A stretch of 64,000 nt of DNA from Candidatus Marinacidobacterium sp. (GCA_965220965.1 CBDCRI010000001.1:64001-128000); one strand, 5' to 3'; shown: positions 1 to 64,000, counted from the first letter of the stretch. The notes: a model not told the origin generated them from the sequence alone. Numbers and translations are program-made.

Positions 1-199
1 GGTCCCAGGCGTGCTGCGCCGCGAACCGGAAGGCGCGCCCGCGCACCGCCTCCCCGCGGGCGACCCGCCCGGGATCCTCCTGGGCGGCCGTGCCCGCGTG
101 CATGGCGACGATCTCCCGCAGGGTGCGCTCCGCGCCGACGGCGGGCGCCGCCAGGGCCAGCGCCACGGGCAGCAGCAGGCGGGCGAGCCGGACCCTCAC
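1..199 (-). CDS. dotC: DotC/TraI-like T4BSS protein, N-terminus (runs off the window)
   Basis: GTG start overlaps the dotD stop (GTGA). Reads MRVRLARLLLPVALALAAPAVGA (signal peptide)...AVRGRAFRFAAQHAW. Position directly after dotD matches dotD-dotC order. Confidence 0.55.
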   Translation of the reverse strand, partial: MRVRLARLLLPVALALAAPAVGAERTLREIVAMHAGTAAQEDPGRVARGEAVRGRAFRFAAQHAWD

Positions 200-693
200 G
201 GCGCCGCCAGCACCTGGAAGCGGATCACGCGGGCGGCGGGGTAGACCTGGATCTCGGCGAGGTCGCCGGTCTGCGCGCCGAGCTCCCGCAGCGCCACCAT
301 CAGCGGCTGCCCGCGCAGGTCGATCGACGCCCACAGGTCGGGCGGGCTGCCGTGCCCGTCCTCGACGTAGTGGTACCCGCTCAGCTTCGCGATCACGCGG
401 GTGGCGTGCGCCGCCGGCCCGGAGTACTTGAGGTCCACGCGGCGCCCGAACCCGGGCGGCACGGAGGTGGCCTGGAAGCGCCGCTGCAGGCGCTGCTCGG
501 GCGTCAGGCTGGGGCTGCGGTAGGCGGTGGCGATCTCGGAGAGCTGGCGCACGTCCTCGCGGGCGGCCGCCGCCATCGCGCTGAAGTGCGCCATGGGGTC
601 GTCCGGAGGGGGCGGGGCGGGGCGCTTGAGCGCGCAGCCCGCCAGGGCCGGGAGCAGGGCGCACCACAGGAGCAGCCTGGACAGCCCGCTCAC
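196..693 (-). CDS. dotD: DotD/TraH-family outer-membrane lipoprotein
   Basis: GTG at 693 overlaps the upstream stop. Lipobox ALAGC, then VDLKYSGP..IAKLSGY..LRELGAQTG..IQVYP, typical of DotD. Confidence 0.8.
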   Translation of the reverse strand: MSGLSRLLLWCALLPALAGCALKRPAPPPPDDPMAHFSAMAAAAREDVRQLSEIATAYRSPSLTPEQRLQRRFQATSVPPGFGRRVDLKYSGPAAHATRVIAKLSGYHYVEDGHGSPPDLWASIDLRGQPLMVALRELGAQTGDLAEIQVYPAARVIRFQVLAAP

Positions 694-1214
694 TGGGCCG
701 CGGCCGCGCCGGACGACGCGGTCTCGATGCGCGCCAGGCTGAAGTCCATGGCCCGCAGCGTGCGGGCGCCCTTGTCGATCACGGCGTGCACGGCCGCGTC
801 GCGCCGCGCCGCCGGGTCGAGCTGGGCCGCGTACCAGGCGATGTCCATGGCGTCGCGCACCGCCCCGATCATCTGCGCGACCAGCTCCGGGTCGTCGGCG
901 AACAGCGGCACCAGGCGCAGCGCCCGCTGCGCCACCTCCTGGGGGAGCTCGCCGTAGTCGGGGTGGCGCTCCTCGATCCGCCCCCAGGGCGCCGCCGCGC
1001 CGCCCTGCGCCATCAGGGCCTCGACCTGCGAGGCCAGCTCCACGAGCTCCAGGTAGGTGGGGTCGTCCGGGTCCGGCGCGGCCTCCCCGCGGCTCGCGGC
1101 GAAGGACTCGCTGGCCTCGATCAGCGAGGCCAGCGCCTGCTGGCCGCCGAACAGCATCCCCATGGCCGGCCACGCGGCCAGCGAGATGTCCAGTTCGTCC
1201 GAGGCGCCCGTCAT
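690..1214 (-). CDS. Helical protein, possibly IcmW-like adaptor
   Basis: 174-aa acidic ORF with coding-like codon usage; first gene of the dotD-dotC operon. Only faint resemblance to IcmW (RALRLVPLF..PELVAQMI; RTLRAMDFSLARI). Confidence 0.4.
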   Translation of the reverse strand: MTGASDELDISLAAWPAMGMLFGGQQALASLIEASESFAASRGEAAPDPDDPTYLELVELASQVEALMAQGGAAAPWGRIEERHPDYGELPQEVAQRALRLVPLFADDPELVAQMIGAVRDAMDIAWYAAQLDPAARRDAAVHAVIDKGARTLRAMDFSLARIETASSGAAAAQ

Positions 1215-1225
1215 GCCGCAACCCG

Positions 1226-2767
1226 ATGAGGAGAGGGGCCGTCAAAAATATGCGCCCCACCCACGTAAGTCAAGCGGGGCGCCGGACCCCGCCCGGCCGC
1301 GGCGCGCGCCCCTTGCAAACCCCGCCGAACGTGCGACGATGGGCCGCCCGCCAAGCCCGAGCCGCGCCCCATGCCGCGTCCGACCCCGTGCCCCCGAGCG
1401 ACCCCGCGGACCCGCGCCCGCTGAAGGTCCCGCCGCACTCCGTCGAGGCGGAGCAGTCGGTGCTCGGCAGCCTCATGCTGAAGCCCGACGCCTGGATCGA
1501 CGTCATCGACATCCTCAGCGCCGGCGACTTCTACCGCTTCGAGCACAAGACCGTCTTCGAGGCCATGGAGCGGCTGTGGCGCGGCGACAGCCCCATCGAC
1601 GCCCTCACCGTGGCCGAGGCCCTGTCCTCCAAGGGGCAGCTCGACCGGATCGGCGGGGCCGCCTTCCTGGCCGAGCTGGTCGAGACCACCCCGGGCACGG
1701 CCAACGCCCCCGCCTACGCGCGCATCGTGCGCGAGCGCGCCACCCTGCGGCAGCTCATCCGCGCCGGCCAGCAGATCGCCGAGTCCGGCTTCCAGCCGGA
1801 CGGACGCGGCGCCGGCGAGCTCCTGGAGGAGGCCGAGCGCGCCGTGTTCGCCATCGCCGAGGGGCGCAGCGCCGACGGCGGGCCGCAGCCCATCACGCCC
1901 ATGCTGAACGCCGCGGCCGACGAGCTGCGCCGGCTGCACGAGAGCAAGGGCCAGCTGCCGGGCCTGCCGAGCGGGTTCGAGGACCTGGACAGGATGACGG
2001 CGGGCTTCAAGGACTCGGACCTGATCGTCATCGCCGGGCGCCCCTCCATGGGCAAGACGGCCTTCGCCATGAACATCGTCGAGTACGCGGTGGTGCAGTG
2101 CGGCAGGCCGAGCGTGGTGTTCAGCCTGGAGATGGCCGGGGAGCAGCTGGTGCTGCGCCTGCTCTCCTCCCTGGCGCACATCGACCAGAGCCGCATGCGC
2201 ATCGGCGAGCTCAACGACCGGGACTGGGAGAGCTTCAGCCGCGAGGTGGGGCGGTTGAGGGACCGGCCGCTCTACATCGACGACACGCCGGCGCTCACCC
2301 CCGGCGAGCTGCGGGCGCGGGCGCGCCGCGTGTCGCGGGAGGCGGGGGGCCTCGGCCTGATCGCCGTGGACTACCTGCAGCTGATGAGGGTCGCCGGCTC
2401 GCCGGAGAACCGCACCAACGAGATCTCCGAGATCTCCCGCTCCCTCAAGGCCCTGGCCAAGGAGATGCGCTGCCCGGTGCTGGCCCTCTCGCAGCTCAAC
2501 CGCGACGTGGAGAGGCGGCAGAACAAGCGGCCCATGATGGCCGACCTGCGCGACTCCGGCGCCATCGAGCAGGACGCCGACCTGATCCTGTTCATCTACC
2601 GCGACGAGGTGTACAACGAGGGCTCGCCGGACAAGGGCATCGCCGAGATCAACATCGGCAAGCAGCGCAACGGCGTCACCGGCACCGTGCGCCTCAGCTT
2701 CCTCGGCGAGCTGACGAAGTTCGAGAGCAAGGCGCCGGACCGCTACGACGACCTGCAGCAGACCTAG
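1226..2767 (+). CDS. dnaB: Replicative DNA helicase DnaB (true start probably later, e.g. GTG 1388)
   Basis: PPHSVEAEQSVLG, GRPSMGKT (Walker A), FSLEM, VDYLQLM, LSQLNR, DLRDSGAIEQDAD, KQRNG. Confidence 0.97.
   Translation: MRRGAVKNMRPTHVSQAGRRTPPGRGARPLQTPPNVRRWAARQARAAPHAASDPVPPSDPADPRPLKVPPHSVEAEQSVLGSLMLKPDAWIDVIDILSAGDFYRFEHKTVFEAMERLWRGDSPIDALTVAEALSSKGQLDRIGGAAFLAELVETTPGTANAPAYARIVRERATLRQLIRAGQQIAESGFQPDGRGAGELLEEAERAVFAIAEGRSADGGPQPITPMLNAAADELRRLHESKGQLPGLPSGFEDLDRMTAGFKDSDLIVIAGRPSMGKTAFAMNIVEYAVVQCGRPSVVFSLEMAGEQLVLRLLSSLAHIDQSRMRIGELNDRDWESFSREVGRLRDRPLYIDDTPALTPGELRARARRVSREAGGLGLIAVDYLQLMRVAGSPENRTNEISEISRSLKALAKEMRCPVLALSQLNRDVERRQNKRPMMADLRDSGAIEQDADLILFIYRDEVYNEGSPDKGIAEINIGKQRNGVTGTVRLSFLGELTKFESKAPDRYDDLQQT
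1245..1273 (-). promoter_or_regulatory. Sigma70-type promoter for the icmW-like/dotD/dotC operon
   Basis: TTGACT-N17-TATTTT on the minus strand, ~30 nt upstream of the ATG at 1214. Confidence 0.6.
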
Positions 2768-2795
2768 CCGGCGGCCGCTGGGGGCCGGCCGCCGG
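2768..2795. terminator. GC-rich hairpin between convergent genes
   Basis: CCGGCGGCCG-N8-CGGCCGCCGG inverted repeat right after the dnaB stop; no U-tract. Confidence 0.35.
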
Positions 2796-2880
2796 GCGGC
2801 GCGGGAGCGAAGGCCCATCTGACGGTCGCGGCCTTGGCGGAAGCGTCGGCCGTCCCGGCGCCAATGGCCCCGAAGGAGCG

Positions 2881-3642
2881 CTACGGAGAGAGCGAGATCA
2901 CGTCGGCGGCCTCGACCACCTTGACCGGCTTTCCTAGCATTCTGGAAGTGTCCACGGTCAGGACGTCGCCGACGGCGACGTTGGTGGACGGCGTCACCAC
3001 CTCGTAGGCCTGGCCGCCGTAGGAGAAGCTGACCAGGGTGGCCGGCACGTGGCGCGTCTGCGTGGCCTGCTGCTGGCCGGGGGGGCAGGGGTCGCCGTCG
3101 CGCCGGGCCATGTGGTCCTGCTCGGCCAGGCGCCGGTTGCGGCGCCCCTCCTGCATCTGGTCGCCGACCACCGCGCCGACCGCGCCGCTCAGCACCCGGC
3201 CGACGCCGTCAACGCCGGCGGCGTTGGCGACCGCCACGCCGGCCCCGCCGCCGAGCACGCGCCCGACCCAGTTGCGGGCCAGGCGCTCCTCGGCGATGCC
3301 GGCCAGCCGCTCGTCCCTGACGCAGACCGTCGAGTGCACCGCGCGGTCCACCAGCTGCGCCCCCTCGACGCGCAGGCGGACCTGCTCCGCGCTGGCGGCC
3401 ACCGGGGCCATGGCGGCGCCGGCCACGGTCATTGCGGCGACCGTCGCCTTGACGTTGGCCGCCGGGAGCGCGCTGACCTTGGCGGCCAGGGCGCTGGCGC
3501 GCCGCTCCACCTCATCGGCCGCCGCGGCGAGCTTCGGGTCGACCGCCGCGCGCATCTGGCGGATGACCGCCCTCGATCGGCCGCGCAGCTCCGCCATCTC
3601 CTGGCGGGCGAATGCCTTAAGGTCTTCTCGGGACATGCTCAT
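2881..3642 (-). CDS. Glycine-zipper 2TM membrane protein (YcfJ-like)
   Basis: GRVLGGGAGVAVA...LSGAVGAVVGDQMQ glycine zipper followed by a short beta segment. GGAGA RBS; TATAAT at 3679-3684. Confidence 0.65.
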   Translation of the reverse strand: MSMSREDLKAFARQEMAELRGRSRAVIRQMRAAVDPKLAAAADEVERRASALAAKVSALPAANVKATVAAMTVAGAAMAPVAASAEQVRLRVEGAQLVDRAVHSTVCVRDERLAGIAEERLARNWVGRVLGGGAGVAVANAAGVDGVGRVLSGAVGAVVGDQMQEGRRNRRLAEQDHMARRDGDPCPPGQQQATQTRHVPATLVSFSYGGQAYEVVTPSTNVAVGDVLTVDTSRMLGKPVKVVEAADVISLSP

Positions 3643-3735
3643 GGCCATTCTCCGTGTTCGATTTGTGGGCACGGCTCCATTATAGCGGCCCGGCGGGATT
3701 CGGGTCCCCGAACGCCGCTTGCCGGGCGACGGCCC

Positions 3736-4098
3736 CTACCAGGGGAAGACGGTCTCGAACAGGCGGCCGTTGCCCCACGCGACCGCAAGGTGCCACAGCG
3801 TGAGCACCCCCTGCTGCACCAGCAGCAGGGTCCACAGGTTGTTGAGAACGATGCAGACCAGGTGCACCGGGAAGCGGTGGGAGGGCGCGGTGAGCAGGGT
3901 CTCGTCGAAGGCGGGCACGAACCAGCGCGCCGGCGCCCATTGCGGCGTGGTGGAGCGCACCATCCGGTCCACGAAGTCCGCCCCTCTCCGCATGTCCCGG
4001 CCCTCGCCGGGCCTCACCGTGCCCGCCTGGGCGGCGCCCCCGTTCGCCACGGGGGCGTTGCGAGCCTGCGCGACCTGCCGTTCCCCGTCGTTCATCAT
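3736..4098 (-). CDS. Small hypothetical membrane protein
   Basis: Hydrophobic C-terminal half; TGGTATAAT promoter at 4130-4138 upstream. Confidence 0.55.
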   Translation of the reverse strand: MMNDGERQVAQARNAPVANGGAAQAGTVRPGEGRDMRRGADFVDRMVRSTTPQWAPARWFVPAFDETLLTAPSHRFPVHLVCIVLNNLWTLLLVQQGVLTLWHLAVAWGNGRLFETVFPW

Positions 4099-4129
4099 GG
4101 CGTTCCGTCCGCCGCTTGCTTGCGGTTGG

Positions 4130-4221
4130 ATTATACCATGCCCCGAAAGCCGCCTCGGCAGCGCGGCGCGGCCCGGCGGAAGGCCCAGCCGGGGCCGGGC
4201 CGGGGGCGGCGCAGCTATAAT
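4130..4221. promoter_or_regulatory. Divergent pair of consensus -10 boxes
   Basis: TGGTATAAT on minus (4130-4138) and TATAAT on plus (4216-4221), between divergent genes. Confidence 0.6.
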
Positions 4222-4290
4222 GGCCGCAGGCCCGGGGAGAGCGGCGGGGCGCCCCGGGGCAGGCCGACGCCCCGCGCCAAGGAGGAACCC

Positions 4291-5118
4291 ATGGCCCATC
4301 GGATCGCGACGCCGGACGGCACCGAGGTCGCCGCCCTGGACCGGCTGTCCGGGGAGGCCCTGTGGAAGTGCCTGGTCACCCGGCCGGAAGGGGCCTGCGG
4401 CCCGCCCGCGGCGGTGGAGGCGATCGGCGGGGAGGGCGGCTTCCGCGCCTTCGAGTCGGCCGGCCGCGGCGCGGTCCGCGACGTCACCGACGAGTACGTG
4501 CGCGACGCCGCCGGGTTCTCGGCCGCGGTCCGCGCGGTCCGCGCGGCGTTCCCGGGCATCACGCTCAGCTACCGGATCGGCGGCGAGGGACTGCGGCACG
4601 GCCAGGCCGCCATTCCCGCCGGGCACGAGGCCTGGCGGCGGCTGCACTTCGCGTCGATCTTCGCCGACGAGAAGCTCTGCCGGCGCCTGCCCCTGCACCT
4701 CGCCGATTGCGTCCGCTTCGACGGGGCGGCCGGCGCGCTGGCGCTGCAGCTGTCGGACGACGACCTGCTGCGGGCGGCGCACGGCGAGCTGTACGCGGCG
4801 GTCGAGCGGGCCGTTCGGCAGGAGAGGCGGGTCGAGCGGGCGAAGGGCGCCCGCCAGGCGGCGCGCTCGGCCCCGCTGAGCCCCGAGTTCAGCGACCGCG
4901 TGCATGGCCTGGTGGAGGCGGCGCGCCGGTCCCTGCCGAGGCTGCGCGGCGAGGTCGCGCAGGCGATCGAGGCGGTGGCCGCTCCCCTGGGGTTCGCCCT
5001 GCGGCCCCACCCCGGCGACCCGCACCGGACGCTGCTCGCCGAGGGCGGCGGCCCCGCCGCGGCGACGGCCGCAGGCCCCGGGGGCAGGGCCGCCGGGCCG
5101 ACGGGCGGACCGCCCTAG
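4291..5118 (+). CDS. Hypothetical protein
   Basis: AAGGAGG RBS then ATG 4291; coding-like GC3. Confidence 0.7.
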   Translation: MAHRIATPDGTEVAALDRLSGEALWKCLVTRPEGACGPPAAVEAIGGEGGFRAFESAGRGAVRDVTDEYVRDAAGFSAAVRAVRAAFPGITLSYRIGGEGLRHGQAAIPAGHEAWRRLHFASIFADEKLCRRLPLHLADCVRFDGAAGALALQLSDDDLLRAAHGELYAAVERAVRQERRVERAKGARQAARSAPLSPEFSDRVHGLVEAARRSLPRLRGEVAQAIEAVAAPLGFALRPHPGDPHRTLLAEGGGPAAATAAGPGGRAAGPTGGPP

Positions 5119-5180
5119 CGGCCCGCAACGCCCCAAGGGGGGCAAGCGCGCGACCGCGCACAGGAGCCAAGGAGAGCGGC

Positions 5181-5639
5181 ATGGGCACCAGAAGCCGAAT
5201 CGGGAGGGAGCTTCCCGATGGCCGGATCGAGCACGTCTTCTGCCAGTTCGACGGCTACCCGCAGCGTCCCGGGGCCGGCTGGGTGCTGCTGAACCACTTC
5301 CAGGACCCCGACAGGGCCGCCCGGCTGATCGACGGGGGCAGCCTCGCCTCGATGACCGACCCGGAGGCCAGGCCCAACCCCTCGCGCCACCCACCGGGCT
5401 CGGCGCTGTGGAGGGGTCCGGCGACGGCCTTGGACCGCGACGACCTGGTCTCGCGCAAGGAGGACGCGGAGTTCCTGTACCTGCTGACCCGGGAGGGGCG
5501 GTGGCTGTGCCACGGACGCTGGCCCGGGGAGGGCTGCGCGTGGCGCGACCTGGCGCAGTGCATCGAGCGCCTCGACGCCGAACGGCGGGCGGCGCGGGCG
5601 CCTTCGGCCGCGGGGCGCGGCGGCCCGTCCTCGAGCTAG
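5181..5639 (+). CDS. Conserved phage-type hypothetical protein (MGTRSxIG...CxxDGYP family)
   Basis: AAGGAG RBS. MGTRSRIG..DG.IEHVFCQFDGYP..G..LLNHF..LIDGG motif recalled from phage proteins. Confidence 0.7.
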   Translation: MGTRSRIGRELPDGRIEHVFCQFDGYPQRPGAGWVLLNHFQDPDRAARLIDGGSLASMTDPEARPNPSRHPPGSALWRGPATALDRDDLVSRKEDAEFLYLLTREGRWLCHGRWPGEGCAWRDLAQCIERLDAERRAARAPSAAGRGGPSSS

Positions 5640-5706
5640 GGGCGTTGCGGGGCGCGCCGCCGGGCGCGGGGTCTATCGGGTCAGGGCAATGGTATAATAC
5701 GAAGCC

Positions 5707-6207
5707 ATGGACGCCCGCCCGAGAAACGCCGCCCCGCCCCCGCGGCCGCTGGCCCGCCTGCTGCTTCGGCTGGCCGGCCTGTGGCCCTTCCAGGACACCC
5801 TGCCGGCCGCGCGCAACGGGGCCGGGCTCTACGCCTGGCGGCTGTTCGCGCTGCCCCCGGAATGGTCGGCCCGGGTGGGGAACGTGAAGCTGGTCAACTA
5901 CCAGTCCGGCGACGGGCCGACCCCGCACTGCCACCCCTGCTGGATGCTGTGCGTCACGCTTTGCGGGTCGGCGGTGGAGACGCTGTTCCGGCGCGGCCCC
6001 GACGGGCGCCCGCAGGTGGCCGAGCGCAAGCCGCTCGCCCGCATCCGCCTGTACAGGGCGGACGCCGAATTCCTGCACACCATCAACGACCCGCAGGGCC
6101 TCTGGACGCTGGCCGTGCGCGGTCCCAGGCGGCGCGCCTGGGGCTTCGTGCTCGCCGACGGCACCTGGGTCCACCACCTCGACCACAAGCGCGAGGCCGC
6201 GGCCTGA
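5707..6207 (+). CDS. Phage-type cupin-like protein
   Basis: PHCHP..W....L.G...E, H.I, WTL..RGPRRRAWGF motif series. TGGTATAAT ends 8 nt before the ATG. Confidence 0.65.
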   Translation: MDARPRNAAPPPRPLARLLLRLAGLWPFQDTLPAARNGAGLYAWRLFALPPEWSARVGNVKLVNYQSGDGPTPHCHPCWMLCVTLCGSAVETLFRRGPDGRPQVAERKPLARIRLYRADAEFLHTINDPQGLWTLAVRGPRRRAWGFVLADGTWVHHLDHKREAAA

Positions 6208-6570
6208 CCGCCCTCCGGGAGCGGCCTGCGCCATGAGCCACGGAGTCCGCCCTTCCGGCCCCTTCCAAGCCGCGGCGCATGCGGCCTCAGCGCGGCCTTG
6301 CGGGCGCGTGGGGATAGGGCATGGCGGCTCTAGCCCCGCCGGGTTACATTGGACGTCCCAACAGGATCCAACTGCGGGCGCCGGAGCCTTGAATGCGGAT
6401 TGATCGATGCACGGCCACAGCACCCGAAAGGCGGCGGATGTCGTGGGCATGACGCCAAGCCATGCGCGCCGCACAAGGCGTGGCCGAAGGCCGTTCCGGG
6501 CAATGCTCCGGCTGCCGGCCTGCACGGCGCACCGCATGAACCAAGAAGGCGGACCTGAAGGGCAGCGCTG

Positions 6571-6957
6571 ATGACCGCGGCCCGAACGCCCCCGCAGGCT
6601 CGGCAACCCCGTGCGGAAGGTGCTCGGGAGCCGCGGCGACCGCCTGCGCTGACCCGTGAGGACAGGCTGAGCCTGGCGTTTCACGTGCAGGTGGCGAAAC
6701 TCCTCAGGGCGGGCCCGGAGCCGGTCGTCGCCAAGGCGAGGGCGAACGCCAGGCGGCTTGCGCGCCAGCATCCGCAATTGGCGGGCGATTTCGACCGCTG
6801 GCAGGCATGGCTGTCGCTGCCGCCTGACGACCTTTGCGCACGCATCACCGCCGAAACGGAGGAGGCCATCTGGATGCGCCACATCACCGTCTTTGCGGGC
6901 GTCCTGAGCCCGAGCGAGCGCAACGCGATCATTCGGCGGCAAAGGGCCGCGCCGTGA
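6571..6957 (+). CDS. Putative antitoxin partner of the nucleotidyltransferase
   Basis: REDRLSLAFH..VAKLL..KARAN..W..W..FAGVLSPSER; GTGA-coupled to the next gene. Confidence 0.6.
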   Translation: MTAARTPPQARQPRAEGAREPRRPPALTREDRLSLAFHVQVAKLLRAGPEPVVAKARANARRLARQHPQLAGDFDRWQAWLSLPPDDLCARITAETEEAIWMRHITVFAGVLSPSERNAIIRRQRAAP

Positions 6958-7523
6958 GGCGGGAGCAGTTCAACCACGTGGTCCGCGCCGCCGGTGCGGT
7001 GCTCGGCCATGACGAGGTCCTGGTGGTGGGCAGCCAGGCCATCCATGGCTCGCTCGCGAAGGCCGCCTTGCTTGGCGACTTCTCCATGGCCGTTGACATT
7101 GCGGCTTTCGAAGACGCTGACGGACGGCTGGCCGACCTCATCGACGGGGCGCTTGGGGAGGGCAGCCTTTTCCACGAGACGCATGGCTACTACGGGCATG
7201 GCGTTGCCAAGACCACGGCGCGGCTTCCGGAAGGCTGGCGTCATAGGCTGGTTGCCCACAACGCCCCGGACACCAATGGAATCACCGCGCTCTGCCTCGA
7301 CCCCCATGATCTTTGGCTGTCAAAAGCGTATGCCGGCAGGGACAAGGACATCCCTTTCTGCAATGCGATGTTCGCCGAGGGCCTGGTTGATCCCGCCAAC
7401 CTGCGCAAGCTGCTGCCGTTGATGGGCGAGCTGCCCAACGCCGTCGGCGCCCGGATCGAGGCCATGATCGGCGCCATGGAGGCCGAGCGGGCGAGGCGGG
7501 TAGGGGGGCCGAGTCCAAAGTGA
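6954..7523 (+). CDS. DUF6036-type nucleotidyltransferase (putative toxin)
   Basis: HVVRAAG..VLVVGSQAIHG..SMAVDI..FHETHGYY..LPEGWRHRL..HDLWLSK..GRDKD. Confidence 0.75.
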   Translation: MRREQFNHVVRAAGAVLGHDEVLVVGSQAIHGSLAKAALLGDFSMAVDIAAFEDADGRLADLIDGALGEGSLFHETHGYYGHGVAKTTARLPEGWRHRLVAHNAPDTNGITALCLDPHDLWLSKAYAGRDKDIPFCNAMFAEGLVDPANLRKLLPLMGELPNAVGARIEAMIGAMEAERARRVGGPSPK

Positions 7524-8079
7524 GGCGGGGGCTAGCCTCGGATGCAAGGGGGCGGGGCTGCATTGACGCCGCCGTGCCCCCGTCCGGCTTGGGTGCGCGT
7601 CGCACGGTCGCGCCAACCCCGATTCAAGGGCGCGTGGGGTCGGGGCAGGGCGTGCCGAGCAAGCGGCACTTGAAGCGAAGCGGGTTTGTTCAATAGCTTA
7701 GATTTTTCAGAGGGTTACGGCCATGCAACGCCTAGGCTCACTGGGATGAGCTTCCCCGGAATGGCCGTCGGGCAATGCCAAGGACGTGGCGCTCGGGGCG
7801 GCTCGACGCCCATGGGCCGTTTGGAAAGCCGTTGCCTGCTTTGGGTGGAATTCACGAAGGGTGCAGCCGTTGTTGGCTTCCACGGTCCAGGTTTTTTTTG
7901 CGCCTATGTCGGGGGCGGGCGAAAAGGGGGGCCTTCTGCCGCCGGTGCGTGGCGGGCATGCCGAAGCCCTCGCAGGGCGGCACTCGGAAATGGCTGAACT
8001 GCGCGGTCCGAGCCTCGCCGAGGAGGTTGGCGTTTGCGGGCTCGCGTTCCGTGGCCTTCCATTCACGCCGCGCTCACTT

Positions 8080-8230
8080 CAAGCCCCTCGTGGGCCCTTG
8101 GATTGGGGCCATCCGAGGAGCTTTTGTGGCGTGATGCTGAACCTGCGGCGCGGAAGGCAACTTATGGGCAAAAGCAAGACGCTGTTTTATATGGGCAAAA
8201 GGCGAAATCCCACCCAGATAAAGTAACGGC
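8080..8230 (+). repeat. Structured non-coding element, copy A
   Basis: Shares colinear blocks with 12933-13082: CAAGCCC, GGATTGG, CTGAA, GCGGAAGGCAA, CTGTTTTATATG(G/C)GCAAA, CCACCCAGA, AGTAACGGC. Confidence 0.75.
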
Positions 8231-8300
8231 TTGCTTAACTGCTTCCGCGGACGTCGCTGGGCAGGCGGTGGCGACTAAAGGAAGCCGCCTCCCTCGCGCC

Positions 8301-8897
8301 TCATGGGGAGGGCCTCCTCCGAGAGTACGCACTGTCCGGGTTGTAGCGGTGCACCGGGTCATTCGGGAACGGCCGGGGACGGGTGCATGGATGCGGCTTT
8401 TCCGGGTCGTCCGCCCACTGGTTCAGCCATGGCCCGCATCCGTAGGCGCAGCCGTCAAACGCGTTCCAGAAGCATCGCGCCACCTCGAAGATCGGAAGCT
8501 GCGTGCCGCCGATCAGGCCGGGGAACACGTACTTCTTGCGCATGCCGCTGAAGGCCCAGGACAGGGACGCCTTGTCGAGGTCGGAGAACTCGCCCGTGCG
8601 GAACGCCCGCATCAAGTCCTCAGGATGCGCCCTCCAGTCGTGGTTCATGCCCGCGCACTGCTTCGCCATGAAGGTGTTAAGGCTCCACAGCGGATCCCTC
8701 TCCGGATCGGCGCCGAGCGCCTGCTTGAGAAGCGGGTGGTCGAAGTCCTCCAGCGGCCTGAGCGGCAGGAACATGACCGGGTCGTCGCAGGAGAGGCAGC
8801 CGTCGGGCAGCAGGCACTCATCCACCAGTCCGCCGGGCGGAATGTACGGCACCTCCCAATCGGGCGTGGGAGGGGGGCTTCCGCGGGCTCGGCTCAT
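8301..8897 (-). CDS. Hypothetical Cys/Trp-rich protein, copy 2 (candidate AbiEii partner)
   Basis: 198 aa; ATGA overlap with copy 1. Confidence 0.8.
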   Translation of the reverse strand: MSRARGSPPPTPDWEVPYIPPGGLVDECLLPDGCLSCDDPVMFLPLRPLEDFDHPLLKQALGADPERDPLWSLNTFMAKQCAGMNHDWRAHPEDLMRAFRTGEFSDLDKASLSWAFSGMRKKYVFPGLIGGTQLPIFEVARCFWNAFDGCAYGCGPWLNQWADDPEKPHPCTRPRPFPNDPVHRYNPDSAYSRRRPSP

Positions 8898-9490
8898 GGG
8901 GAGGGCCTCCTCCGAGAGTACGCACTGTCCGGGTTGTAGCGGTGCACCGGGTCATTCGGGAACGGCCGGGGACGCGTGCATGGATGCGGCTTTTCCGGGT
9001 CGTCCGCCCACTGGTTAAGCCATGGACCGCATCCGTAGTCGCAGCCGTCAAACGCCTTCCAGAAGCATCGCGCCACCTCGAAGATCGGAAGCTGCGTGCC
9101 GGCGATCAGGCCGGGGAACACGTACTTCCGGCGCATGCCGCAGAAGGCCCAGGACAGGGACGCCTTGTCGAGGTCGGAGAACTCGCCCGTGTGGAACGCC
9201 CGCATCACGTCCTCCGGATGCGCCCTCCAGTCGTGGTTCATGCCCGCGCACTGCTTCGCCAGGAATCCGTTCAGGCTCCACAGCGGATCCCTCTCCGGAT
9301 CGGCGCCGAGCGCCTGCTTGAGAAGCGGGTGGTCGAAGTCCTCCAGCGGCCTGAGCGGCAGGAACATGACCGGGTCGTCGCAGGAGACGCAGCCGTCGGG
9401 CAGCAGGCACTCATCCACCAGTCCGCCGGGCGGAATGTACGGCACCTCCCAATCGGGCGCGGCAGGGGGGTTTCCGCGGGCTGGGCTCAT
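8894..9490 (-). CDS. Hypothetical Cys/Trp-rich protein, copy 1 (candidate AbiEii partner)
   Basis: 198 aa; the ATG overlaps the stop of the AbiEii-like gene. Confidence 0.8.
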   Translation of the reverse strand: MSPARGNPPAAPDWEVPYIPPGGLVDECLLPDGCVSCDDPVMFLPLRPLEDFDHPLLKQALGADPERDPLWSLNGFLAKQCAGMNHDWRAHPEDVMRAFHTGEFSDLDKASLSWAFCGMRRKYVFPGLIAGTQLPIFEVARCFWKAFDGCDYGCGPWLNQWADDPEKPHPCTRPRPFPNDPVHRYNPDSAYSRRRPSP

Positions 9491-10341
9491 GGGCTTGGCC
9501 CCCTGCCCGGCCGGGGCTTCGAAGGCATGGCGCCCCCGAGGCCGTCGTCGTTCGCGTAGTCCTCCGACTGGTCCGCCGGCACCGCAACGGGCAGCAGCCC
9601 GATGTCCCGGGCGGACACGGCATCGCCAATCCTGGATGCGATGCCCGGCAGGGGCACCGCCCACTTGGGGTCGACGATGGGCTTGTTGTCCCGTTGGTGC
9701 AGGTCGTGCGGCGCCTTTCGAAAGTTGGTGGCGATGCGGTCCTTGGCATCAGGCGGCATGACTTCCAGAACGCGGGCCAGAGGGCCAGGCGCCAACGCGG
9801 CGCTGACGCAGATGTCGTAGCAATCGCGTATGGGGATCGGCTCCTTGCCGTCATCTTTCCTTTTGTCAGCCACATACGCTCGGCCCGCGATCTTGCCCAG
9901 GAGCGTTTCCGTTATGGTGGCGGCGCGGATTCCGGTTCCGTTGACGATTTCGCGCATCGGCACGCGAGGGTCGGAGTAATGCATGTCAGCAATGGACCAT
10001 GGGGTCTTATCCGCGCACCATCCTTCCATGAACAGGCTTCTCGCCCCCAGGTTCAACCGGTCCGTTTCGACGCTTGCCCCCACCTCAATGATGGCGTCGT
10101 AGAGCATTGCGTAAAGGAGCCTTCCCTTTTCCGCGTAGGCAGCCCGAAGCAGATCGTTTGCAATGAAGAAGTCCAAGTCCGTTGAAAGCCGGTGGTCCCA
10201 TCGGGCCTCAAGAACGGTTCCGCCGCCCAAGGCCACGTTGCCCTCCGGAAAGACGGACAGCATGGCACTGGACAATTCCGCGAACGATTCGCGCATCCGC
10301 TCCGGCAGTTCGACGTTGACTGTTTCAAGGGCCAACGGCAC
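9487..10341 (-). CDS. AbiEii/AbiGii-family nucleotidyltransferase toxin
   Basis: LGGGTVLEARWDHRLSTDLDFF, K..R, RDCYDI. Start uncertain (GTG 10341 or TTG 10335). TACAAT at 10375-10380. Confidence 0.85.
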   Translation of the reverse strand: MPLALETVNVELPERMRESFAELSSAMLSVFPEGNVALGGGTVLEARWDHRLSTDLDFFIANDLLRAAYAEKGRLLYAMLYDAIIEVGASVETDRLNLGARSLFMEGWCADKTPWSIADMHYSDPRVPMREIVNGTGIRAATITETLLGKIAGRAYVADKRKDDGKEPIPIRDCYDICVSAALAPGPLARVLEVMPPDAKDRIATNFRKAPHDLHQRDNKPIVDPKWAVPLPGIASRIGDAVSARDIGLLPVAVPADQSEDYANDDGLGGAMPSKPRPGRGPSP

Positions 10342-10799
10342 ACACTCCACTCTTTTGAAATGGCTGATGCTTGGATTGTACCCTGTGTTGCCGCTTTTCG
10401 CCGCCCCCTCCCAGCATCGAGGGACTCGCGGATGCTCGGAGGGGCAAGCCAGCCTTCGCCCAGTGCTCCTTGACCTTCCGCCCCTTCGTCCGGACGGACA
10501 TGGGCGGAAAGCTTCGTGGCGCCGCGAAAGCCGAAAGCGGCTCCTTCTTTGTGCGCTCCACCCAAAACAGGGTGACGGGTTCAAATCCTTGAGGCTTTGT
10601 CGTGGCTGGCCTCAACTCACTCCGCCAAAACGCATTCCGGCCGCCCCTCCTCGGCAGCGGCCCGTCGCACAATGCGCCCGACCGAGACGCCCGCATCACA
10701 TCGGTGCTGCGGGAGAGGCCGCCAATGCGGCAGCAAAACCCAACGCGAAATCAATGGGATGACGGAGTCAGAACGGATTGGAGGCAAGCGCGGCTGCGC

Positions 10800-12188
10800 C
10801 TATGGACCGCGGTGGTGGGTGAGCCGCAACGGGGGCGGCGGCAGCTTGGGCGGCGGGGGAGGGACGGCATCGCCCGTGACGGACGCCTTGCCGGCGAACG
10901 CGCGCACGGCGGCGTCGATGCGCCTGAACCGGCCCAGATCGCCTGCGGTCAGCTCCCCTTGGCGCACAAAGTCCCAACCCTTGGGGCTGCCAATGGTCAG
11001 GAAGCGCCGGCCGGCCTCGTCGAGCGCCGCCTTGCGCCGCAACTCCCGCAGCAGGCTGTCCAGCCGAAGCCTGCAAATCCACATTGCGTCGCGGGCCTCC
11101 TGGCCAGGCCCGTCCAGCGCATCGCGCGCGCCCTCGGCAAGCCGCTCGAGCATCGGGGCGTGCAGTGCGCGCAGGGCTTGGGCCAACGCGTCCGCCGTGT
11201 CCGCTTGGGCGAGCGTCGGGCCCAGGGCGTCGCCGGGCTCGATGTCGGCGGGGGCCGCTGAAGGCGGCATTCTCCTGCGGCGGCGAAGCCTGGGCAGCAT
11301 CTCGACGAAGTCCGTCCCCAAGCAGGCCAAGGCGACCAGAAACGCGCCCACGTCGAGCCCTCGCGTCCGCAGGGCGCCCGAGGCCACGGCCTCCAGCGCC
11401 CCGGCAAGGCCGCCGGGGTGCGCCGCCGCCGGGCCGCCCGTCCCGGCCTCGAAGTCCGCGAGGCCCTCGATGGCGTCAACAAGCCCGGAGGAGATCGTGC
11501 CGTGCATGGCGCGGGCCTCAGGGTCGCGGCTCTTCGGCAAGCCTCCGGGCAACTCCCCCAAGTAGGTCGACAGCCGCCCGTCCAAGTCGTGCTCGAGAAG
11601 CGCCTCAAGCCGGGACAGCAGCAGCCCCTCGCCCACCGCCTGCGGACTGACCGCTCCCGCTCCGGCGGCCCGGCGCGCCCAGAGGGCATCCAGAAGGCCC
11701 CGCAACAGGAACAGGGCCCGCCCGGCCCACAGGTCCTTGGCCCCACTCCACCTGCGCTGCGGCCCGCGGGCGAGCGCCGCCTGCTGAAGACCCTGCGGAT
11801 CGTCATCGGAGCCGTCGTCGGGGCCGACCAAGGCGGCCACCCAGTGCCGGACGCAGTCCGGGGCCTGGCGTTGGCAAAGCGCTGGAGAGGCCGATGGAAT
11901 CGGCGCCATGATCTCAGCGAGGGAGGCGCCCTGACGCAAGCTGGCCTCCACGCCCATCGCCCAAACGTCCGCCAGCCGGTCGCAGGCCCGTTCGCGGGCC
12001 GCTTCCGGCGCGGCGGGCTGGGCCTTGCGGTAGTCCTCCGCGATCTCGGCGCACTCGATCCACAGCGCCTCCGGGTAGCGGTCCGGCCCGATGGGCGCCC
12101 AGCGCCAGCGGGAGGCTGAGGGCGGACCCGAGCGGCGCAGCGCCTCGCCCATCTGGGCCAGGGCGTCGCTCAGGCGTGAGTCGCGCAT
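10800..12188 (-). CDS. Protein containing a DotL/IcmO all-alpha-domain-like segment, no ATPase motifs
   Basis: DLWAGRALFLL..LSTYLGELPG..EARAMHG aligns with DMWKGRASAML..LRRYLAELPN..EAVRQHG of the IcmO at 56930. Confidence 0.65.
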   Translation of the reverse strand: MRDSRLSDALAQMGEALRRSGPPSASRWRWAPIGPDRYPEALWIECAEIAEDYRKAQPAAPEAARERACDRLADVWAMGVEASLRQGASLAEIMAPIPSASPALCQRQAPDCVRHWVAALVGPDDGSDDDPQGLQQAALARGPQRRWSGAKDLWAGRALFLLRGLLDALWARRAAGAGAVSPQAVGEGLLLSRLEALLEHDLDGRLSTYLGELPGGLPKSRDPEARAMHGTISSGLVDAIEGLADFEAGTGGPAAAHPGGLAGALEAVASGALRTRGLDVGAFLVALACLGTDFVEMLPRLRRRRRMPPSAAPADIEPGDALGPTLAQADTADALAQALRALHAPMLERLAEGARDALDGPGQEARDAMWICRLRLDSLLRELRRKAALDEAGRRFLTIGSPKGWDFVRQGELTAGDLGRFRRIDAAVRAFAGKASVTGDAVPPPPPKLPPPPLRLTHHRGP

Positions 12189-12261
12189 GCGTCACGCCTC
12201 CCCGTCGGGGTGGACCAAGGCCGCCCGGCGGGCTTGGGTTCGACAGGGTTTGACGTCCAGC

Positions 12262-12504
12262 TCACAAATCCCCGTTTTTTCTCAGGAATTGAATCCAGCG
12301 GACGGTGACGATGATCCAGGTCATCACGTTGACCAGCAGCACCACAAAAACACCGCCTGCAATGAACTGCCAAACCTCAAGGTCGCCGAACGCGAAACCG
12401 AAGGAGGCGATCACGGCAAATCCCGCCAAGGCGTCCCGAAAGGCCGGGGCGTAGGTGTGCCAATGCGCGCGGTACAGGAAGACCACCGCTTTCAGCAACT
12501 CCAA
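12262..12504 (-). CDS. Small membrane protein
   Basis: 80 aa with two hydrophobic segments; TTG start after a purine-rich RBS. Confidence 0.55.
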   Translation of the reverse strand: MELLKAVVFLYRAHWHTYAPAFRDALAGFAVIASFGFAFGDLEVWQFIAGGVFVVLLVNVMTWIIVTVRWIQFLRKNGDL

Positions 12505-12525
12505 TTCCTGCTCCCTGCGGGCTGC

Positions 12526-12819
12526 TCATGGCCGGACGCATTTGCCGCCGGCAAAACGGGATTCCGGCCGCCCATCGGCTCCGGCCTTGCGCAAGCTTTC
12601 GGCGGTCGGCGCCCCTTCGGCCAATGACACGTCAAGCCCCACGGGACCGCCCTCGAAGATGCAGGTTGGCGCAAGGCCCCGCTCCAGAAGCGGCGCAACC
12701 GCTTGGCCGGCGGGGCCTCGGATGTCGAGGTCCGGGAGCGGGAGGCCGCCGAGCATGGCGGCGGGGAGGCCAGCCGGCAGCCACCGCAGCCTTGCGGTCA
12801 TCAGGCTAGAGGCGTTCAT
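12526..12819 (-). CDS. Hypothetical protein
   Basis: ATG 12819 lies downstream of TATAAT (12860-12865, minus). Confidence 0.4.
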   Translation of the reverse strand: MNASSLMTARLRWLPAGLPAAMLGGLPLPDLDIRGPAGQAVAPLLERGLAPTCIFEGGPVGLDVSLAEGAPTAESLRKAGADGRPESRFAGGKCVRP

Positions 12820-12932
12820 GGACAGGCGCGTGTTCCGCTCGGCGCTTGAAACGCTCCGTATTATACCCCACTTGCCTGATTCGCCTCTCCGTGCCGGGCT
12901 AAGGCGTTGGCCGGAGGGGGCGGGGATGCGAC

Positions 12933-13082
12933 CAAGCCCGCGGGCGCCTTGGGATTGGAAATAAAAAGGGGGGGGTACGGCAATGTACTGAAACCGCTGG
13001 GCGGAAGGCAATGTTTGGTCATTCTCAACTTACTGTTTTATATGCGCAAATTCGCGTTTTGCCACCCAGAATCAGTAACGGC
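12933..13082 (+). repeat. Structured non-coding element, copy B
   Basis: Diverged direct repeat of 8080-8230 with nested inverted repeats. Confidence 0.75.
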
Positions 13083-13292
13083 CTGGGAGTTTTCCAATGG
13101 TGGGGCGAAACGCCAGACGCCCCTTGGCGCTCGAGGAATTTGGGGGAGGCGCCCCTTCGAGACGTGGGCGGGCACGCCTTGCGTGCGGCTGCGCAGCCTG
13201 GCATGCTGCCTCCTCAAGAAGCCGCCATGAGCAGGATGGCTTGTTCACCTTACTCTCCGTCCGTGACGATGCGCGCCCCACCCGACAACGAA

Positions 13293-13529
13293 ATGTCCCG
13301 CCCCCCTGCATCCGGGCAGGCCGTTCGCGAGTTTGAAGCGGCGCACAAACGACACGTCATGCAAGTCGTGGCCGATGCCGCAGGCCCCATGCCGCATGGG
13401 TGGAACTGGGAACGACTGCTTCGCCAAGCTGACGAGGCGTTGGCCGAGGAAACCCTTCAAAAGCATGTGTCATCGGGATTCAGCGCCTTTCTCCACCAGC
13501 GCGCGGCCGAAGAGGCGATGAAGGAATAG
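13293..13529 (+). CDS. Small helical protein, putative antitoxin (start uncertain)
   Basis: Stops 2 nt before the PIN-like gene. Confidence 0.5.
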   Translation: MSRPPASGQAVREFEAAHKRHVMQVVADAAGPMPHGWNWERLLRQADEALAEETLQKHVSSGFSAFLHQRAAEEAMKE

Positions 13530-13531
13530 CC

Positions 13532-14485
13532 ATGCGACCGGAGCGCCCCAACAGTGCGCCCCGCCTGACCTGCGAGACAACGCTGGCCTCAGTGCCGAGC
13601 ATTCGCGCCTTCTGGGCAACCCTGCTTGAGGACATAGGGCAGCCCTACACGCTGGTGCCAACCGTCGCCGATGAGGTTCTGCGGCGCGAACGCCTGAACG
13701 CGACCCATGAATGGGAGCGACGCCTCAAGTGGCTGAACCGAGAGCATCCGCAGGCGTCTTGGGGAAGGACCGACATCCGCTGCTTGGCCACCCTGGCAGG
13801 CGCGACGGCACGAGATCACCTTCGCAAGCAGATGCAAATCCGGGAAGGCCCCTACCACATCGATCAAGCATCCCATCGCGAAAGGCAGGATGTGGTTGAA
13901 CTGGAGTCCCGCATCTCTGATGTCATGGACGACAGGATGTTCGACCAGGAGTCCAAGAACTGGCTGGCCGACCGAGAGATCGTCATTCAGGCCATGGCGC
14001 GCGGATACGACATTCTTGCGACCAACAACGTCCGAACCATCACCCATTCAATCTTCCGCCACTGGATCGCCAAAGGGGAAGGCGCCAGCCTTGGCTTGAG
14101 CACGTCCATCATGGAGCCGCCCCAAGCGGAGGAGGCGCTTCGCCTCGGCCATGACAAGCCCCTGGAGTGGGCCGGCCACATGGCCATGCGGGCTTGCGTC
14201 ACAAACCCTGACGATGAGCTGTCCGCTTTCGTTGAGATCGCCCGCTTCACCAAGGACTTTGGGGAGCGCGGCATGCTTCCAGTGGCCAACCTGATTCAAA
14301 AGGTTCTGGACAGCAAGGACACCCTGCAGGCGGGCCTCGACCAGCTCCGCAGGAGGGGCCTTAGTTCAGCCGGGCGTTACGAAGCGGCCAAAGCCGCTGC
14401 GGTGACCGGCGGGATTAGCAAGCAAACAGGGCTTCCCGCAGCGGATGTCGCCGCCTCCTCGAAAGCGCTCTCCCCATCCTTCTAG
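13532..14485 (+). CDS. PIN-domain-like protein (putative toxin)
   Basis: LTCETT, VPTVADEV, DREIVIQA, ILATNNVRT: spacing of PIN acidic and TxN motifs. Confidence 0.6.
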   Translation: MRPERPNSAPRLTCETTLASVPSIRAFWATLLEDIGQPYTLVPTVADEVLRRERLNATHEWERRLKWLNREHPQASWGRTDIRCLATLAGATARDHLRKQMQIREGPYHIDQASHRERQDVVELESRISDVMDDRMFDQESKNWLADREIVIQAMARGYDILATNNVRTITHSIFRHWIAKGEGASLGLSTSIMEPPQAEEALRLGHDKPLEWAGHMAMRACVTNPDDELSAFVEIARFTKDFGERGMLPVANLIQKVLDSKDTLQAGLDQLRRRGLSSAGRYEAAKAAAVTGGISKQTGLPAADVAASSKALSPSF

Positions 14486-14635
14486 AGCAAGGCGCACTGC
14501 GGATCCTGACTGACGCCCCTCCTGGCGCAGCGGGGCCTCGCAAACCGTCGAGCCGGCGGATGCACCGACCTCCAGCAGGCTCCCAACACAAACGGGAGCG
14601 CGGCCCTGCGGGGAGGCGCCCGGCGGCCCCGGCCC

Positions 14636-15781
14636 CTAGGGACTCGGCGCCGCGCGCCGGGGCAGCTTGGAGAGTCCGCTGCGCACCGCGGCCGCCGCGA
14701 TCTGGACCGCCATCTCCACCAGCTGGGCCAGCTGCTGCGCGATGTAGGCCTCCATCGTCGTCGGCGGCGGCTCCGGCAAGGGCGCGGGGCCGACCGCCTC
14801 CAGCACCTTGCCGGTCCGGTCCAAGGCCCGGCCGGCGCGCGACCTCAAGGCGTCCTCCGCCTGCTCCGACATCCAGGGACGCTCCGCCTGCCGGGCGACG
14901 TCCGCCCAGTGCAGGAGCCCGCGGACGTCCGCGGCCCTGCGGCGCAGGGTGGCGATGCGCCCGTCATGGGCGCCGATCGGCGCCCGCTTGAGCAGGGCCT
15001 CCAGCACCCCCTCCAGCTTCTCGATGCGCCTTTCCAGCTTCGCCGCGTCCCCCTTCAGGCCCTTGGAGTAGGCGGCCGCCGCGTCCTCCATGTCGTGCCG
15101 GACGCCCTCCAGCCGGGGGGCGACCTTGGCCAGCGCCGTTCCGGGCGCCTCCTGCAGCACGGCTTGCGCCCGCTGAGCCTTCGCGAGCCTTTCGTTGAGC
15201 CGCTCGCGCTCGACGCCGGACTCGGGCGGCGCGATGGAGGGCAGGTCGAGCGACTCGAGCTCGGCCGTGGCCTGCTCGACCAAGTCGTCGTCCCGCTGCG
15301 CCCGCTCGGCCGCGGTGGCCTTGGGCAGCCGGGCGGCGTCGACGCCGGCCCGCTCGGCCGCCTCCCGGTCCATGTGCCGCCGGTGCAGCGCCCGGTCCCC
15401 GTCCAGGTAGGCCTTGTGGGGGGCGCCGTCGTAGCGCACCCACTGGCCGCCCTCCGGCCACTGGCCGCACACGTAGTTCGGCTGGGCCCCCGGCCCCTCG
15501 CCGCTGATGTCGCCGTAATCCTCGACCGGCTCGCAGCCGTCGAGCCGGACCTTCATGCGGGGCCTTCCGCCCCCGCGCAGCACGGCCTCGAAAATCTGCT
15601 GGTGGGTCAGCATCTCGCCTTCCAGCGCCTCGACGGCCTTGCGGATCGGATGCCCAGGGCCGAACCGGTTGCTGCGCAGCCGGCTCACGACGCGCGCCCG
15701 CTCCACCGCGCCCCCGGGCTTCGACGCCCATTCGCGCATGCCCTGCGTGAACCTCTCCAGGTCCGCCTTGCCGCCGCTCAC
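14636..15781 (-). CDS. Hypothetical protein with coiled-coil C-terminal half
   Basis: 381-aa ORF, GTGA-coupled; ends RRAAPSP. Confidence 0.75.
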   Translation of the reverse strand: MSGGKADLERFTQGMREWASKPGGAVERARVVSRLRSNRFGPGHPIRKAVEALEGEMLTHQQIFEAVLRGGGRPRMKVRLDGCEPVEDYGDISGEGPGAQPNYVCGQWPEGGQWVRYDGAPHKAYLDGDRALHRRHMDREAAERAGVDAARLPKATAAERAQRDDDLVEQATAELESLDLPSIAPPESGVERERLNERLAKAQRAQAVLQEAPGTALAKVAPRLEGVRHDMEDAAAAYSKGLKGDAAKLERRIEKLEGVLEALLKRAPIGAHDGRIATLRRRAADVRGLLHWADVARQAERPWMSEQAEDALRSRAGRALDRTGKVLEAVGPAPLPEPPPTTMEAYIAQQLAQLVEMAVQIAAAAVRSGLSKLPRRAAPSP

Positions 15782-16878
15782 GGGGCCATCGCCTGCGGCT
15801 GGGGGGCGGTCGCCGCGGCGTCCATGCCGAGGCTCAGGGCGTCGCCGATGGGAGCGCCCATGGCGTGGATTGCGGAGAGCAGCTCGCTCGCCCCGTCGCG
15901 CGTCCTCGCGCAGCGCAGGGCGATCGGCGTGGCGAGGAAGTCCTGGGTGCGCCGCAGCCCGGCCAGCGGCGATTGGTGCCAGCGCTCGTCCAACCAGATC
16001 TTTTCGACTTTCGAGGGCGCCTCGCGGACCATCGCCGAGGTCATGTCGCTGTTCGTGCGCGGGCCCGCCGCCACCCGGAAGGCGGGCAGGGCGTGCAGCG
16101 TGACGTCATCGCGGTCGAGCATCTTCTTGAGCCGTCCGTTCCGGCGCTCGGCCGCCTCGCGCAGGGCCTGCGCCGGCGTGGTGCAGAGCCCGGAGTCGCG
16201 GTCGTAGCGGATCCACGCGGAGACGCAGGCATCCCGGCGGTAGCGCCCCTGGAAGACGGGCCTCAGGATCACGCCGCCGTAGCGGCCGCGCACCGAGGCG
16301 CGCTCGAGGAACGTCTGGATGCGCCCGCCGGCGACGAAGTCGGACTTGACCACGACCTTGGCCAGGTCCGGGCGCAGCACCACCGCGGAGAACCGGTAGC
16401 GCTCCCCGTGGCGGGCGGCGCGCCCCGAGGCGGGCGTCCCGTCCGGGCCCGGAGGCGCCGGGTCCGCGTCCTCCGCGCGCCATGCCGAGACGTCGAGGTA
16501 GCCGGTCCCGAACACGGGCAGCGGGTCGAGCTCGTCGCTGCGCAGCACCGACATCCAGCCGGCGCTGACCATCCCCGGCGCCTGCTCCGTGCAGCGCTCG
16601 CACAGCAGCACGCCGCGGGGGGCGGCGGCGCTGTTGTCGGGCGAGGCCAGGCAGGGGTTCTTGGCGCGCCGGCCGGTGTCGGCGAGGCGCTCCACGCTCG
16701 GCAGCTCGCCCTTGCCGCTCGCCACCTGCTTCCTCAGGAGGCCCGGAACCTCCAGCCGCACCGCCACCTGGTTGCCCATCGCGTCGACGCCGAAGGCCTC
16801 CCCGCGGGCGACGTCGTACCCGCGCGGGTAAACGACCAGGGAGCCGATCCTGCGGGGCTCGGCGGCGATCCCGCTCAT
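15778..16878 (-). CDS. Hypothetical protein
   Basis: ATG 16878 overlaps the upstream stop; globular composition. Confidence 0.75.
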   Translation of the reverse strand: MSGIAAEPRRIGSLVVYPRGYDVARGEAFGVDAMGNQVAVRLEVPGLLRKQVASGKGELPSVERLADTGRRAKNPCLASPDNSAAAPRGVLLCERCTEQAPGMVSAGWMSVLRSDELDPLPVFGTGYLDVSAWRAEDADPAPPGPDGTPASGRAARHGERYRFSAVVLRPDLAKVVVKSDFVAGGRIQTFLERASVRGRYGGVILRPVFQGRYRRDACVSAWIRYDRDSGLCTTPAQALREAAERRNGRLKKMLDRDDVTLHALPAFRVAAGPRTNSDMTSAMVREAPSKVEKIWLDERWHQSPLAGLRRTQDFLATPIALRCARTRDGASELLSAIHAMGAPIGDALSLGMDAAATAPQPQAMAP

Positions 16879-17477
16879 CGGCGCCCCCACCGGTAGCCGG
16901 CCATGCGCGCGTCGATCCAGGCGGAGCACGCGCGGGCGCTCCGCTCCACGGCCTTCGGAAGCAGCTCTCCCATCGCCCAGGCCATCTTCCGCGCCAAGGC
17001 CAGCTGCTTGGGCGAAGGCGGCCTCGGCGCGGCCTTGAAGTCCTCCTCGTGGGCGTCGAGGAACGCCTTGCAGGCGGCCCGGTCGGCCCTCGCCCCCTCG
17101 GGCAGGTCCAGCGACAGGCGGGCGGCGACGCGCTCCGCGAATTCCAGCATCCGCTCGCTCGGGGCGCCGTCGGCGGCGTCCTTGTGCGCCTCGATGAACG
17201 CCCTGCAGGCGTTGCCGTCGGCCTCGGCCCCCTCGGGCAGCGGAACCCCGCTGCGCTCCGCCAGGTCGCGGGCGAAGCCGAGCATCCGCTCGGTGGGCGC
17301 CCAGGGCGCGCCGGAGGCGTCCCCGCCCCGGCGCGCGTCGATGAACGCGGAGCAGGCCCGGGCGCTTAGCAGCGCCTCCTCGGGCAGGTCGGCGCCGGCG
17401 GCCTCGGCGAGGCTGTGGGCGTATGCGAGCTGCCTTTCGCTCGGGGGGCGCGGTTGGTCTTTCTGCGTGCCGTCCAT
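16875..17477 (-). CDS. Four-repeat protein resembling C-terminal repeats of plasmid type IA topoisomerases
   Basis: P(S/T)xxxLxxA..LA.....LP......ACxA(F/W)(I/L) repeated four times. Confidence 0.7.
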   Translation of the reverse strand: MDGTQKDQPRPPSERQLAYAHSLAEAAGADLPEEALLSARACSAFIDARRGGDASGAPWAPTERMLGFARDLAERSGVPLPEGAEADGNACRAFIEAHKDAADGAPSERMLEFAERVAARLSLDLPEGARADRAACKAFLDAHEEDFKAAPRPPSPKQLALARKMAWAMGELLPKAVERSARACSAWIDARMAGYRWGRR

Positions 17478-17554
17478 GTCGGGCAACCTTGTGGCCTGCA
17501 TGGATTCTACAATCCGCGGGGCAATTGGTTCCGCGGCGGGGAGGAGGCTGGCGG

Positions 17555-18010
17555 TCAGTCCCGCCAGGCGGCCAGCACGCGGTCCGCGTAGGCGGCGTTG
17601 CGCGCCGGGGTCCTGGAGTGGTAGGCGCCGATGGCCCACTCCAGGCTCCGGCCGGTCCGGGCCGCCTCCGCCATGCGGCTGGCCAGCACCCAGCCCGCCA
17701 TCGCGGCCCCGAAGCAGATCGAGCGCGTCAGCCGTCCCTCCACCCAGCGCTCGCTGCGGCCGAGCAGCGCCGCGGCCGCCGGCAGGTGCACGGTGTTGAC
17801 CTGCCACGGGCCGAGGTCGGCGCTGCCGTCGCCGTTGACCCAGCCGACGCCGAGCCCGCCGCGCTCCACCCGGCTGATTGCGAGGAGCACGCCCTCGGGC
17901 AGCGCGTAGGCGCGCTCGGCCCGGGCGACGCAGTCGCCGAGGGCGGGAGCGGCGCCGGCCAGCGCGAGGCAGAGCAGGGCGCGGGCGGCCAAGGCGGGCG
18001 GTCGGCCCAC
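17555..18010 (-). CDS. Lytic transglycosylase (SLT, TrbN/IagB-like)
   Basis: ISRVERGG, NGDGSADLGPWQVN, AIGAYHSRTP; signal peptide. Confidence 0.9.
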   Translation of the reverse strand: MGRPPALAARALLCLALAGAAPALGDCVARAERAYALPEGVLLAISRVERGGLGVGWVNGDGSADLGPWQVNTVHLPAAAALLGRSERWVEGRLTRSICFGAAMAGWVLASRMAEAARTGRSLEWAIGAYHSRTPARNAAYADRVLAAWRD

Positions 18011-18011
18011 C

Positions 18012-20819
18012 CTAGGCCTTCCCGCCTGCGCCGCCGCCGTCGCCGCCGCCGCCGTCGCCGCCCTCCTCACGGCGTCGGAGCGACTTCATGGCATTGCCGG
18101 TGGTTTTCGCGACCACGCCCCCCGCGGCCGCCAGCACGCCCTGGGTGCTGCCGTCCGAGCCCTGGAAGTCCCCCAGCCGCCGCCCGGCGCCGGTGGCGAA
18201 CCACGCGAGTATGCTGTTCGGCAGGGCCGGCATCACGGAGACGCACCACCGGCAGATCTGGTAGCACAGCCCCACGTACATCACGAAGTACAGCAGGAAG
18301 GCGAGGGCGCTGAACGCCGAGTCGGCCACCAGCTCGTTGACGAAGTTCCAATACAAGTCGTGGAAAAAGGCGAAGACGACGTAGCTTAGCGCCAGGGACG
18401 CCAAGAGGCCGAGGACCAGCAGGCACGGCGAGAGGATGGCGGCGGCGACGATCTGGATGGCGGTCTGCATCTTGGTGCCGCTGATGCCCTCGCCCTCCGG
18501 CGTGCACATCATCACCACCGCGAGCGGCGCCGCCGCCACGCACTCGATGGCCATGAGCGCGTAGCTCGCCACCAGGAAGACCCAGGTGATGAGCGGCAGT
18601 ATCGGGATCAGGTAGGCCAGCACCACGCCCGCGGCCCACAGGGCGGCGGCCGTGGCGCCGATCAGCGTGGCCAGCCACTCAAGGGTGACCGCCACCGCGG
18701 CCGTGACCGCCGAGAATACTTTGGGCATGTCCGTCGCGAAGCGTCCGCCGATCGCGGAGGCCAGGGCCATGGCGTACACGCCGACGCTGACCTCGATGGC
18801 GTTCTCGCCGGTCTCCGCCAGCACGATGAAGGGGTTGGGCGCGTTGGCGCCGTCGTCGGACAGCAGCCGCTGGTCGAAATCAATGTGCCTGGAGTAGCCG
18901 AGCTCGTTGTCGTCGCCGGCCATCATGTACTCCGCCGCCCACTCCGCAAGCCCGGCGGCGTTGAGAAAGTCGCTGGCGCGCCGCTCGCTGCGTGGCTCCG
19001 TAACGTCCCAGGACGCCTGCCCGCCGACGCCCTCGAGGGCGTGGTCGAGGAACCCCAGCGCCCCCTTGACGTCGTTGGCGGAAAGGTTGTTGCAGAAGAC
19101 CTCCAGGAACGTCTTCTTGGCGCGCGTGAGCACGGCCCAGCCCTTTCCCAACCAGCCCTTCTCCTGCTCCGCGCACTCCTGGGCGGCCACCGAGCGTATG
19201 TCCTGCGGCGGGCTCTCGACCTTGAACAGGTCGATGCCGTCCTGGACCGTGCGCGGGATCTGGGAGAGTTCGAAGAAGAAGGATCCGGCGGTGGCCCAGC
19301 CGCGCAGGTCCAGCCCCGCCCGCCAGTTCTCCTGGATGGCGCCGCAGTCCGCGGCCCCGGCGCCTCGGGCCTGGCGCAGGCAGTGCTGCACGGTGCCCTG
19401 TGCCTGGGCAACGTGGCTGCGGCCCTCCTTGTAGACGGCGTGTATCTTCGGCGGCTTGCCCCCGGCCGCCTTGTCCCACTCGTCCTCGGGCTCCTTCGGC
19501 AGCGGCTCCCACACAATGTCTCGGAAGCTCTCCCGCACGCCCGCCAGGACCTCGTCGACCTCTCTGACAAGGGCCGTCCTGGCGGCCGGCTCGATGCCGG
19601 GCGTCCCGTCGCTTTTGCGGTCCGGATCCTCGCCCTTGTGGATCAGGAACGCCTTGCCCAGCCGCTTCTCCCTTTCGTCCCCGAGGGCGTCGACCACGGC
19701 CGGGAGGTCGCGAATCGAGAGAATCGGCTCCACCACCTCGGCGTGCAGCCTAGGCACGGTGGCGAGCAGCGAGCGGTTGGCGTTCGCCTCGGCGCGCCAC
19801 AGGAAGCGCTCCGCCCAGTTGGCGTCGTACTGCTTGTCGGCGAAGGTGGCGTTGCGCACGTTTGCCGCGGGCTGCTGGAGGGGGTGCTCCGACGCCCGGC
19901 TGAGCCCGCCGCAATAGCCGTCCACGAAGATGAGCTCGGTTCCGGCAACGTCCTTGCGGTCAAGGCTCTCGAGCAGCTGGGGGTCGGCGCCGGAGAAGAG
20001 TCGGGCCGCCCGCGTTTGGGCGGGGGCGTTTTGGCCTTTGCCGGCCTGGGCCACGGCGTCCTCGGAGTAGACCGTGGCCGCAAATATCCCATCGAGCCTG
20101 CCCCACCTGTCCTCCTTGGTGGCCACCAGGGGGACGTTGCTGCCCATGCCCTCGGCGGCGCGCGTGCAGGCGATCGCGTAGCTGAGGTTCTTCATGCCGG
20201 CGGTGATCTCGTGCGGCACCCCGGCCTTGGTGCGGATGCCGGAGCCGTCCATGACGCCGTTGAGCACCAGCTGCCACATGGAGGACCCCCCCGCGGAGCC
20301 CAGCATCAGCATCCAGACCACGCCAACTTGCGCCATGCTGAAGATGCCGCCGCCCACCCCGGGCACCGGCGCCAGCAGGGCCAGCGCCACGCCGTTGCGC
20401 AGCGGCAGCCAGACGGTCGAGAACTTGCGGCCGAGCGGCACGCCCTCCGCGGCGGTGGCGATGGTCGAGCTGACCATGGTGGCCATGATGACCACCGCGG
20501 CCAAGGCGTAGGCGATGAGGTTGGTGTAGCCCAGGGCGACGGCCAGCAGGGTTGCGCTGTTGCCCGAGTCGTTGATCCGCTGGCGCTCCTCCTCGGACAC
20601 GTACGGCAGGAACACGAACGGCCCGAACAGGTAGTGGTACATCCAGATGGCGGCGTCGTCCCGCGAGCCGCCCTCCGCCACCGGCTTGCCCAGGTCGGGC
20701 TGCAGCATGGCGAGGATCGAGTCGGGGTCCGCCAGCTGCTGCATGGTCTGCTGCTGGCTCGCGCCGTGGGCCGCGCCGCACAGCGCGGCGAGCAGCAGCA
20801 GGGCGGCCAGCCGCCTCAT
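18012..20819 (-). CDS. dotA: DotA/TraY inner-membrane T4BSS protein
   Basis: TAAEGVPLGRKFSTVWLPLR..LLAP, large periplasmic loop, GWATAGSFF, LAYLIPILP..E..AAPL, P.LLVLG. Confidence 0.92.
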   Translation of the reverse strand: MRRLAALLLLAALCGAAHGASQQQTMQQLADPDSILAMLQPDLGKPVAEGGSRDDAAIWMYHYLFGPFVFLPYVSEEERQRINDSGNSATLLAVALGYTNLIAYALAAVVIMATMVSSTIATAAEGVPLGRKFSTVWLPLRNGVALALLAPVPGVGGGIFSMAQVGVVWMLMLGSAGGSSMWQLVLNGVMDGSGIRTKAGVPHEITAGMKNLSYAIACTRAAEGMGSNVPLVATKEDRWGRLDGIFAATVYSEDAVAQAGKGQNAPAQTRAARLFSGADPQLLESLDRKDVAGTELIFVDGYCGGLSRASEHPLQQPAANVRNATFADKQYDANWAERFLWRAEANANRSLLATVPRLHAEVVEPILSIRDLPAVVDALGDEREKRLGKAFLIHKGEDPDRKSDGTPGIEPAARTALVREVDEVLAGVRESFRDIVWEPLPKEPEDEWDKAAGGKPPKIHAVYKEGRSHVAQAQGTVQHCLRQARGAGAADCGAIQENWRAGLDLRGWATAGSFFFELSQIPRTVQDGIDLFKVESPPQDIRSVAAQECAEQEKGWLGKGWAVLTRAKKTFLEVFCNNLSANDVKGALGFLDHALEGVGGQASWDVTEPRSERRASDFLNAAGLAEWAAEYMMAGDDNELGYSRHIDFDQRLLSDDGANAPNPFIVLAETGENAIEVSVGVYAMALASAIGGRFATDMPKVFSAVTAAVAVTLEWLATLIGATAAALWAAGVVLAYLIPILPLITWVFLVASYALMAIECVAAAPLAVVMMCTPEGEGISGTKMQTAIQIVAAAILSPCLLVLGLLASLALSYVVFAFFHDLYWNFVNELVADSAFSALAFLLYFVMYVGLCYQICRWCVSVMPALPNSILAWFATGAGRRLGDFQGSDGSTQGVLAAAGGVVAKTTGNAMKSLRRREEGGDGGGGDGGGAGGKA

Positions 20820-21304
20820 GCGGGGAAGCGCCTGGGCAGGCCCTCGGCCGGGGCCTCGGCCACGGCGTCGAGGAAGGCGCCGAAACGGTAGCTGCGCGGC
20901 GCCTGCGGGTCGCCGCGCCGCGCCCAGTAGCGGCGCACCGCCCACATGCGGAAGGCCGTGTTGAGGTACAGGGCCAGGCAGGCGGCCATGCAGGCGACGC
21001 CGCAGAGCAGCGCCAGCACGCTGCCGGCGAGCATCGAGGCGAGGGCCAGCAGCAGCGCCGCGCCCCCCTGCAGGCAGGCGGTCCGCCCGGCGTTGGCGTA
21101 GCGCAGGCGCAGCTCCGGCTCCGCCGGCATTTGCTCGGCGTGGACCGGCACCTCGAAGTCGAGGACCGCGGAGGGGCGCCTGAGGAACGCGGCGACGGCC
21201 AGGCCGCGGCCCTGCAGCGCCTGGCGGACGGCGCCGTAGCTTCGGTGCGCCTCGCGCATCCCCTCGACGGTGCGCCGCGTCTGCTTGAACGGCCGCCACC
21301 TCAC
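20816..21304 (-). CDS. IcmV/TraX-like membrane protein
   Basis: 162 aa with two TM segments followed by AFRMW; immediately upstream of dotA/traY. Confidence 0.6.
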   Translation of the reverse strand: MRWRPFKQTRRTVEGMREAHRSYGAVRQALQGRGLAVAAFLRRPSAVLDFEVPVHAEQMPAEPELRLRYANAGRTACLQGGAALLLALASMLAGSVLALLCGVACMAACLALYLNTAFRMWAVRRYWARRGDPQAPRSYRFGAFLDAVAEAPAEGLPRRFPA

Positions 21305-21326
21305 AGCGCCGACCGCCTCCCGCCGG

Positions 21327-21968
21327 TCACGTCGAGCACAGCATGGTGGAGCCGAACAGCACCGAGACGCCGCAGCCCACGTCGAGCAGGTTGATGAGGA
21401 TCACCGCCCCCAAGATGTGCGTGATGCCCTTCGCCACGGGCCGCTCGAACCCCGGCGGCTTGCTCACCGACCCGGCGTAGCGCCAGCAGTAGATGCCCTT
21501 CAGGAAGAACCAGACGCCGAGCAGGTTCATCAGGATCACCAGGTAGCGGAAGCCGCGCTCGGAGATGAAGCGGCCGAAGTAGCTGCCGGGGGAGGGGTTG
21601 TAGCCGGCGATGCGGGCCTCCACCGCCAGCGGGTGGGTGCCGGGGGGCAGGCTGTAGGCCGTGGGCGCCTGGCTGCCGGAGGAGGTGAGGATCGAGAAGC
21701 TCAAGGTGTCGGCGATCAGCTCGTAGACGAACCACGGGCTGATCAGCAGCACGCCGACCGCCAGGCAGGCCGCAATGTTGGACGCCGGGTAGCTGTGCGG
21801 GCGGTAGTGGTTGGCGCGCAGCCCCTGCACGCCGAGGATGATGAGGAACACGCCGACCGCAATGAACGCCATGAGCAGCAGCCCAACCACCGCGTCCGCG
21901 TTGTCCAGGATCGCGCCAACGTTGACGGTCCGCCCGCTGGCGGCCGCCAGCGCCGGGGCCGGGGCCAT
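21327..21968 (-). CDS. icmC: IcmC/DotE (TraQ)-like membrane protein (start uncertain)
   Basis: NLLGVWFFLKG....KGITHILGAVILIN, characteristic of the IcmC/TraQ C-terminus. Confidence 0.7.
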   Translation of the reverse strand: MAPAPALAAASGRTVNVGAILDNADAVVGLLLMAFIAVGVFLIILGVQGLRANHYRPHSYPASNIAACLAVGVLLISPWFVYELIADTLSFSILTSSGSQAPTAYSLPPGTHPLAVEARIAGYNPSPGSYFGRFISERGFRYLVILMNLLGVWFFLKGIYCWRYAGSVSKPPGFERPVAKGITHILGAVILINLLDVGCGVSVLFGSTMLCST

Positions 21969-22005
21969 GGCCAGGGCGAGCGCCTGCCATCGTCCGGCGC
22001 GCCGC

Positions 22006-23181
22006 CTAGAGCGGGTTGACTTCAAGGGCCAGCAGCGCCGCGGTGAGCGCCTCCATGCGCAGCCTCTGCTCGTGGGCGAGCACGTCGAGGTGCGCCGACA
22101 GCGCATCGAGGGAGGCCTGCTTGCGCAGCACCTGCCAAGGGGAGGTCGGCTCCCCGCCGTTCGAGTTCGAGACCTCCGCCAGCCAGGCCGGCGAGCCCCA
22201 GCGGTTGGCCGAGTACAGGCGCAGGTTGGCGACCAGCGAGCGCTCCTCGCCCGGCGGCACGAGGTGGGCGCGCATCACCTCCATCAGCGAGGTGGCGGCC
22301 AGCTTCTGGATCAGCACCGCCCGCATGTCGCGCGAGGCGTCCGCCAGCGCGTCGGCGCCGGCCAGCGCGGAGGGCGGGGCGAGCAGCGCCGCGGGCGCGC
22401 CCACCAGCAGCTCGACCTGGCGGCGCAGGGCCATCATGTCGAGGTCGTGCTCGTCCGGGCCGGCGCCGGCGCTGGCGGCGCCGTTGGGGTCCTTGTGCGC
22501 GCCCGAGGCCAGCAGCGCCCCGCCGGCGCGGCGCCCGGCGATGAGCATCGAGGACTCCAGGCAGCGCGACTGGCCGCTCGCCGGGTCGAACAGCCCCGCC
22601 CAGCGGGGATCCTGGCCGAGGCACACGGCGGCCAGCCTAGAGGCCGCGTGGCGGTCGGCGGAGGCCTGGTTGCGCGCCAGGTTCTCGACCTCCACCACCT
22701 GCCCGTCGGAGGCGCGCTCCACCCGGATGCGCTCGCCGAAGCGCTCGGTGCGCTCGGCGTGCAGGCGGGCCATCTCGCCGACCGCCGCCTGGCGGCCGCG
22801 CACGGCCTCCTCGCCGGCCACCGCGCGGGCCACCGCCATGCCCAGGCAGGCGTCGGCGTCCGGCGCGGCGCGCTCCGCCCGCTCCAGGTTGTGGCCGGTC
22901 ATGTCGTTCATCTCGGCCAGCGCGGAGGCGCTCATGGCGGACTCCAGCTGCGCGGCGCGCTCCGCCTCGGAGTTGACGCTGGCCACGTCCATCTCCAGCT
23001 CCTGCATCGCCCAGTCGCGCATCGCGAGCACCTTGTCCTGCAACTTCTGCTCCAGCGTCAGCAGCGTGTTCTTGGCGTCGGTCACCGGCACGGTGCCGCT
23101 GGCCGCGGACGCGCCCAGCAGGCCGGCCCCGAGCAGCGCCCCGGCCAGCAGCCCCGAATGGAAGCGGAAGTTTGTCGTCAT
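22006..23181 (-). CDS. IcmX/TraW-like periplasmic protein
   Basis: Signal peptide; C-terminal NRW..PAWLAEV..QVLRKQA..EQRLRMEALTAALLA; traW-traX-traY neighbourhood. Confidence 0.65.
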   Translation of the reverse strand: MTTNFRFHSGLLAGALLGAGLLGASAASGTVPVTDAKNTLLTLEQKLQDKVLAMRDWAMQELEMDVASVNSEAERAAQLESAMSASALAEMNDMTGHNLERAERAAPDADACLGMAVARAVAGEEAVRGRQAAVGEMARLHAERTERFGERIRVERASDGQVVEVENLARNQASADRHAASRLAAVCLGQDPRWAGLFDPASGQSRCLESSMLIAGRRAGGALLASGAHKDPNGAASAGAGPDEHDLDMMALRRQVELLVGAPAALLAPPSALAGADALADASRDMRAVLIQKLAATSLMEVMRAHLVPPGEERSLVANLRLYSANRWGSPAWLAEVSNSNGGEPTSPWQVLRKQASLDALSAHLDVLAHEQRLRMEALTAALLALEVNPL

Positions 23182-23239
23182 GGCTCCATGCCCCCTTGCC
23201 CGTGGGGCGTGCGCCGCCCCGTCGCGCCGCCGGGCGCGG

Positions 23240-23998
23240 TCAGCACCCGTCGAATGCCGGGCCGCACCGGGAGGGGATGAAGTCCGACACCTCCCGTCCC
23301 GCCCCCGCCAGCCGGCGCTGCGCGGCCCTGCGCGCCGAAAGGCTCGTGTAGGGGCCGGAGTGCACGAAGTGTAGCATCTTCCCGGGGCGGGTCTCCCGCG
23401 GCGTCACCCAGACGCGCGCGCCGACCCGGGCCTCGAGCAGGCCGCGCAGGCGCTCGGCGTTGCCGGGGCTGGCGAACAGGCCGTGCTGCAGCCAGTGCCA
23501 CGGCCGCCCCTCGGGGCCTTCGGCGGCGGCGGGAGCGGCGGGAGGCGCGGGCGGCATCGCCGGACGGGCGGCCTCGCGCACCCGGCCCATGCGCCTCAGG
23601 GTCGCCATCGACGCCTCGCCGCCGGCCACGTCGCGCAGGATGCGCCGGGCCTCGGCCGGGCGCCCGTCGAGCGCGTGGGCGGCCGCCAGCCCGTTCAGGG
23701 CGATGCGCGTCTGGCGCTCGTCGGGGCCGTCGGCGAGCACCTGCCGGAAGGTGTCGCGGGCCGCCGCCGCGCGCAGCGCCCCGAGCTGCGCCCGCCCCAG
23801 CGACAGGCGCACCTCTCGGGCCAGGCGCGGATGCTTCGCCACGGCCGGCGCCAGCGCCGCGTAGGCGTCGGCGGCCGCGGCGTGGCGGCCGGCGACGAGC
23901 AGGGCGTCGGCCGCCGCCAGGCGCTCGGCGACCGGCGCCGCCGCCCAGGCCGCCGCCGCCAGCGACAGCCCGAGCAGGAGGGGCAGGGCGCGCGCCAC
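23240..23998 (-). CDS. Secreted TPR-like plus SPOR-domain protein
   Basis: Signal peptide, helical repeats, WLQHGLFASPGNAERL..VHSGPY (SPOR). Confidence 0.7.
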   Translation of the reverse strand: MARALPLLLGLSLAAAAWAAAPVAERLAAADALLVAGRHAAAADAYAALAPAVAKHPRLAREVRLSLGRAQLGALRAAAARDTFRQVLADGPDERQTRIALNGLAAAHALDGRPAEARRILRDVAGGEASMATLRRMGRVREAARPAMPPAPPAAPAAAEGPEGRPWHWLQHGLFASPGNAERLRGLLEARVGARVWVTPRETRPGKMLHFVHSGPYTSLSARRAAQRRLAGAGREVSDFIPSRCGPAFDGC

Positions 23999-23999
23999 C

Positions 24000-24725
24000 T
24001 CAGCCCGCCGCCAGGCTGCGCAGCCGCAGCCGGTCGATCTCGGAGGCGCCGCGGGCGCCGTCCGCGAAGCCGCCGGCGTCGCAGATCGGGTCCAGGAAGC
24101 GGTCCGCCAGCGCCAGCCACTCGCCGGGCGCGAGGTCGGCCGGCGCCGCCTCGGCGAACCAGAAGCCGGCGGCCCCCTCGGCCGCCCAGCGCGCCGGCAC
24201 CAGGAAGGCGTGGTAGGGAGTCTCGGCGGCCGGGGCGCGCACCGCCCCGTTGGGCGCCAGCGCGTCGAAGGCGCGCACCCGGAAGCCGACCGCCCGCGCC
24301 GCCTCGCCCTCCTCCAGCGCGTCCGGGTCGACGATGCCGCGCCTGGCCGAGACCACCACGGACGGCTCGCCGCCGGCGCCGAGCACGGTGGCGACGCCGC
24401 CCGCGGGGGCGCCGCGCGGCATCGCCCGCAACGCCTCGGGGGTGACCTCCGGCGCCTCGCAGAGGGCGAACAGCACCACGTTGCGGCGCGCCACCAGGGC
24501 GATGCCGACGGCGTGGGCCCCGGCCGGGCCCTCGGCCACCGCGCCCGCCACGCGGGCGCCGTCCCAAGCCACCAAGGTCTCCGCGCCCGGGCCGCAGAGC
24601 GGGGGGCCGGGCAGCCAGCGGCGGTCGCCGTTGGCGAAGCGGACCACCGGCTCGCGGCCGCGCACCACGCCCAGGCGCAGCCCGCCCAAGGGGGCGTCAG
24701 AGCCGTTCGAGCAGCCCCTCGACAT
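24000..24725 (-). CDS. Hypothetical protein
   Basis: Fills the operon gap; coding-like codon usage. Confidence 0.55.
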   Translation of the reverse strand: MSRGCSNGSDAPLGGLRLGVVRGREPVVRFANGDRRWLPGPPLCGPGAETLVAWDGARVAGAVAEGPAGAHAVGIALVARRNVVLFALCEAPEVTPEALRAMPRGAPAGGVATVLGAGGEPSVVVSARRGIVDPDALEEGEAARAVGFRVRAFDALAPNGAVRAPAAETPYHAFLVPARWAAEGAAGFWFAEAAPADLAPGEWLALADRFLDPICDAGGFADGARGASEIDRLRLRSLAAG

Positions 24726-26100
24726 CCCGGTACCCCTGGAAGACGCGCCCGGCGCCGGACACGAAGGTGGGCGTGGAGCGCACGCCCATGGACTCGGCCA
24801 CCGCGGACGGCGCCTCCAGCATGAGGTCCATGACCTCGGCCGCCTCGCCCTCCGGCGCGCAGTCCGCCGCCGGCAGGCCCTCGCCCGCGTAGAGCCGGTC
24901 GAGCCGGCCGGCGGCGTCCTCGGCGCACCACACGGAGCGCATGGCGGCGCGCCAGGCGCGGACGGCCGGGCCGTCGGGGCCGCCCTTGCGCAGCGCCTGC
25001 CACGGCAGCACCGCGTAGTGCATCGAGACCCCGGCCGCCTGGATGGCGGCCCGGTCCTCGTGCAGGCGCCGGCAGTGGGGGCAGTCGGGGTCGGTGAACA
25101 CCACCACCCGCGCCCGCTCCGCCCCCGTCGCCGGATAGACGATCTGCCACGGCGAGCCGAACATCAGCTCCTCCGGGAAGCCGCCCTCCGCGGCCGCCTC
25201 GGGCCGGGCGGTCAGCGCCGCCGCCACCTCCGCCCGGTGCGCAGCCTCCGCCGCCCAGCTGGCGATCAGGTCGCGGCCGTCGAGCAGCAGCCGCTCGGGC
25301 GCCCGGACCACCACCCGGCCGCCGGGGCTGACGACGCCGAAGGCGCCGTCGGGGAAGGCCAGCCCGGTCCAGCCGCCGCCGCCGTCGATGGGAATCGGGC
25401 GCCCGTCCGGGAGCGGCAGGGGCGCGGCCGGGTCGGGCGCAGCGCCCGGCGCCGCCGGCGGCGTCCCGGGGCCGTCGCCGCGCGCCAGGCCGGCGAGCCC
25501 CTCCAGGCCCCGGCACGGGTCCGAGAACGCGGCGGCCAGCCGGCCGATGCGCGCCGTGTCGGCGCGGTGCAGGCGCAGGTGGTCGAGCTCGAAGGCCAGC
25601 CGGCCGTCGCCGGACGCCGCCTCCACGCCCCGGTCCACGACCGACTCCGGGCCGGCGGCGAGCAGTCCGGGGCCGCGCGCGAGCAGGGCGCTGGCGGTGC
25701 CGTCCGGCGCCCACCAGGTGGCGAGCCAGGCGTCGCCGCCGTCGATGCGGACCTCGCTGACGCGCGCCAGGCGCCCGCCGCCGGCCAGCCACTGCGCCTG
25801 GCCCCAGTCCGCCAAGGCGGCGCCGAAGCGGTCGCGCAGGGCGCCCGCCCGGCCCCCCTCGCGCACCTCCTCCGACCACGCGCCCGGCGGCGCCTCGCAG
25901 CCGGCGGGCAGCGGCGCCACCACCGTCTCGCGGCCGCCGTCGCCGTGCATGACCAGCCACGCCGGCTCGTTCAGGGCGGCGATGAGCCGCGGCGCGCCCG
26001 TCCACGCGCCCCCCAGGGCCAGGCCCAGGGCGCAGGCGACGGCGGCGATGCCGACGATCGGCGGCAGCGCGGCGACCGACCTGCGCAGGGCGCCGGTCAC
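24697..26100 (-). CDS. DsbC/TrbB-like thiol-disulfide isomerase with N-terminal extension
   Basis: VFTDPDCPHCRRLH, SVWCAED, GVRSTPT, GY. Confidence 0.85.
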   Translation of the reverse strand: MTGALRRSVAALPPIVGIAAVACALGLALGGAWTGAPRLIAALNEPAWLVMHGDGGRETVVAPLPAGCEAPPGAWSEEVREGGRAGALRDRFGAALADWGQAQWLAGGGRLARVSEVRIDGGDAWLATWWAPDGTASALLARGPGLLAAGPESVVDRGVEAASGDGRLAFELDHLRLHRADTARIGRLAAAFSDPCRGLEGLAGLARGDGPGTPPAAPGAAPDPAAPLPLPDGRPIPIDGGGGWTGLAFPDGAFGVVSPGGRVVVRAPERLLLDGRDLIASWAAEAAHRAEVAAALTARPEAAAEGGFPEELMFGSPWQIVYPATGAERARVVVFTDPDCPHCRRLHEDRAAIQAAGVSMHYAVLPWQALRKGGPDGPAVRAWRAAMRSVWCAEDAAGRLDRLYAGEGLPAADCAPEGEAAEVMDLMLEAPSAVAESMGVRSTPTFVSGAGRVFQGYRDVEGLLERL

Positions 26101-26285
26101 GGCGCGCTCCCGGACGGCGGCAGGGGCTCGGCGCCGAGGGGCGGAAGCTCCTGAGGGGGGGGGTCGATGAGCCAGACCGCTAGCGCCAGGAGGGCCAGCC
26201 CCAGGCCCCCGTAGAAGGCGAGGTGGACCAACGGGTAGCCGAGCAAATCCGCGGCCCGTCCCAGCGCCTGGCGCAGCCGGCTCAC
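26097..26285 (-). CDS. Small single-pass membrane protein
   Basis: GTGA overlaps on both sides; YPLVHLAFYGGLGLALLALAVWL. Confidence 0.55.
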   Translation of the reverse strand: MSRLRQALGRAADLLGYPLVHLAFYGGLGLALLALAVWLIDPPPQELPPLGAEPLPPSGSAP

Positions 26286-27517
26286 GGCGCCCCGCCCGCC
26301 GACGCGCCGGCCGGGGCCGCGGCGGGCATCGCCGCGGCCTCCTCCAAGGCGCGCAGCCAGTCGGCCGCCTCGCGCCCGGCGCGCTCCAGGGCGGGGGCGT
26401 CCTCCGGGTACAGGCGGCCCACCTCCGCGCCGACCTTGCGCAGCGCGCCGCCGTCGCCCGCCCGGTGCGCCTTGGCGTGCGCCGCGGCGACCCGGGCCAG
26501 GTCGTCGTCGGCCACCCAGCCGGCCCCCAGCGCCCCCTCCCCGCCGCGCCCCAGGTCCGCGAGCCAGGCGGAGCGGCGGCGGGCGTCCGCCCCGTCGCGG
26601 GCGCAGCGCGCGCCGTCGCGGGGGGCGTTGCGCGGCGCCGCCGCGAGCCGCCGCCGGGCGGCGAGCAGGGCGGCCTCCAGCCGCTCGCCGGCCAGCCGCG
26701 GCAAGCCCATCAGGCGCGCCGCCAAGCCCGGCGGCAGGGCCTGCTCGCAGACCTCCCGGTCCCACTCGTCGGGCGCCGCCACGCGCGCCAGGATGGGCAG
26801 GTCGCCCATGTCCAGGGTGGCCAGCTCGGGCGCCTCGCCGCCCTCCCGCAGGAAGCGGGCCGCGCCGTCGAAGCTGCAGCCGTCGGCGCCGAGGCTGAGG
26901 CAGGGGAGCAGGTGCGGCGCCTCGGGAAGGGGACGGCCCAGGGGCAGCAGGACGGCGACGTCGATCTCCATGACGGCCACCAGCGGCGCCCGCTCCGCCA
27001 GCCGCGCCAAGGCGCGCTCCGGGGCGGCGCGGGCGGCGAGCGCGGTGACCCAGTCGCGCTCCCGGGCGACCAGGTCGGCGAACGCCGCCAGCCCGGAGGA
27101 GGCGTCGCGGGCCGCAGGCACCGCCACGCCGAGCATGCCGCCCAGGCGCCGCATCTTGCCGAGGTCCATGGCGGTGGGCGGCTCGCGGGTGAGCGCCCAG
27201 CCGTCGCCGCCGGCCTGGTGCAGCAGGTCGCGCAGGGCGCGGTAGGTGCCGCTCCAGCTCGGCGAGACCAGCACCGGCCGGCCCTGCAGGGCGGCCGCGG
27301 CGCGCCCCGCCGCGTCGAGCAGCGGCAGCTCCTCCCAGCCGCCGCCCGCGGCCGGGTCGGGCAGGGGGGAGGGCGCCCAGGGCAGGGCGACCCGGCAGCG
27401 CAGCTCCGGCGCCTCGCCGTCGGTGGCCGCGATCGACAGGCGGGCGCAGCCGCGCCCGCGCCCGATGACGCAGCCGTGGGAGAGCCGCGCGCTCTCCGCC
27501 TGAATCGCGATGACCAT
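26282..27517 (-). CDS. Hypothetical protein (possibly degenerate exonuclease I-like)
   Basis: First gene of the minus-strand operon; only weak pattern similarity. Confidence 0.55.
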   Translation of the reverse strand: MVIAIQAESARLSHGCVIGRGRGCARLSIAATDGEAPELRCRVALPWAPSPLPDPAAGGGWEELPLLDAAGRAAAALQGRPVLVSPSWSGTYRALRDLLHQAGGDGWALTREPPTAMDLGKMRRLGGMLGVAVPAARDASSGLAAFADLVARERDWVTALAARAAPERALARLAERAPLVAVMEIDVAVLLPLGRPLPEAPHLLPCLSLGADGCSFDGAARFLREGGEAPELATLDMGDLPILARVAAPDEWDREVCEQALPPGLAARLMGLPRLAGERLEAALLAARRRLAAAPRNAPRDGARCARDGADARRRSAWLADLGRGGEGALGAGWVADDDLARVAAAHAKAHRAGDGGALRKVGAEVGRLYPEDAPALERAGREAADWLRALEEAAAMPAAAPAGASAGGAP

Positions 27518-27619
27518 GCGTGAAGGCTCCGCTCGCTGAGGGGCATTGCGCCGACGCACCCTATAATAGCGCATGCGCCCGCGCCGGGGGCGCAGGGCGC
27601 CGCAAAGGAGGACCGACCC

Positions 27620-29389
27620 ATGCCCGACCCAGTCCCTCTCAACCGCCTCGGCGAGCCGATGGCCCCCGGCGAGGCCGACGCCTACTGGAACCGGCGCCGG
27701 CTGCCGAAGCTCGCCCACATCGAGCGCACCTTCGTGGCCTCCGGCAAGCTGGCGGAGGCCGACTGGCACCAGGTGCTGCTCCACGACCACACCCCCAAGG
27801 GCCAGCACTGCCTGTGGCTGGTGACGCGCATCGTCCGCGGGGCGCTGGCGGCGGACGGCCTCGAGCCGGTGGCCGCCCACCTGGCGCTGTTCCTGGAGCA
27901 CAAGCGCGAGCTGCCCGCCGAGCACCGCGACCTGATGCGCTGCCGCGACCCCCAGGCGCTGGAGGCGCTGGTCGCCCCCTTCGCCGGACGGGCGCCCAGG
28001 CTGTCGAAGAAGCAGCGCAAGCGCCAGGAGCGCGACCAGCTGGCCGAGGACATGCCGCTGGTCTACGAGGACGGCCTGTGCCGCATCCACTGGGCGCGGA
28101 CCGTGGTCGGGGCGCGCCACCTCGGCCGGCAGACCCGGTGGTGCACGGCGTCGGAGCGGGGCAGCGGGTTCTTCCGGGACTACGACGCCACCGGCGACCT
28201 GCTGGTGGTCACCCCCAAGCGGGCCGTGCGCCACCACGAGAAGTACCAGTACCACTGGAGCTACGGCGCCTTCCACGAGCGCGACGCCGGCGACGCCTCG
28301 TTCGCGCAGCGCTTCCCGGACGCCTGGGCGCACCTGGAGTCGCGGCCGCTGTCCTCGTTCGGCAAGGTGGCCAAGCGGTACTGGGGCCATCGCCCCATCC
28401 GGGAGGACGACGTCGCGGGCATCGTGCGGCGCAACGGGGGCGCCCCGCTCGACGACGGGCAGTGGCTGCGGCTGATCCGCGCCAACGACGCCTTCATCGA
28501 CCACCGCGAGGATCCGACCGCCGCCATGGTGGCCGTCGCCTGCGAGGCCAATCCGGATCGCCTGCTGCGCTACGAGGACATGCTGCCGGACGCCCGGATC
28601 GCCGAGATCGTCGCCAAGCGTCCCGTGCTGCTGCGCACCGTCAGGCGCTCGTTCCTGACCGAGGGGAACCTCGCCGCGGTGCTCGACGCCAACCCCCACG
28701 CGCTCGCCCACCTCGACCCGGCGCAGGTCACGGAGCGCATCGCCCTCGCGGCGGTGCGCCGGCAGCCCAGGGCGGTCGCCCTGCTCGGCCCGGAGAGGCA
28801 GACGCCGGCGGTGCAGCTGGCGGTCGTGGCGGCCGAGCCGCAGGCCGTCGAGGACCTCGCCGCCCCCACGGCCGCGGCGCAGCGCGTTGCGGTGGGCGCC
28901 GACCCGAACGCCATCCTCCGCATCGCGGACCCCGACCGGGCGCTGGTGGAGGCGTACCTGGAGCGCGCCGGCGCCGACCTCGACGCCTTCGAGCGGCTGC
29001 CGCTGGCGCAGCGTCAGCTGTGCGCGGACTGGGCCCTGGACCGGTTCGCGCGGCAGCTCGGAACCCGCGCCGCCGCCGGCCTCGACGGGCTGCCCGACCG
29101 CATGGCGGAGGGCCCGGGCTCGGAGGCGGCGGCCGACCGGCTGGAGGCGGCGCTGGCCGAGCAGGTGCGCATCAACGTCCGCGCCGCCAAGCGCATGGGC
29201 AAGGTCGCCGGACCCTACATCGCCGCCAACGGCGGGCTCGACGACGTCTACGAGGTCATCGACCGGCTCGCCAACGGCGAGGTCGCCGAGGCGCGCGCCT
29301 TCGCCGAGGGCTCGCCCTGGATCGCCATGCCCGCCGGGCCCGCCACGGCCCCCGAGCCGGCCGCCGGCCCCGGCCTCGCCGCCGGATGA
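27620..29389 (+). CDS. WCTA-motif domain plus DUF4116-like helical repeats
   Basis: AGGAGG RBS; TATAAT at 27562-27567. G..TRWCTA..FFRDY..GDL..KYQYH, then repeats such as LAAVRRQPRAVALL and VAVGADPNAILRI. Confidence 0.75.
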   Translation: MPDPVPLNRLGEPMAPGEADAYWNRRRLPKLAHIERTFVASGKLAEADWHQVLLHDHTPKGQHCLWLVTRIVRGALAADGLEPVAAHLALFLEHKRELPAEHRDLMRCRDPQALEALVAPFAGRAPRLSKKQRKRQERDQLAEDMPLVYEDGLCRIHWARTVVGARHLGRQTRWCTASERGSGFFRDYDATGDLLVVTPKRAVRHHEKYQYHWSYGAFHERDAGDASFAQRFPDAWAHLESRPLSSFGKVAKRYWGHRPIREDDVAGIVRRNGGAPLDDGQWLRLIRANDAFIDHREDPTAAMVAVACEANPDRLLRYEDMLPDARIAEIVAKRPVLLRTVRRSFLTEGNLAAVLDANPHALAHLDPAQVTERIALAAVRRQPRAVALLGPERQTPAVQLAVVAAEPQAVEDLAAPTAAAQRVAVGADPNAILRIADPDRALVEAYLERAGADLDAFERLPLAQRQLCADWALDRFARQLGTRAAAGLDGLPDRMAEGPGSEAAADRLEAALAEQVRINVRAAKRMGKVAGPYIAANGGLDDVYEVIDRLANGEVAEARAFAEGSPWIAMPAGPATAPEPAAGPGLAAG

Positions 29390-30270
29390 GGGCGCCGGCC
29401 GGCCCGGTCCGGCCGGCGGCCGCGCCCGCGGCGGCCGCCGCCGCCCTGTTCGCCGCCGCGCTGGCCTTCGGCCAGACGCACCCGTCGGGGCCGGCCCCCG
29501 CGCCCGCCCAGGCCCTGCACCTGTTCGCCGCCGCCACGGCGCTGTCCGGCCTGCTCGCCGGCCCCGAGGCCGCGTTGCGCGACTGGCTGGCGTGGATGGG
29601 CCGGATCGTGGGCGGCGGCCTGCTCGCCGCGCTGGCGCTGCTGTCGGCGGTCCCCGGCGCCGAGGGCGCGGTGCTGCTGCTGCTGCCCGGGCTGGGCGCG
29701 GCCGGCGCCGTGGCGCTGCTCGCCGCGCGCAGCGAGCGCGCCGCCCGCTGGACGGCCGTCGTCGCCGGCCTGCTCTGCGCCGGCCGCGTCATCGACCAGG
29801 CCTTCGGGCTGACCGGGCGGCCGCTGGCCCCGGTCGACGCCTTGGTCCCGGCCCTGGCCCTGGCTCTCGCCCTGGCCCTGTACGCCAGCCACGGCGGCCC
29901 GCCGGAGGCGCCGGGCGGGCGGCCCGCGGACGGCGCCGGGCGGCCGCGCCTGGCGGCCCCGGCGGGCCGGCCCGCGTTGGCCAGGCCCAAGGCCGCGCCG
30001 GGGCGCCGGGGGCCGGCCCTGCTCGCCGGCGCCGCGCTGCTCCTGCTCACCGCGGAGGGCCTTTACAAGCTGCGCCACGCGCTCGCCGCCGAGCCCGGCG
30101 CGCAGGCCGCGGCCGCCGGGCTGGCCGTCTGCGCCCTGGCCGGCGGCTGGACGGCCGCCGCCGCCCTGCGCTTCGGCGGCGGCTGGCGCCGGGCCGTGAG
30201 CCGCCGCCGCTTCCCGTGGGAGTGGCTCTACCTGGCGGCCCTTGTCGGCGTCGCCGCGCCGCTGCGCTGA
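29386..30270 (+). CDS. Multi-pass membrane protein
   Basis: ATGA overlap; about eight hydrophobic segments. Confidence 0.6.
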   Translation: MRAPAGPVRPAAAPAAAAAALFAAALAFGQTHPSGPAPAPAQALHLFAAATALSGLLAGPEAALRDWLAWMGRIVGGGLLAALALLSAVPGAEGAVLLLLPGLGAAGAVALLAARSERAARWTAVVAGLLCAGRVIDQAFGLTGRPLAPVDALVPALALALALALYASHGGPPEAPGGRPADGAGRPRLAAPAGRPALARPKAAPGRRGPALLAGAALLLLTAEGLYKLRHALAAEPGAQAAAAGLAVCALAGGWTAAAALRFGGGWRRAVSRRRFPWEWLYLAALVGVAAPLR

Positions 30271-30288
30271 ACGCCGGCCGCCGCCGCC

Positions 30289-30804
30289 GTGCCCGTCCTG
30301 TTCGCCCCCGGCCTGCCCCTCGAGCGCGCCCTGCCAGGCGGGGCGCGGCCCTGCGACGCCATCGTCAACCCGGTCAACTGCCGGGGCACCGGCAAGCGCT
30401 CCAGGGGCGTCGCGGGGTTGGTGTTCCGGCGCTTTCCGGCGGCCCACGCCGCCTACCTGGCCAGCTGCCGGGCGGGCCGGTTCTTCCCGGGCGCGGTGCA
30501 GGTCGCCGCCACCGGCGAGGCGTCCCTGCCCCACGTCATAAACGCCGCCACCAAGGACCACTGGCGCGACCCCTCGCAGCTGGCCTGGATCGAGGCCATC
30601 GCCGCCAAGCTGCCGGCCGCCTTCGAGCGCGCGGGTGCGGGCCGCGTGGCCATCCCGATGCTGGGGTGCGGGGAGGGCGGCCTCGACTGGGACGCCCAGG
30701 TCGGGCCGGCGCTGCGCGACGCGCTGCAGGGCTGCGGCGCGGTGGCGGTCCTGCTCGGGCCGTCTCCCCGGCCGCGGCCGGCGCCCGCCGCCCGGCCCGG
30801 CTGA
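30289..30804 (+). CDS. Macrodomain protein (DarG/TARG1-like)
   Basis: DAIVNPVNCRG, GVAG.FRRFP, INAATKDHWR.PS.L.WI, IPMLGCGEGGLDW. Confidence 0.88.
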   Translation: MPVLFAPGLPLERALPGGARPCDAIVNPVNCRGTGKRSRGVAGLVFRRFPAAHAAYLASCRAGRFFPGAVQVAATGEASLPHVINAATKDHWRDPSQLAWIEAIAAKLPAAFERAGAGRVAIPMLGCGEGGLDWDAQVGPALRDALQGCGAVAVLLGPSPRPRPAPAARPG

Positions 30805-30811
30805 GCGGCGC

Positions 30812-31723
30812 CTAGGCGGGCACGCGGTCGAGCAGGGCGTCGCGGGCGGCGTTGGCGGCCGACATCCGGCCCGTCCACTTGGCCGCCTCGCCGGGCGGGT
30901 GGCGGTCCGGATGGACGCGCCTGGCGGTGCGCCGCCAGGCCGCCTGCACCTGGCGCCGGCTCAGCCGCTCCGCGCCCTCCAGCCCCAGCGCCCGGCACCA
31001 CGCGCGGTACTCGCCCTCGCCGACGTCGAGCACGTCGTGGTCCTCGGCCTCCCAGGCCCGGAAGTAGGCCCGGCGCCGGGAGATGCGCTCGGACAGCGGC
31101 AAGGCGAAGTTCCAGTAGCGGCGCCAGTCGTCGACCATGTCGCGGCAGAACGAGTGGTCCCCGAACCCCAGGTCCTCCCACGGATCGACAGCGAGCAGCG
31201 CCAGCACCTCGTCGGTGTTCACTGACCAGCCGGGGTCGAACAGCAGGACCAGCTCGGCCGCAATGCGGCGCAGCGCCACGTCGCCGCCGAGGCGCCTCAC
31301 CTCGCGCTCCGCGTCGAAGGGCGTGGGCGTCCCCTCCAGCGACATGCTGTGCAGCAGGCTGCGCCCGGCGTGCAGCTTCTGGGCGCGGGTGACGCCGAGC
31401 GCGGCGCAGACGAACTCCACCTTCTCGGCCTCCAGGCCGGTCGGCATGATCGCGGTGCCGCGCATGCCGTGCCCGGCGAGGCGGAACATCGCCACCAGGG
31501 CGCCGTCCTTGGAGCGGCGCAGCGGCGCGGCGCGCGAGTACAGCGGGCGCACCACCGCGTCGAGGTAGTGCCCGACGGCGAAGCCGGCGACCGCGCCCAG
31601 CGCGCCGCCGACGGCCAGGCCGACGAGGAAGCCGGCGATGCGGGCCGTGTAGTAGTGGCCGCCGGGGATGAACCGGGCGGAGGCCACCCGGTCCGACGGG
31701 TCCGGGCCGCGGCGCGCCGTCAT
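30812..31723 (-). CDS. djlA: DjlA-like membrane-anchored J-domain co-chaperone
   Basis: GFLVG...GAVAGFAVGHYLD TM segment; C-terminal AWRR.ARRVHPDR..ANAARDAL. Confidence 0.75.
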   Translation of the reverse strand: MTARRGPDPSDRVASARFIPGGHYYTARIAGFLVGLAVGGALGAVAGFAVGHYLDAVVRPLYSRAAPLRRSKDGALVAMFRLAGHGMRGTAIMPTGLEAEKVEFVCAALGVTRAQKLHAGRSLLHSMSLEGTPTPFDAEREVRRLGGDVALRRIAAELVLLFDPGWSVNTDEVLALLAVDPWEDLGFGDHSFCRDMVDDWRRYWNFALPLSERISRRRAYFRAWEAEDHDVLDVGEGEYRAWCRALGLEGAERLSRRQVQAAWRRTARRVHPDRHPPGEAAKWTGRMSAANAARDALLDRVPA

Positions 31724-31836
31724 GGCCGGCCGCCCGCCGCCCGCCGGCCGCCGGGGCGCCGGGGACTCGCCATGAGGGGTGCGCCATGCGTGTTCATAGC
31801 CCCCCATTATACCATGGGGGCGCCGCCCCCCCCCGG

Positions 31837-34800
31837 TCAGCCGGCGGCCATGCCCGGCGCCGGCCGGCCGCCGGGGGCCGGCGGCTCCGCGGGCTCCCCC
31901 TGCGAGGCCTCCTCGGCCACCGCCGTCTCCAGCCGGCGGATGCGCGCCAGGCTCTCCTCGCGCTCGGCCGCCTGCGGGAACGGCCGCAGGGCCTCCCGGC
32001 TCGAGCGGCGGCGGGCGCGCTTGGCGTCCTTCACGCTCCCCTCCAGGGACCTGCGCCGCGCCGCGAAGCGCTCGGGCTCGAGCTGCTCCGTGAGCTGCCG
32101 ATGGACCATGCCGGCCATGCGCCCGAGCCGGTACGCGTCGCGGAAGCGGACCTCCGACTCCAGCAGCACCTCCGCGCCCTGCACAATGACCGAGAAGCGC
32201 CGGGGCGGGTCGGCGGCGAGCTCCGCCGCGGCGCCTTCAGGGCGCAGCGCGACCCTGCAGGGCAGGCCGCCCAGGGTCCCCAGCGACCAAGCGCTGGTTG
32301 TCCCGGCCTCGCGCTCCGGCGGGGCGCCCGCCTCGATCTCCGCGGCCAGGGCGCGCAGGCGGTCGCGGAAGCCCTCGAACCCGCCCTCGCCGGGCGCGGG
32401 GCGGGCCGCCTCGTCGGCGGCCAGGCCCTCAAGGCGGCGGCGCACCCCGTCGAGCTCCTTGTCGAAGGCGCGCACGCGCTCCGCGTGCTGCGCCACCCGG
32501 CGCTCGTGCTCGGCCTCGTTGCGGGCGATCACGGCGAGCGTCTTGCGCTCCAGCATCAGGTCGTAGGTCGCCTTGGAGCCGGCGGCGAGCGCCTTGAGCT
32601 CCTCGTAGCCCATGGCGGCCTCCGAGGACAGGTCCTCCATGCTGCGCTCCAGCAGCCGGCCGCGGCGCAGGTCGTCGAGCATCTTCTGCTTCACCTCCAG
32701 GGTCTGCCAGACCTTGGCGTCGGTGGTGCGCTCGCTGGCGTAGCGGACGATCTCCACCTCGAAGCCCGCCACCTGCTCGACCAGCCGGTTGCCGGTCCGC
32801 AGGATGCGCCCGTCGCGCTGCTCCATGTCCGCCGGGCGCCACGGGGCGTCCAGGTGGTGCACGGCGGTGAGGCGCTCCTGCACGTTGACGCCGGTGCCCA
32901 TCTTCGCGGTCGAGCCGACCAGCACGCGCACCCGGCCCTCGCGGCAGGCGTCGAACAGCGCCTGGCGCCGCCCCAGCGTGCCTGCGTCGTGCACGAACGC
33001 CACCTCCGCGGGCGGCACGCCGCGGCGGCACAGCTCCAGCTTGAGGTCGTTGTAGACGTCGTAGGGGCGCTCCGGGTCGTCGAACGGGGAGCCCGCGGCA
33101 AGGAACTCGGCGTCCGGCACCTTCGACTTCGGCACGGCCAGGTCGCAGAACACCAGCTGCAGCCCGCGCTGCGCCTCCCAACGGCGCCACAGGCCGGCGA
33201 TGCGGTCGGCCGCCGCGCGCAGCTTGGTCGGCTCGCCGTCGCCGATGTCGGCGTCGCGGCGGCGCAGGCGCACGCTCAGCGCCAGGTGCCGTCCGTCGTT
33301 GAGCACCGCCAGCACGCTGTCGCCCTCCTCCGGGCCGTCCCCCTCCTTGATGCGGCGCATGCGCTCCGTCAGCGACGCCATCGCGGCGCGCAGCGCCCGG
33401 CTGGGCTTGACGACCGCCATCTCCGGCCGGCCGCCGGCCACCGGGGGGATGTCCCACTGGGCGGCTTGCGCGTCCGCCATGTCGCTGCCCAGGCAGACGT
33501 CGGCGAAGCGCCGGTAGATGCCGGCGATCTCCGGCGTGTTGCGGAACCGCCGCAGCCGCTGGCGCGAGACCAGCCCGGTGCCGGCGTCGTCCACCTCGAT
33601 GTCCTCGGACACCTCGCCGTAGGTCTGCAGCCAGGCGGGGAAGTCCAGGTCGCCGCGCCGCTCCATCCCCTCCGGGTCCATGTAGCGCTGCAGCACCCAC
33701 ATCTCGGCCAGGCTGTTGGCGATCGGCGTGCCGCTGGCGAACACCGTCTTGCCCTGCGGGTGGGTCGCGTGCAGCGAGTCCGTGCATCGGAGCAGGAAGT
33801 CCGCCGCCTGCGCGCCCTGCGCCGAGAGCCCCGGCAGCCGGCGCGTGAAGCCGGGCAGGCTGATGGCCTTGAAGACGTGCGCCTCGTCCACGCAGAGCAC
33901 GTCGAACCCCAGCGCGGCGGGGTCGCAGCCGGCCCGGCGCAGCCGCAGAAGCCCGCTGTGCGGGAACACCGCCAGGTCCCAGCGGCCCTCCATCCGCGCC
34001 ACCGTGCGGTTCAGGTGCCCCGGCGCCAGGTCCGCCGGGGCGACGCGGAGCACCCGCGCCTCGGGGTAGAGGGCGTGGATCTCGCGCGCCCACTGCGACA
34101 GCAGGTGGTTGGGCACGCAGACCAAGGCCTTGTCGGCGATTCTGGCGTGCTGCGCGGAGCGGATGCCGGCCAGCGAGGCGAAGGTCTTGCCGGCCCCGAC
34201 CACGTGGTCGAGCAGCGTGCGCCGGTCGTGCAGGATGCGCGCCGCCGCCCGGCGCTGGTTCCAGCGCAGCTCCACGTCGCCGCTGGCGCCCGGGCAGCGC
34301 AGCAGCGCGCCGTCGTGCTCCCGGTGCCGGTAGCCGCCGTAGCGGCGGTTGTAGACCTCCTCCAGCACCTGGCGGCGCCCGGGGTCGCGCGGCACCCAGT
34401 CGCGGAACTCCCCCAGGATGCGGTCGCGCCGCTCCCGCGCCGACACGGTCGCCACCGGGTCGAGCACGTAGCGCCACTCGGACTGCCCCTCCTCGCCGAA
34501 GCGCGGGTTGGGCACGCGCTTGTTGACGGTGACGTCGCGGCCCTCCAGGCAGGCCTTCATGATCCGCACCGCGGTCATGCGGCCGATCCCGTAGTCCACG
34601 CGGTTGAGCGTTGCGAACTCCGCCCGGTCGCGCGGGCGGCCGACGGCGATGTCGCACTGGCGCGGCCGGCCCCGCCAGGTCAGCTTGGCGGCCGGGCTGG
34701 CCGGGGCGCCCAGCAGCAGGTGGTCGATGAACCGCTCGTGGATCGCGTCCGGCACCCAGGCGGCGCCGAAGGCGACGCTGATGGACTCGAACGGGATGCG

Positions 34801-37158
34801 CTCCGGCCGGGCGCGGTCGAGCGCCGCCAGTGAGGCGCGCAGCCGCCCGGCGCGCGCGCGCCCCTTGCGGGTGGCCGCCTCCGGCCCGCCCTCCAGGGCC
34901 GCCAGCGCGTTGCGCACGGCCTCGCGCCGGCCCTCCACGTCGCCGGACAGGAACGCCTCGCGGTGCGCCAGCCCGCCGTCCGGGCCAACGAAGCAGGCGC
35001 CCGCCTCCAGCGCCGCGGCGCAGAAGCCGCGCACCGACAGCCCGGTGGCCCTGGCGCACCAGCCGAGGTCGAGGCCGCCGCGCTCCGCCAGCGAGCGGTC
35101 CGCCGCCTCCTCCGGCGCCATCGGCCCCGGCAGCGGCGCCGGCGGGAACAGCAGGCGCCGCTCCAGCAGCGGCGAGCGCCACTCCCGGCCCATCTGCACG
35201 CCCTGCAGGGACAGGATGAGGTGGCCGTCCGGGTGGCCGGCCAGCAGGCGGCCGTTGCGCGGCGAGTCGATGCCCTGGGCGCTGCGGTGGGCGCCCAGGT
35301 GCTCCTCCACCGCGCCCCGCAGCCGGTCGCGCGCCTCTGCGATGTCGGCGGCCGGGGCGTCCGTCCCCTCCATGTCAAGCAGGGCGCGGGCCTGGCGCCC
35401 AAGCGCGGCCAGGCTGTCGCGGACGGCCCGTTCGGAGGCGGCGGGCGGCCGGTTCGGGTCGGGCGCCGGCCCGGGCTCCGGCGCCGGCGGACCGGGCTCG
35501 GCGTCGTGCGCCGCGGCGGCGTCCCTGGCGAAGGTCTCCAGCGAGCGGTGCTCCACCGCCAGCCTGTCCGCCACGCCGTCGGCGGCCGCCAGCGGGGCGG
35601 AGAAGGGCCGCGCGTTGGGCTCCGCCCGGCGCCGCAGGCGCACCGCGTGCAGGGCGCGGTTGGGCGCCTCCGGATCAGCCAGGCGGTGCCTGCGGTCGCC
35701 GCCGGCCCAGTCGCTGACGCGGGCCAGCCGCGCGCGCAGCGCCAGGCCGGTCCGGCTCCAGAAGTCGTCGCCGACCAAGGCCACGCACTCCGCCCCCGGG
35801 GGGAGGGCGGCGACCGCCTGCCGCAGGCAGGCGTGGCCCGTCGGGACGTGGCGCAGCTCGCCCTCCACCGGCAGGCTCGGGGCGTCGGCGACGAAGGCTC
35901 CGACGAACCCGGGCAGCGCCTCGCCGGGCGCGCCGAGCAGCCGCGGGCGCTCCGCGGCGGGGGACAGCAGACGGCCGATCTCGGCCTGGGCCGGATCGAG
36001 TGTCACCTGCGGCCCAGCGCCGCCCGGGACGTTGAGCCGCGCGGTCCCGTCCGGCATCCGCCCGGCGACGGCGGCGCCCGCCGCCGCCCAGCCCGCGGCG
36101 CGGTCCGGGTCGAACTCGGCCAGGTGCTCGAACAGCACCCAGTCGTCGTTGCGCGCCAGCTCCCGCAGGCGCGCCATCGAGGCCTTGACGGCGCCGCCGT
36201 CGGAAGGGTCGTCGGCCATGCCCTCGTGGACGTCGAAGGCGGCGGCCAGCCCCGTCCAGCCGCTGTAGCCGGCGAGCACGGCGCGGTCGCCCTCGGACAG
36301 CGGGGCGGGGTCGAGCAGGCGCTCCAGAGCGGCGACGTTGGCCGCCACGCGGGCGGCGAGGCCCTCGGGCGCGGGCGCCTCGGCCGCGGGCGCCCCAGGC
36401 GCCGGGCCTAGCGGCTCCCGTCCGGGGGTCCGCCAAGGAAGTCGAGCGCCTCCTTGGCCTCCTCCAGAATCGACAGCACCCGCGTCCCCCACGGTCGCCG
36501 GCCCCCCCGCATGTGGCGCTCCTGGATGGCCAGCATCTCGCGCAGCAGCGGCGCCGTCAGCGCCACCGGCGGGTCCATGTCCTGCGTCAGCATCACGTAG
36601 AGCTCGGTGATCAGCAGCTCCTCGGCCTGGTCCAGCAGCGAGCCGCCGGCGTTGCTTTGCGATGGCATCGAGGTCCTCCTTCAGCCAGTCCTGGGTGAGC
36701 CGGCCCTCCAGGTCCCCCTCGCCCAGGGCGGCCAGCAGGCCCTCGACGGAGCCGGCGCGCCGGCAGGCCTCGTCCATCCAGACGCGGAACTCGCCGCGGC
36801 TGCGGCAGGCCGGCGGCGGCCCGAGGTCGTCCCCGCCCGAGAACAGGCCGTGGCGCAGGGCGTCCTCCTCGTCGAAGAACAGCGGCCCGTCGAGCTCGAA
36901 CAGCCCGGCCTCGTCGGGCGCCTCCTCGAGGAACTCCGGGGCGCCGCCGCCAAGGCGCAGCCACAGCGGGTTGCGGCTGCCGTAGCGCCGCCGGCTGGCG
37001 CCCAGGTGGGCCTCGAGGGCCTGCACCGCGGCCAGCGAGTCGAACGGGGCCTCGCCGCGCCGAGCCTGCGCCACCGGGTGCGTGACGCAGGCGACCACGC
37101 CGCCGATCTCCGCCGAGTCCGTCCCCTGCCTGCGGGTCCGGAAGAACCTGCATCCCAT
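31837..37158 (-). CDS. DarB-like SNF2-family helicase with a degenerate N6-methyltransferase region
   Basis: ANVAAL..YSGWTGL, HVVGAGKT, VDEAH, SGTPIANSLAEM, QLVFCD, GSTAKMGTGVNVQ, DAPWRPADMEQRDGR. Confidence 0.9.
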   Translation of the reverse strand: MGCRFFRTRRQGTDSAEIGGVVACVTHPVAQARRGEAPFDSLAAVQALEAHLGASRRRYGSRNPLWLRLGGGAPEFLEEAPDEAGLFELDGPLFFDEEDALRHGLFSGGDDLGPPPACRSRGEFRVWMDEACRRAGSVEGLLAALGEGDLEGRLTQDWLKEDLDAIAKQRRRLAAGPGRGAADHRALRDADAGHGPAGGADGAAAARDAGHPGAPHAGGPATVGDAGAVDSGGGQGGARLPWRTPGREPLGPAPGAPAAEAPAPEGLAARVAANVAALERLLDPAPLSEGDRAVLAGYSGWTGLAAAFDVHEGMADDPSDGGAVKASMARLRELARNDDWVLFEHLAEFDPDRAAGWAAAGAAVAGRMPDGTARLNVPGGAGPQVTLDPAQAEIGRLLSPAAERPRLLGAPGEALPGFVGAFVADAPSLPVEGELRHVPTGHACLRQAVAALPPGAECVALVGDDFWSRTGLALRARLARVSDWAGGDRRHRLADPEAPNRALHAVRLRRRAEPNARPFSAPLAAADGVADRLAVEHRSLETFARDAAAAHDAEPGPPAPEPGPAPDPNRPPAASERAVRDSLAALGRQARALLDMEGTDAPAADIAEARDRLRGAVEEHLGAHRSAQGIDSPRNGRLLAGHPDGHLILSLQGVQMGREWRSPLLERRLLFPPAPLPGPMAPEEAADRSLAERGGLDLGWCARATGLSVRGFCAAALEAGACFVGPDGGLAHREAFLSGDVEGRREAVRNALAALEGGPEAATRKGRARAGRLRASLAALDRARPERIPFESISVAFGAAWVPDAIHERFIDHLLLGAPASPAAKLTWRGRPRQCDIAVGRPRDRAEFATLNRVDYGIGRMTAVRIMKACLEGRDVTVNKRVPNPRFGEEGQSEWRYVLDPVATVSARERRDRILGEFRDWVPRDPGRRQVLEEVYNRRYGGYRHREHDGALLRCPGASGDVELRWNQRRAAARILHDRRTLLDHVVGAGKTFASLAGIRSAQHARIADKALVCVPNHLLSQWAREIHALYPEARVLRVAPADLAPGHLNRTVARMEGRWDLAVFPHSGLLRLRRAGCDPAALGFDVLCVDEAHVFKAISLPGFTRRLPGLSAQGAQAADFLLRCTDSLHATHPQGKTVFASGTPIANSLAEMWVLQRYMDPEGMERRGDLDFPAWLQTYGEVSEDIEVDDAGTGLVSRQRLRRFRNTPEIAGIYRRFADVCLGSDMADAQAAQWDIPPVAGGRPEMAVVKPSRALRAAMASLTERMRRIKEGDGPEEGDSVLAVLNDGRHLALSVRLRRRDADIGDGEPTKLRAAADRIAGLWRRWEAQRGLQLVFCDLAVPKSKVPDAEFLAAGSPFDDPERPYDVYNDLKLELCRRGVPPAEVAFVHDAGTLGRRQALFDACREGRVRVLVGSTAKMGTGVNVQERLTAVHHLDAPWRPADMEQRDGRILRTGNRLVEQVAGFEVEIVRYASERTTDAKVWQTLEVKQKMLDDLRRGRLLERSMEDLSSEAAMGYEELKALAAGSKATYDLMLERKTLAVIARNEAEHERRVAQHAERVRAFDKELDGVRRRLEGLAADEAARPAPGEGGFEGFRDRLRALAAEIEAGAPPEREAGTTSAWSLGTLGGLPCRVALRPEGAAAELAADPPRRFSVIVQGAEVLLESEVRFRDAYRLGRMAGMVHRQLTEQLEPERFAARRRSLEGSVKDAKRARRRSSREALRPFPQAAEREESLARIRRLETAVAEEASQGEPAEPPAPGGRPAPGMAAG
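36408..36668 (-). CDS. 86-aa helical protein nested out of frame inside the helicase ORF
   Basis: AAGGAGG-6nt-ATG; strongly GC3-biased codons in this frame. Confidence 0.65.
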   Translation of the reverse strand: MPSQSNAGGSLLDQAEELLITELYVMLTQDMDPPVALTAPLLREMLAIQERHMRGGRRPWGTRVLSILEEAKEALDFLGGPPDGSR

Positions 37159-37234
37159 GCGCTGCCCCCATGCGGTGTTGCTTCGCCGGGGATTATAGGA
37201 ACCCGCCCGCCAGGCAGGCCTGCGCGCCGCGGGA

Positions 37235-37498
37235 TCAAAACCGCCGGTCGCGCTGGCGGTAGGGGCTGCGCACGTGGCGCGGGTTGCTCGCCGCCAAGTG
37301 GCGCAGCCCGCGCAGGATGGCGGATGGCGGGTAGCCGTGCCGGGCGAGCAGCGTCAGGACGACGGCGACGGCCGCCAGCACGGCCAGCGTCCAAGCCCTT
37401 GGATGCAGGAGGAAGGCCATGAACGGGAAGGTCGCGGAGGCGTCGACGAAGAAGAACTTGAGGGGCCGGCTGGCTTGGTTGTGGGCGGCGGCGCTCAT
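37235..37498 (-). CDS. icmT: IcmT/TraK-family protein
   Basis: SRPLKFFFVDA.A.FPF..FLLH.R.WT...HGY....LR.LR. Confidence 0.85.
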   Translation of the reverse strand: MSAAAHNQASRPLKFFFVDASATFPFMAFLLHPRAWTLAVLAAVAVVLTLLARHGYPPSAILRGLRHLAASNPRHVRSPYRQRDRRF

Positions 37499-37823
37499 GG
37501 GTCCGGCATCCTACCGAAGGCCCCCGGAGGCGGCAAGGCGTTGCAAATGGGCGGCGACCGCATGAAGTGGCCGGGCGCGCTTGGTCGGATTCGGGGGCAA
37601 CGCCCAGGGCTGCCTTCTCATGGCCCCATCGCCCTCGCCGGCGACGCCTCGCGCTTCACCGACCGCCACGGACGCTCGATCAAACGGTTTTGCGGATCCA
37701 CCGGCCCCGGCCATCGCTGCCGACCCGGACGCCCCTTCGATCCTTGCGCACGGGACTTGCAGCGCTTTTCGAACGGCTTGCGATGCCCTATGCTGCAAAG
37801 CTTGGACTACAGAGGGGGGCATC

Positions 37824-38975
37824 TTGAGCGATTCTCTGCTTTCGCAACTGCGCGCCTACGCCTCGGAAGTGCAGGACTTCGTGCAGGACTGCACCAACGA
37901 GGAGCAGACCAAGCTCACGCTCGTCAATCGCTACCTTGAGGTCCTGGGGTTCGATGTCAGGAATCCCAGGCAGGTGCTGGTGGAGTACCAAACGGGCTTG
38001 GGCAAGGGCGTGGAACGGGTCGACTACGCGGTCCTTGAGGATGGCGAGCCGGCGATACTGATCGAGGCCAAGTCCGCGACCGCGCGCCTGACCCAGCGGT
38101 CCCCGACGCCCCAATTGCGGCGTTACGCCATCGACACGCCGAGCGTGCGCTACGTCGCGATCACGAACGGCGTGGAGTGGGAGTGGTACTTCAAGAACGA
38201 GGCGGGAAGGCCCGCCGAGCGGCCCTTTCTGGTGGTCGAGGCCCTGCGTCCGCGCAAGAGCGACGCTGAGTGGCTGTCGAAGCTAAGCACGCGCACGATG
38301 CACCAGGACACGTTTCAGGCGGCGCGCGCCAAGTACCTTAGGAAGCAGTTGATTGATTGGTTCGACCAGGCCCAGCACGCGCCTTCGGACGCGCTGCTGC
38401 GCCTCGTCGGCCGGGAGATCGACCGCCCGGTTCGGCCATCCCAGTTGGATGAGGCCCGGGCGCAGTGGGTGGGCGCCTGCGACCAAGCAAGGGAGGACTG
38501 GCTGCAGGAGAGGCTCGAGCGGGCGCAGCGCGCCGAGGACCAGAAGCAGGACGAACCCGAGGCGCCGGGCACCGCGGACGGGGATCATGAGTCGGCCCGC
38601 AGCCTGAGGTGCCAGGCGCGCGTGCCGGACGGCGACGCCAGGACCTTTGGCAACGCGACGGAACTGATGCTGTTCGTGGTCGAGCACTGCGCGGGCCACC
38701 ATCGCGAAGGCGAGCGGGCCTATCTGGCCGCGGTGGCCAAGCCGATGGCGGCGACCGGATCGCGCAAGGCGCTGATCGGGCCCGATGAGCAGGTCGATGC
38801 AAAAGAGCTAAGGCGCTACTCCCGAAAAACGTACAAAGGGCACCGTATCTTCAAGAACCTCAGCAACCCCCGCAAGCGGGCGTTGATCGAATCCCTGCTG
38901 TCCGCCTGCACGCTGGCCGACGGGTCCAGCCCGGCCCTCGGCAGGCATCTGGAGATCGAACTGCCCAACACGTGA
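37824..38975 (+). CDS. HsdR N-terminal-type restriction endonuclease domain protein
   Basis: NEEQTK..LEVLGFDV.NP..V..EY..RVDYA..IEAK..QL.RY..ITNG.EW (PD-(D/E)xK fold). Confidence 0.85.
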   Translation: MSDSLLSQLRAYASEVQDFVQDCTNEEQTKLTLVNRYLEVLGFDVRNPRQVLVEYQTGLGKGVERVDYAVLEDGEPAILIEAKSATARLTQRSPTPQLRRYAIDTPSVRYVAITNGVEWEWYFKNEAGRPAERPFLVVEALRPRKSDAEWLSKLSTRTMHQDTFQAARAKYLRKQLIDWFDQAQHAPSDALLRLVGREIDRPVRPSQLDEARAQWVGACDQAREDWLQERLERAQRAEDQKQDEPEAPGTADGDHESARSLRCQARVPDGDARTFGNATELMLFVVEHCAGHHREGERAYLAAVAKPMAATGSRKALIGPDEQVDAKELRRYSRKTYKGHRIFKNLSNPRKRALIESLLSACTLADGSSPALGRHLEIELPNT

Positions 38976-38990
38976 CCGGCGGGCCGCGCC

Positions 38991-39980
38991 TCAGGGCGGG
39001 GCAAGGGCCGAGCGGATGGAGCGGGCGACGGCCAGCGCAAGCGGCGGCGGCACCGCCTCGCTGACCTGGTCGATCTGCGCGGAGAGGGTTCCCTCCAGGA
39101 CGAAGTCGTCGGGAAACCCCTGCAGCCTCATGGCCTCGAAGACGCTCAGCCGGCGCGTGCCGGTCGGATGCACGTGCACTTCGCGGTGGCCGTAGGAGAC
39201 GGCGACGCTCGGCCTGTCCCACGCAAGCACCTTGAAGCTTCTGGCGGACGTCTGGCCCTCCGCCAGCGTTCCGTCGAAGAACTTGCGGGACCGCGGCGCC
39301 ATGCACCAATGGTTCTCGTGGAAGGGGATGGCGTCCCGGTCCATGCCCGCTGCGAAGAGGGCGGGCTGGGGCAGGCGGCCGATGGCATCCGCGACGGTGC
39401 GCCGCGGTCCGCCGCCGATCGGGGGCGAGAAGCGCTCCATGGCGCGGCCGGCCTTGGGAAAGGCCAGCACGAACAGCCGGCGGCGGCGCTGCGGCACCGC
39501 GTGCGCGGCGGCGTCGGCGACGAACGCGCGCACGTCGAAGCCGCTCCCCTCCAGGCGCTCGACCTCCCGGCCCAGCAGGCGGCCGTCCCGGAACCCCGCC
39601 AGTTCGGGCACGTTCTCCATGAGGATGAACCGAAGGGGGCCGCGGCGCCGGTGCAGGCACAGCGCCAAGGTGAAGAAGCGGCGGACCGCAGCGCTGCGGG
39701 GGTCGCCGGGCGGGCGGGTCCGGCTCGCGCGCGAGAAGGGCTGGCAGGGCGGGCCGCCGACCACGCCGGCCGGGGCGAACCGGCCGCCGTGGTGGCGGTC
39801 CATGTCCGCGATTCCGACCTCCCGCAGGTCGGCGACCCGCCCGCGGCCCGCGCCGTCGCGGTTGCGGTTCCAGGAGCGGACCGCGCTTTCGCGCAGGTCG
39901 TAGGCCAGCCCCACGCGAAAGCCGGCGCGCTCGAAGCCCAGGTCCAGCCCGCCGCAGCCGGCGTACAGGGAAAGCAGCAC
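38991..39980 (-). CDS. DNA (cytosine-5) methyltransferase
   Basis: YAGCGG, GGPPCQPFS, ENV, PQRRRRLF, RLQGFPD. Confidence 0.93.
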   Translation of the reverse strand: MLLSLYAGCGGLDLGFERAGFRVGLAYDLRESAVRSWNRNRDGAGRGRVADLREVGIADMDRHHGGRFAPAGVVGGPPCQPFSRASRTRPPGDPRSAAVRRFFTLALCLHRRRGPLRFILMENVPELAGFRDGRLLGREVERLEGSGFDVRAFVADAAAHAVPQRRRRLFVLAFPKAGRAMERFSPPIGGGPRRTVADAIGRLPQPALFAAGMDRDAIPFHENHWCMAPRSRKFFDGTLAEGQTSARSFKVLAWDRPSVAVSYGHREVHVHPTGTRRLSVFEAMRLQGFPDDFVLEGTLSAQIDQVSEAVPPPLALAVARSIRSALAPP

Positions 39981-40054
39981 GGGGCGCCTGCCCTAGGCCC
40001 TTCGGGCGGCCCGCGCGCCGCGGGGCCGGCAGGGGCCCGCGGCGGCGGCCGGGC

Positions 40055-41029
40055 TCACAGGTCCAGCGCCCGCTGGCGCGCCCTGGCCGGCCGCATCGGC
40101 CCCCGCGCCGACGGGTCGTAGCGCTCGAACGGCAGGGCCTTGTGGATGCCGCGGACCGCCCAGCGCTGGAAGCGCTTGAGGTCCTTGCGGCGCGGGTCGT
40201 AGACCATCGGGTAGGGCTTGATGCCGCGCTCCACCATGCGGTCGAAGCGGTGCTGGACGTCGGCCATCGTCTCGCCCTTGGCGTAGCCGGTGAGCATGTA
40301 CGCCATCACCCGGGACGGCGGGATGCCGGCCGCCTCCAGCCGGTCGATGCCGTCGAAGAACACGCGCTCCTGGCCCAGGCTGTCCCACGCGGTGTACAGC
40401 CGGCGCCGCACGAAGTCCTTGTCGCGGCAGTCCATGGAGGCCAGCGCCGCGGCCGCCTCGTCGTCGATCAGGCGCACGTTGACGCCCTGCGAGAGGCACA
40501 CCGCGAAGCCGCCGGCGTTGATGTCGGCGACGTGCCGCCGCCACTCCGGGATGCCGAAGAAGTCGTTGTCGAGCACGTGCAGGTGGCGGGGGTGCGGCTC
40601 GCCGCGCCACAGCTCGGCCACCGTCTGGTTGGGCCTGGGCCGCCCCTCCTTGCGCGGCACCACGCAGAAGCCGCAGCGCAGCCGGCAGCCGCGCTGCAGG
40701 AAGCCCAGGCTGTAGGACACCTCCGGGTGGTCGGCGTAGTCCGCCGCCTCGCCGATGCCGGGCACCGCCCCCTCCAGCGTCAGGGCGGCGTCCACGCCGG
40801 TGCCGCCGACCAGCGCGCCCGGGAACTCGCGGCGGAAGGCGGCCACCTTGCGCGCCGTGGTCGAGAACACCGCGCTGCCGTAGACCCGGTCGTAGGGCCG
40901 CTCGAACAGGCCGGGGCGGGCGCTGCGCGCGTAGACGACCTCATCGCCCCTGGCCCGGTGCCAGGCGGCCAGCCGCATGCAGGCCAGGTTGGGCATTCGC
41001 CCGTCGAGCTGGGTGACGCGCACGCGCAT
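40055..41029 (-). CDS. Radical SAM protein (phage/MGE type)
   Basis: PNLACMRLAAWH..GDEV; RGCRLRCGFCVVP (CxxxCxxC); LDNDFF. Confidence 0.88.
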   Translation of the reverse strand: MRVRVTQLDGRMPNLACMRLAAWHRARGDEVVYARSARPGLFERPYDRVYGSAVFSTTARKVAAFRREFPGALVGGTGVDAALTLEGAVPGIGEAADYADHPEVSYSLGFLQRGCRLRCGFCVVPRKEGRPRPNQTVAELWRGEPHPRHLHVLDNDFFGIPEWRRHVADINAGGFAVCLSQGVNVRLIDDEAAAALASMDCRDKDFVRRRLYTAWDSLGQERVFFDGIDRLEAAGIPPSRVMAYMLTGYAKGETMADVQHRFDRMVERGIKPYPMVYDPRRKDLKRFQRWAVRGIHKALPFERYDPSARGPMRPARARQRALDL

Positions 41030-41061
41030 GCGGGGACCGGGCGGGGCGGGCCGGGGCCGCC

Positions 41062-42153
41062 TCACAGCCTCCCGAACCCGGCCAGGTGCGCAGCGACCGC
41101 CTCGCCGAGGCGGCGCGCCAGCAGCGGCGGCACAGCGTTGCCCACCTGGCGCGCCACGCTGGCGAGCCCGCCGACGAACTCGAAGCCGTCGGGGAAGGTC
41201 TGCAGGCGGGCGGCCTCGCGGCCGGTGATGGCGCGGTCCTGCTCGGGGTGCCCGAAGCGCCCGCAGGAGTAGGTGGTGCAGCGGGTGGTCAGGGTCGGCG
41301 CCGGGGCGTCCCACGCCATGCGCCCGTAGACGCCGCGGAAGCGCTCCTCGCCGCGGTGGCAGTCGAGCCGCAGCCCGTCCGGCCAGCGCTCGCGGCCGCC
41401 GCCGGCCGGCGTCGCCCGGATGCGCCGCAGGTTGAGCGGGCTGAGCACCGAGGCGGCGTGCCCGTTGACGTTCGCGTCCGCCTCGCCGGCCGCCAGCGCC
41501 GGCAGGTCGGCGATCGCCCCGCGCACCGTCGCCGCGGCCCCGCCGGACGCCTGAGGCAGGGGCAGGGGGCCGTGCCGGGAGGCCGCCAGCAGCAGCCGGC
41601 TGCGGCGCTGCGGCACGCCGTGGCCCGCCATGTCCACGACCCCGCAGTCCACGTGGTAGCCCGCCGCCCGAAGCCTGTCGAGCACGGCGCGGAGCAGGAC
41701 CGCGTGGCGGGCCCGCTCGGCCAGCAGGGGCACGTTCTCCATGAGCGCCACGTCGGGACGGCAGGCCGCGACGGCGTCGGCGAAGCGCAGCATCAGCGGC
41801 CGGCGCCCGTCGCCCTCCGGAGGCGCGCGCAGGGCGCCGAAGTCGGTGAACGGCTGGCACGGCGGGCAGCCGACGAAGACGATGGGCGCGTCGCCTTGCG
41901 CCGCCGCCGCCGCCGCCAGCGCCCCCTCAGGGAGGGCGCGCACGTCGCCGCGGTGGAGCCGGCAGCCCGGCAGGTTGCGGGCGTGGGTGGCGGCGGCGTC
42001 CGCGTCGCTGTCCAGCGCCCACGCCAGGCGCAGCCCGGCGGCCTGCAGGCCGGCGCCGAAGCCGCCGCAGCCGCAGAAGAAGTCGAAGGCGGCCGGGGCC
42101 CGGCCGCGGGGCGCGGCCCGCCAGCCGTCGAGGCCGCCCGCGCCGCCGCTCAC
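41062..42153 (-). CDS. DNA (cytosine-5) methyltransferase
   Basis: FFCGCGG, GCPPCQPF, ENV, PQRRSR, YGRMAWD.PAPTLT, HPEQDR, QVGNAVPP. Confidence 0.93.
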   Translation of the reverse strand: MSGGAGGLDGWRAAPRGRAPAAFDFFCGCGGFGAGLQAAGLRLAWALDSDADAAATHARNLPGCRLHRGDVRALPEGALAAAAAAQGDAPIVFVGCPPCQPFTDFGALRAPPEGDGRRPLMLRFADAVAACRPDVALMENVPLLAERARHAVLLRAVLDRLRAAGYHVDCGVVDMAGHGVPQRRSRLLLAASRHGPLPLPQASGGAAATVRGAIADLPALAAGEADANVNGHAASVLSPLNLRRIRATPAGGGRERWPDGLRLDCHRGEERFRGVYGRMAWDAPAPTLTTRCTTYSCGRFGHPEQDRAITGREAARLQTFPDGFEFVGGLASVARQVGNAVPPLLARRLGEAVAAHLAGFGRL

Positions 42154-43304
42154 GCGGACACCAGCGCGCGCCGCAGCCCGTCCCAGTTGGCGAGCACGTC
42201 GTCCAGGGTGGCCTCGGAGATCAGCCCCTGGGCGCGCAGCGCGCGGGCGTGGCCCGACATGCTCTGCGCCTGGACCGCCTCGCCGTCCTCCAGGGCCTCG
42301 TAGATGGCGGCGGCCAGCCCGTCGCCGGACTCCATGAGCCGGTGGCGCAGCGTCTCGGTGAACGAGAGGCGCTCGCGCACCGCCACCCGGCCGCCGCCGG
42401 CCCGCGGCACCAGGCGCTGCGCGACCACCAGGCGCAGCGCCTGCAGGATGTTCTGGCGCGCCGACCGGCGCGCCCCGTCCGGGTAGGCCGAGAGCATGCG
42501 GTGCACGGTCTCGGCGACCGAGTTGGCGTGCAGGGTGGAGATGGCCGCATGGCCGGTCTGCGAGGCCTGCACGGTGGCCTCGATGGTCTCCTGGTCGCGC
42601 GACTCGCCGATCAGGATGACGTCGGGCGCCATGCGCAGGGCGTTGACGACGCCCGCCTGGAAGCTCTCGATGTCGGTGCCGACCTGCAGCTGGGTGACGA
42701 TCGAGCTGGGGCGGGGCACCTCGTCGAACACGTACTCGATGGGGCTCTCGATGGTGACCACGTTGCGGTGCGCGCGCTCGTCGGCGACGATGTGGCGGAT
42801 CAGCGAGGCCATCAGCGTGGACTTGCCGTGGCCGGTGCCGCCGCACACCAGGATGAGCCCTTGCCGGATCGAGCCGACGAAGTCGGCGAACGCGGGCTCG
42901 ACGCCGATGGCGTCGAGCGGCGGCGGCAGCGAGTCGATGGCGCGCATGGTCATGACCGTCGCCCGGCGCCCGCCGCGCAGGCACTGCACGGCGTTGACGC
43001 GGTAGCGGCGCGCCCCGTCCACCCCCTCGCCGAGGCGGGCGTAGCCGGTGTCGATCGGCTTGCCCGACGCCAGCCGCGCCTGGGCGTTGGCCCCGTACAT
43101 GTCGCGGGCGGCGAGCAGCGACATCAGCTCCGCGTCGCGCAGCCGGCGCTCCGACAGGGGCAGCTTGCGCCCCTCCACGGCCATCCAGGCCCGGTCCCCG
43201 GAGGGCAGGATGACGTCCGAGGCCCCGCGCCCCTGGGCGTGGGCCAGCACGGCGTCGAGGTCCTCCAGACGCTGCAGCTGGGCCGGGAAGCCCGGCATCG
43301 CCAC
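42150..43304 (-). CDS. dotB: DotB/TraJ secretion ATPase
   Basis: RYRVNA, GGTGHGKST, TIESPIEY, ALRMAPDVILIGESRD, TGH..TLH. Confidence 0.9.
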   Translation of the reverse strand: MAMPGFPAQLQRLEDLDAVLAHAQGRGASDVILPSGDRAWMAVEGRKLPLSERRLRDAELMSLLAARDMYGANAQARLASGKPIDTGYARLGEGVDGARRYRVNAVQCLRGGRRATVMTMRAIDSLPPPLDAIGVEPAFADFVGSIRQGLILVCGGTGHGKSTLMASLIRHIVADERAHRNVVTIESPIEYVFDEVPRPSSIVTQLQVGTDIESFQAGVVNALRMAPDVILIGESRDQETIEATVQASQTGHAAISTLHANSVAETVHRMLSAYPDGARRSARQNILQALRLVVAQRLVPRAGGGRVAVRERLSFTETLRHRLMESGDGLAAAIYEALEDGEAVQAQSMSGHARALRAQGLISEATLDDVLANWDGLRRALVSA

Positions 43305-43310
43305 CCGGCG

Positions 43311-43532
43311 CTACTCCCGGGCGGCCCGCAGGCCCAGCATCAGGGCCTTGCCCGGCTGGGCGCCCTCAAGGTCGATGGTCACGCGCTCGACCACCTCCCT
43401 GCGAATGGTCACGGTCCGGGCGCCGACGCTGGCGGCGTGGCTCGCCGCCGCCTCGACCTCGCTGTCGAAGAACCGCCTCCCCGCCACGTTGCAGGTCACG
43501 CCGCTCTCCGTCCTCTGGCTGATCACCCTCAT
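43311..43532 (-). CDS. Small hypothetical protein
   Basis: AAGGAG/GAGG RBS; 73 aa. Confidence 0.55.
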   Translation of the reverse strand: MRVISQRTESGVTCNVAGRRFFDSEVEAAASHAASVGARTVTIRREVVERVTIDLEGAQPGKALMLGLRAARE

Positions 43533-43608
43533 GGCCTCACTCCTTTCCTTTCAGTTTGCGTCCTTGCGGTGCCGCGGGCGCCGTCCGGCGCCCGCCCCCA
43601 TTGTTGCA

Positions 43609-43857
43609 TCAGCCGCCCGGATTGGGCTTCCGCGTCCCGGGCGGCGGCCCGGCGCGGGCCGCCCGCCCCCCGTCCGCGGCCAGCTCGGCAACGGCGGCGC
43701 GCACGGCCGCTTCGGCGTACTGCCGGCCCCCGGCCGGCCCCATCGGCCGGGTCAGCAGGGCGCCCATCACGCTGTTGCCGACGTCGCAGCCCTCCGCGAG
43801 CGAGGGGTCGTCCTTGATGGCGCGCTTCGCCATCTCGATCAGCTCCCGGTCCGACAT
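43609..43857 (-). CDS. Small protein, weakly GatB/YqeY C-terminal-like
   Basis: AGGAGG RBS; TGGTATAAT at 43928-43936; DVGNSVMGALL..AAVRAAV. Confidence 0.5.
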   Translation of the reverse strand: MSDRELIEMAKRAIKDDPSLAEGCDVGNSVMGALLTRPMGPAGGRQYAEAAVRAAVAELAADGGRAARAGPPPGTRKPNPGG

Positions 43858-44018
43858 GCTTTTCGTCCTCCTGCGTTGGATCCGTCTCCCGCGGGCCCGC
43901 CTCGGCGGCCCCGCCAGCGACAGATGTATTATACCATAGACCGCTCCGGGCGCGGGGGGACCGTTCGGCCGCGGCATCGTACAATCCCCGGGGACGCTTC
44001 ACGCAAGGAGACCGCCCG

Positions 44019-44366
44019 ATGACGCAGGAGACCGTTGAGTCCGTGGTCGCCAAGGCCCTGGCCGGCCGGCCGGCCGCGGACTGGACCGGGGCCGAGGCGC
44101 GCCTGCTGGCCCACGCCCTGCACCCGGCCGGGGGGCGGCTGCGCTCGGCCAACCCGCGCCCGACCGCCGAGGACCGCGAGGTGCTCGCCATCTGCCGCGG
44201 CCTGTTCGGCGCCCTCGGCATCGAGGTGCCGGCCGCGCTGCGCGCCCTGCGCGACCGCCTGCCGGAGCCGGGGGCGGCGGAGCGCGCGGCCGCCGACCGG
44301 GTGCGGGCGCGGCTGCTCGAGGCGGTTCGCCGCCGCGACCCGCTGGCCTGGGGGGACGCCGCGTGA
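44019..44366 (+). CDS. Hypothetical protein
   Basis: AAGGAG RBS; TACAAT at 43980-43985. Confidence 0.65.
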   Translation: MTQETVESVVAKALAGRPAADWTGAEARLLAHALHPAGGRLRSANPRPTAEDREVLAICRGLFGALGIEVPAALRALRDRLPEPGAAERAAADRVRARLLEAVRRRDPLAWGDAA

Positions 44367-45268
44367 GCCGCCGGCCCGCCCTCGCCGAGGGCCACGCCGC
44401 GGTCGGCGCCGTCGCCCGCCTGGTGGAGGCGCTGTCGGCGCCGGCCACCGTCCGCCATCTCGCCACCGCCGCCGAGGCCGGCGGGGGCGGGGGCGCCCCG
44501 CTGCAGGCGGTGATGGTGCTGCACGGCCCGGCCGCCGCCCGCCTGATCGCGCCGGGCATCGACGGGGCGCGCACGCCGAAGGCGTACGTCGACGCCGCCT
44601 GCCTGGCCGAGGCCTCCTTCCAGGCCCTCATGGAGGCCGGCGAGGCCGAGGTCGCCGGCCACGGGCTGATCCTGTCGATCGACCCGAAGGCCGACACCGA
44701 CCTCGACTTCTCGGGCATGTTCTCCGGCGGCCTGCACTTCTGGGCGCAGGCGCGGCCGCCGGGCGGCGGCGTCGAGTGCGTCCTGTGCCTGCCCGAGCCG
44801 GCCTGGATCGCCCTGCACCTGGCGGAGACCCACGGCCCCGGCGAGCGCGTCGCCCTGGCCCAGCTGATGGACGCCTGCGGCGACGCGGCGCTCGGCCAGG
44901 CCCTCAACCGCCTGCGCCAGGACAACCCGCTGCCCGCCGCCTTCCGCGCGGCCAGCCACTTCCTTGACGCCATGGGCGAGCTGGCGGTGGGCGGCCGGGC
45001 GCGGGCGGCGGCGCTGGCCGCCGGGCTCGACATGCCCTCCGGCCACCGCGCCGCGCTGAAGGACCGGCTGGGGCTGCCGCCGCCGCCCGGCGCCGGGCGG
45101 CGGCGGCCGCGCGACTGGACGCTCGACGAGCTCCTGGAGGACGTGCCCCTGCTTGACGGGGCGCTCGCGGAGCGGGCCAGCGCCTGGGAGGTGGAGCGCT
45201 CGATGCAGTGGCTGGCCGGGGAGGCCGCCAGCGGCCCCGGCGCCCCGCGGGCCGGCCCGGCCGTCTGA
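44363..45268 (+). CDS. Hypothetical protein
   Basis: GTGA-coupled; coding-like GC3. Confidence 0.65.
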   Translation: MSRRPALAEGHAAVGAVARLVEALSAPATVRHLATAAEAGGGGGAPLQAVMVLHGPAAARLIAPGIDGARTPKAYVDAACLAEASFQALMEAGEAEVAGHGLILSIDPKADTDLDFSGMFSGGLHFWAQARPPGGGVECVLCLPEPAWIALHLAETHGPGERVALAQLMDACGDAALGQALNRLRQDNPLPAAFRAASHFLDAMGELAVGGRARAAALAAGLDMPSGHRAALKDRLGLPPPPGAGRRRPRDWTLDELLEDVPLLDGALAERASAWEVERSMQWLAGEAASGPGAPRAGPAV

Positions 45269-45280
45269 GGCCGGGCGCCG

Positions 45281-48232
45281 TCAGCCCGGGGCCGGCGCCT
45301 CCAGCGCGATGAGGTCCGCCAGGCGCGCCGGGTCGCGCGCCCCGCCCTCGTCCTGCGCCTCGATCCAGGACACCGCCGAGCCGCCCGGGAAGCGCTCCGC
45401 CAGGCGGGCGATGGCCTGCGCGAAGCCCATGCGGCGCACCAACTCCCTGCGCAGCGCCACGTCCTGCGGCGTGGTGGAGTAGGCCCAGACCTCCGCCGCC
45501 CCCAGGGTCAGCCGCAGGACCTGCTCGACGCGCTCGGCGACGTTGTCGAGCCGGCCGAGGTAGAGCATGGAGGAGCCCTCGTGGCGCGAGGGGCCGGTGA
45601 CGTGGCGCTCGTAGTCCGCCATGGCGTCGTCGGACGGCTTGAAGCGCCTCGCGATCTGCTCGACCCCGAGCTTCGACGACGGCTGGCCCATCACCCAGAT
45701 GTTGGTGGCGAGCTCCACCATGTCGTCGTCGAAGTCGTCGAGCAGCTGCGAGACCAGGCAGATGCGCACCCCGTACTTGCGGCCCTCGCGGATGTCGCGG
45801 ACCACCTGCTCGCGGACCTGCCGGGAGCCGCGGGTGCGGTGGAACTCGTCGTAGCAGATGCGCTTCACGGCGCGCTGGTCGGCGCGCACGGCGTCGAGGT
45901 GGTGCTGCCGGTACAGGTCCGGAACCTCGCCGACCGACTCCTCGTCGCGGTAGAAGCCCGCGCACAGCATCTGCCTGGCCAGCAGGTAGTACAGCGCGGT
46001 CTGCTTGTCGCCGCGGCCGCTGCCGCCCTGCGCCACCTGGGCGAGGTCCACGGCGACCACCCGCGCCTGGCTGACCGCGAAGCTGCTCGGCCTGCCGAGC
46101 GCCGGGTTGTCGCGGACCGCCAGCGAGATCATGCCCACCATGTAGCTGATCGGCGACTCGCCGCCGATGCGCGCCCCCTCGTCGAGGTCGCGCAGCGCGG
46201 TCGAGGCGTTCAGCGCCGCCGGGATGTCCTGCAGGGTGGGCACGGCGAAGCGCTGCGCCAGGGTCGCCGCGTGGACGTCGCCGGCGCGGAACAGGCCGTC
46301 GACCACCTGCCACCAGGAGGTGCGCCCGTCCACCACCTCCAGGCCGACGCGCTCCACCGCCCGCGCCACCGCCTCCGGGGCGGCGGCCGGGTCGTACTCC
46401 TTGGCGTTGGCCCCGGGGGCGAAGTGGGCGTAGGTCTCGTCCACCGCCTGGCTGACGAACTCCGCGAGGCGCTCCGGGGCCTCGCGGGCGCCCGCCGGGC
46501 TCAGCAGCAGGGTGAGGAACGAGACCATCCACGAGCGGTCCATGGCCGGCGGGAAGGGGCAGCCCAGCGGGGTGTCCAGGGGGTTGATCGCCTCCGCCCC
46601 CTCCTCCTGGCGGAAGGTGAACGACTGCGCCAGGTGGCGCTGGCCCTCCGGCAGCACCTCGCGCACCAGGTCGATGAACAGCGAGGCCGAGTAGCCGACG
46701 TCGATGATGGCGATGCGCGGCACCGCCTCGTTGGCCGGGTCGCACAGCAGCGACAGGTTGTCGGCGGCGAGCTTCAGGCTCTTGCCCGCCCCGGGCGGGG
46801 CGAACACCAGGTCCGAGGACAGGGCCTGCAGGGCGCCGCCCTGGGCGACCGGGAACAGGCGGTTGTCCACCGTGCGCAGCAGGGCGCCGCCGCGCCGCCA
46901 GGGCGCGCGCGGGCGCAGGAACGGGCAGATCGTCACCGCCTCCGCCAGCGGCGCCGCGCACGGCGGGGCCACCGACGAGGGGGTGAAGCCGGGCTGCGCG
47001 GACAGCCACGCCTCCACCGGGTCGCCGCGGTCCGCCACCACCGACGGCCCGCCCCAGGACTCCAGCGCCCGGACCAGCACGCTGAGCCGGTCGCGGACCT
47101 CCTCCGGGGAGCGGCCGCTGGTCGCCGCCTGCACCTGGCAGGCCACCAGCACGCCCTGGCGCGCGTAGTCCTGGAGCTGGCGCATCGCCTCCAGGATCGA
47201 GCGGTTCTGCGAGGCCGTCCAGGCGATCACCGAGGCCAGCGCCTCCTTCAGCTTGAGCTTGCCGAGAATGTCCTCGTGGCCGCTGGTGAGGGTGATCGAG
47301 ACCTGCCAGGGGATGCCGTCGGGCACCGCCCGGAACAGGCCGGCGAACGGCTCCGGGGCGGCCGGCAGCATGTCCATCGACAGCGTGCCGTGCCAGCGCC
47401 CGCCGAGCCGGACCAGCCCCTCGCGGGCCTCCGGGGCGTCGGTGAACAGCTGGTGGGCGATCGGCGGGGTGAACAGGCACGAGCCGTCCATGCCGCCCTC
47501 CACCTCGCGCACCACGCGCATGGCCGGCCGGCCGCCGAGCAGCCTGGGGCGCCATTTCGGGCCGCCGGTCGGCGCGATGTGCCCGCGCAGGCTCAGCATC
47601 GCGTCCGCGCAGCGCATCGGCTCCAGCCCGGCCACCCCGCTGAAGGCGCTCTCCAGCATGCGCCGGTTGGCGGCGTGCGCCCGGCGCAGGTCCCCCAGGC
47701 CGACGTTGGGCGACATCGCGTACTCGCCGAGGCGCGCCGGCAGGTCGAACCGCCGCAGGGCCTCCGCGGCGCGCCGGCGGGCCGACTTGAGCTCGACGTC
47801 GGTGAGCGACTCGGGCAGGGTCGAGAGCACCAGCACGCAGCGCTCCTCGGCGACGCGCTCCGAGAGCGCGGCGATGCGCGCCTCCAGCAGGCCGCCGACC
47901 TCCAGGCCGAGCCGCTCCGCCGCGCCCAGGGTCGGGCCGAGGGCGTCGCGGACCCGGCTCTCGGCCAGCTCCGGCAGGCGCGAGAAGACCGCCTGCAGGC
48001 GGATGCCGGGGGCGCGCAGCGACGCCTCCAGGCGGGCCACCAGCCGGCCGACGCGCTCCGCCGCCCCGGCGTCGCTGACCGCGCCGTAGGAGCCGACCGC
48101 CTCGTAGAAGGTGGCGAACCCGCCCGAGGCCAGGGCGAAGTCGGCCTCGCCCTCGTCCGCCTCCAGCTGGCAGAGGTCCATGACGTCCGACTTCAGCTGG
48201 CGCCGCAGGCCGCGCAGGACGGCGCGGATCAC
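45281..48232 (-). CDS. icmB: IcmB/DotO (TraU) VirB4-like ATPase
   Basis: APPGAGKS, IIDVGYS, INPLDTPLG, QRFAVPTL, YDEFHRT, REGRKY, WAYSTT. Confidence 0.93.
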   Translation of the reverse strand: MIRAVLRGLRRQLKSDVMDLCQLEADEGEADFALASGGFATFYEAVGSYGAVSDAGAAERVGRLVARLEASLRAPGIRLQAVFSRLPELAESRVRDALGPTLGAAERLGLEVGGLLEARIAALSERVAEERCVLVLSTLPESLTDVELKSARRRAAEALRRFDLPARLGEYAMSPNVGLGDLRRAHAANRRMLESAFSGVAGLEPMRCADAMLSLRGHIAPTGGPKWRPRLLGGRPAMRVVREVEGGMDGSCLFTPPIAHQLFTDAPEAREGLVRLGGRWHGTLSMDMLPAAPEPFAGLFRAVPDGIPWQVSITLTSGHEDILGKLKLKEALASVIAWTASQNRSILEAMRQLQDYARQGVLVACQVQAATSGRSPEEVRDRLSVLVRALESWGGPSVVADRGDPVEAWLSAQPGFTPSSVAPPCAAPLAEAVTICPFLRPRAPWRRGGALLRTVDNRLFPVAQGGALQALSSDLVFAPPGAGKSLKLAADNLSLLCDPANEAVPRIAIIDVGYSASLFIDLVREVLPEGQRHLAQSFTFRQEEGAEAINPLDTPLGCPFPPAMDRSWMVSFLTLLLSPAGAREAPERLAEFVSQAVDETYAHFAPGANAKEYDPAAAPEAVARAVERVGLEVVDGRTSWWQVVDGLFRAGDVHAATLAQRFAVPTLQDIPAALNASTALRDLDEGARIGGESPISYMVGMISLAVRDNPALGRPSSFAVSQARVVAVDLAQVAQGGSGRGDKQTALYYLLARQMLCAGFYRDEESVGEVPDLYRQHHLDAVRADQRAVKRICYDEFHRTRGSRQVREQVVRDIREGRKYGVRICLVSQLLDDFDDDMVELATNIWVMGQPSSKLGVEQIARRFKPSDDAMADYERHVTGPSRHEGSSMLYLGRLDNVAERVEQVLRLTLGAAEVWAYSTTPQDVALRRELVRRMGFAQAIARLAERFPGGSAVSWIEAQDEGGARDPARLADLIALEAPAPG

Positions 48233-48462
48233 GCCGCCCGCCCGGCGCCCTTGAGGCGCTTGATGAGCGCCCGCATCGCCGCCACGCGCCGGCGGTCGTC
48301 GTCGATCGCCAGCGCCCGGTCGGCCTCGCACCGGACGCTAAGCGCCTCGGCCGGCGCCAGCGGGGCCAGCGCCGCGTCGAGCAGGCGCCGCGGGTCGTCG
48401 CGCAGCCTGCGCGGGGCGTCGCCGAGCAGCGCCTCGTCGATGGCGTCGAGCTCCCCGCTCAC
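48229..48462 (-). CDS. Small hypothetical protein
   Basis: GTGA overlaps on both sides. Confidence 0.5.
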   Translation of the reverse strand: MSGELDAIDEALLGDAPRRLRDDPRRLLDAALAPLAPAEALSVRCEADRALAIDDDRRRVAAMRALIKRLKGAGRAA

Positions 48463-49616
48463 GGCAGCGTCGCCTGGGGGATCAGGCCGTAGTCGCGCGC
48501 CACCCCGTCGCACACCGCCTCCTCGCCCGGCGGCACGAACGCCACCAGCCGCCCGTGGGCGTGCGAGCCGACGCAGATGGAGTGCTGCGCCAGCGCCTCC
48601 GCATAGCGCGAGGTCAGCGCCCGGTCGTAGGCGCGCTGCCAGACCGCCGCCGCGCCCGCGCTCCGGTCGGAGCCGCGCAGGGCGAAGGCGGCCAGCACGT
48701 TCTCCAGGAACAGCCCGGTGCCGGTGTCGACCCAGGGGGCCTTGAGCAGGCGCGCCACGGCGTCCGGCAGGGGGCAGCGGGCGGCGTCCGCCAGGTGCGC
48801 CTCGAGGATGCGCACCTCGGCGAAGCGGGCCACGTGCAGCACCTCCGGCAGGGCCGCCCACTCGCGCAGGACGCCGGCCCCGGCGCCGAAGGTGGCGAAG
48901 GGGGCGAAGTCGGGGCTGGTCCGGGTCAGCGAGATGCGCAGCAGGGCGGTCCGGCCCGAACCGGCGAGGTCCGCCAGCCAGCCCACCGCCGCCTTGGTGC
49001 CCGCCAGGGCCCTGCCGTCCACGTGGCCGAAGGGGCGCCGCGGGTGCTTGGCGGACGCGCTCCACTCGGCCCCCGGCGCCGGCACCGGGCGCGTCAGCAG
49101 CCAATGGGCGAGCGCCGCGCGCGGCAGCATGAACGTCCGCGTCGCCGCGCCGGCCAGCGGCCGGCCCTTCATGCCCTGGTTGATCTGGTGGGCGTTGGCC
49201 AGGCCGTCGGCGACCGGCGGCGGCGGGCGGCGGCGCATGGGCCCGGTGACCAGCGCGCCGCGCAGCGCGTGCGCCAGCCGGTAGCCGCCGCTGACCGGGC
49301 AGACGCGCTCGGCCAGCGACAGGCACCGCGCCGCCGCCACGCCCGCCGCCTGCGCCGCCTCGCGCCCCCTCGGGGGCAGCCCGAGCTCCGCCAGCAGCGC
49401 CCCCGTGCGGGTGCGCAGGTACTGGTCGTCGGCGAAGTTGCCGGCCGCCCCCAGGCCGCTTTCGCGGAACTCGCCGAAGTCGCAGTTGGTGATCCAGAAC
49501 ACGTCCGAGGGCAGCTCGCGCGGCTGAGCGAAGGCCTTGGCGGGCTCGCCGCCGAGCGAGGCCCAGCCCTCCGCCGGCCGGGCCGGCGCGTCGAACAGCG
49601 CGACGCCGGCCTTCAC
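48459..49616 (-). CDS. Conserved-looking hypothetical protein between icmJ and icmB
   Basis: GTGA-coupled; WITN, REWAALPEV and WQRAYDRA motifs. Confidence 0.7.
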   Translation of the reverse strand: MKAGVALFDAPARPAEGWASLGGEPAKAFAQPRELPSDVFWITNCDFGEFRESGLGAAGNFADDQYLRTRTGALLAELGLPPRGREAAQAAGVAAARCLSLAERVCPVSGGYRLAHALRGALVTGPMRRRPPPPVADGLANAHQINQGMKGRPLAGAATRTFMLPRAALAHWLLTRPVPAPGAEWSASAKHPRRPFGHVDGRALAGTKAAVGWLADLAGSGRTALLRISLTRTSPDFAPFATFGAGAGVLREWAALPEVLHVARFAEVRILEAHLADAARCPLPDAVARLLKAPWVDTGTGLFLENVLAAFALRGSDRSAGAAAVWQRAYDRALTSRYAEALAQHSICVGSHAHGRLVAFVPPGEEAVCDGVARDYGLIPQATLP

Positions 49617-50350
49617 GCGCCCGCCGCCCGCACCAGCATCGCGCCGATGGCCCTGCCGGGCTCGAGGCCCGGGTGCAGCGCCTCGAGCAGGGCCGAGGCC
49701 CGCGCCAGCGCGTCCTCGCGCAGCCCGTCCAGGCGGCCCGAGCGGCGCATCGCCTCCAGCTCGCGGTCGTAGGCCTCGGGGGCGTACCAGAGGCAGAAGC
49801 CGGCCAGCACCTCGCCGCGGCGGGCGTAGTCGGCGTCGCCGAGGGCCGCCAGCTGGGCGCCGAAGTGGGCGGCGTCGCTGTGGCCGAGGCGCGCCACGGC
49901 GCCGCGCCGGCCCGCCTCCAGCAGGGCGGCGGGCATGGTCTCCACGTACTCGCGCCACTGCCGCTCGCGCAGGCCCTCCGGGGCGGGCAGCAGGGCGGAG
50001 TAGCGCAGCGCGCGCTGCGCCTGGTGCCAGATGCCGAGCGGCACGTCGGCCATCGGCGCGAAGTGGCACAGCTCGGCGCGCCCGCTGGCGCCCTGGAAGC
50101 CGACGTGGCAGGCGCCGTGGCACAGGCGGCAGGCGGTCGCGAGGTTGGCCAGCGCGTTGTTGGCGTGGTCGTCGTCGAGGTGGTGGACCTCCATCGCGCC
50201 CTCCAGCCGCCAGCCGCACCAGCGGCAGGCGTGGCCGTCCCGCTCCAGCGCCTTCGGGCGCTGGCGCGCGAAGTCGGCGTTGGCCGCCTCGGCGTGGGGG
50301 TCGTCGGCGCGGAACGGGCCGCGCTTCACCGAGAGCCTAAGCGGCTCCAC
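49613..50350 (-). CDS. icmJ: IcmJ/DotN (TraT) HNH-fold protein
   Basis: LERDGHACRWCG..EVHHLDDDHANN..NLATACRLCH; upstream of icmB. Confidence 0.85.
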   Translation of the reverse strand: MEPLRLSVKRGPFRADDPHAEAANADFARQRPKALERDGHACRWCGWRLEGAMEVHHLDDDHANNALANLATACRLCHGACHVGFQGASGRAELCHFAPMADVPLGIWHQAQRALRYSALLPAPEGLRERQWREYVETMPAALLEAGRRGAVARLGHSDAAHFGAQLAALGDADYARRGEVLAGFCLWYAPEAYDRELEAMRRSGRLDGLREDALARASALLEALHPGLEPGRAIGAMLVRAAGA

Positions 50351-50747
50351 AGGCGGCGCACAGCGCGGGGGCCTGGCCCCACGCGCCCCTCGGGTTCATC
50401 ATCTCGGCGACGAAGCGCACCAGGAACGGCAGCAGGACGGCGAGCAGGCCGCAGGCCAGCAGGATCAGGCCCTGGCGCACCTTCTCCGGCTTCCACGGCG
50501 ACTTGCGCAGCCCGTCGTGGAGGTGGCGCCCCGCGACCAGCAGCAGGACGGCGCCGAACGCGAACAGGGCGAAGACGCCGAAGCGCAGCACCGCCTGCAG
50601 CTGCTCTGAGAGGCCCTCCGCCACCTCGCCGATCTGCGCGGCGGCGGGGGCCGGCGCCAGCAGCAGGGCGGACGGCCAGCGGCGCGCCCGCACGGCGCGC
50701 GCGGCGGAGCGGCCGGCCCGTTCGGCCACCCACCGCGCCAGCGTCAT
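50337..50747 (-). CDS. IcmD/TraR-like pilin-type membrane protein, paralogue 4
   Basis: AAA-Q cleavage site, two TMs, RQGL...CGLLAVLLPF. Confidence 0.65.
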   Translation of the reverse strand: MTLARWVAERAGRSAARAVRARRWPSALLLAPAPAAAQIGEVAEGLSEQLQAVLRFGVFALFAFGAVLLLVAGRHLHDGLRKSPWKPEKVRQGLILLACGLLAVLLPFLVRFVAEMMNPRGAWGQAPALCAACGAA

Positions 50748-51157
50748 TGGGTGGAGCTGTAGCGGTTCAGCGGGTCGTCATCCTTCACCGCATTGACGGC
50801 GTTGTCGCTGTCCTGCCCGGTCACGGTCTCCGCGGACAGGTCCACCAGGAAGGGCAGCGAGATCAGGGCGGGGCCGAGCAGAGCCATGGCCAGGCCCTTG
50901 CGCATCTCTTCGCCTTGCCTGGTGTCCTTGCTGTACTTGATCAGGGCCATCACGCCGGCCCCGGTGATGGCCAGGCCCACCACCACGAAGACGGTGGTGA
51001 GCAGCCCGCTCACCGACTGCAGCTGGTTGATCCAGCCGGCCTGCTGGCCCTCGATGCCCACGGTCTGCGCCCAGGCGCCGCCGCACAGGGCCAGGCTGGC
51101 GAGCGCGGCCGCCGCGCGGGCCCCAAGGGCCCGCAGTCTCTCAATGTCTCCTTTCAT
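50744..51157 (-). CDS. IcmD/TraR-like pilin-type membrane protein, paralogue 3
   Basis: AWA-Q, two TMs, RKGL...GPALISLPF, DPLNRY; GGAGG RBS. Confidence 0.7.
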   Translation of the reverse strand: MKGDIERLRALGARAAAALASLALCGGAWAQTVGIEGQQAGWINQLQSVSGLLTTVFVVVGLAITGAGVMALIKYSKDTRQGEEMRKGLAMALLGPALISLPFLVDLSAETVTGQDSDNAVNAVKDDDPLNRYSSTQ

Positions 51158-51200
51158 CGGTTCCTCCGGTTGTCGGCGCCCAGCGCGCCGGGAATCAGTG

Positions 51201-51578
51201 TCAGTAGCTGTCGATCGGGTCGCCCGTGGGCAGGGCCTGGCCGTCCGAGAAGTCCACGACGACCTCCTCGGCCGGCACGCCGAGCGTGCCGGTCACCAGC
51301 CCCACCACCCAGGGCAGCAGGACCATGCAGGCGCCCGCCAGCACCGCGGCGAGCCCCTTCTGGAACTCGGCGTCGCCGCGGGCCTCCCGGTAGTGCCTGG
51401 CGAGGTAGCCCACGCCCATCCCCACCGTCGCCAGGCCAAGGACCGTGAAGAAGGCCGTGGCCAGGCCCGTGGCCGACTGCAGCTGCGCCAGCCAGCCGGG
51501 CTTCAGCGCGCTCAGCCGCTCCGCGGCGGCCGGCGCCGCCGCCAGCAGGCCGGCCAGGGCCGGCACGGCCCGCCTCAC
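51201..51578 (-). CDS. IcmD/TraR-like pilin-type membrane protein, paralogue 2
   Basis: AAA-E, two TMs, QKGL...GACMVLLPW, DPIDSY. Confidence 0.7.
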   Translation of the reverse strand: MRRAVPALAGLLAAAPAAAERLSALKPGWLAQLQSATGLATAFFTVLGLATVGMGVGYLARHYREARGDAEFQKGLAAVLAGACMVLLPWVVGLVTGTLGVPAEEVVVDFSDGQALPTGDPIDSY

Positions 51579-52009
51579 TGCCGGGCCTCCTCGTACTGCC
51601 GCAGCGGGTCCATGGTCCGCACCGCCTCGCGGGCGTCCACCTGGTCGCCGCCGCCCATCAGCGTGTCGCCCACCAGTCCCAGGGTCCACGGCAGCGCGAT
51701 GAGCAGGCCGCCGGCCAGCAGCCCGACCAGGCCGCGGGTGATGTTCCGGCCGTCGCCCTCGCGGCGGTGGTGGGCGACGAACTCGCGCAGCGCCATGCCC
51801 AGGAAGGCCACGCCCATGAGCACGGCGACGCCGGTGAGGATCGACACGGCGGCCTTGAACTCCACCCCCAGCGCCGCCAGGAACGCCGTCTTCGGGTCCT
51901 GCGCCAGCGCGGCGGCCGCGGCCGCCCACGCGGCGGCGCCGAGCGCCGCCGTTGCCAATGCGCCCATGCGCCTGCCGTCGGTCCCCGTTCGGGCCATCGC
52001 GCGCGCCAT
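51575..52009 (-). CDS. IcmD/TraR-like pilin-type membrane protein, paralogue 1
   Basis: ALA-Q, two TMs, TRGL...GGLLIALPW, DPLRQY. Confidence 0.7.
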   Translation of the reverse strand: MARAMARTGTDGRRMGALATAALGAAAWAAAAAALAQDPKTAFLAALGVEFKAAVSILTGVAVLMGVAFLGMALREFVAHHRREGDGRNITRGLVGLLAGGLLIALPWTLGLVGDTLMGGGDQVDAREAVRTMDPLRQYEEARQ

Positions 52010-52037
52010 CCGCCGCCTACCAAGGTCGTTGCCGATT

Positions 52038-52065
52038 AGATTATGATTGGCCGCAGGAAAGTCAA
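52038..52065 (-). promoter_or_regulatory. Sigma70-type promoter for the pilin-icmJ-icmB operon
   Basis: TTGACT-N16-TAATCT on the minus strand. Confidence 0.5.
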
Positions 52066-52075
52066 GGGTGCACGG

Positions 52076-53137
52076 GTGAGCGCTTCGACCGACTCGCATG
52101 CGGAGGCCTACATGAGCGCGGCGCGCAACCACCCGCTTCTCAGCCACGCGGAGGAGATCGCGCTGGCGCAGGACATGGACCGCGCCCGGGCCTGCATCGC
52201 CCGCCACGCGGGCGCCGTCCCGGGCGTCGTCAGCGGCTACCTGGCGGCGCTGTCCGCATCCGGCGACCGGCGCCGCGGCCGCATCTACTTGGGCACCACG
52301 CTGCCGGAGGAGCCGCCGGCGGAGGCGGGCGAGCCCCCGGTGGAGGCGCTGCGGGCGGCGGCCGGCGACGCGCAGGCGTCCGCCCGGGTCCTCGGCGACG
52401 TGCGCCCCTCCGAGGAGTTCGTCGAGCGCTGGGCGGAGGCGGTGCGCGACTCGGCGCTCGGCGCCGAGGCCAAGCGCAGCGCCGCCCAGGCCCTGCGCCG
52501 CCTCGTGCGCGCCCGCAACGCCTTGGTCAGCCACAACCTGCGGCTGGTGGTCTCGCTCGCCAAGCGCCAGCACCGCCCGGAGGGCTACGCGCTGAGCGAC
52601 GTGATCGGCGACGGCAACCACGGCCTCATCCAGGCCGTTCGGCTGTGGCAGTACAAGCACGGCTTCCGCTTCTCCACCTACGCCACCTGGTGGATCCGCC
52701 AGAGCGTCTCGCGCAGCGTGCAGGAGCGGGCGCGCACCGTGCGCGCGCCGACCCCGTCGCGGCAGCGCCGCGAGCGCATCGCCGAGGGCCGGCCCTCGCC
52801 GGAGGACCGGCTGGCCGGGGCGGCGCTGCTGCCGGCGATCTCCATGGACGCGCCGCTCGGCCCGGGCACCCAGTCGACGCTGCACGACGTCATGCCCGGC
52901 GGCGCCCCGGCCGAGGACGCCCTCACCAGCCCCGGCGCGCTGTTCGAGGCGATCGAGCGGGCGGTGGAGGAGATGGAGCCGGCCCAGGCCGACCTGCTGC
53001 GCCGCCGCTACGGGATGGACGGGCGCCCGGCCGCCTCGCTGCGCGAGATGGGCGAGGCGCTCGGCCGCGGCAAGAAGGCCGTGACCCGCGACGTTCAACT
53101 GGCCCTCGACGAGCTGCGGCGCCGGATCCAGGGCTGA
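52076..53137 (+). CDS. Sigma-70 family (RpoD/RpoS-like) RNA polymerase sigma factor
   Basis: YM....PLLSHAEEIALA, HNLRLVVSLAKR, GNHGLIQAV, GFRFSTYATWWIRQ, ISMDAP, SLREMG. Confidence 0.92.
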   Translation: MSASTDSHAEAYMSAARNHPLLSHAEEIALAQDMDRARACIARHAGAVPGVVSGYLAALSASGDRRRGRIYLGTTLPEEPPAEAGEPPVEALRAAAGDAQASARVLGDVRPSEEFVERWAEAVRDSALGAEAKRSAAQALRRLVRARNALVSHNLRLVVSLAKRQHRPEGYALSDVIGDGNHGLIQAVRLWQYKHGFRFSTYATWWIRQSVSRSVQERARTVRAPTPSRQRRERIAEGRPSPEDRLAGAALLPAISMDAPLGPGTQSTLHDVMPGGAPAEDALTSPGALFEAIERAVEEMEPAQADLLRRRYGMDGRPAASLREMGEALGRGKKAVTRDVQLALDELRRRIQG

Positions 53138-54054
53138 GGGCGCCCGGCGGCCCCGCCGCCCCCCGCCAGCCCGACCGCCGCCGCCAGGCTGGCCTCGGCC
53201 GAAAGCCCCGACAGCAGGCCGGCGGCGAACGCCCCCGCGCAGGCGTCGCCGCCTGGCGCGGGCCGGCCGTCCGGGGCCGCCAGGCGCATCGGCCGGCGCC
53301 CGTCGCGGTGCAGGGCCGCGGCGCCCGCGCGGGTCAGCAGGGCGCCCCAGCGCGCCGCCGCCGCCAGGCGCCGTCCGGCGGCCGCGGCCGGCTGGCCCAG
53401 CAGCGCCTGCGCGTGCGCCTCGTCGCCCGCCACCAGGGCGGCGCCCTCGGCGAGGTCGAGCAGCGCCGTCCGGCACTCCGGGCGCAGCGCCTCCGGCCCC
53501 AGGGCGAGCGCGCAGGGCCGGCCCGCCGCGTCCGCCGCCGCGCGCAGCTGGCGCAGCAGGCGCCCGCCCTGCGGGTAGTCGAGCGCGTGCGCGTCGAGCC
53601 ACACGAGGTCGGCGCGCGCCAGCAGGCCGTAGGACTCGCCGACCCCGTCCAGGGCCGGCCGGCCGGGGTGCAGCACGAGGCCCGTCCGCCCGTCCGGGCC
53701 CGCCACCGCCACCCGGCGGCGCAGGCCGCCCGCGGCGCAGGCCGACGGCTGCGGCCGCACCCCGCGCCGGGCCGCCTCCGCGGCCGCCTCCCGGTCCGCT
53801 GCCGAGGGCGAGGCGGGGAACTCCAGCGCGCAGCGGACGCGGGGGCGGCGACCGCGGGGCGCGCGGGCCGCGGCGGCGAGGGCGTCGAGCGCCGCGCCGC
53901 CGACCGTCCAGCCGTCCGCCCCCAGCCGGGCGAACCAGTCCGCCCCGCGCTCCAGCGCGCCGCCGGGCGGCGGGGCCAGCCCGTCGAGCAGCGGGTCGCC
54001 CGCGGGCAGGCGCCGCTCGCGCGCAAGGACCGTGAAGCCGTAGATGATGCCCAA
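53095..54054 (-). CDS. PfkB/ribokinase-fold protein, divergent
   Basis: GGDACAGAFAAGLLSG C-terminal signature; GGAGG RBS; TATAAT at 54084-54089. Confidence 0.55.
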   Translation of the reverse strand: MGIIYGFTVLARERRLPAGDPLLDGLAPPPGGALERGADWFARLGADGWTVGGAALDALAAAARAPRGRRPRVRCALEFPASPSAADREAAAEAARRGVRPQPSACAAGGLRRRVAVAGPDGRTGLVLHPGRPALDGVGESYGLLARADLVWLDAHALDYPQGGRLLRQLRAAADAAGRPCALALGPEALRPECRTALLDLAEGAALVAGDEAHAQALLGQPAAAAGRRLAAAARWGALLTRAGAAALHRDGRRPMRLAAPDGRPAPGGDACAGAFAAGLLSGLSAEASLAAAVGLAGGGGAAGRPQPWIRRRSSSRAS

Positions 54055-54184
54055 TGCCCCCTCCGGGCGGCCTGACCGGCGCGATTATAGGGGGCCGCCC
54101 GCCCGGCGGGCCCGCGGCGGGGCCTGACCGCCGGCGATGTGCTTTAATCCCACCCAACGCACCCCAGCAGCAGGAACGACCGCC

Positions 54185-55204
54185 ATGCGCATACTCGGAT
54201 TGGACGACGGCTACGCCCAGACGAAGGTGGCCACGGGCGAGAAGTGGCGGCTGGCGCCCACCTGCATCCAGTCCGGGCGGGCGCTGGTCAGCGCGCTGCC
54301 CGGCGGCAGCGCGCCGACCGGCTACGTGGCCCAGGGCGAGGGCTCGGAATGGACCGTCGGCGCCGACCTGCCGCGCCCCTCGGAGATCAGCCACGACGGC
54401 TACCCCGCCTCGGTGGAGGCGCGCGTGATGGCGACCCACGCCATGCGCGGCGCCCTGTCGGAGACGGCCAACGGGTCGGGCCCGGTCGAGGTGTCGGTCT
54501 GCTCCGGGGTGCCGCTCGACCGGACCCTGGGCGGGCACGAGGCGCTCGTGGCGGCCAAGCGCGACAACCTGCTGGCAAACGACGTGGCGGTCCTCAACGG
54601 CTCCGGCGAGCCGCAGGCGGTGGGCTTCCGCGTGGTGCGCCACGAGGTCGTCCCCGAGGCGATCGGCGCCTGGATCGCGGCGATCGCGGAGGTCGGCGAC
54701 GGCGGCGACGTGCGCATCCCGCAGCAGGCCATGCGCGCCCACCTTGCGGTGGTCGACATCGGCGGCCGCACCACCGACGTGGCGGTGGTCTGGAACGGCG
54801 CGGTGGACGCGCAGGCGTCGCGGACGGTGGAGGTCGGCGTCGCCCAGATGCGCGCCCAGCTCGGCGACGCCATCCATCGCCGCTTCGGCGCCCGCATCGA
54901 GGCGCGCCAGGCCGACGAGGCCCTGCGCAGCGGCCAGGTGACCCTGTTCGGCAAGGCGGTCGACGCCGCCCGCGAGCGCGACCAGGCCCTCGGCGCGGTG
55001 CTCGGGCAGCTGCGCAACGAGGTGCGCGCCGCGCTGGGCGACGGCGCCGCGCTGGAGCGCGTGCTGTTCGTGGGCGGCGGCGCCAAGCTCGCCGAGGGCG
55101 CCGTTCGCCAGTGGTTCCGCCATGGCCAGGTGGCGCCATCGCCCGTGCTGGCCAACGCCGTCGGCTTCCAGCTCTACGGGCGCATGGCGTTCGCCGATGG
55201 CTGA
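54185..55204 (+). CDS. parM: ParM/StbA actin-like plasmid segregation ATPase
   Basis: GLDDGYAQTK, VPEA, VVDIGGRTTD, LFVGGGA, ANAVGF. Confidence 0.92.
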   Translation: MRILGLDDGYAQTKVATGEKWRLAPTCIQSGRALVSALPGGSAPTGYVAQGEGSEWTVGADLPRPSEISHDGYPASVEARVMATHAMRGALSETANGSGPVEVSVCSGVPLDRTLGGHEALVAAKRDNLLANDVAVLNGSGEPQAVGFRVVRHEVVPEAIGAWIAAIAEVGDGGDVRIPQQAMRAHLAVVDIGGRTTDVAVVWNGAVDAQASRTVEVGVAQMRAQLGDAIHRRFGARIEARQADEALRSGQVTLFGKAVDAARERDQALGAVLGQLRNEVRAALGDGAALERVLFVGGGAKLAEGAVRQWFRHGQVAPSPVLANAVGFQLYGRMAFADG

Positions 55205-55535
55205 CGGCAAGCTCCGCATGACCGTGGACCTCGAGCACTCGCTCCCGACGCTCGAGTTCCTGCGCGGGCTCGGGCGCCACGAGCGGACCGCCTTCGTGCG
55301 CGTGGCGCTCATCGCCGCGCACCGCCGCGTCAGCCGGCTCGACGAGCGGTCCCTGTGGCCGGGCGCCATCCTCGGGGAGGGCGGCGGCGCGCCGGAGGGA
55401 CGGCCGCGGCCGGTCGGGGGCGGCGACGCCCCGCCCGCCCCGGCGAGCGACCGGCCCCGCCCGGCGCCGGCGCCCGCGGCGTCCGGCGGCATGCCGGGCG
55501 ACGTCGCCCAGGTCCTCAGCCGCTTCGTGCAGTAG
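55197..55535 (+). CDS. ParR/StbB-like adaptor
   Basis: Small gene overlapping the parM end. Ribbon-helix-helix-like N-terminus, disordered linker, C-terminal amphipathic helix. Confidence 0.6.
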   Translation: MADGKLRMTVDLEHSLPTLEFLRGLGRHERTAFVRVALIAAHRRVSRLDERSLWPGAILGEGGGAPEGRPRPVGGGDAPPAPASDRPRPAPAPAASGGMPGDVAQVLSRFVQ

Positions 55536-56878
55536 TGAGCGGGCGCCGGGACCCGTCCGAAGCCGGCGGCGACGCCGGCGTCTTCTTCCTGCTGCTCGCG
55601 CTGGCGGCCTGCGCGGCGGCGCTGTTCGCCTGGGACGCGCTGTGGGCCGAGCGCTTCGGCGCCTGGCGGGCGCTGCGCCTGGCCCAGCTGGCGGCGCTCG
55701 GGCCGCTGCTGCCGGACGCCTACTGGGCGTTGTTCGACCTGCCCCCCGCCGACCGCGTCGCGGCGGCGCTGGAGCGCGCCGCCGCCGTGCCCGGCGAGGG
55801 CCAGCGGGAGCAGGCGGCGCTGTTCCGGGCGCGCATCGACCGGGCCTTGCTGCCGCCCGTCTGCCTGCTCGCCGGCCTGCCGTTCGTGGCGCTGGCGCTG
55901 GCGCGCTGGCGGGCGGCGGAGCGCGTCCGCGAGCGCTTCGACGACGCGGACGGGTACCTGGAGGCCCAGGCGGCGCTGCACCCGCACCTCGCCCCGCTGT
56001 CCGGCGAGCGGCCCCACCGGGAGCCGCTGAAGTTCGACCGGGAGCGGCCCAGCGTCCACGCCAAGTGCGTCAACCCCCTAGACTTCGCGCGCATGCGCCC
56101 GCCGCTGGGCCTGGAGGGGGAGGCCGACCGCGCCATCCTCGAGGGCGACGACGACTTCGACGAGGCGCTGGCGGAGCGCTGCTTCGCCCGGCAGTGCGGG
56201 CCGCCGTACGCGGGCCTCGGCGCCTGGGACGGCTGCGCGCAGCACGCCTTCGAGCTGCTGCTGCCCGCCCAGGCGCTGCACCCGGAGCGGATGCTGCCGG
56301 AGATCCGGGCGCTGCTGGCGGACGGCGCGGACGGCGGCAGCGACGCGGCGCGCGCGCTCGCCGAGGCGCTGCGCGCGCGCCGCGGCAAGGCCCCCCGCGA
56401 CCTGCTCAGGGACCCCGCGCTGGCCGCCGCCCTGCGCCTGCGCGAGGCCGAGATGGTGATGGAGGCGCACGGGTTCGTGCTGACCGGGCTCATGAGCCTG
56501 CTGGAGGAGGCCCGGCAGGGCGGCGTGGTGCTGATCCACAGCCTGCGCCGCAAGCTCAAGCTGGAGGACCGCACCATGTGGTACGCTCTCTCCTCCGTCG
56601 GGCGCCGCGTGGCGTTCGCGGAGGGCGCGGGGCCGTTCGCCCACTGGCTGGTGGAGCGCTCGATCGGCGTCCACCTGCCGTCGCCGATGACGGTGCCGGA
56701 GGTCGGGCGCGCCGTGCGCGCGCTGCGCGAGCAGATCGAGGGGCCGAAGCCCAGCGCGGCGCCGCCCATGCCGCAGCCCGAGCGGATCCCGGGGCTGGGG
56801 TTGATGGGGGGTGCGGACCGCTTCGCCAGCCTGGATGAGTTCCTGGAGCGGGACAGGCGGGAGGGAGGAACGAGATGA
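55535..56878 (+). CDS. icmP: IcmP/DotM (TrbA) coupling-complex protein
   Basis: FARQCGP, HGFVLTGLMSLLEEARQGGV, LKLEDRTMWYAL..VGR..EGAGPFAHW..E. Confidence 0.9.
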   Translation: MSGRRDPSEAGGDAGVFFLLLALAACAAALFAWDALWAERFGAWRALRLAQLAALGPLLPDAYWALFDLPPADRVAAALERAAAVPGEGQREQAALFRARIDRALLPPVCLLAGLPFVALALARWRAAERVRERFDDADGYLEAQAALHPHLAPLSGERPHREPLKFDRERPSVHAKCVNPLDFARMRPPLGLEGEADRAILEGDDDFDEALAERCFARQCGPPYAGLGAWDGCAQHAFELLLPAQALHPERMLPEIRALLADGADGGSDAARALAEALRARRGKAPRDLLRDPALAAALRLREAEMVMEAHGFVLTGLMSLLEEARQGGVVLIHSLRRKLKLEDRTMWYALSSVGRRVAFAEGAGPFAHWLVERSIGVHLPSPMTVPEVGRAVRALREQIEGPKPSAAPPMPQPERIPGLGLMGGADRFASLDEFLERDRREGGTR

Positions 56879-56929
56879 ACGCACGCAAGGGACCGGCCCG
56901 CGGGGCGCCGGCGTAAGGGGCTCCCGGGC

Positions 56930-59329
56930 ATGAGCGAGGAGGCGCGCCGCCGCCACGGGCTCGACGCGGAGATCGAGGTCAGCCCCGACGAGGCCCGCCG
57001 CAGCGTCGGGCCGAGGCGCCGCCTGCGCCGCCTCGCCGAACGGCACGGCTACCGGCCCCTGCTCTGGAGCGGGCTGGCCGTGGTCGCCATGCCGTGGACG
57101 CCCATCCCCGCCGCGCCCGAGGCGATGCTGCTCGCCAACCTGCTCTACGCGCTGTTCGCGGCCTCCGTGCTGTCGGGCGCCTACCCGTTCCGCAGGCCCG
57201 CGCACCGCACCGGCTCGATGGACGACGGCATCATCTGGCTCGGCAACCGCTCGGACCGCTCGCAGGCCACCTGCTGGCTGTCCGACTCGGACCTGCGCAA
57301 GCACCTGCTCGTGTTCGGGACCACCGGCAGCGGCAAGACCGTCTTCCTGCTGGGCTTCTACTACCAGGCCATCGTGCAGGGCAGCGGCTGCATCTTCGTC
57401 GACGGCAAGGCCGACAACTCCGTCTACTGGGCGCTCTCCGCGCTGGCCCGCCGCGCCGGCCGGGAGGACGACCTGCTGGTCATCAACTACCTCCAGCCGC
57501 CGCCCGAGGCGCCGGACAAGGTCACCGGCCGCCCGCGGTCGCCCCGCACGACCATCTCCAACACCGCCAACCCGTTCGCCGACCTCTCGCCGGAGCAGGC
57601 GCGCAGCCAGCTCGTGGCCATGATGCGCGACTCGGGCCAGACCGGCGACATGTGGAAGGGCCGCGCCAGCGCCATGCTCGGCAACGTGCTCGCCTACCTG
57701 TGCGCGGTCCGCGACAAGCAAGAGATCAACCTCGACGTCCAATACATCCGGCGGGCCGTGCAGCTGCCCTACATCGTCGCCGCCAGCCGGCGGCGCGACC
57801 TTCCGGAGGAGATCGTCACGCCGCTGCGCCGCTACCTGGCGGAGCTGCCGAACTACAACGAGGCCGCGGTCAAGGTCACCGTGCCGGGGGACTCCTCGGC
57901 CGACCCCCTGATCACCGCCGCCAACGTCGAGGCCGCCCAGGCCGCCGGCTTCGAAGAGGAGGCCGTCAGGCAGCACGGCTTCCTCCTGATGCAGCTCACG
58001 GAGGTGATGTCGGACATGACCGACACCTACGCGCACATCTTCCGCACCCCGCTCGGCGAGGTGGACTTCAACGACGTGGTGTTCAACCGACGCCTCCTGT
58101 GCGTCATGCTGCCCGCGCTGCAGGCGGACCCGGACCGGCTCGCCGGGCTCGGCAAGCTGGTCGTCGCCGGCATCCGCTCGGCGCTCGGCGGGCGCGCCCT
58201 GGGCGCCAAGCTGGAGGGCGACCGCCGGCAGGTGATCGACATGAAGCCGACCAACGCCCCGGTGCCCTTCTTCATCATCCTCGACGAGTACGGCTACTAC
58301 TCGGTGCCCGGCTTCGCCGTGGTCGCGGCCCAGGCGCGCAGCCTCGGCTGCTCGGTGCTGTTCGTCGGCCAGGACTACTCCAGCTTCAAGCGCGGCGACG
58401 CGAAGGAGGCGGCTAGCGTGCTGGCCAACACGAACACCAAGGTGCTGATGAAGCTGGAGGACCCCGAGGACACCATGGAGGTGATGCGCAAGCGCGCCGG
58501 GCAGGGCTACGCGGTGCAGGGCCGCGACTGGGAGAAGCGCTCCGGCGGCCTGCGGGCGGCCGACTCCGCGGCGTCGGCGCTCGCCGACCGCATCAGCCTG
58601 CGCGACCTGGTCGCCCAGGGGCCGGGCGAGGCGCACGTCATCCACGAGGACCGCATCGAGCGCGTGGGCCTGTGCTACTTCGCCCCGGAGCGGCTCGCCC
58701 TGGAGCAGCAGGAGTCGGAGCTGAACGTGTTCCTCGCGGTGCGCGACCTGACCACCCGCGAGGCGGAGGACATGGTGCTGCGCAAGACCTCGGTGACGCG
58801 GCTGTTCGCCGAGGGCGCGCAGCCCGCGGGCGCGGCCGACTCGACCTTCACCGAGGAGCAGTTCTTCGCCCTGCTGGCGGCGGTCGCCGAGGCGGCCCCG
58901 CCGAGCGACTGGCTCCTGGCGCTCGCCGGGATCAACATGCTCCGGGAGGTGTCCGACGCCCGCGAGATGGCCGAGGAGATGCGCCGCGACTCGACCGGCG
59001 CCGGCTCGCGGCCGGCGGCGGAGCGCTGGCTCGAGGACGAGCGCCGCCGCTCGGGCCGCAGCCGGACGTTCCCGGACTGGCCCGCCGAGGCGCCGGGCCC
59101 GCCGGAGGCCGACTCGCCGTTCGCCGCCTACGACGGCCTCAACGACTGGCACCAGGAGGTGTTCGAGAGCGCCGCGCGCGAGGGGCGGGCCTCAAGGACG
59201 CGGCGCGCGCTCGGCGTCGGCGGGGACCCCGCCGACCCGGACGCCCTGCTGCTGCGCGGCCTGGAGGACGCCGACGAGGAGGAGGATGGGGACGATCCCC
59301 GCCCGCGGGGCCGGGGAGGGCGCGCCTAG
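56930..59329 (+). CDS. icmO: IcmO/DotL (TrbC) type IV coupling protein
   Basis: HLLVFGTTGSGKT, DGKAD, SNTANPF, MWKGRA, ILDEYGYY, AQARSLG, NTNTK.MKLEDP. Confidence 0.95.
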   Translation: MSEEARRRHGLDAEIEVSPDEARRSVGPRRRLRRLAERHGYRPLLWSGLAVVAMPWTPIPAAPEAMLLANLLYALFAASVLSGAYPFRRPAHRTGSMDDGIIWLGNRSDRSQATCWLSDSDLRKHLLVFGTTGSGKTVFLLGFYYQAIVQGSGCIFVDGKADNSVYWALSALARRAGREDDLLVINYLQPPPEAPDKVTGRPRSPRTTISNTANPFADLSPEQARSQLVAMMRDSGQTGDMWKGRASAMLGNVLAYLCAVRDKQEINLDVQYIRRAVQLPYIVAASRRRDLPEEIVTPLRRYLAELPNYNEAAVKVTVPGDSSADPLITAANVEAAQAAGFEEEAVRQHGFLLMQLTEVMSDMTDTYAHIFRTPLGEVDFNDVVFNRRLLCVMLPALQADPDRLAGLGKLVVAGIRSALGGRALGAKLEGDRRQVIDMKPTNAPVPFFIILDEYGYYSVPGFAVVAAQARSLGCSVLFVGQDYSSFKRGDAKEAASVLANTNTKVLMKLEDPEDTMEVMRKRAGQGYAVQGRDWEKRSGGLRAADSAASALADRISLRDLVAQGPGEAHVIHEDRIERVGLCYFAPERLALEQQESELNVFLAVRDLTTREAEDMVLRKTSVTRLFAEGAQPAGAADSTFTEEQFFALLAAVAEAAPPSDWLLALAGINMLREVSDAREMAEEMRRDSTGAGSRPAAERWLEDERRRSGRSRTFPDWPAEAPGPPEADSPFAAYDGLNDWHQEVFESAAREGRASRTRRALGVGGDPADPDALLLRGLEDADEEEDGDDPRPRGRGGRA

Positions 59330-60654
59330 GCGGCGTCCGGCGCCGGCGGCGGCGCTTCCCGGGCGTCGCCGGGCGCCTGGGCGAAGCGTCCGGTGGCCTC
59401 GTCGAAGCGGGCGCGCACCGTGCCGCCCGCCTCGCCGTGGCGGTTCTTCTCGAGGATGATCTCGGCCGCCGCCGGGTCGGCGGCGCGGTCGTAGCGGCCC
59501 GGCCGGTACAGCATCCAGACGTGGTCGGCGTCGGCCTCCAGCGACCCGGAGTCGCGCAGGTCGGACATGAGCGGGCGCTTGTCGGCGCGCCGCTCCACCT
59601 CGCGGCTCAGCTGCGAGGCGGCCACCACCGGGCCGCCCGCCTCCCGCGCCAGGACCTTCAACGCCCTGGACACCCGCTCCAGCTGCTCGTTGCGCGTGGC
59701 GCCGCCCGCGCCCGGCACCGACACCAGCTGCACGTAGTCGAGGCAGATCAGCGGCCGGTCGAGGCCGTCGGCGGCGCGCCGCGCCTGGTCGACCACCTCG
59801 TCGCAGCCGGTCCCCCGGGGGCAGACGATGGCCATGGGCCAGCGGGCCTGGCGGCGCGCGGAGGCGTCCAGGCGGCGGCACTCGGCCTCGCTGAGCGCCG
59901 CCTGCCTGAGCCGCGCCAGCCCGACCCCGGCGTCGGCGGCGGCCATGCGCTCAACGAGCTCCCCCTCGAGCATCTCCAGCGAGACGAACACCACCGGGCG
60001 GCCGGCGAGCAGGGCGGCGCGAGACAGCGCCAGCAGCAGGAAGGTCTTGCCCATGCCCGGCCGGCCGGCGACGTACACCAGGTGGCCGGGCCGCAGGCCG
60101 CCGGTCAGCGCGTCGAGGCGCCCGAATCCGGTCGGCACCCAAGCCTCGCCCGGCGCGGCCGCCCGCCGGCCGAGGGCGCGCAGCCAGCGCGCCACGCTGG
60201 CGCCGTGGGCCGGCGGCCCGCCGTCCGGCAGCCCGTCGAGCAGCGCCCGCCAGCGGGCGGCCTCGCGGCGCACCAGGCCGGTCGCGGCGTCCCAGTCGCC
60301 GTCGCCGGGCACGGCCCCGGCGGCGCCGGACCGGCGGGCGCAGGCGGCCGCCTCGCGCAGGACGTGGCAGGCGGAGACGCGCTTGCTGACCTCGCCCACG
60401 TCGACCGGGGCGGGGACCATGGGCAGCAGCGCCGCCAGGGCGTCCTCGGCGAGGCCCAGCCGGGCGGCCAGCTCCAGGGCGGGGATCGGCTCGCCCCGCG
60501 GCGCCAGCAGCCGCCAGGCCTGGCGCAGCTCCGGGGCGGCGATGTGCGCCGCGTCGAAGCCGGGCCAGGCCTCCGCGCTGCGCTGCGGGGACTGCGCCAC
60601 GGCGCCGAGCAGCAGCCGCTCCCAGAGGGCCGCGCCGGCGTCCGGGGCGCTCAA
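59326..60654 (-). CDS. Second, divergent DnaB-like helicase
   Basis: PTGF..LD, GRPGMGKT, SLEM, LDYVQL, SQLSR, DLRDSGSLEADAD, KNRHG; TTG start overlaps the upstream stop. Confidence 0.9.
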   Translation of the reverse strand: MSAPDAGAALWERLLLGAVAQSPQRSAEAWPGFDAAHIAAPELRQAWRLLAPRGEPIPALELAARLGLAEDALAALLPMVPAPVDVGEVSKRVSACHVLREAAACARRSGAAGAVPGDGDWDAATGLVRREAARWRALLDGLPDGGPPAHGASVARWLRALGRRAAAPGEAWVPTGFGRLDALTGGLRPGHLVYVAGRPGMGKTFLLLALSRAALLAGRPVVFVSLEMLEGELVERMAAADAGVGLARLRQAALSEAECRRLDASARRQARWPMAIVCPRGTGCDEVVDQARRAADGLDRPLICLDYVQLVSVPGAGGATRNEQLERVSRALKVLAREAGGPVVAASQLSREVERRADKRPLMSDLRDSGSLEADADHVWMLYRPGRYDRAADPAAAEIILEKNRHGEAGGTVRARFDEATGRFAQAPGDAREAPPPAPDAA

Positions 60655-61463
60655 GCCCCGGCCTCCACCTCGTCGGCCAGCCCGTCCAGGAAGCGGGCCA
60701 GGTCGGCGGGCGCCAGGTCGTCGCCGGCCGGCGCGCCGCCGTCCCCGCCGCCGGAGCGCGGCCGGGCGGCCGGGGCGTCGTCGGGCCGCACCAGGAAGTG
60801 CCGGAACCACTGCATGAACAGGGCCTCGGCCTCCGCGGCGCGCAGCTGGGCGAGGCGGTCGCGGCCGACCTCGCGGGCGGCGGCCCGCCCGGCCGCGGCC
60901 TCGCGTTCGCCGAGGCCCTCCGGGGCGGGGTCGCCGCAGGCGAAGTGCCGGAAGAGCGCGTGGTCGCCGGCGGTCCGGCGCAGCGCCAGGCCGGCCAGCT
61001 CGGCGGGCAGGGGCGGGGCGTAGCGCCAGCGCCCCTCGCGCTCGCGCAGCCAGCGCTCGTGGGCCGAGCGGCAGGCCTGCGGGGTGATGTCGACCCCGGC
61101 CTCCGCGCAGGCCGCGAACAGCGCCGGCAGCCCGCCCAGGTCGCGCCAGCGCGCCCCGTAGGTCGCGCACAGGGCGCGGTGCAGCTCGCGCGCCTCGTCC
61201 GGGGCGTGCCACTCCGCCACCAGGCTGTCGAGCCAGCGCCCGAGGGCGGGCAGGGCCGGCGGCAGGGCGGGGCGCAGCAGCTCGTCGCCGAGCGCCAGCG
61301 CCGCGGTGCGCAGGCTCTCCGCGGGGCGGTCCTTGAGGCTCTCGGCCAGCTTGGCGGCGAGCGCCCTGCTGGCCCGCTCGTCGCCGTCGCACCAGTCGGC
61401 CCCGTAGGCCTGCGCGAGGGCCACGTGCAGCTCGCCGACGGCCCGCGCCGTCGCCTCGCTCAC
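60651..61463 (-). CDS. Two-repeat protein, candidate helicase loader
   Basis: ELHVALAQAYGADW / ELHRALCATYGARW and LPPALPAL / APPLPAEL repeats; coupled to the DnaB-like gene. Confidence 0.55.
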   Translation of the reverse strand: MSEATARAVGELHVALAQAYGADWCDGDERASRALAAKLAESLKDRPAESLRTAALALGDELLRPALPPALPALGRWLDSLVAEWHAPDEARELHRALCATYGARWRDLGGLPALFAACAEAGVDITPQACRSAHERWLREREGRWRYAPPLPAELAGLALRRTAGDHALFRHFACGDPAPEGLGEREAAAGRAAAREVGRDRLAQLRAAEAEALFMQWFRHFLVRPDDAPAARPRSGGGDGGAPAGDDLAPADLARFLDGLADEVEAGA

Positions 61464-61801
61464 CGCGGCCACCGCGCCTCCCCGCGCCCGGCCTCGTCGA
61501 GCAGCGCCCGGGCGGCGGCGCGGGCGGCCGTCACGGCGGCGTCCTCGCCGCCCTCCGGCGGCGCCTCAAGGGCGGCGGCCAGATCGGCGGCGCCCAGCCT
61601 CGCGCCGGGGTCGCGCGCCGCGCGGTACAGGCCCTCAAGCCGGCGCCGGGCGGGGCCGGCGCCGCCCAGGCGGCGCTCCATGCGGCGCAGCTGCTCCGCG
61701 CCGGGCACCAGCGCCTGGCCCAGGCGCGCGTACTGGGCGGTGGGCAGCCAGCCCGGGTAGCTTGGCGGCAGCGAGCGGCTGACCGGCAGCAGCACGATCA
61801 C
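61460..61801 (-). CDS. Hypothetical protein
   Basis: GTGA overlaps on both sides. Confidence 0.5.
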   Translation of the reverse strand: MIVLLPVSRSLPPSYPGWLPTAQYARLGQALVPGAEQLRRMERRLGGAGPARRRLEGLYRAARDPGARLGAADLAAALEAPPEGGEDAAVTAARAAARALLDEAGRGEARWPR

Positions 61802-63417
61802 GGCGCGGGCCCCGCCGCCGCCCCGTTCGCCGGGCAGCCCAGCCAGGGCTCGTTGGCCGCGGCCCACTGCGCCCACTGCCGGGCGAAGCGCGCGTCCACC
61901 CCGACCGCCTCGGCCAGCTCGGGATCGGGCGGCAGGCGGGCGAGGGCGCCGAGCGCCCGGCCGTCCACGCGCCGCGCGCCGCCCATCCACAGGCGCATCA
62001 GGCGCTCCGCGTGGTCGACGTCGCGCGGGCCGCCCGCGGCCACGGCGCCCGCCCCCTCCGCAGGCCAGGCCGCGCCCGGCGCCTGCCCGAGGCAGGCGGC
62101 GCAGGCCCCGCAGGGGCCCGGCGGCGGCGCCTCGCCGAAGTGGTCCAGCAGCCGGGCGTTGAGGCAGCCGGGGTCGCGCAGGGCGTCGGTGACCGCGTCC
62201 AGGCGCGCGTCCCACTGGGCGCGGTAGCGGACCAGCGCCCGCGCCCAGTCGTCGGGCAGCGGGCGGGCAAGGCCGCGGGCGGACAGCCACTCGGCCACCT
62301 GCCGCGCCTCGCGGTCGGTGGCGGGCCGCTCGACCGCCTCCGGGGCCGGCCACGCCCGGTCGCGGAAGTGGCGCTGCAGGGCCAGGTCGTCGCGCGTCCA
62401 GCCGACCACGCTGAACGCCTGCTCGCCGGGGGCGCGCCCGGCCCGGCCCGACTCCTGCACGTAGGCCTCCAGCGAGCCGGGCAGGCCGGCGTGCACCACC
62501 GTGCGCAGGCCCGGCACGTCCACCCCCATGCCGTAGGCCGCCGTCGCCACCATGACCGGCAGCTCGCCGCTGCGGAAGCGGGCCGACTCGGACGCCCGGG
62601 CGCGGCCGTCGAGCCGCGAGTGGTAGGCCCCGGCGGGCAGCCCGGTGGCGGTGATCCGCGCCGACAGCGCCTTGGCCGCCCGGATGGTCGGGGCGTAGAC
62701 CAGGCAGCGGCCGCGCGGCGCGTAGCGGTGGGCGGCGCGCACCGCGAAGGCGTCGCGCTCCGCGGCCGAGGGCAGCTCCACGGCGCCCCGCGCGATGTTG
62801 GGGCGGAACGAGCTCATCGCCACCCGCACCGGCGCGCGCAGGCCGAGGACGCGCTCCACCGCCTCCGCCGAGGCCGGCGCCAGCGTCGCCGAGCAGGCCA
62901 GCACCGGCACCCGGGGCAGGGCGGCCAACACCTCGCCGAGGCGCCCGTACTCAGGCCGGAAGTCGTGCCCCCACATGTCGATGCAGTGCGCCTCGTCGAT
63001 GACGACGTAGGCCAGCCGCGCGCCGGCCAGGCGCTCCCGGAAGCGGGCGTTGGCGAGCGTCTCCGGGGAGACGTGCAGGAAGGCGGCGCGGTTGGCGGCG
63101 GCCGCCTCAAGGGCGAGGCGGGCCTGGTCCGGGTCGGTCCCGGAGTGCACCTCGACCGCCTCGACGCCGGACAGGCGCAGGCGCTCGCCCTGGTCGCGCA
63201 TCAGGGCGATGGTCGGCTCGACCACCAAGGCCATGCCGCGCTCCGGGGCGCACAGCTGCGGCAGGTGGTAGCCCAGGCTCTTGCCGGCGCTGGTCGGCAG
63301 CATGGCCAGGCAGTCGCGGCCCGACAGCACCGCCCGCGCCATGCGCATCTGGTGCTCCCGAACCGCCGCGTAGCCGAACACGGACCCGGCGACGGCGGCT
63401 ATCACCCGCTCATCCAT
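61798..63417 (-). CDS. recQ: RecQ-family DNA helicase
   Basis: LPTSAGKS, LHVSPE, IDEAHCIDMWGHDFRPEY, SAT, ATAAYGMGVD, YVQESGRAGR, C-terminal Cys cluster. Confidence 0.95.
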   Translation of the reverse strand: MDERVIAAVAGSVFGYAAVREHQMRMARAVLSGRDCLAMLPTSAGKSLGYHLPQLCAPERGMALVVEPTIALMRDQGERLRLSGVEAVEVHSGTDPDQARLALEAAAANRAAFLHVSPETLANARFRERLAGARLAYVVIDEAHCIDMWGHDFRPEYGRLGEVLAALPRVPVLACSATLAPASAEAVERVLGLRAPVRVAMSSFRPNIARGAVELPSAAERDAFAVRAAHRYAPRGRCLVYAPTIRAAKALSARITATGLPAGAYHSRLDGRARASESARFRSGELPVMVATAAYGMGVDVPGLRTVVHAGLPGSLEAYVQESGRAGRAPGEQAFSVVGWTRDDLALQRHFRDRAWPAPEAVERPATDREARQVAEWLSARGLARPLPDDWARALVRYRAQWDARLDAVTDALRDPGCLNARLLDHFGEAPPPGPCGACAACLGQAPGAAWPAEGAGAVAAGGPRDVDHAERLMRLWMGGARRVDGRALGALARLPPDPELAEAVGVDARFARQWAQWAAANEPWLGCPANGAAAGPAP

Positions 63418-63593
63418 GACCCGTATTATACCAACTTTCCGGGTCGGCAGGCCCGGGCGGGCGCCCCGCCGGCAAGGCCCCGCCGCCCGGCCCGAAGCGG
63501 CCGGCGCCGGACGGAGGCGGAGGGCGCCGGCCGCGGGCGCAGCGCGGTTCCATGCTATAAAGGCCGGCCAGCAAAACCATGGATGGAGGCCCC

Positions 63594-64000
63594 ATGCCGA
63601 ACAGAACGCCCTTCGCCCGGTTCCGGGGAACGCTCGCCGCGGCCGCCTGCCTGGCCGCGGCGGCCGCCCCGGCCGCGGCCCCCGCCGGGGCGGCGCCGAA
63701 GGCCGCCGTGCACGGCGAGGCCCCGCTGGTCCGGCTGCGCGCGCCGTCGCGCGGCGAGGCGCGGCTGGTGTTCACCGACCGGGCCGGACGGCCGCTCGCC
63801 GTCACGCGGCTGGTGGACGCCGACGACGCCGGCGCCTCCACCGACGGCGCCTTCGTCACCTTGGGCCCCGCCGCGGACGCGGCCCCCTTCGCGGTGGCGC
63901 TGGAGCGCGGCACGGTGCCCATCGTCGTCCACGCCACCCGCCGCGGGGGGCGCGGCGCGCCGGCCCTGGCGTTCGTGCGGGTGCCGCCGCAGTGGCTGGC
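63594..64000 (+). CDS. Secreted IcmK/DotH (TraN)-like protein, partial
   Basis: GGAGG RBS; signal peptide; VRL..G..RLVFTD..GRP..V and V.L....PIV, as in the DotH beta domain. Confidence 0.5.
   Translation, partial: MPNRTPFARFRGTLAAAACLAAAAAPAAAPAGAAPKAAVHGEAPLVRLRAPSRGEARLVFTDRAGRPLAVTRLVDADDAGASTDGAFVTLGPAADAAPFAVALERGTVPIVVHATRRGGRGAPALAFVRVPPQWL

Follow-up and report, generated by a model that had tools for sequence, protein, structure and literature searches.

The window analysed here, a stretch of 64,000 nt, is part of C2, a 363-kb replicon with 73% G+C and a Dot/Icm-type secretion system. Two copies of a repeat, A and B, lie in it. The genes placed around them are as follows.

6834..7523, + strand: DUF6036 nucleotidyltransferase gene, left of copy A (Pfam PF19502, E 3.6e-9)
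8301..9664, - strand: two tandem paralogous genes (8301-8897 and 8894-9664), recognised by their codon-position G+C pattern; they converge on copy A and end 65 nt away from it
9487..10584, - strand: AbiEii-type toxin gene in the A-B interval (Pfam PF08843, E 2.5e-10)
13532..14485, + strand: gene downstream of copy B, a paralogue of C2 350814-351596, which lies downstream of copy D (38% over 251 aa, E 4e-54)

The gene pair at 8301-9664 contains a 615-nt tandem repeat of 95.6% identity and gave no match in Pfam, PADLOC or NCBIfam. Searches of the same three collections with the open reading frames of the A-B interval (8243-12917) revealed no integrase or recombinase, and one 462-aa protein encoded there was without any match. 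Copy A is surrounded by a 777-nt non-coding gap. At copies A, C and D the adjoining genes point in towards the element; only from B do they lead away, this copy being placed between diverging genes and not at gene ends. The unit of copy C begins 3-7 nt past the stop codon of a + strand gene and would therefore be co-transcribed with that gene. The repeat copies are found among lower-G+C accessory genes, namely DUF6036, AbiEii and a KAP NTPase (PDC-S20) beside a gene for SSB, a protein that binds single-stranded DNA, with two HipA-like genes and a Fic gene as further members. Four relaxase Pfam families are absent from the genome and no relaxase appeared in the Pfam survey of C2; since neither oriT nor a relaxase was located, a leading region cannot be defined.

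A and B are true copies, and they belong to a small family of modular non-coding repeats restricted to the large plasmid C2. The first-pass annotation had described them as colinear direct repeats, and a repeat search confirmed this: 8137-8199 matches 12988-13050 over 63 nt with 73% identity at a spacing of 4851. The mean column identity of A and B in a MAFFT alignment was 77%. When copy A was compared by BLAST with the entire 3.25-Mb genome, B ranked third among the 16 matches listed (71% over 97 nt, E 1.5e-6), and among those matches the one following B reached only E 0.8. The unit of about 150 nt proposed earlier is thus repeated, but the A/C alignment reveals that the whole unit measures about 310 nt and that only its 3' half had been described. 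The members of the family are listed below.

7926..8236, + strand: copy A, full unit of about 310 nt (modules M1+M2+M3), 82.8% identity to C over 308 nt (E 4e-89)
C2 128641-128936, just beyond the window end: copy C, full unit, 83% identity to A
12918..13086, + strand: copy B, 3' partial, M3 plus a weak M2-like part beginning near 12892
On C2: copy D, internal partial, M2 only (the middle 105 nt or so)
7828-7848, with flank 7816..7852, - strand: A', solitary 21-nt box, inverted (inverted-repeat and fuzzy box search)
C2 186005-186025: E, solitary 21-nt box (position-weight-matrix scan)

The borders of A and C are sharp at both ends of the 308-nt homology, and their flanks are otherwise unrelated. 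B has in common only the 3' 150-180 nt of the unit and D only the central 105 nt or so. Copy B, which BLAST matches to A with 71% identity over 97-98 nt, was recovered in profile searches (nhmmer) at E 7e-49 as a training member and at E 4e-12 with a profile made from A and C; a covariance-model match in it spans 12892-13010. The box of A' with its flank agrees with E at about 26 of 29 bases (sequences compared by eye).

Every copy is on C2, and the 2.88-Mb chromosome C1 has none, as judged from BLAST, nhmmer, box, matrix and covariance-model searches. No relative was found among 54 genomes of the same order, nor when collections of genomes, metagenomes and viruses were scanned for patterns. 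Furthermore, blastn with copy A (315 nt; word size 11, E up to 0.01) gave no match in the 72,556 plasmids of PLSDB, which presumably include F-like and IncI plasmids. Rfam yielded no match across the entire window; a relaxed search around A and C (E up to 10) returned chance-level matches only, the best at E 0.26. The earlier suggestion of a new family is borne out, as Rfam gave no match and no relatives turned up elsewhere. The repeat unit is non-coding and intergenic: the frame-specific G+C signal is absent from 7450-8300, the A-C mismatches fall 19/14/12 by codon phase with no 3-periodicity, and no conserved open reading frame common to A and C was found.

The unit is built of three modules, the last of which contains blocks that are invariant between copies.

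7926..8045, + strand: module M1, in A and C only, with 2 mismatches in the first 67 nt
8046..8151, + strand: module M2, a G+C-rich extended hairpin of about 105 nt common to A, C and D, weakly to B
8160..8233, + strand: module M3, A+T-richer with invariant blocks, common to A, B and C (alignments)
8182..8199, + strand: invariant block CTGTTTTATATGNGCAAA, copy A (fuzzy genome search)
13033..13050, + strand: invariant block CTGTTTTATATGCGCAAA, copy B (fuzzy genome search)
8210..8230, + strand: 21-nt box CCACCCAGATAAAGTAACGGC, copy A; inter-copy homology stops 3-6 nt past it
13062..13082, + strand: 21-nt box, copy B (fuzzy and matrix searches)

The modules are variously combined: M1+M2+M3 in A and C, a weak M2 plus M3 in B, M2 alone in D, and the box alone in A' and E. 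No further convincing copy of M1 was found in the genome by nhmmer. M3 has a layout of fixed spacing, in which CTGTTTTATATG-N-GCAAA is followed after 10-11 nt by the 21-nt box CCACCCANANNNRGYAACGGC. Both CTGTTTTATATG-N-GCAAA and the box are identical across A, B and C while the intervening spacers vary, and the invariant blocks of 12, 5, 7 and 9 nt give the conservation a footprint-like appearance. In a whole-genome fuzzy search, exact copies of the invariant block occurred in A, B and C only, and the runner-up site had 4 mismatches. A matrix scan with the box gave five sites on C2 at 40-47 bits; the next best in the genome scored 23.9 bits. The box is non-palindromic, with four of the five copies in the same orientation and one inverted beside A.

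The first-pass annotation had further proposed that A and B share a long hairpin, folded in the same register and kept by compensatory changes. The stems that it named for copy A are indeed present in the minimum-energy fold of that copy.

8146..8254, + strand: long hairpin, copy A only (30-pair DNA minimum-energy fold, -22.9 kcal/mol)

However, A alone folds better than dinucleotide shuffles, and the hairpin is not conserved in energy. The z values for A were -0.78 (+ strand) and -3.21 (- strand) as RNA and -2.72 and -2.59 as DNA; those for B were +0.07 and -0.05 as RNA and +0.76 and +0.47 as DNA, and those for C ranged from +0.11 to +0.50. The common register also fails. Placed in the 30-pair register of A, B has 13 Watson-Crick pairs, 5 G-T pairs and 12 broken ones, and C has 14 Watson-Crick and 1 G-T pair with 5 positions unpaired and 10 gapped. 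Compensatory changes are seen in part: 6 of the 30 pairs are altered on both sides (equalled by 4 of 500 shuffles; slid controls 0-3), but 3 of these 6 become G-U. The 3' arm sits in a flank that is non-homologous between copies, its outer portion in A falling past the homology boundary. Pairing of this flank with the upstream arm was no better than that of G+C-matched random 30-mers (DNA-energy percentiles 6% for A, 8% for C and 80% for B). The long hairpin is mostly private to copy A.

Unlike that hairpin, the M2 hairpin of about 105 nt (8046-8151) does look conserved as a predicted structure. RNAalifold predicts a consensus of 29 pairs from the four copies, with 86% of the cells paired. Counted on the same four sequences from which the structure was derived, 6 pairs are altered on both sides, a number reached by 0 of 500 shuffles, and slid controls gave 0-3. 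The fold z values were -3.0/-3.2 for A, -1.5/-1.3 for C, -0.9/-1.2 for D and -1.3/+0.3 for B; in other words, M2 is clearly better than shuffles in copy A only. Non-Watson-Crick departures in A, C and D comprise 13 G-T against 0 A-C, an excess that may partly be due to structure prediction on the + strand. A covariance model of M2 recovers just these four copies (A, B, C and D), and in three of the four the hairpin lies 60-250 nt past the stop codon of a neighbouring gene.

An embedded promoter-like pair, TGGNCA-N17-TATATG, had also been pointed out. The window contains it at exactly two places, 8165-8193 and 13016-13044, with 0 matches in 100 shuffles; since the two sites are homologous, they are not independent evidence. 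An 11-nt deletion in C takes out the -35-like TGGNCA hexamer, and in the DNA fold of A the corresponding TGGGCA has no pairing partner in the 3' arm. As a -10 hexamer, TATATG is without the T of position 6. A sigma-70 consensus scan found no promoter at the repeat, although TTGACA and TAGAAT/TAGGAT are over-represented in the intergenic DNA of the host genome. The copies have no consensus promoter or terminator in common. For Frpo/ssi elements, PMC11541004 describes a hairpin in imitation of double-stranded DNA, its paired stem containing the -35 and -10 hexamers, located in the leading region beside oriT and directly upstream of co-oriented genes read from the T-strand. Transcription or priming takes place on a single-stranded and not on a double-stranded template, and the elements were identified by BLAST at E 1e-6 against five known sequences (PMC11541004).

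The C2 repeat is likewise plasmid-borne, non-coding and multi-copy, and copy A is able to fold, as DNA, into a long imperfect hairpin (z -2.6 to -2.7) with weak -35/-10-like hexamers. C2 has a type IVB (Dot/Icm) secretion system with a coupling protein, as well as its own SSB gene with a DDDLPF tail, and transcription from a promoter in the 5' arm of B would run leftwards into the minus-strand genes of 12504-8301. Nevertheless, the earlier idea that the repeat acts on the transferred strand as an Frpo/ssi-like promoter or primer site of single-stranded DNA is unsupported and in our view very unlikely. Neither the hairpin, which varies in register and energy, nor the -35-like hexamer, unpaired with the 3' arm in A and lost in C, is conserved among the copies. 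The -10-like hexamer is incomplete, and the consensus scan is empty although the genome uses TTGACA- and TAGAAT-like hexamers. There is no co-oriented gene in the would-be reading direction at A and C, no similarity to any PLSDB plasmid, and no relaxase or oriT found on C2. We give equally little credence to an oriT-like nick region, or to some different polar site of replication or transfer (e.g., a Ter-like fork barrier), bound by an unrecognised plasmid protein. A non-palindromic box with one inverted copy beside A would suit such a site, but four of five sites in one orientation is unremarkable by chance. From what is generally known of conjugative transfer, leading-region genes would point towards oriT; the genes right of A and C do point at the element, whereas those left of A and C are not co-oriented. 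Copy C and the coupling-protein gene are 5.3 kb apart on a replicon that has a type IV secretion system and no known relaxase family, although the lack of a known relaxase also leaves nothing to anchor an oriT. The total G-C skew has its maximum at C2 74,005, a point that lies between A and B, but the peak moves to about 114 kb at third codon positions and therefore reflects mostly gene orientation.

When an island inserts into the 3' end of a tRNA or tmRNA gene, the 3' part of that target is duplicated, and the arrangement at A and B resembles this: a full copy, a 4.7-kb set of lower-G+C accessory genes and, 4.85 kb off and in direct orientation, a 3' partial copy, with the homology of A, B and C stopping sharply just past the box. 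That A and B are attL/attR-like borders is highly doubtful, however, as the interval lacks an integrase or recombinase, the only tyrosine recombinase of C2 is at about 180.6 kb, A and B are merely 71-77% alike without a long identical stretch, C has no partner copy, and the unit is Rfam-negative. That the + strand yields a structured non-coding RNA of about 300 nt, or that a cis-antisense RNA runs from M3 into the 3' end of the converging gene, appears quite improbable. The doubly altered M2 pairs, the + strand departures that are G-U and never A-C, the 777-nt gap around A and the expected co-transcription of C with its preceding gene argue for an RNA. Against it are the failure of Rfam even at E up to 10, the lack of a shared promoter or terminator, the folding of C and B no better than shuffles, the 11-nt indel and variable 3' arm inside the would-be RNA body, and a covariation confined to copies within one genome, with homologues lacking. 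Unlikely, though deserving somewhat more weight, is a decayed non-autonomous mobile element of the MITE kind, with the box (21-37 nt) as terminal inverted repeat, A plus A' (7816-8242, about 427 nt) as the most complete copy and B, C, D and E as truncated copies or solo ends. As in Correia/NEMIS of Neisseria, the unit is short and discrete with sharp borders and otherwise unrelated flanks in A and C, truncated copies and solitary ends are present, and copy A, the best-folding copy, has an inverted terminal repeat (7816-7852/8206-8242, 37 nt, 73%). Yet the inverted partner occurs at A only, and the left border of A and C (about 7908-7926) falls within the left arm of the inverted repeat instead of coinciding with it. 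Furthermore, no target-site duplication was seen in the flanks read by eye, no matching transposase was recognised in the Pfam survey of C2 (which found one ISL3 fragment and one tyrosine recombinase), and the copies are few and merely 71-83% alike.

The explanation that we prefer, tentatively and somewhat short of an even chance, is a REP/BIME-like mosaic intergenic element that borders toxin-antitoxin and defence modules and has a putative protein-binding box. The family, which is modular, non-coding and low in copy number, would be of the REP/BIME, RIME or BOX kind. M2 could be a hairpin at transcript ends that brings about termination, or stabilises the transcripts, between accessory gene modules; such a role does not fit every copy, because B lies between diverging genes. 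The 21-nt box may be a binding site for a plasmid-encoded sequence-specific DNA-binding protein. Shuffling of toxin-antitoxin and defence modules might have spread, truncated and recombined the copies. In the classical REP/BIME, RIME and BOX families, chromosomal copies number from tens to hundreds; the four copies and two solitary boxes on a single plasmid, none of them chromosomal, count against the mosaic reading. The conservation, moreover, rests on paralogues of one replicon, whose likeness could also be maintained via gene conversion.

Like REP/BIME (E. coli), RIME (rhizobia), BOX (pneumococcus) and ERIC, the C2 repeat is intergenic and non-coding, combines its modules variously and has an imperfect palindrome able to form a stem-loop, often past gene ends. 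It differs from them in that its unit is longer (about 310 nt) and its copies are quite diverged (71-83%). The Pfam survey found C2 overall to be rich in accessory modules of the kinds that surround the repeat copies. The small open reading frames that precede the gene at 13532-14485 and its D-side paralogue share an E-x-AHKR-x-V motif (translations compared by eye).

The genome comprises two contigs, the chromosome (C1, 2.88 Mb) and a contig of 363,302 bp with 73% G+C (C2), which is a large plasmid-like replicon, or megaplasmid, and carries the window as its bases 64001-128000. A repeat search detected a 63-nt direct repeat (window 8137-8199 and 12988-13050), 73% identical and 4851 nt apart. 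The two surrounding copies, A and B, show a column identity of 77% over ~210 nt (MAFFT), and B matches A at E 1.5e-6 in whole-genome BLAST, where the next candidates reach E 0.8 or worse. These values bear out the direct repeat described in the first-pass annotation as two ~150-nt hairpin elements. The TGGNCA-N17-TATATG pair that it had noticed is likewise present in A and B and never appears in 100 shuffled versions of the window; since the two hexamer-pair sites are homologous, they add nothing beyond the repeat itself. A third copy, C, matches A over 308 nt, and therefore the unit is ~310 nt long, the 150 nt described before being its 3′ half. Nhmmer profiles revealed a fourth copy, D, and fuzzy and weight-matrix searches revealed two solitary copies, A′ and E, of the 21-nt box CCACCCANANNNRGYAACGGC, which forms the 3′ terminus of the unit. 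The copies and the three modules of the unit are as follows (window positions unless C2 is named).

7828-7848: A′, solitary box beside A (minus strand)
7926-8236: A, full copy
7926-8045: module M1, in A and C only
8046-8151: module M2, in A, C and D, weakly in B
8160-8233: module M3, in A, B and C
C2 128641-128936: C, full copy ~640 nt past the window end, 82.8% identical to A
C2 186005-186025: E, solitary box between diverging Fic-domain and HipA-like genes
C2 350008-350112: D, internal partial copy (minus strand)

The five boxes, all on C2 and thus off the chromosome, score 40 to 47 bits with the weight matrix; no other site in the 3.25-Mb genome scores above 23.9. Around the box, A′ and E agree at ~26 of 29 bases when compared by eye. 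Homology between the copies is lost sharply 3-6 nt past the box. Within the A+T-richer module M3, copies A, B, and C share identical blocks of 12, 5, 7, and 9 nt, separated by spacers that vary in sequence and hardly in length. Protein contacts would be expected to leave such invariant blocks between variable spacers.

M2 forms an extended, G+C-rich hairpin of ~105 nt. Its structure (29 pairs, RNAalifold) was predicted on the + strand from the same four sequences on which it was counted, and 86% of cells are paired across these copies. Double-sided changes affect six pairs, a number that none of 500 shuffles reaches (slid controls, 0-3). The departures from Watson-Crick pairing in A, C, and D are 13 G-T and no A-C, which would mildly favor the + strand as the one that folds. 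Corresponding z-scores for the M2 fold were ~-3 for A, -1.5/-1.3 for C, -0.9/-1.2 for D, and -1.3/+0.3 for B, so that only A clearly beats its shuffles. A terminator-like call on the + strand (window 8096-8127) came from copy A only, where AGCTTTTGTG follows the tip of this hairpin; with three such sites in the region against 6.5 expected from shuffles, it is not significant.

The repeat unit is non-coding. Neither 7450-8300 nor the region around B has the codon-phase G+C signal of the surrounding genes, the 45 mismatches between A and C are spread 19/14/12 over the three codon phases, and no ORF is conserved between A and C; on these grounds a coding role was rejected. An 11-codon ORF common to A and C is, as read by eye, out of frame in B.

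The long hairpin proposed for both A and B stood for A and not for B. A does form the described long imperfect hairpin, with 30 pairs at DNA parameters and z-scores against dinucleotide shuffles of -2.7 and -2.6 for DNA and -3.2 for the minus-strand RNA, whereas B and C range between -0.05 and +0.76, neither being better than shuffles. Projected on B, the 30 pairs of A leave 13 Watson-Crick and 5 G-T pairs with 12 broken; on C, 15 are kept, 5 are unpaired, and 10 are gapped. Furthermore, C has lost half of the inner stem, along with the -35-like hexamer, through an 11-nt deletion. Compensatory changes had been claimed as well, and six pairs of this hairpin indeed change on both sides (reached by 4 of 500 shuffles; slid controls, 0-3), including three consecutive pairs in B at the position of AAGCAAG/CTTGCTT, but three of the six yield G-U pairs, and the 3′ arm falls outside the homologous part. 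The case for a common hairpin with compensatory change is thus not robust, and our conclusion is that the long hairpin is in essence a feature of copy A. As a general rule, base pairing between the 3′ flank and the upstream arm was also rejected, being no better than that of G+C-matched random 30-mers: the 30-nt flank against the upstream 75 nt falls at DNA-energy percentiles of 6% in A, 8% in C, 80% in B, and 96% in E. The repeat illustrates how an argument from compensatory change in two copies can dissolve after a third and a fourth turn up.

The earlier suggestion of a new family finds support in the searches for relatives, since the order genomes, PLSDB, and Rfam were all empty. DNA BLAST of 27 family and 54 order genomes returned only G+C-rich matches of 25-66 nt at E 1e-3 or worse, a covariance model of M2 matched none of the 54 order genomes, no PLSDB plasmid matched the repeat, and Rfam searches were negative at the gathering threshold as well as at permissive ones. 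Exact-pattern scans of genome, metagenome, and viral collections yielded no relative; the 14 matches of the box pattern in the viral collection include none similar beyond the box. As for the neighboring genes, the genome collection contains no close relative of the DsbA-like backbone protein, and 14 of 400 further genomes from the class encode KAP NTPase homologues (27-46% identity), with the repeat absent from the 11 such loci examined. Public sequencing runs that include this stretch agree with it, and none of those listed is an RNA run; contigs from four runs over 5000-16000 give the identical sequence or the paralogous C, and no informative alternative junction was seen. As no relatives were found elsewhere, our reasoning rests on paralogous copies within one replicon.

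The copies lie in lower-G+C accessory DNA. Their principal neighbors, together with two genes of the type IVB (Dot/Icm) secretion system, are listed here.

Window 8301-9664: tandem paralogues of unknown function right of A, then an AbiEii gene and one of 462 aa, all on the minus strand and towards A
Window 18012-21299: DotA/TraY, Dot/Icm secretion gene
Window 56930-59329: coupling protein, with the Dot/Icm genes of C2
C2 128967-131163: KAP-family P-loop NTPase (PADLOC PDC-S20, E 8e-100), adjoining the plasmid SSB gene on the same strand; these and further minus-strand genes right of C run towards C

The left border of C is 3-7 nt past the stop codon of the DsbA-like gene, D is 58 nt beyond a HipA-like gene, and B lies between diverging genes. 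With A, C, and D at gene ends and B and E in divergent upstream regions, no single relation to gene orientation exists. Downstream of B, the gene 13532-14485 has a paralogue (38% identity) in the gene downstream of D. A two-gene module recurs at window 13290-14485, C2 350513-351596, and C2 187598-188772, a small E-x-AHKR-x-V protein being followed by a protein of 260-317 aa without a family match; the larger proteins are 38% identical for two copies and weakly similar to the third. This module may be an undescribed toxin-antitoxin or defense pair. Right of A, a tandem duplication of ~600 nt (window 8297-9189; C2 72297-73504; 95.6-97% identical) yields the adjacent paralogous genes 8301-8897 and 8894-9664, which have no match in Pfam, PADLOC, or NCBIfam. 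The product of the plasmid SSB gene ends in DDDLPF.

Besides RepA_C and ParA genes, C2 carries DotM, DotH/IcmK, and DotB-like ATPases; a Dot/Icm-related stretch in the window is also given as 55355-59329. Its replisome genes comprise DNA polymerase III alpha, two DnaB-like helicases, and SSB, and it also encodes RecJ, ribonucleotide reductases, several DNA methylases, and two CRISPR-Cas gene sets. ORFs of toxin-antitoxin type matched AbiEii (nine), HipA-like (two), and Fic (two) families in Pfam, with single ORFs matching zeta toxin, RelB, and HepT-like families; these counts come from ORFs of a crude G+C-phase caller, at least 90 aa long outside the window region, so that small or atypical genes may be missed. 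None of the four relaxase Pfam families searched has a match in the whole genome.

Considering these features, we tentatively prefer to read the family as a low-copy, plasmid-restricted mosaic intergenic repeat, presumably of the REP/BIME, RIME, or BOX kind. Most likely, the M2 hairpin would act at transcript ends between accessory modules, and the invariant box of the A+T-richer module would be a protein-binding site. The copies would have been spread and truncated as toxin-antitoxin and defense modules were shuffled. If this reading is right, an ordinary object, a dispersed intergenic repeat, sits in an unusual place: a poorly understood plasmid rich in defense and toxin-antitoxin genes, with a type IVB secretion system and replisome genes of its own and without a recognizable relaxase. 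The repeats would then mark the borders of exchanged accessory modules, and the 21-nt box offers a concrete handle for finding its putative binding protein.

The first-pass annotation had instead likened the hairpins to the single-stranded DNA promoters or primers Frpo and ssi, a proposal that present evidence does not support. According to PMC11541004, these elements are recognized by similarity to known sequences, by a hairpin presenting -35, -10, and UP elements as a duplex, by a leading-region location just upstream of genes all on the T-strand, and, experimentally, by activity on single-stranded DNA. The repeat of C2 has neither the sequence similarity, given the lack of a PLSDB match, nor the duplex-mimicking hairpin. 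Regarding position, the converging genes at A and C are contrary to it, and C2 is without a located oriT. From the 5′ arm, a hairpin promoter would read leftwards, which fits only B, where a minus-strand gene run lies on the left. A sigma-70 consensus scan of 6500-14600 and around C found no promoter; such a scan is appropriate because intergenic DNA of this genome is enriched in TTGACA and TAGAAT/TAGGAT. TATATG does not have the T expected at position 6 of a -10 hexamer, and neither, as read by eye, does TATAAA on the opposite strand. We give an ssDNA promoter or primer site very little credence.

Other explanations fare variously. A decayed MITE-like element is unlikely; A′ and the right end of A do form a 37-nt inverted repeat of 73%. 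A structured or antisense RNA is more doubtful still, with the double-sided changes of M2 on one side and the empty Rfam search on the other. That A and B are att sites flanking the interval between them is highly improbable. Box, hairpins, and A+T-rich block might also make up an oriT-like or other polar DNA-processing site, for which we see at best a slim chance. The box would be the recognition or nick site of a so far unrecognized DNA-processing protein of the megaplasmid, either as an oriT-like site used by a novel type of relaxase or as a polar fork or transfer barrier. In its favor, C2 encodes a Dot/Icm system and a coupling protein but none of the four known relaxase families, and the box is non-palindromic and oriented; homology breaks off sharply 3-6 nt beyond the box, which would then mark strand exchange at the cut site.

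Several known site types were rejected. For a replication terminus (Ter), total G-C skew peaks at 74 kb, but third-codon-position skew peaks at ~114 kb, and this shift makes the signal not robust. The generic dif pattern gives one good chromosomal site and none near the copies; that site is C1 1191100-1191127, ACTTCCGATAAGGAATCTTATGTTAAGT. An integron attC was rejected for the lack of an integron integrase, the excessive length of the unit, and a core-site pair that was not seen by eye. A diversity-generating retroelement or retron would need a reverse transcriptase, and the Pfam surveys returned none; moreover, differences between copies, as read from the alignment, are not confined to adenines.

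Elsewhere in the genome, the codon-phase G+C signal at window 3700-5700 changes frame several times inside the long overlapping ORFs 3049-5118 (+) and 3736-6942 (-), which have no family match and may be frameshifted or broken genes. The chromosomal SSB (C1 1057481-1058107) has two OB-fold (SSB) domains in one 268-aa open frame. Finally, C2 1-8000 and 339000-363302 hold a large array of diverged ~400-aa paralogous genes without a Pfam match, whose copies at the C2 ends are 64-87% identical in DNA to one another; these are probably one array across the junction of the circle.
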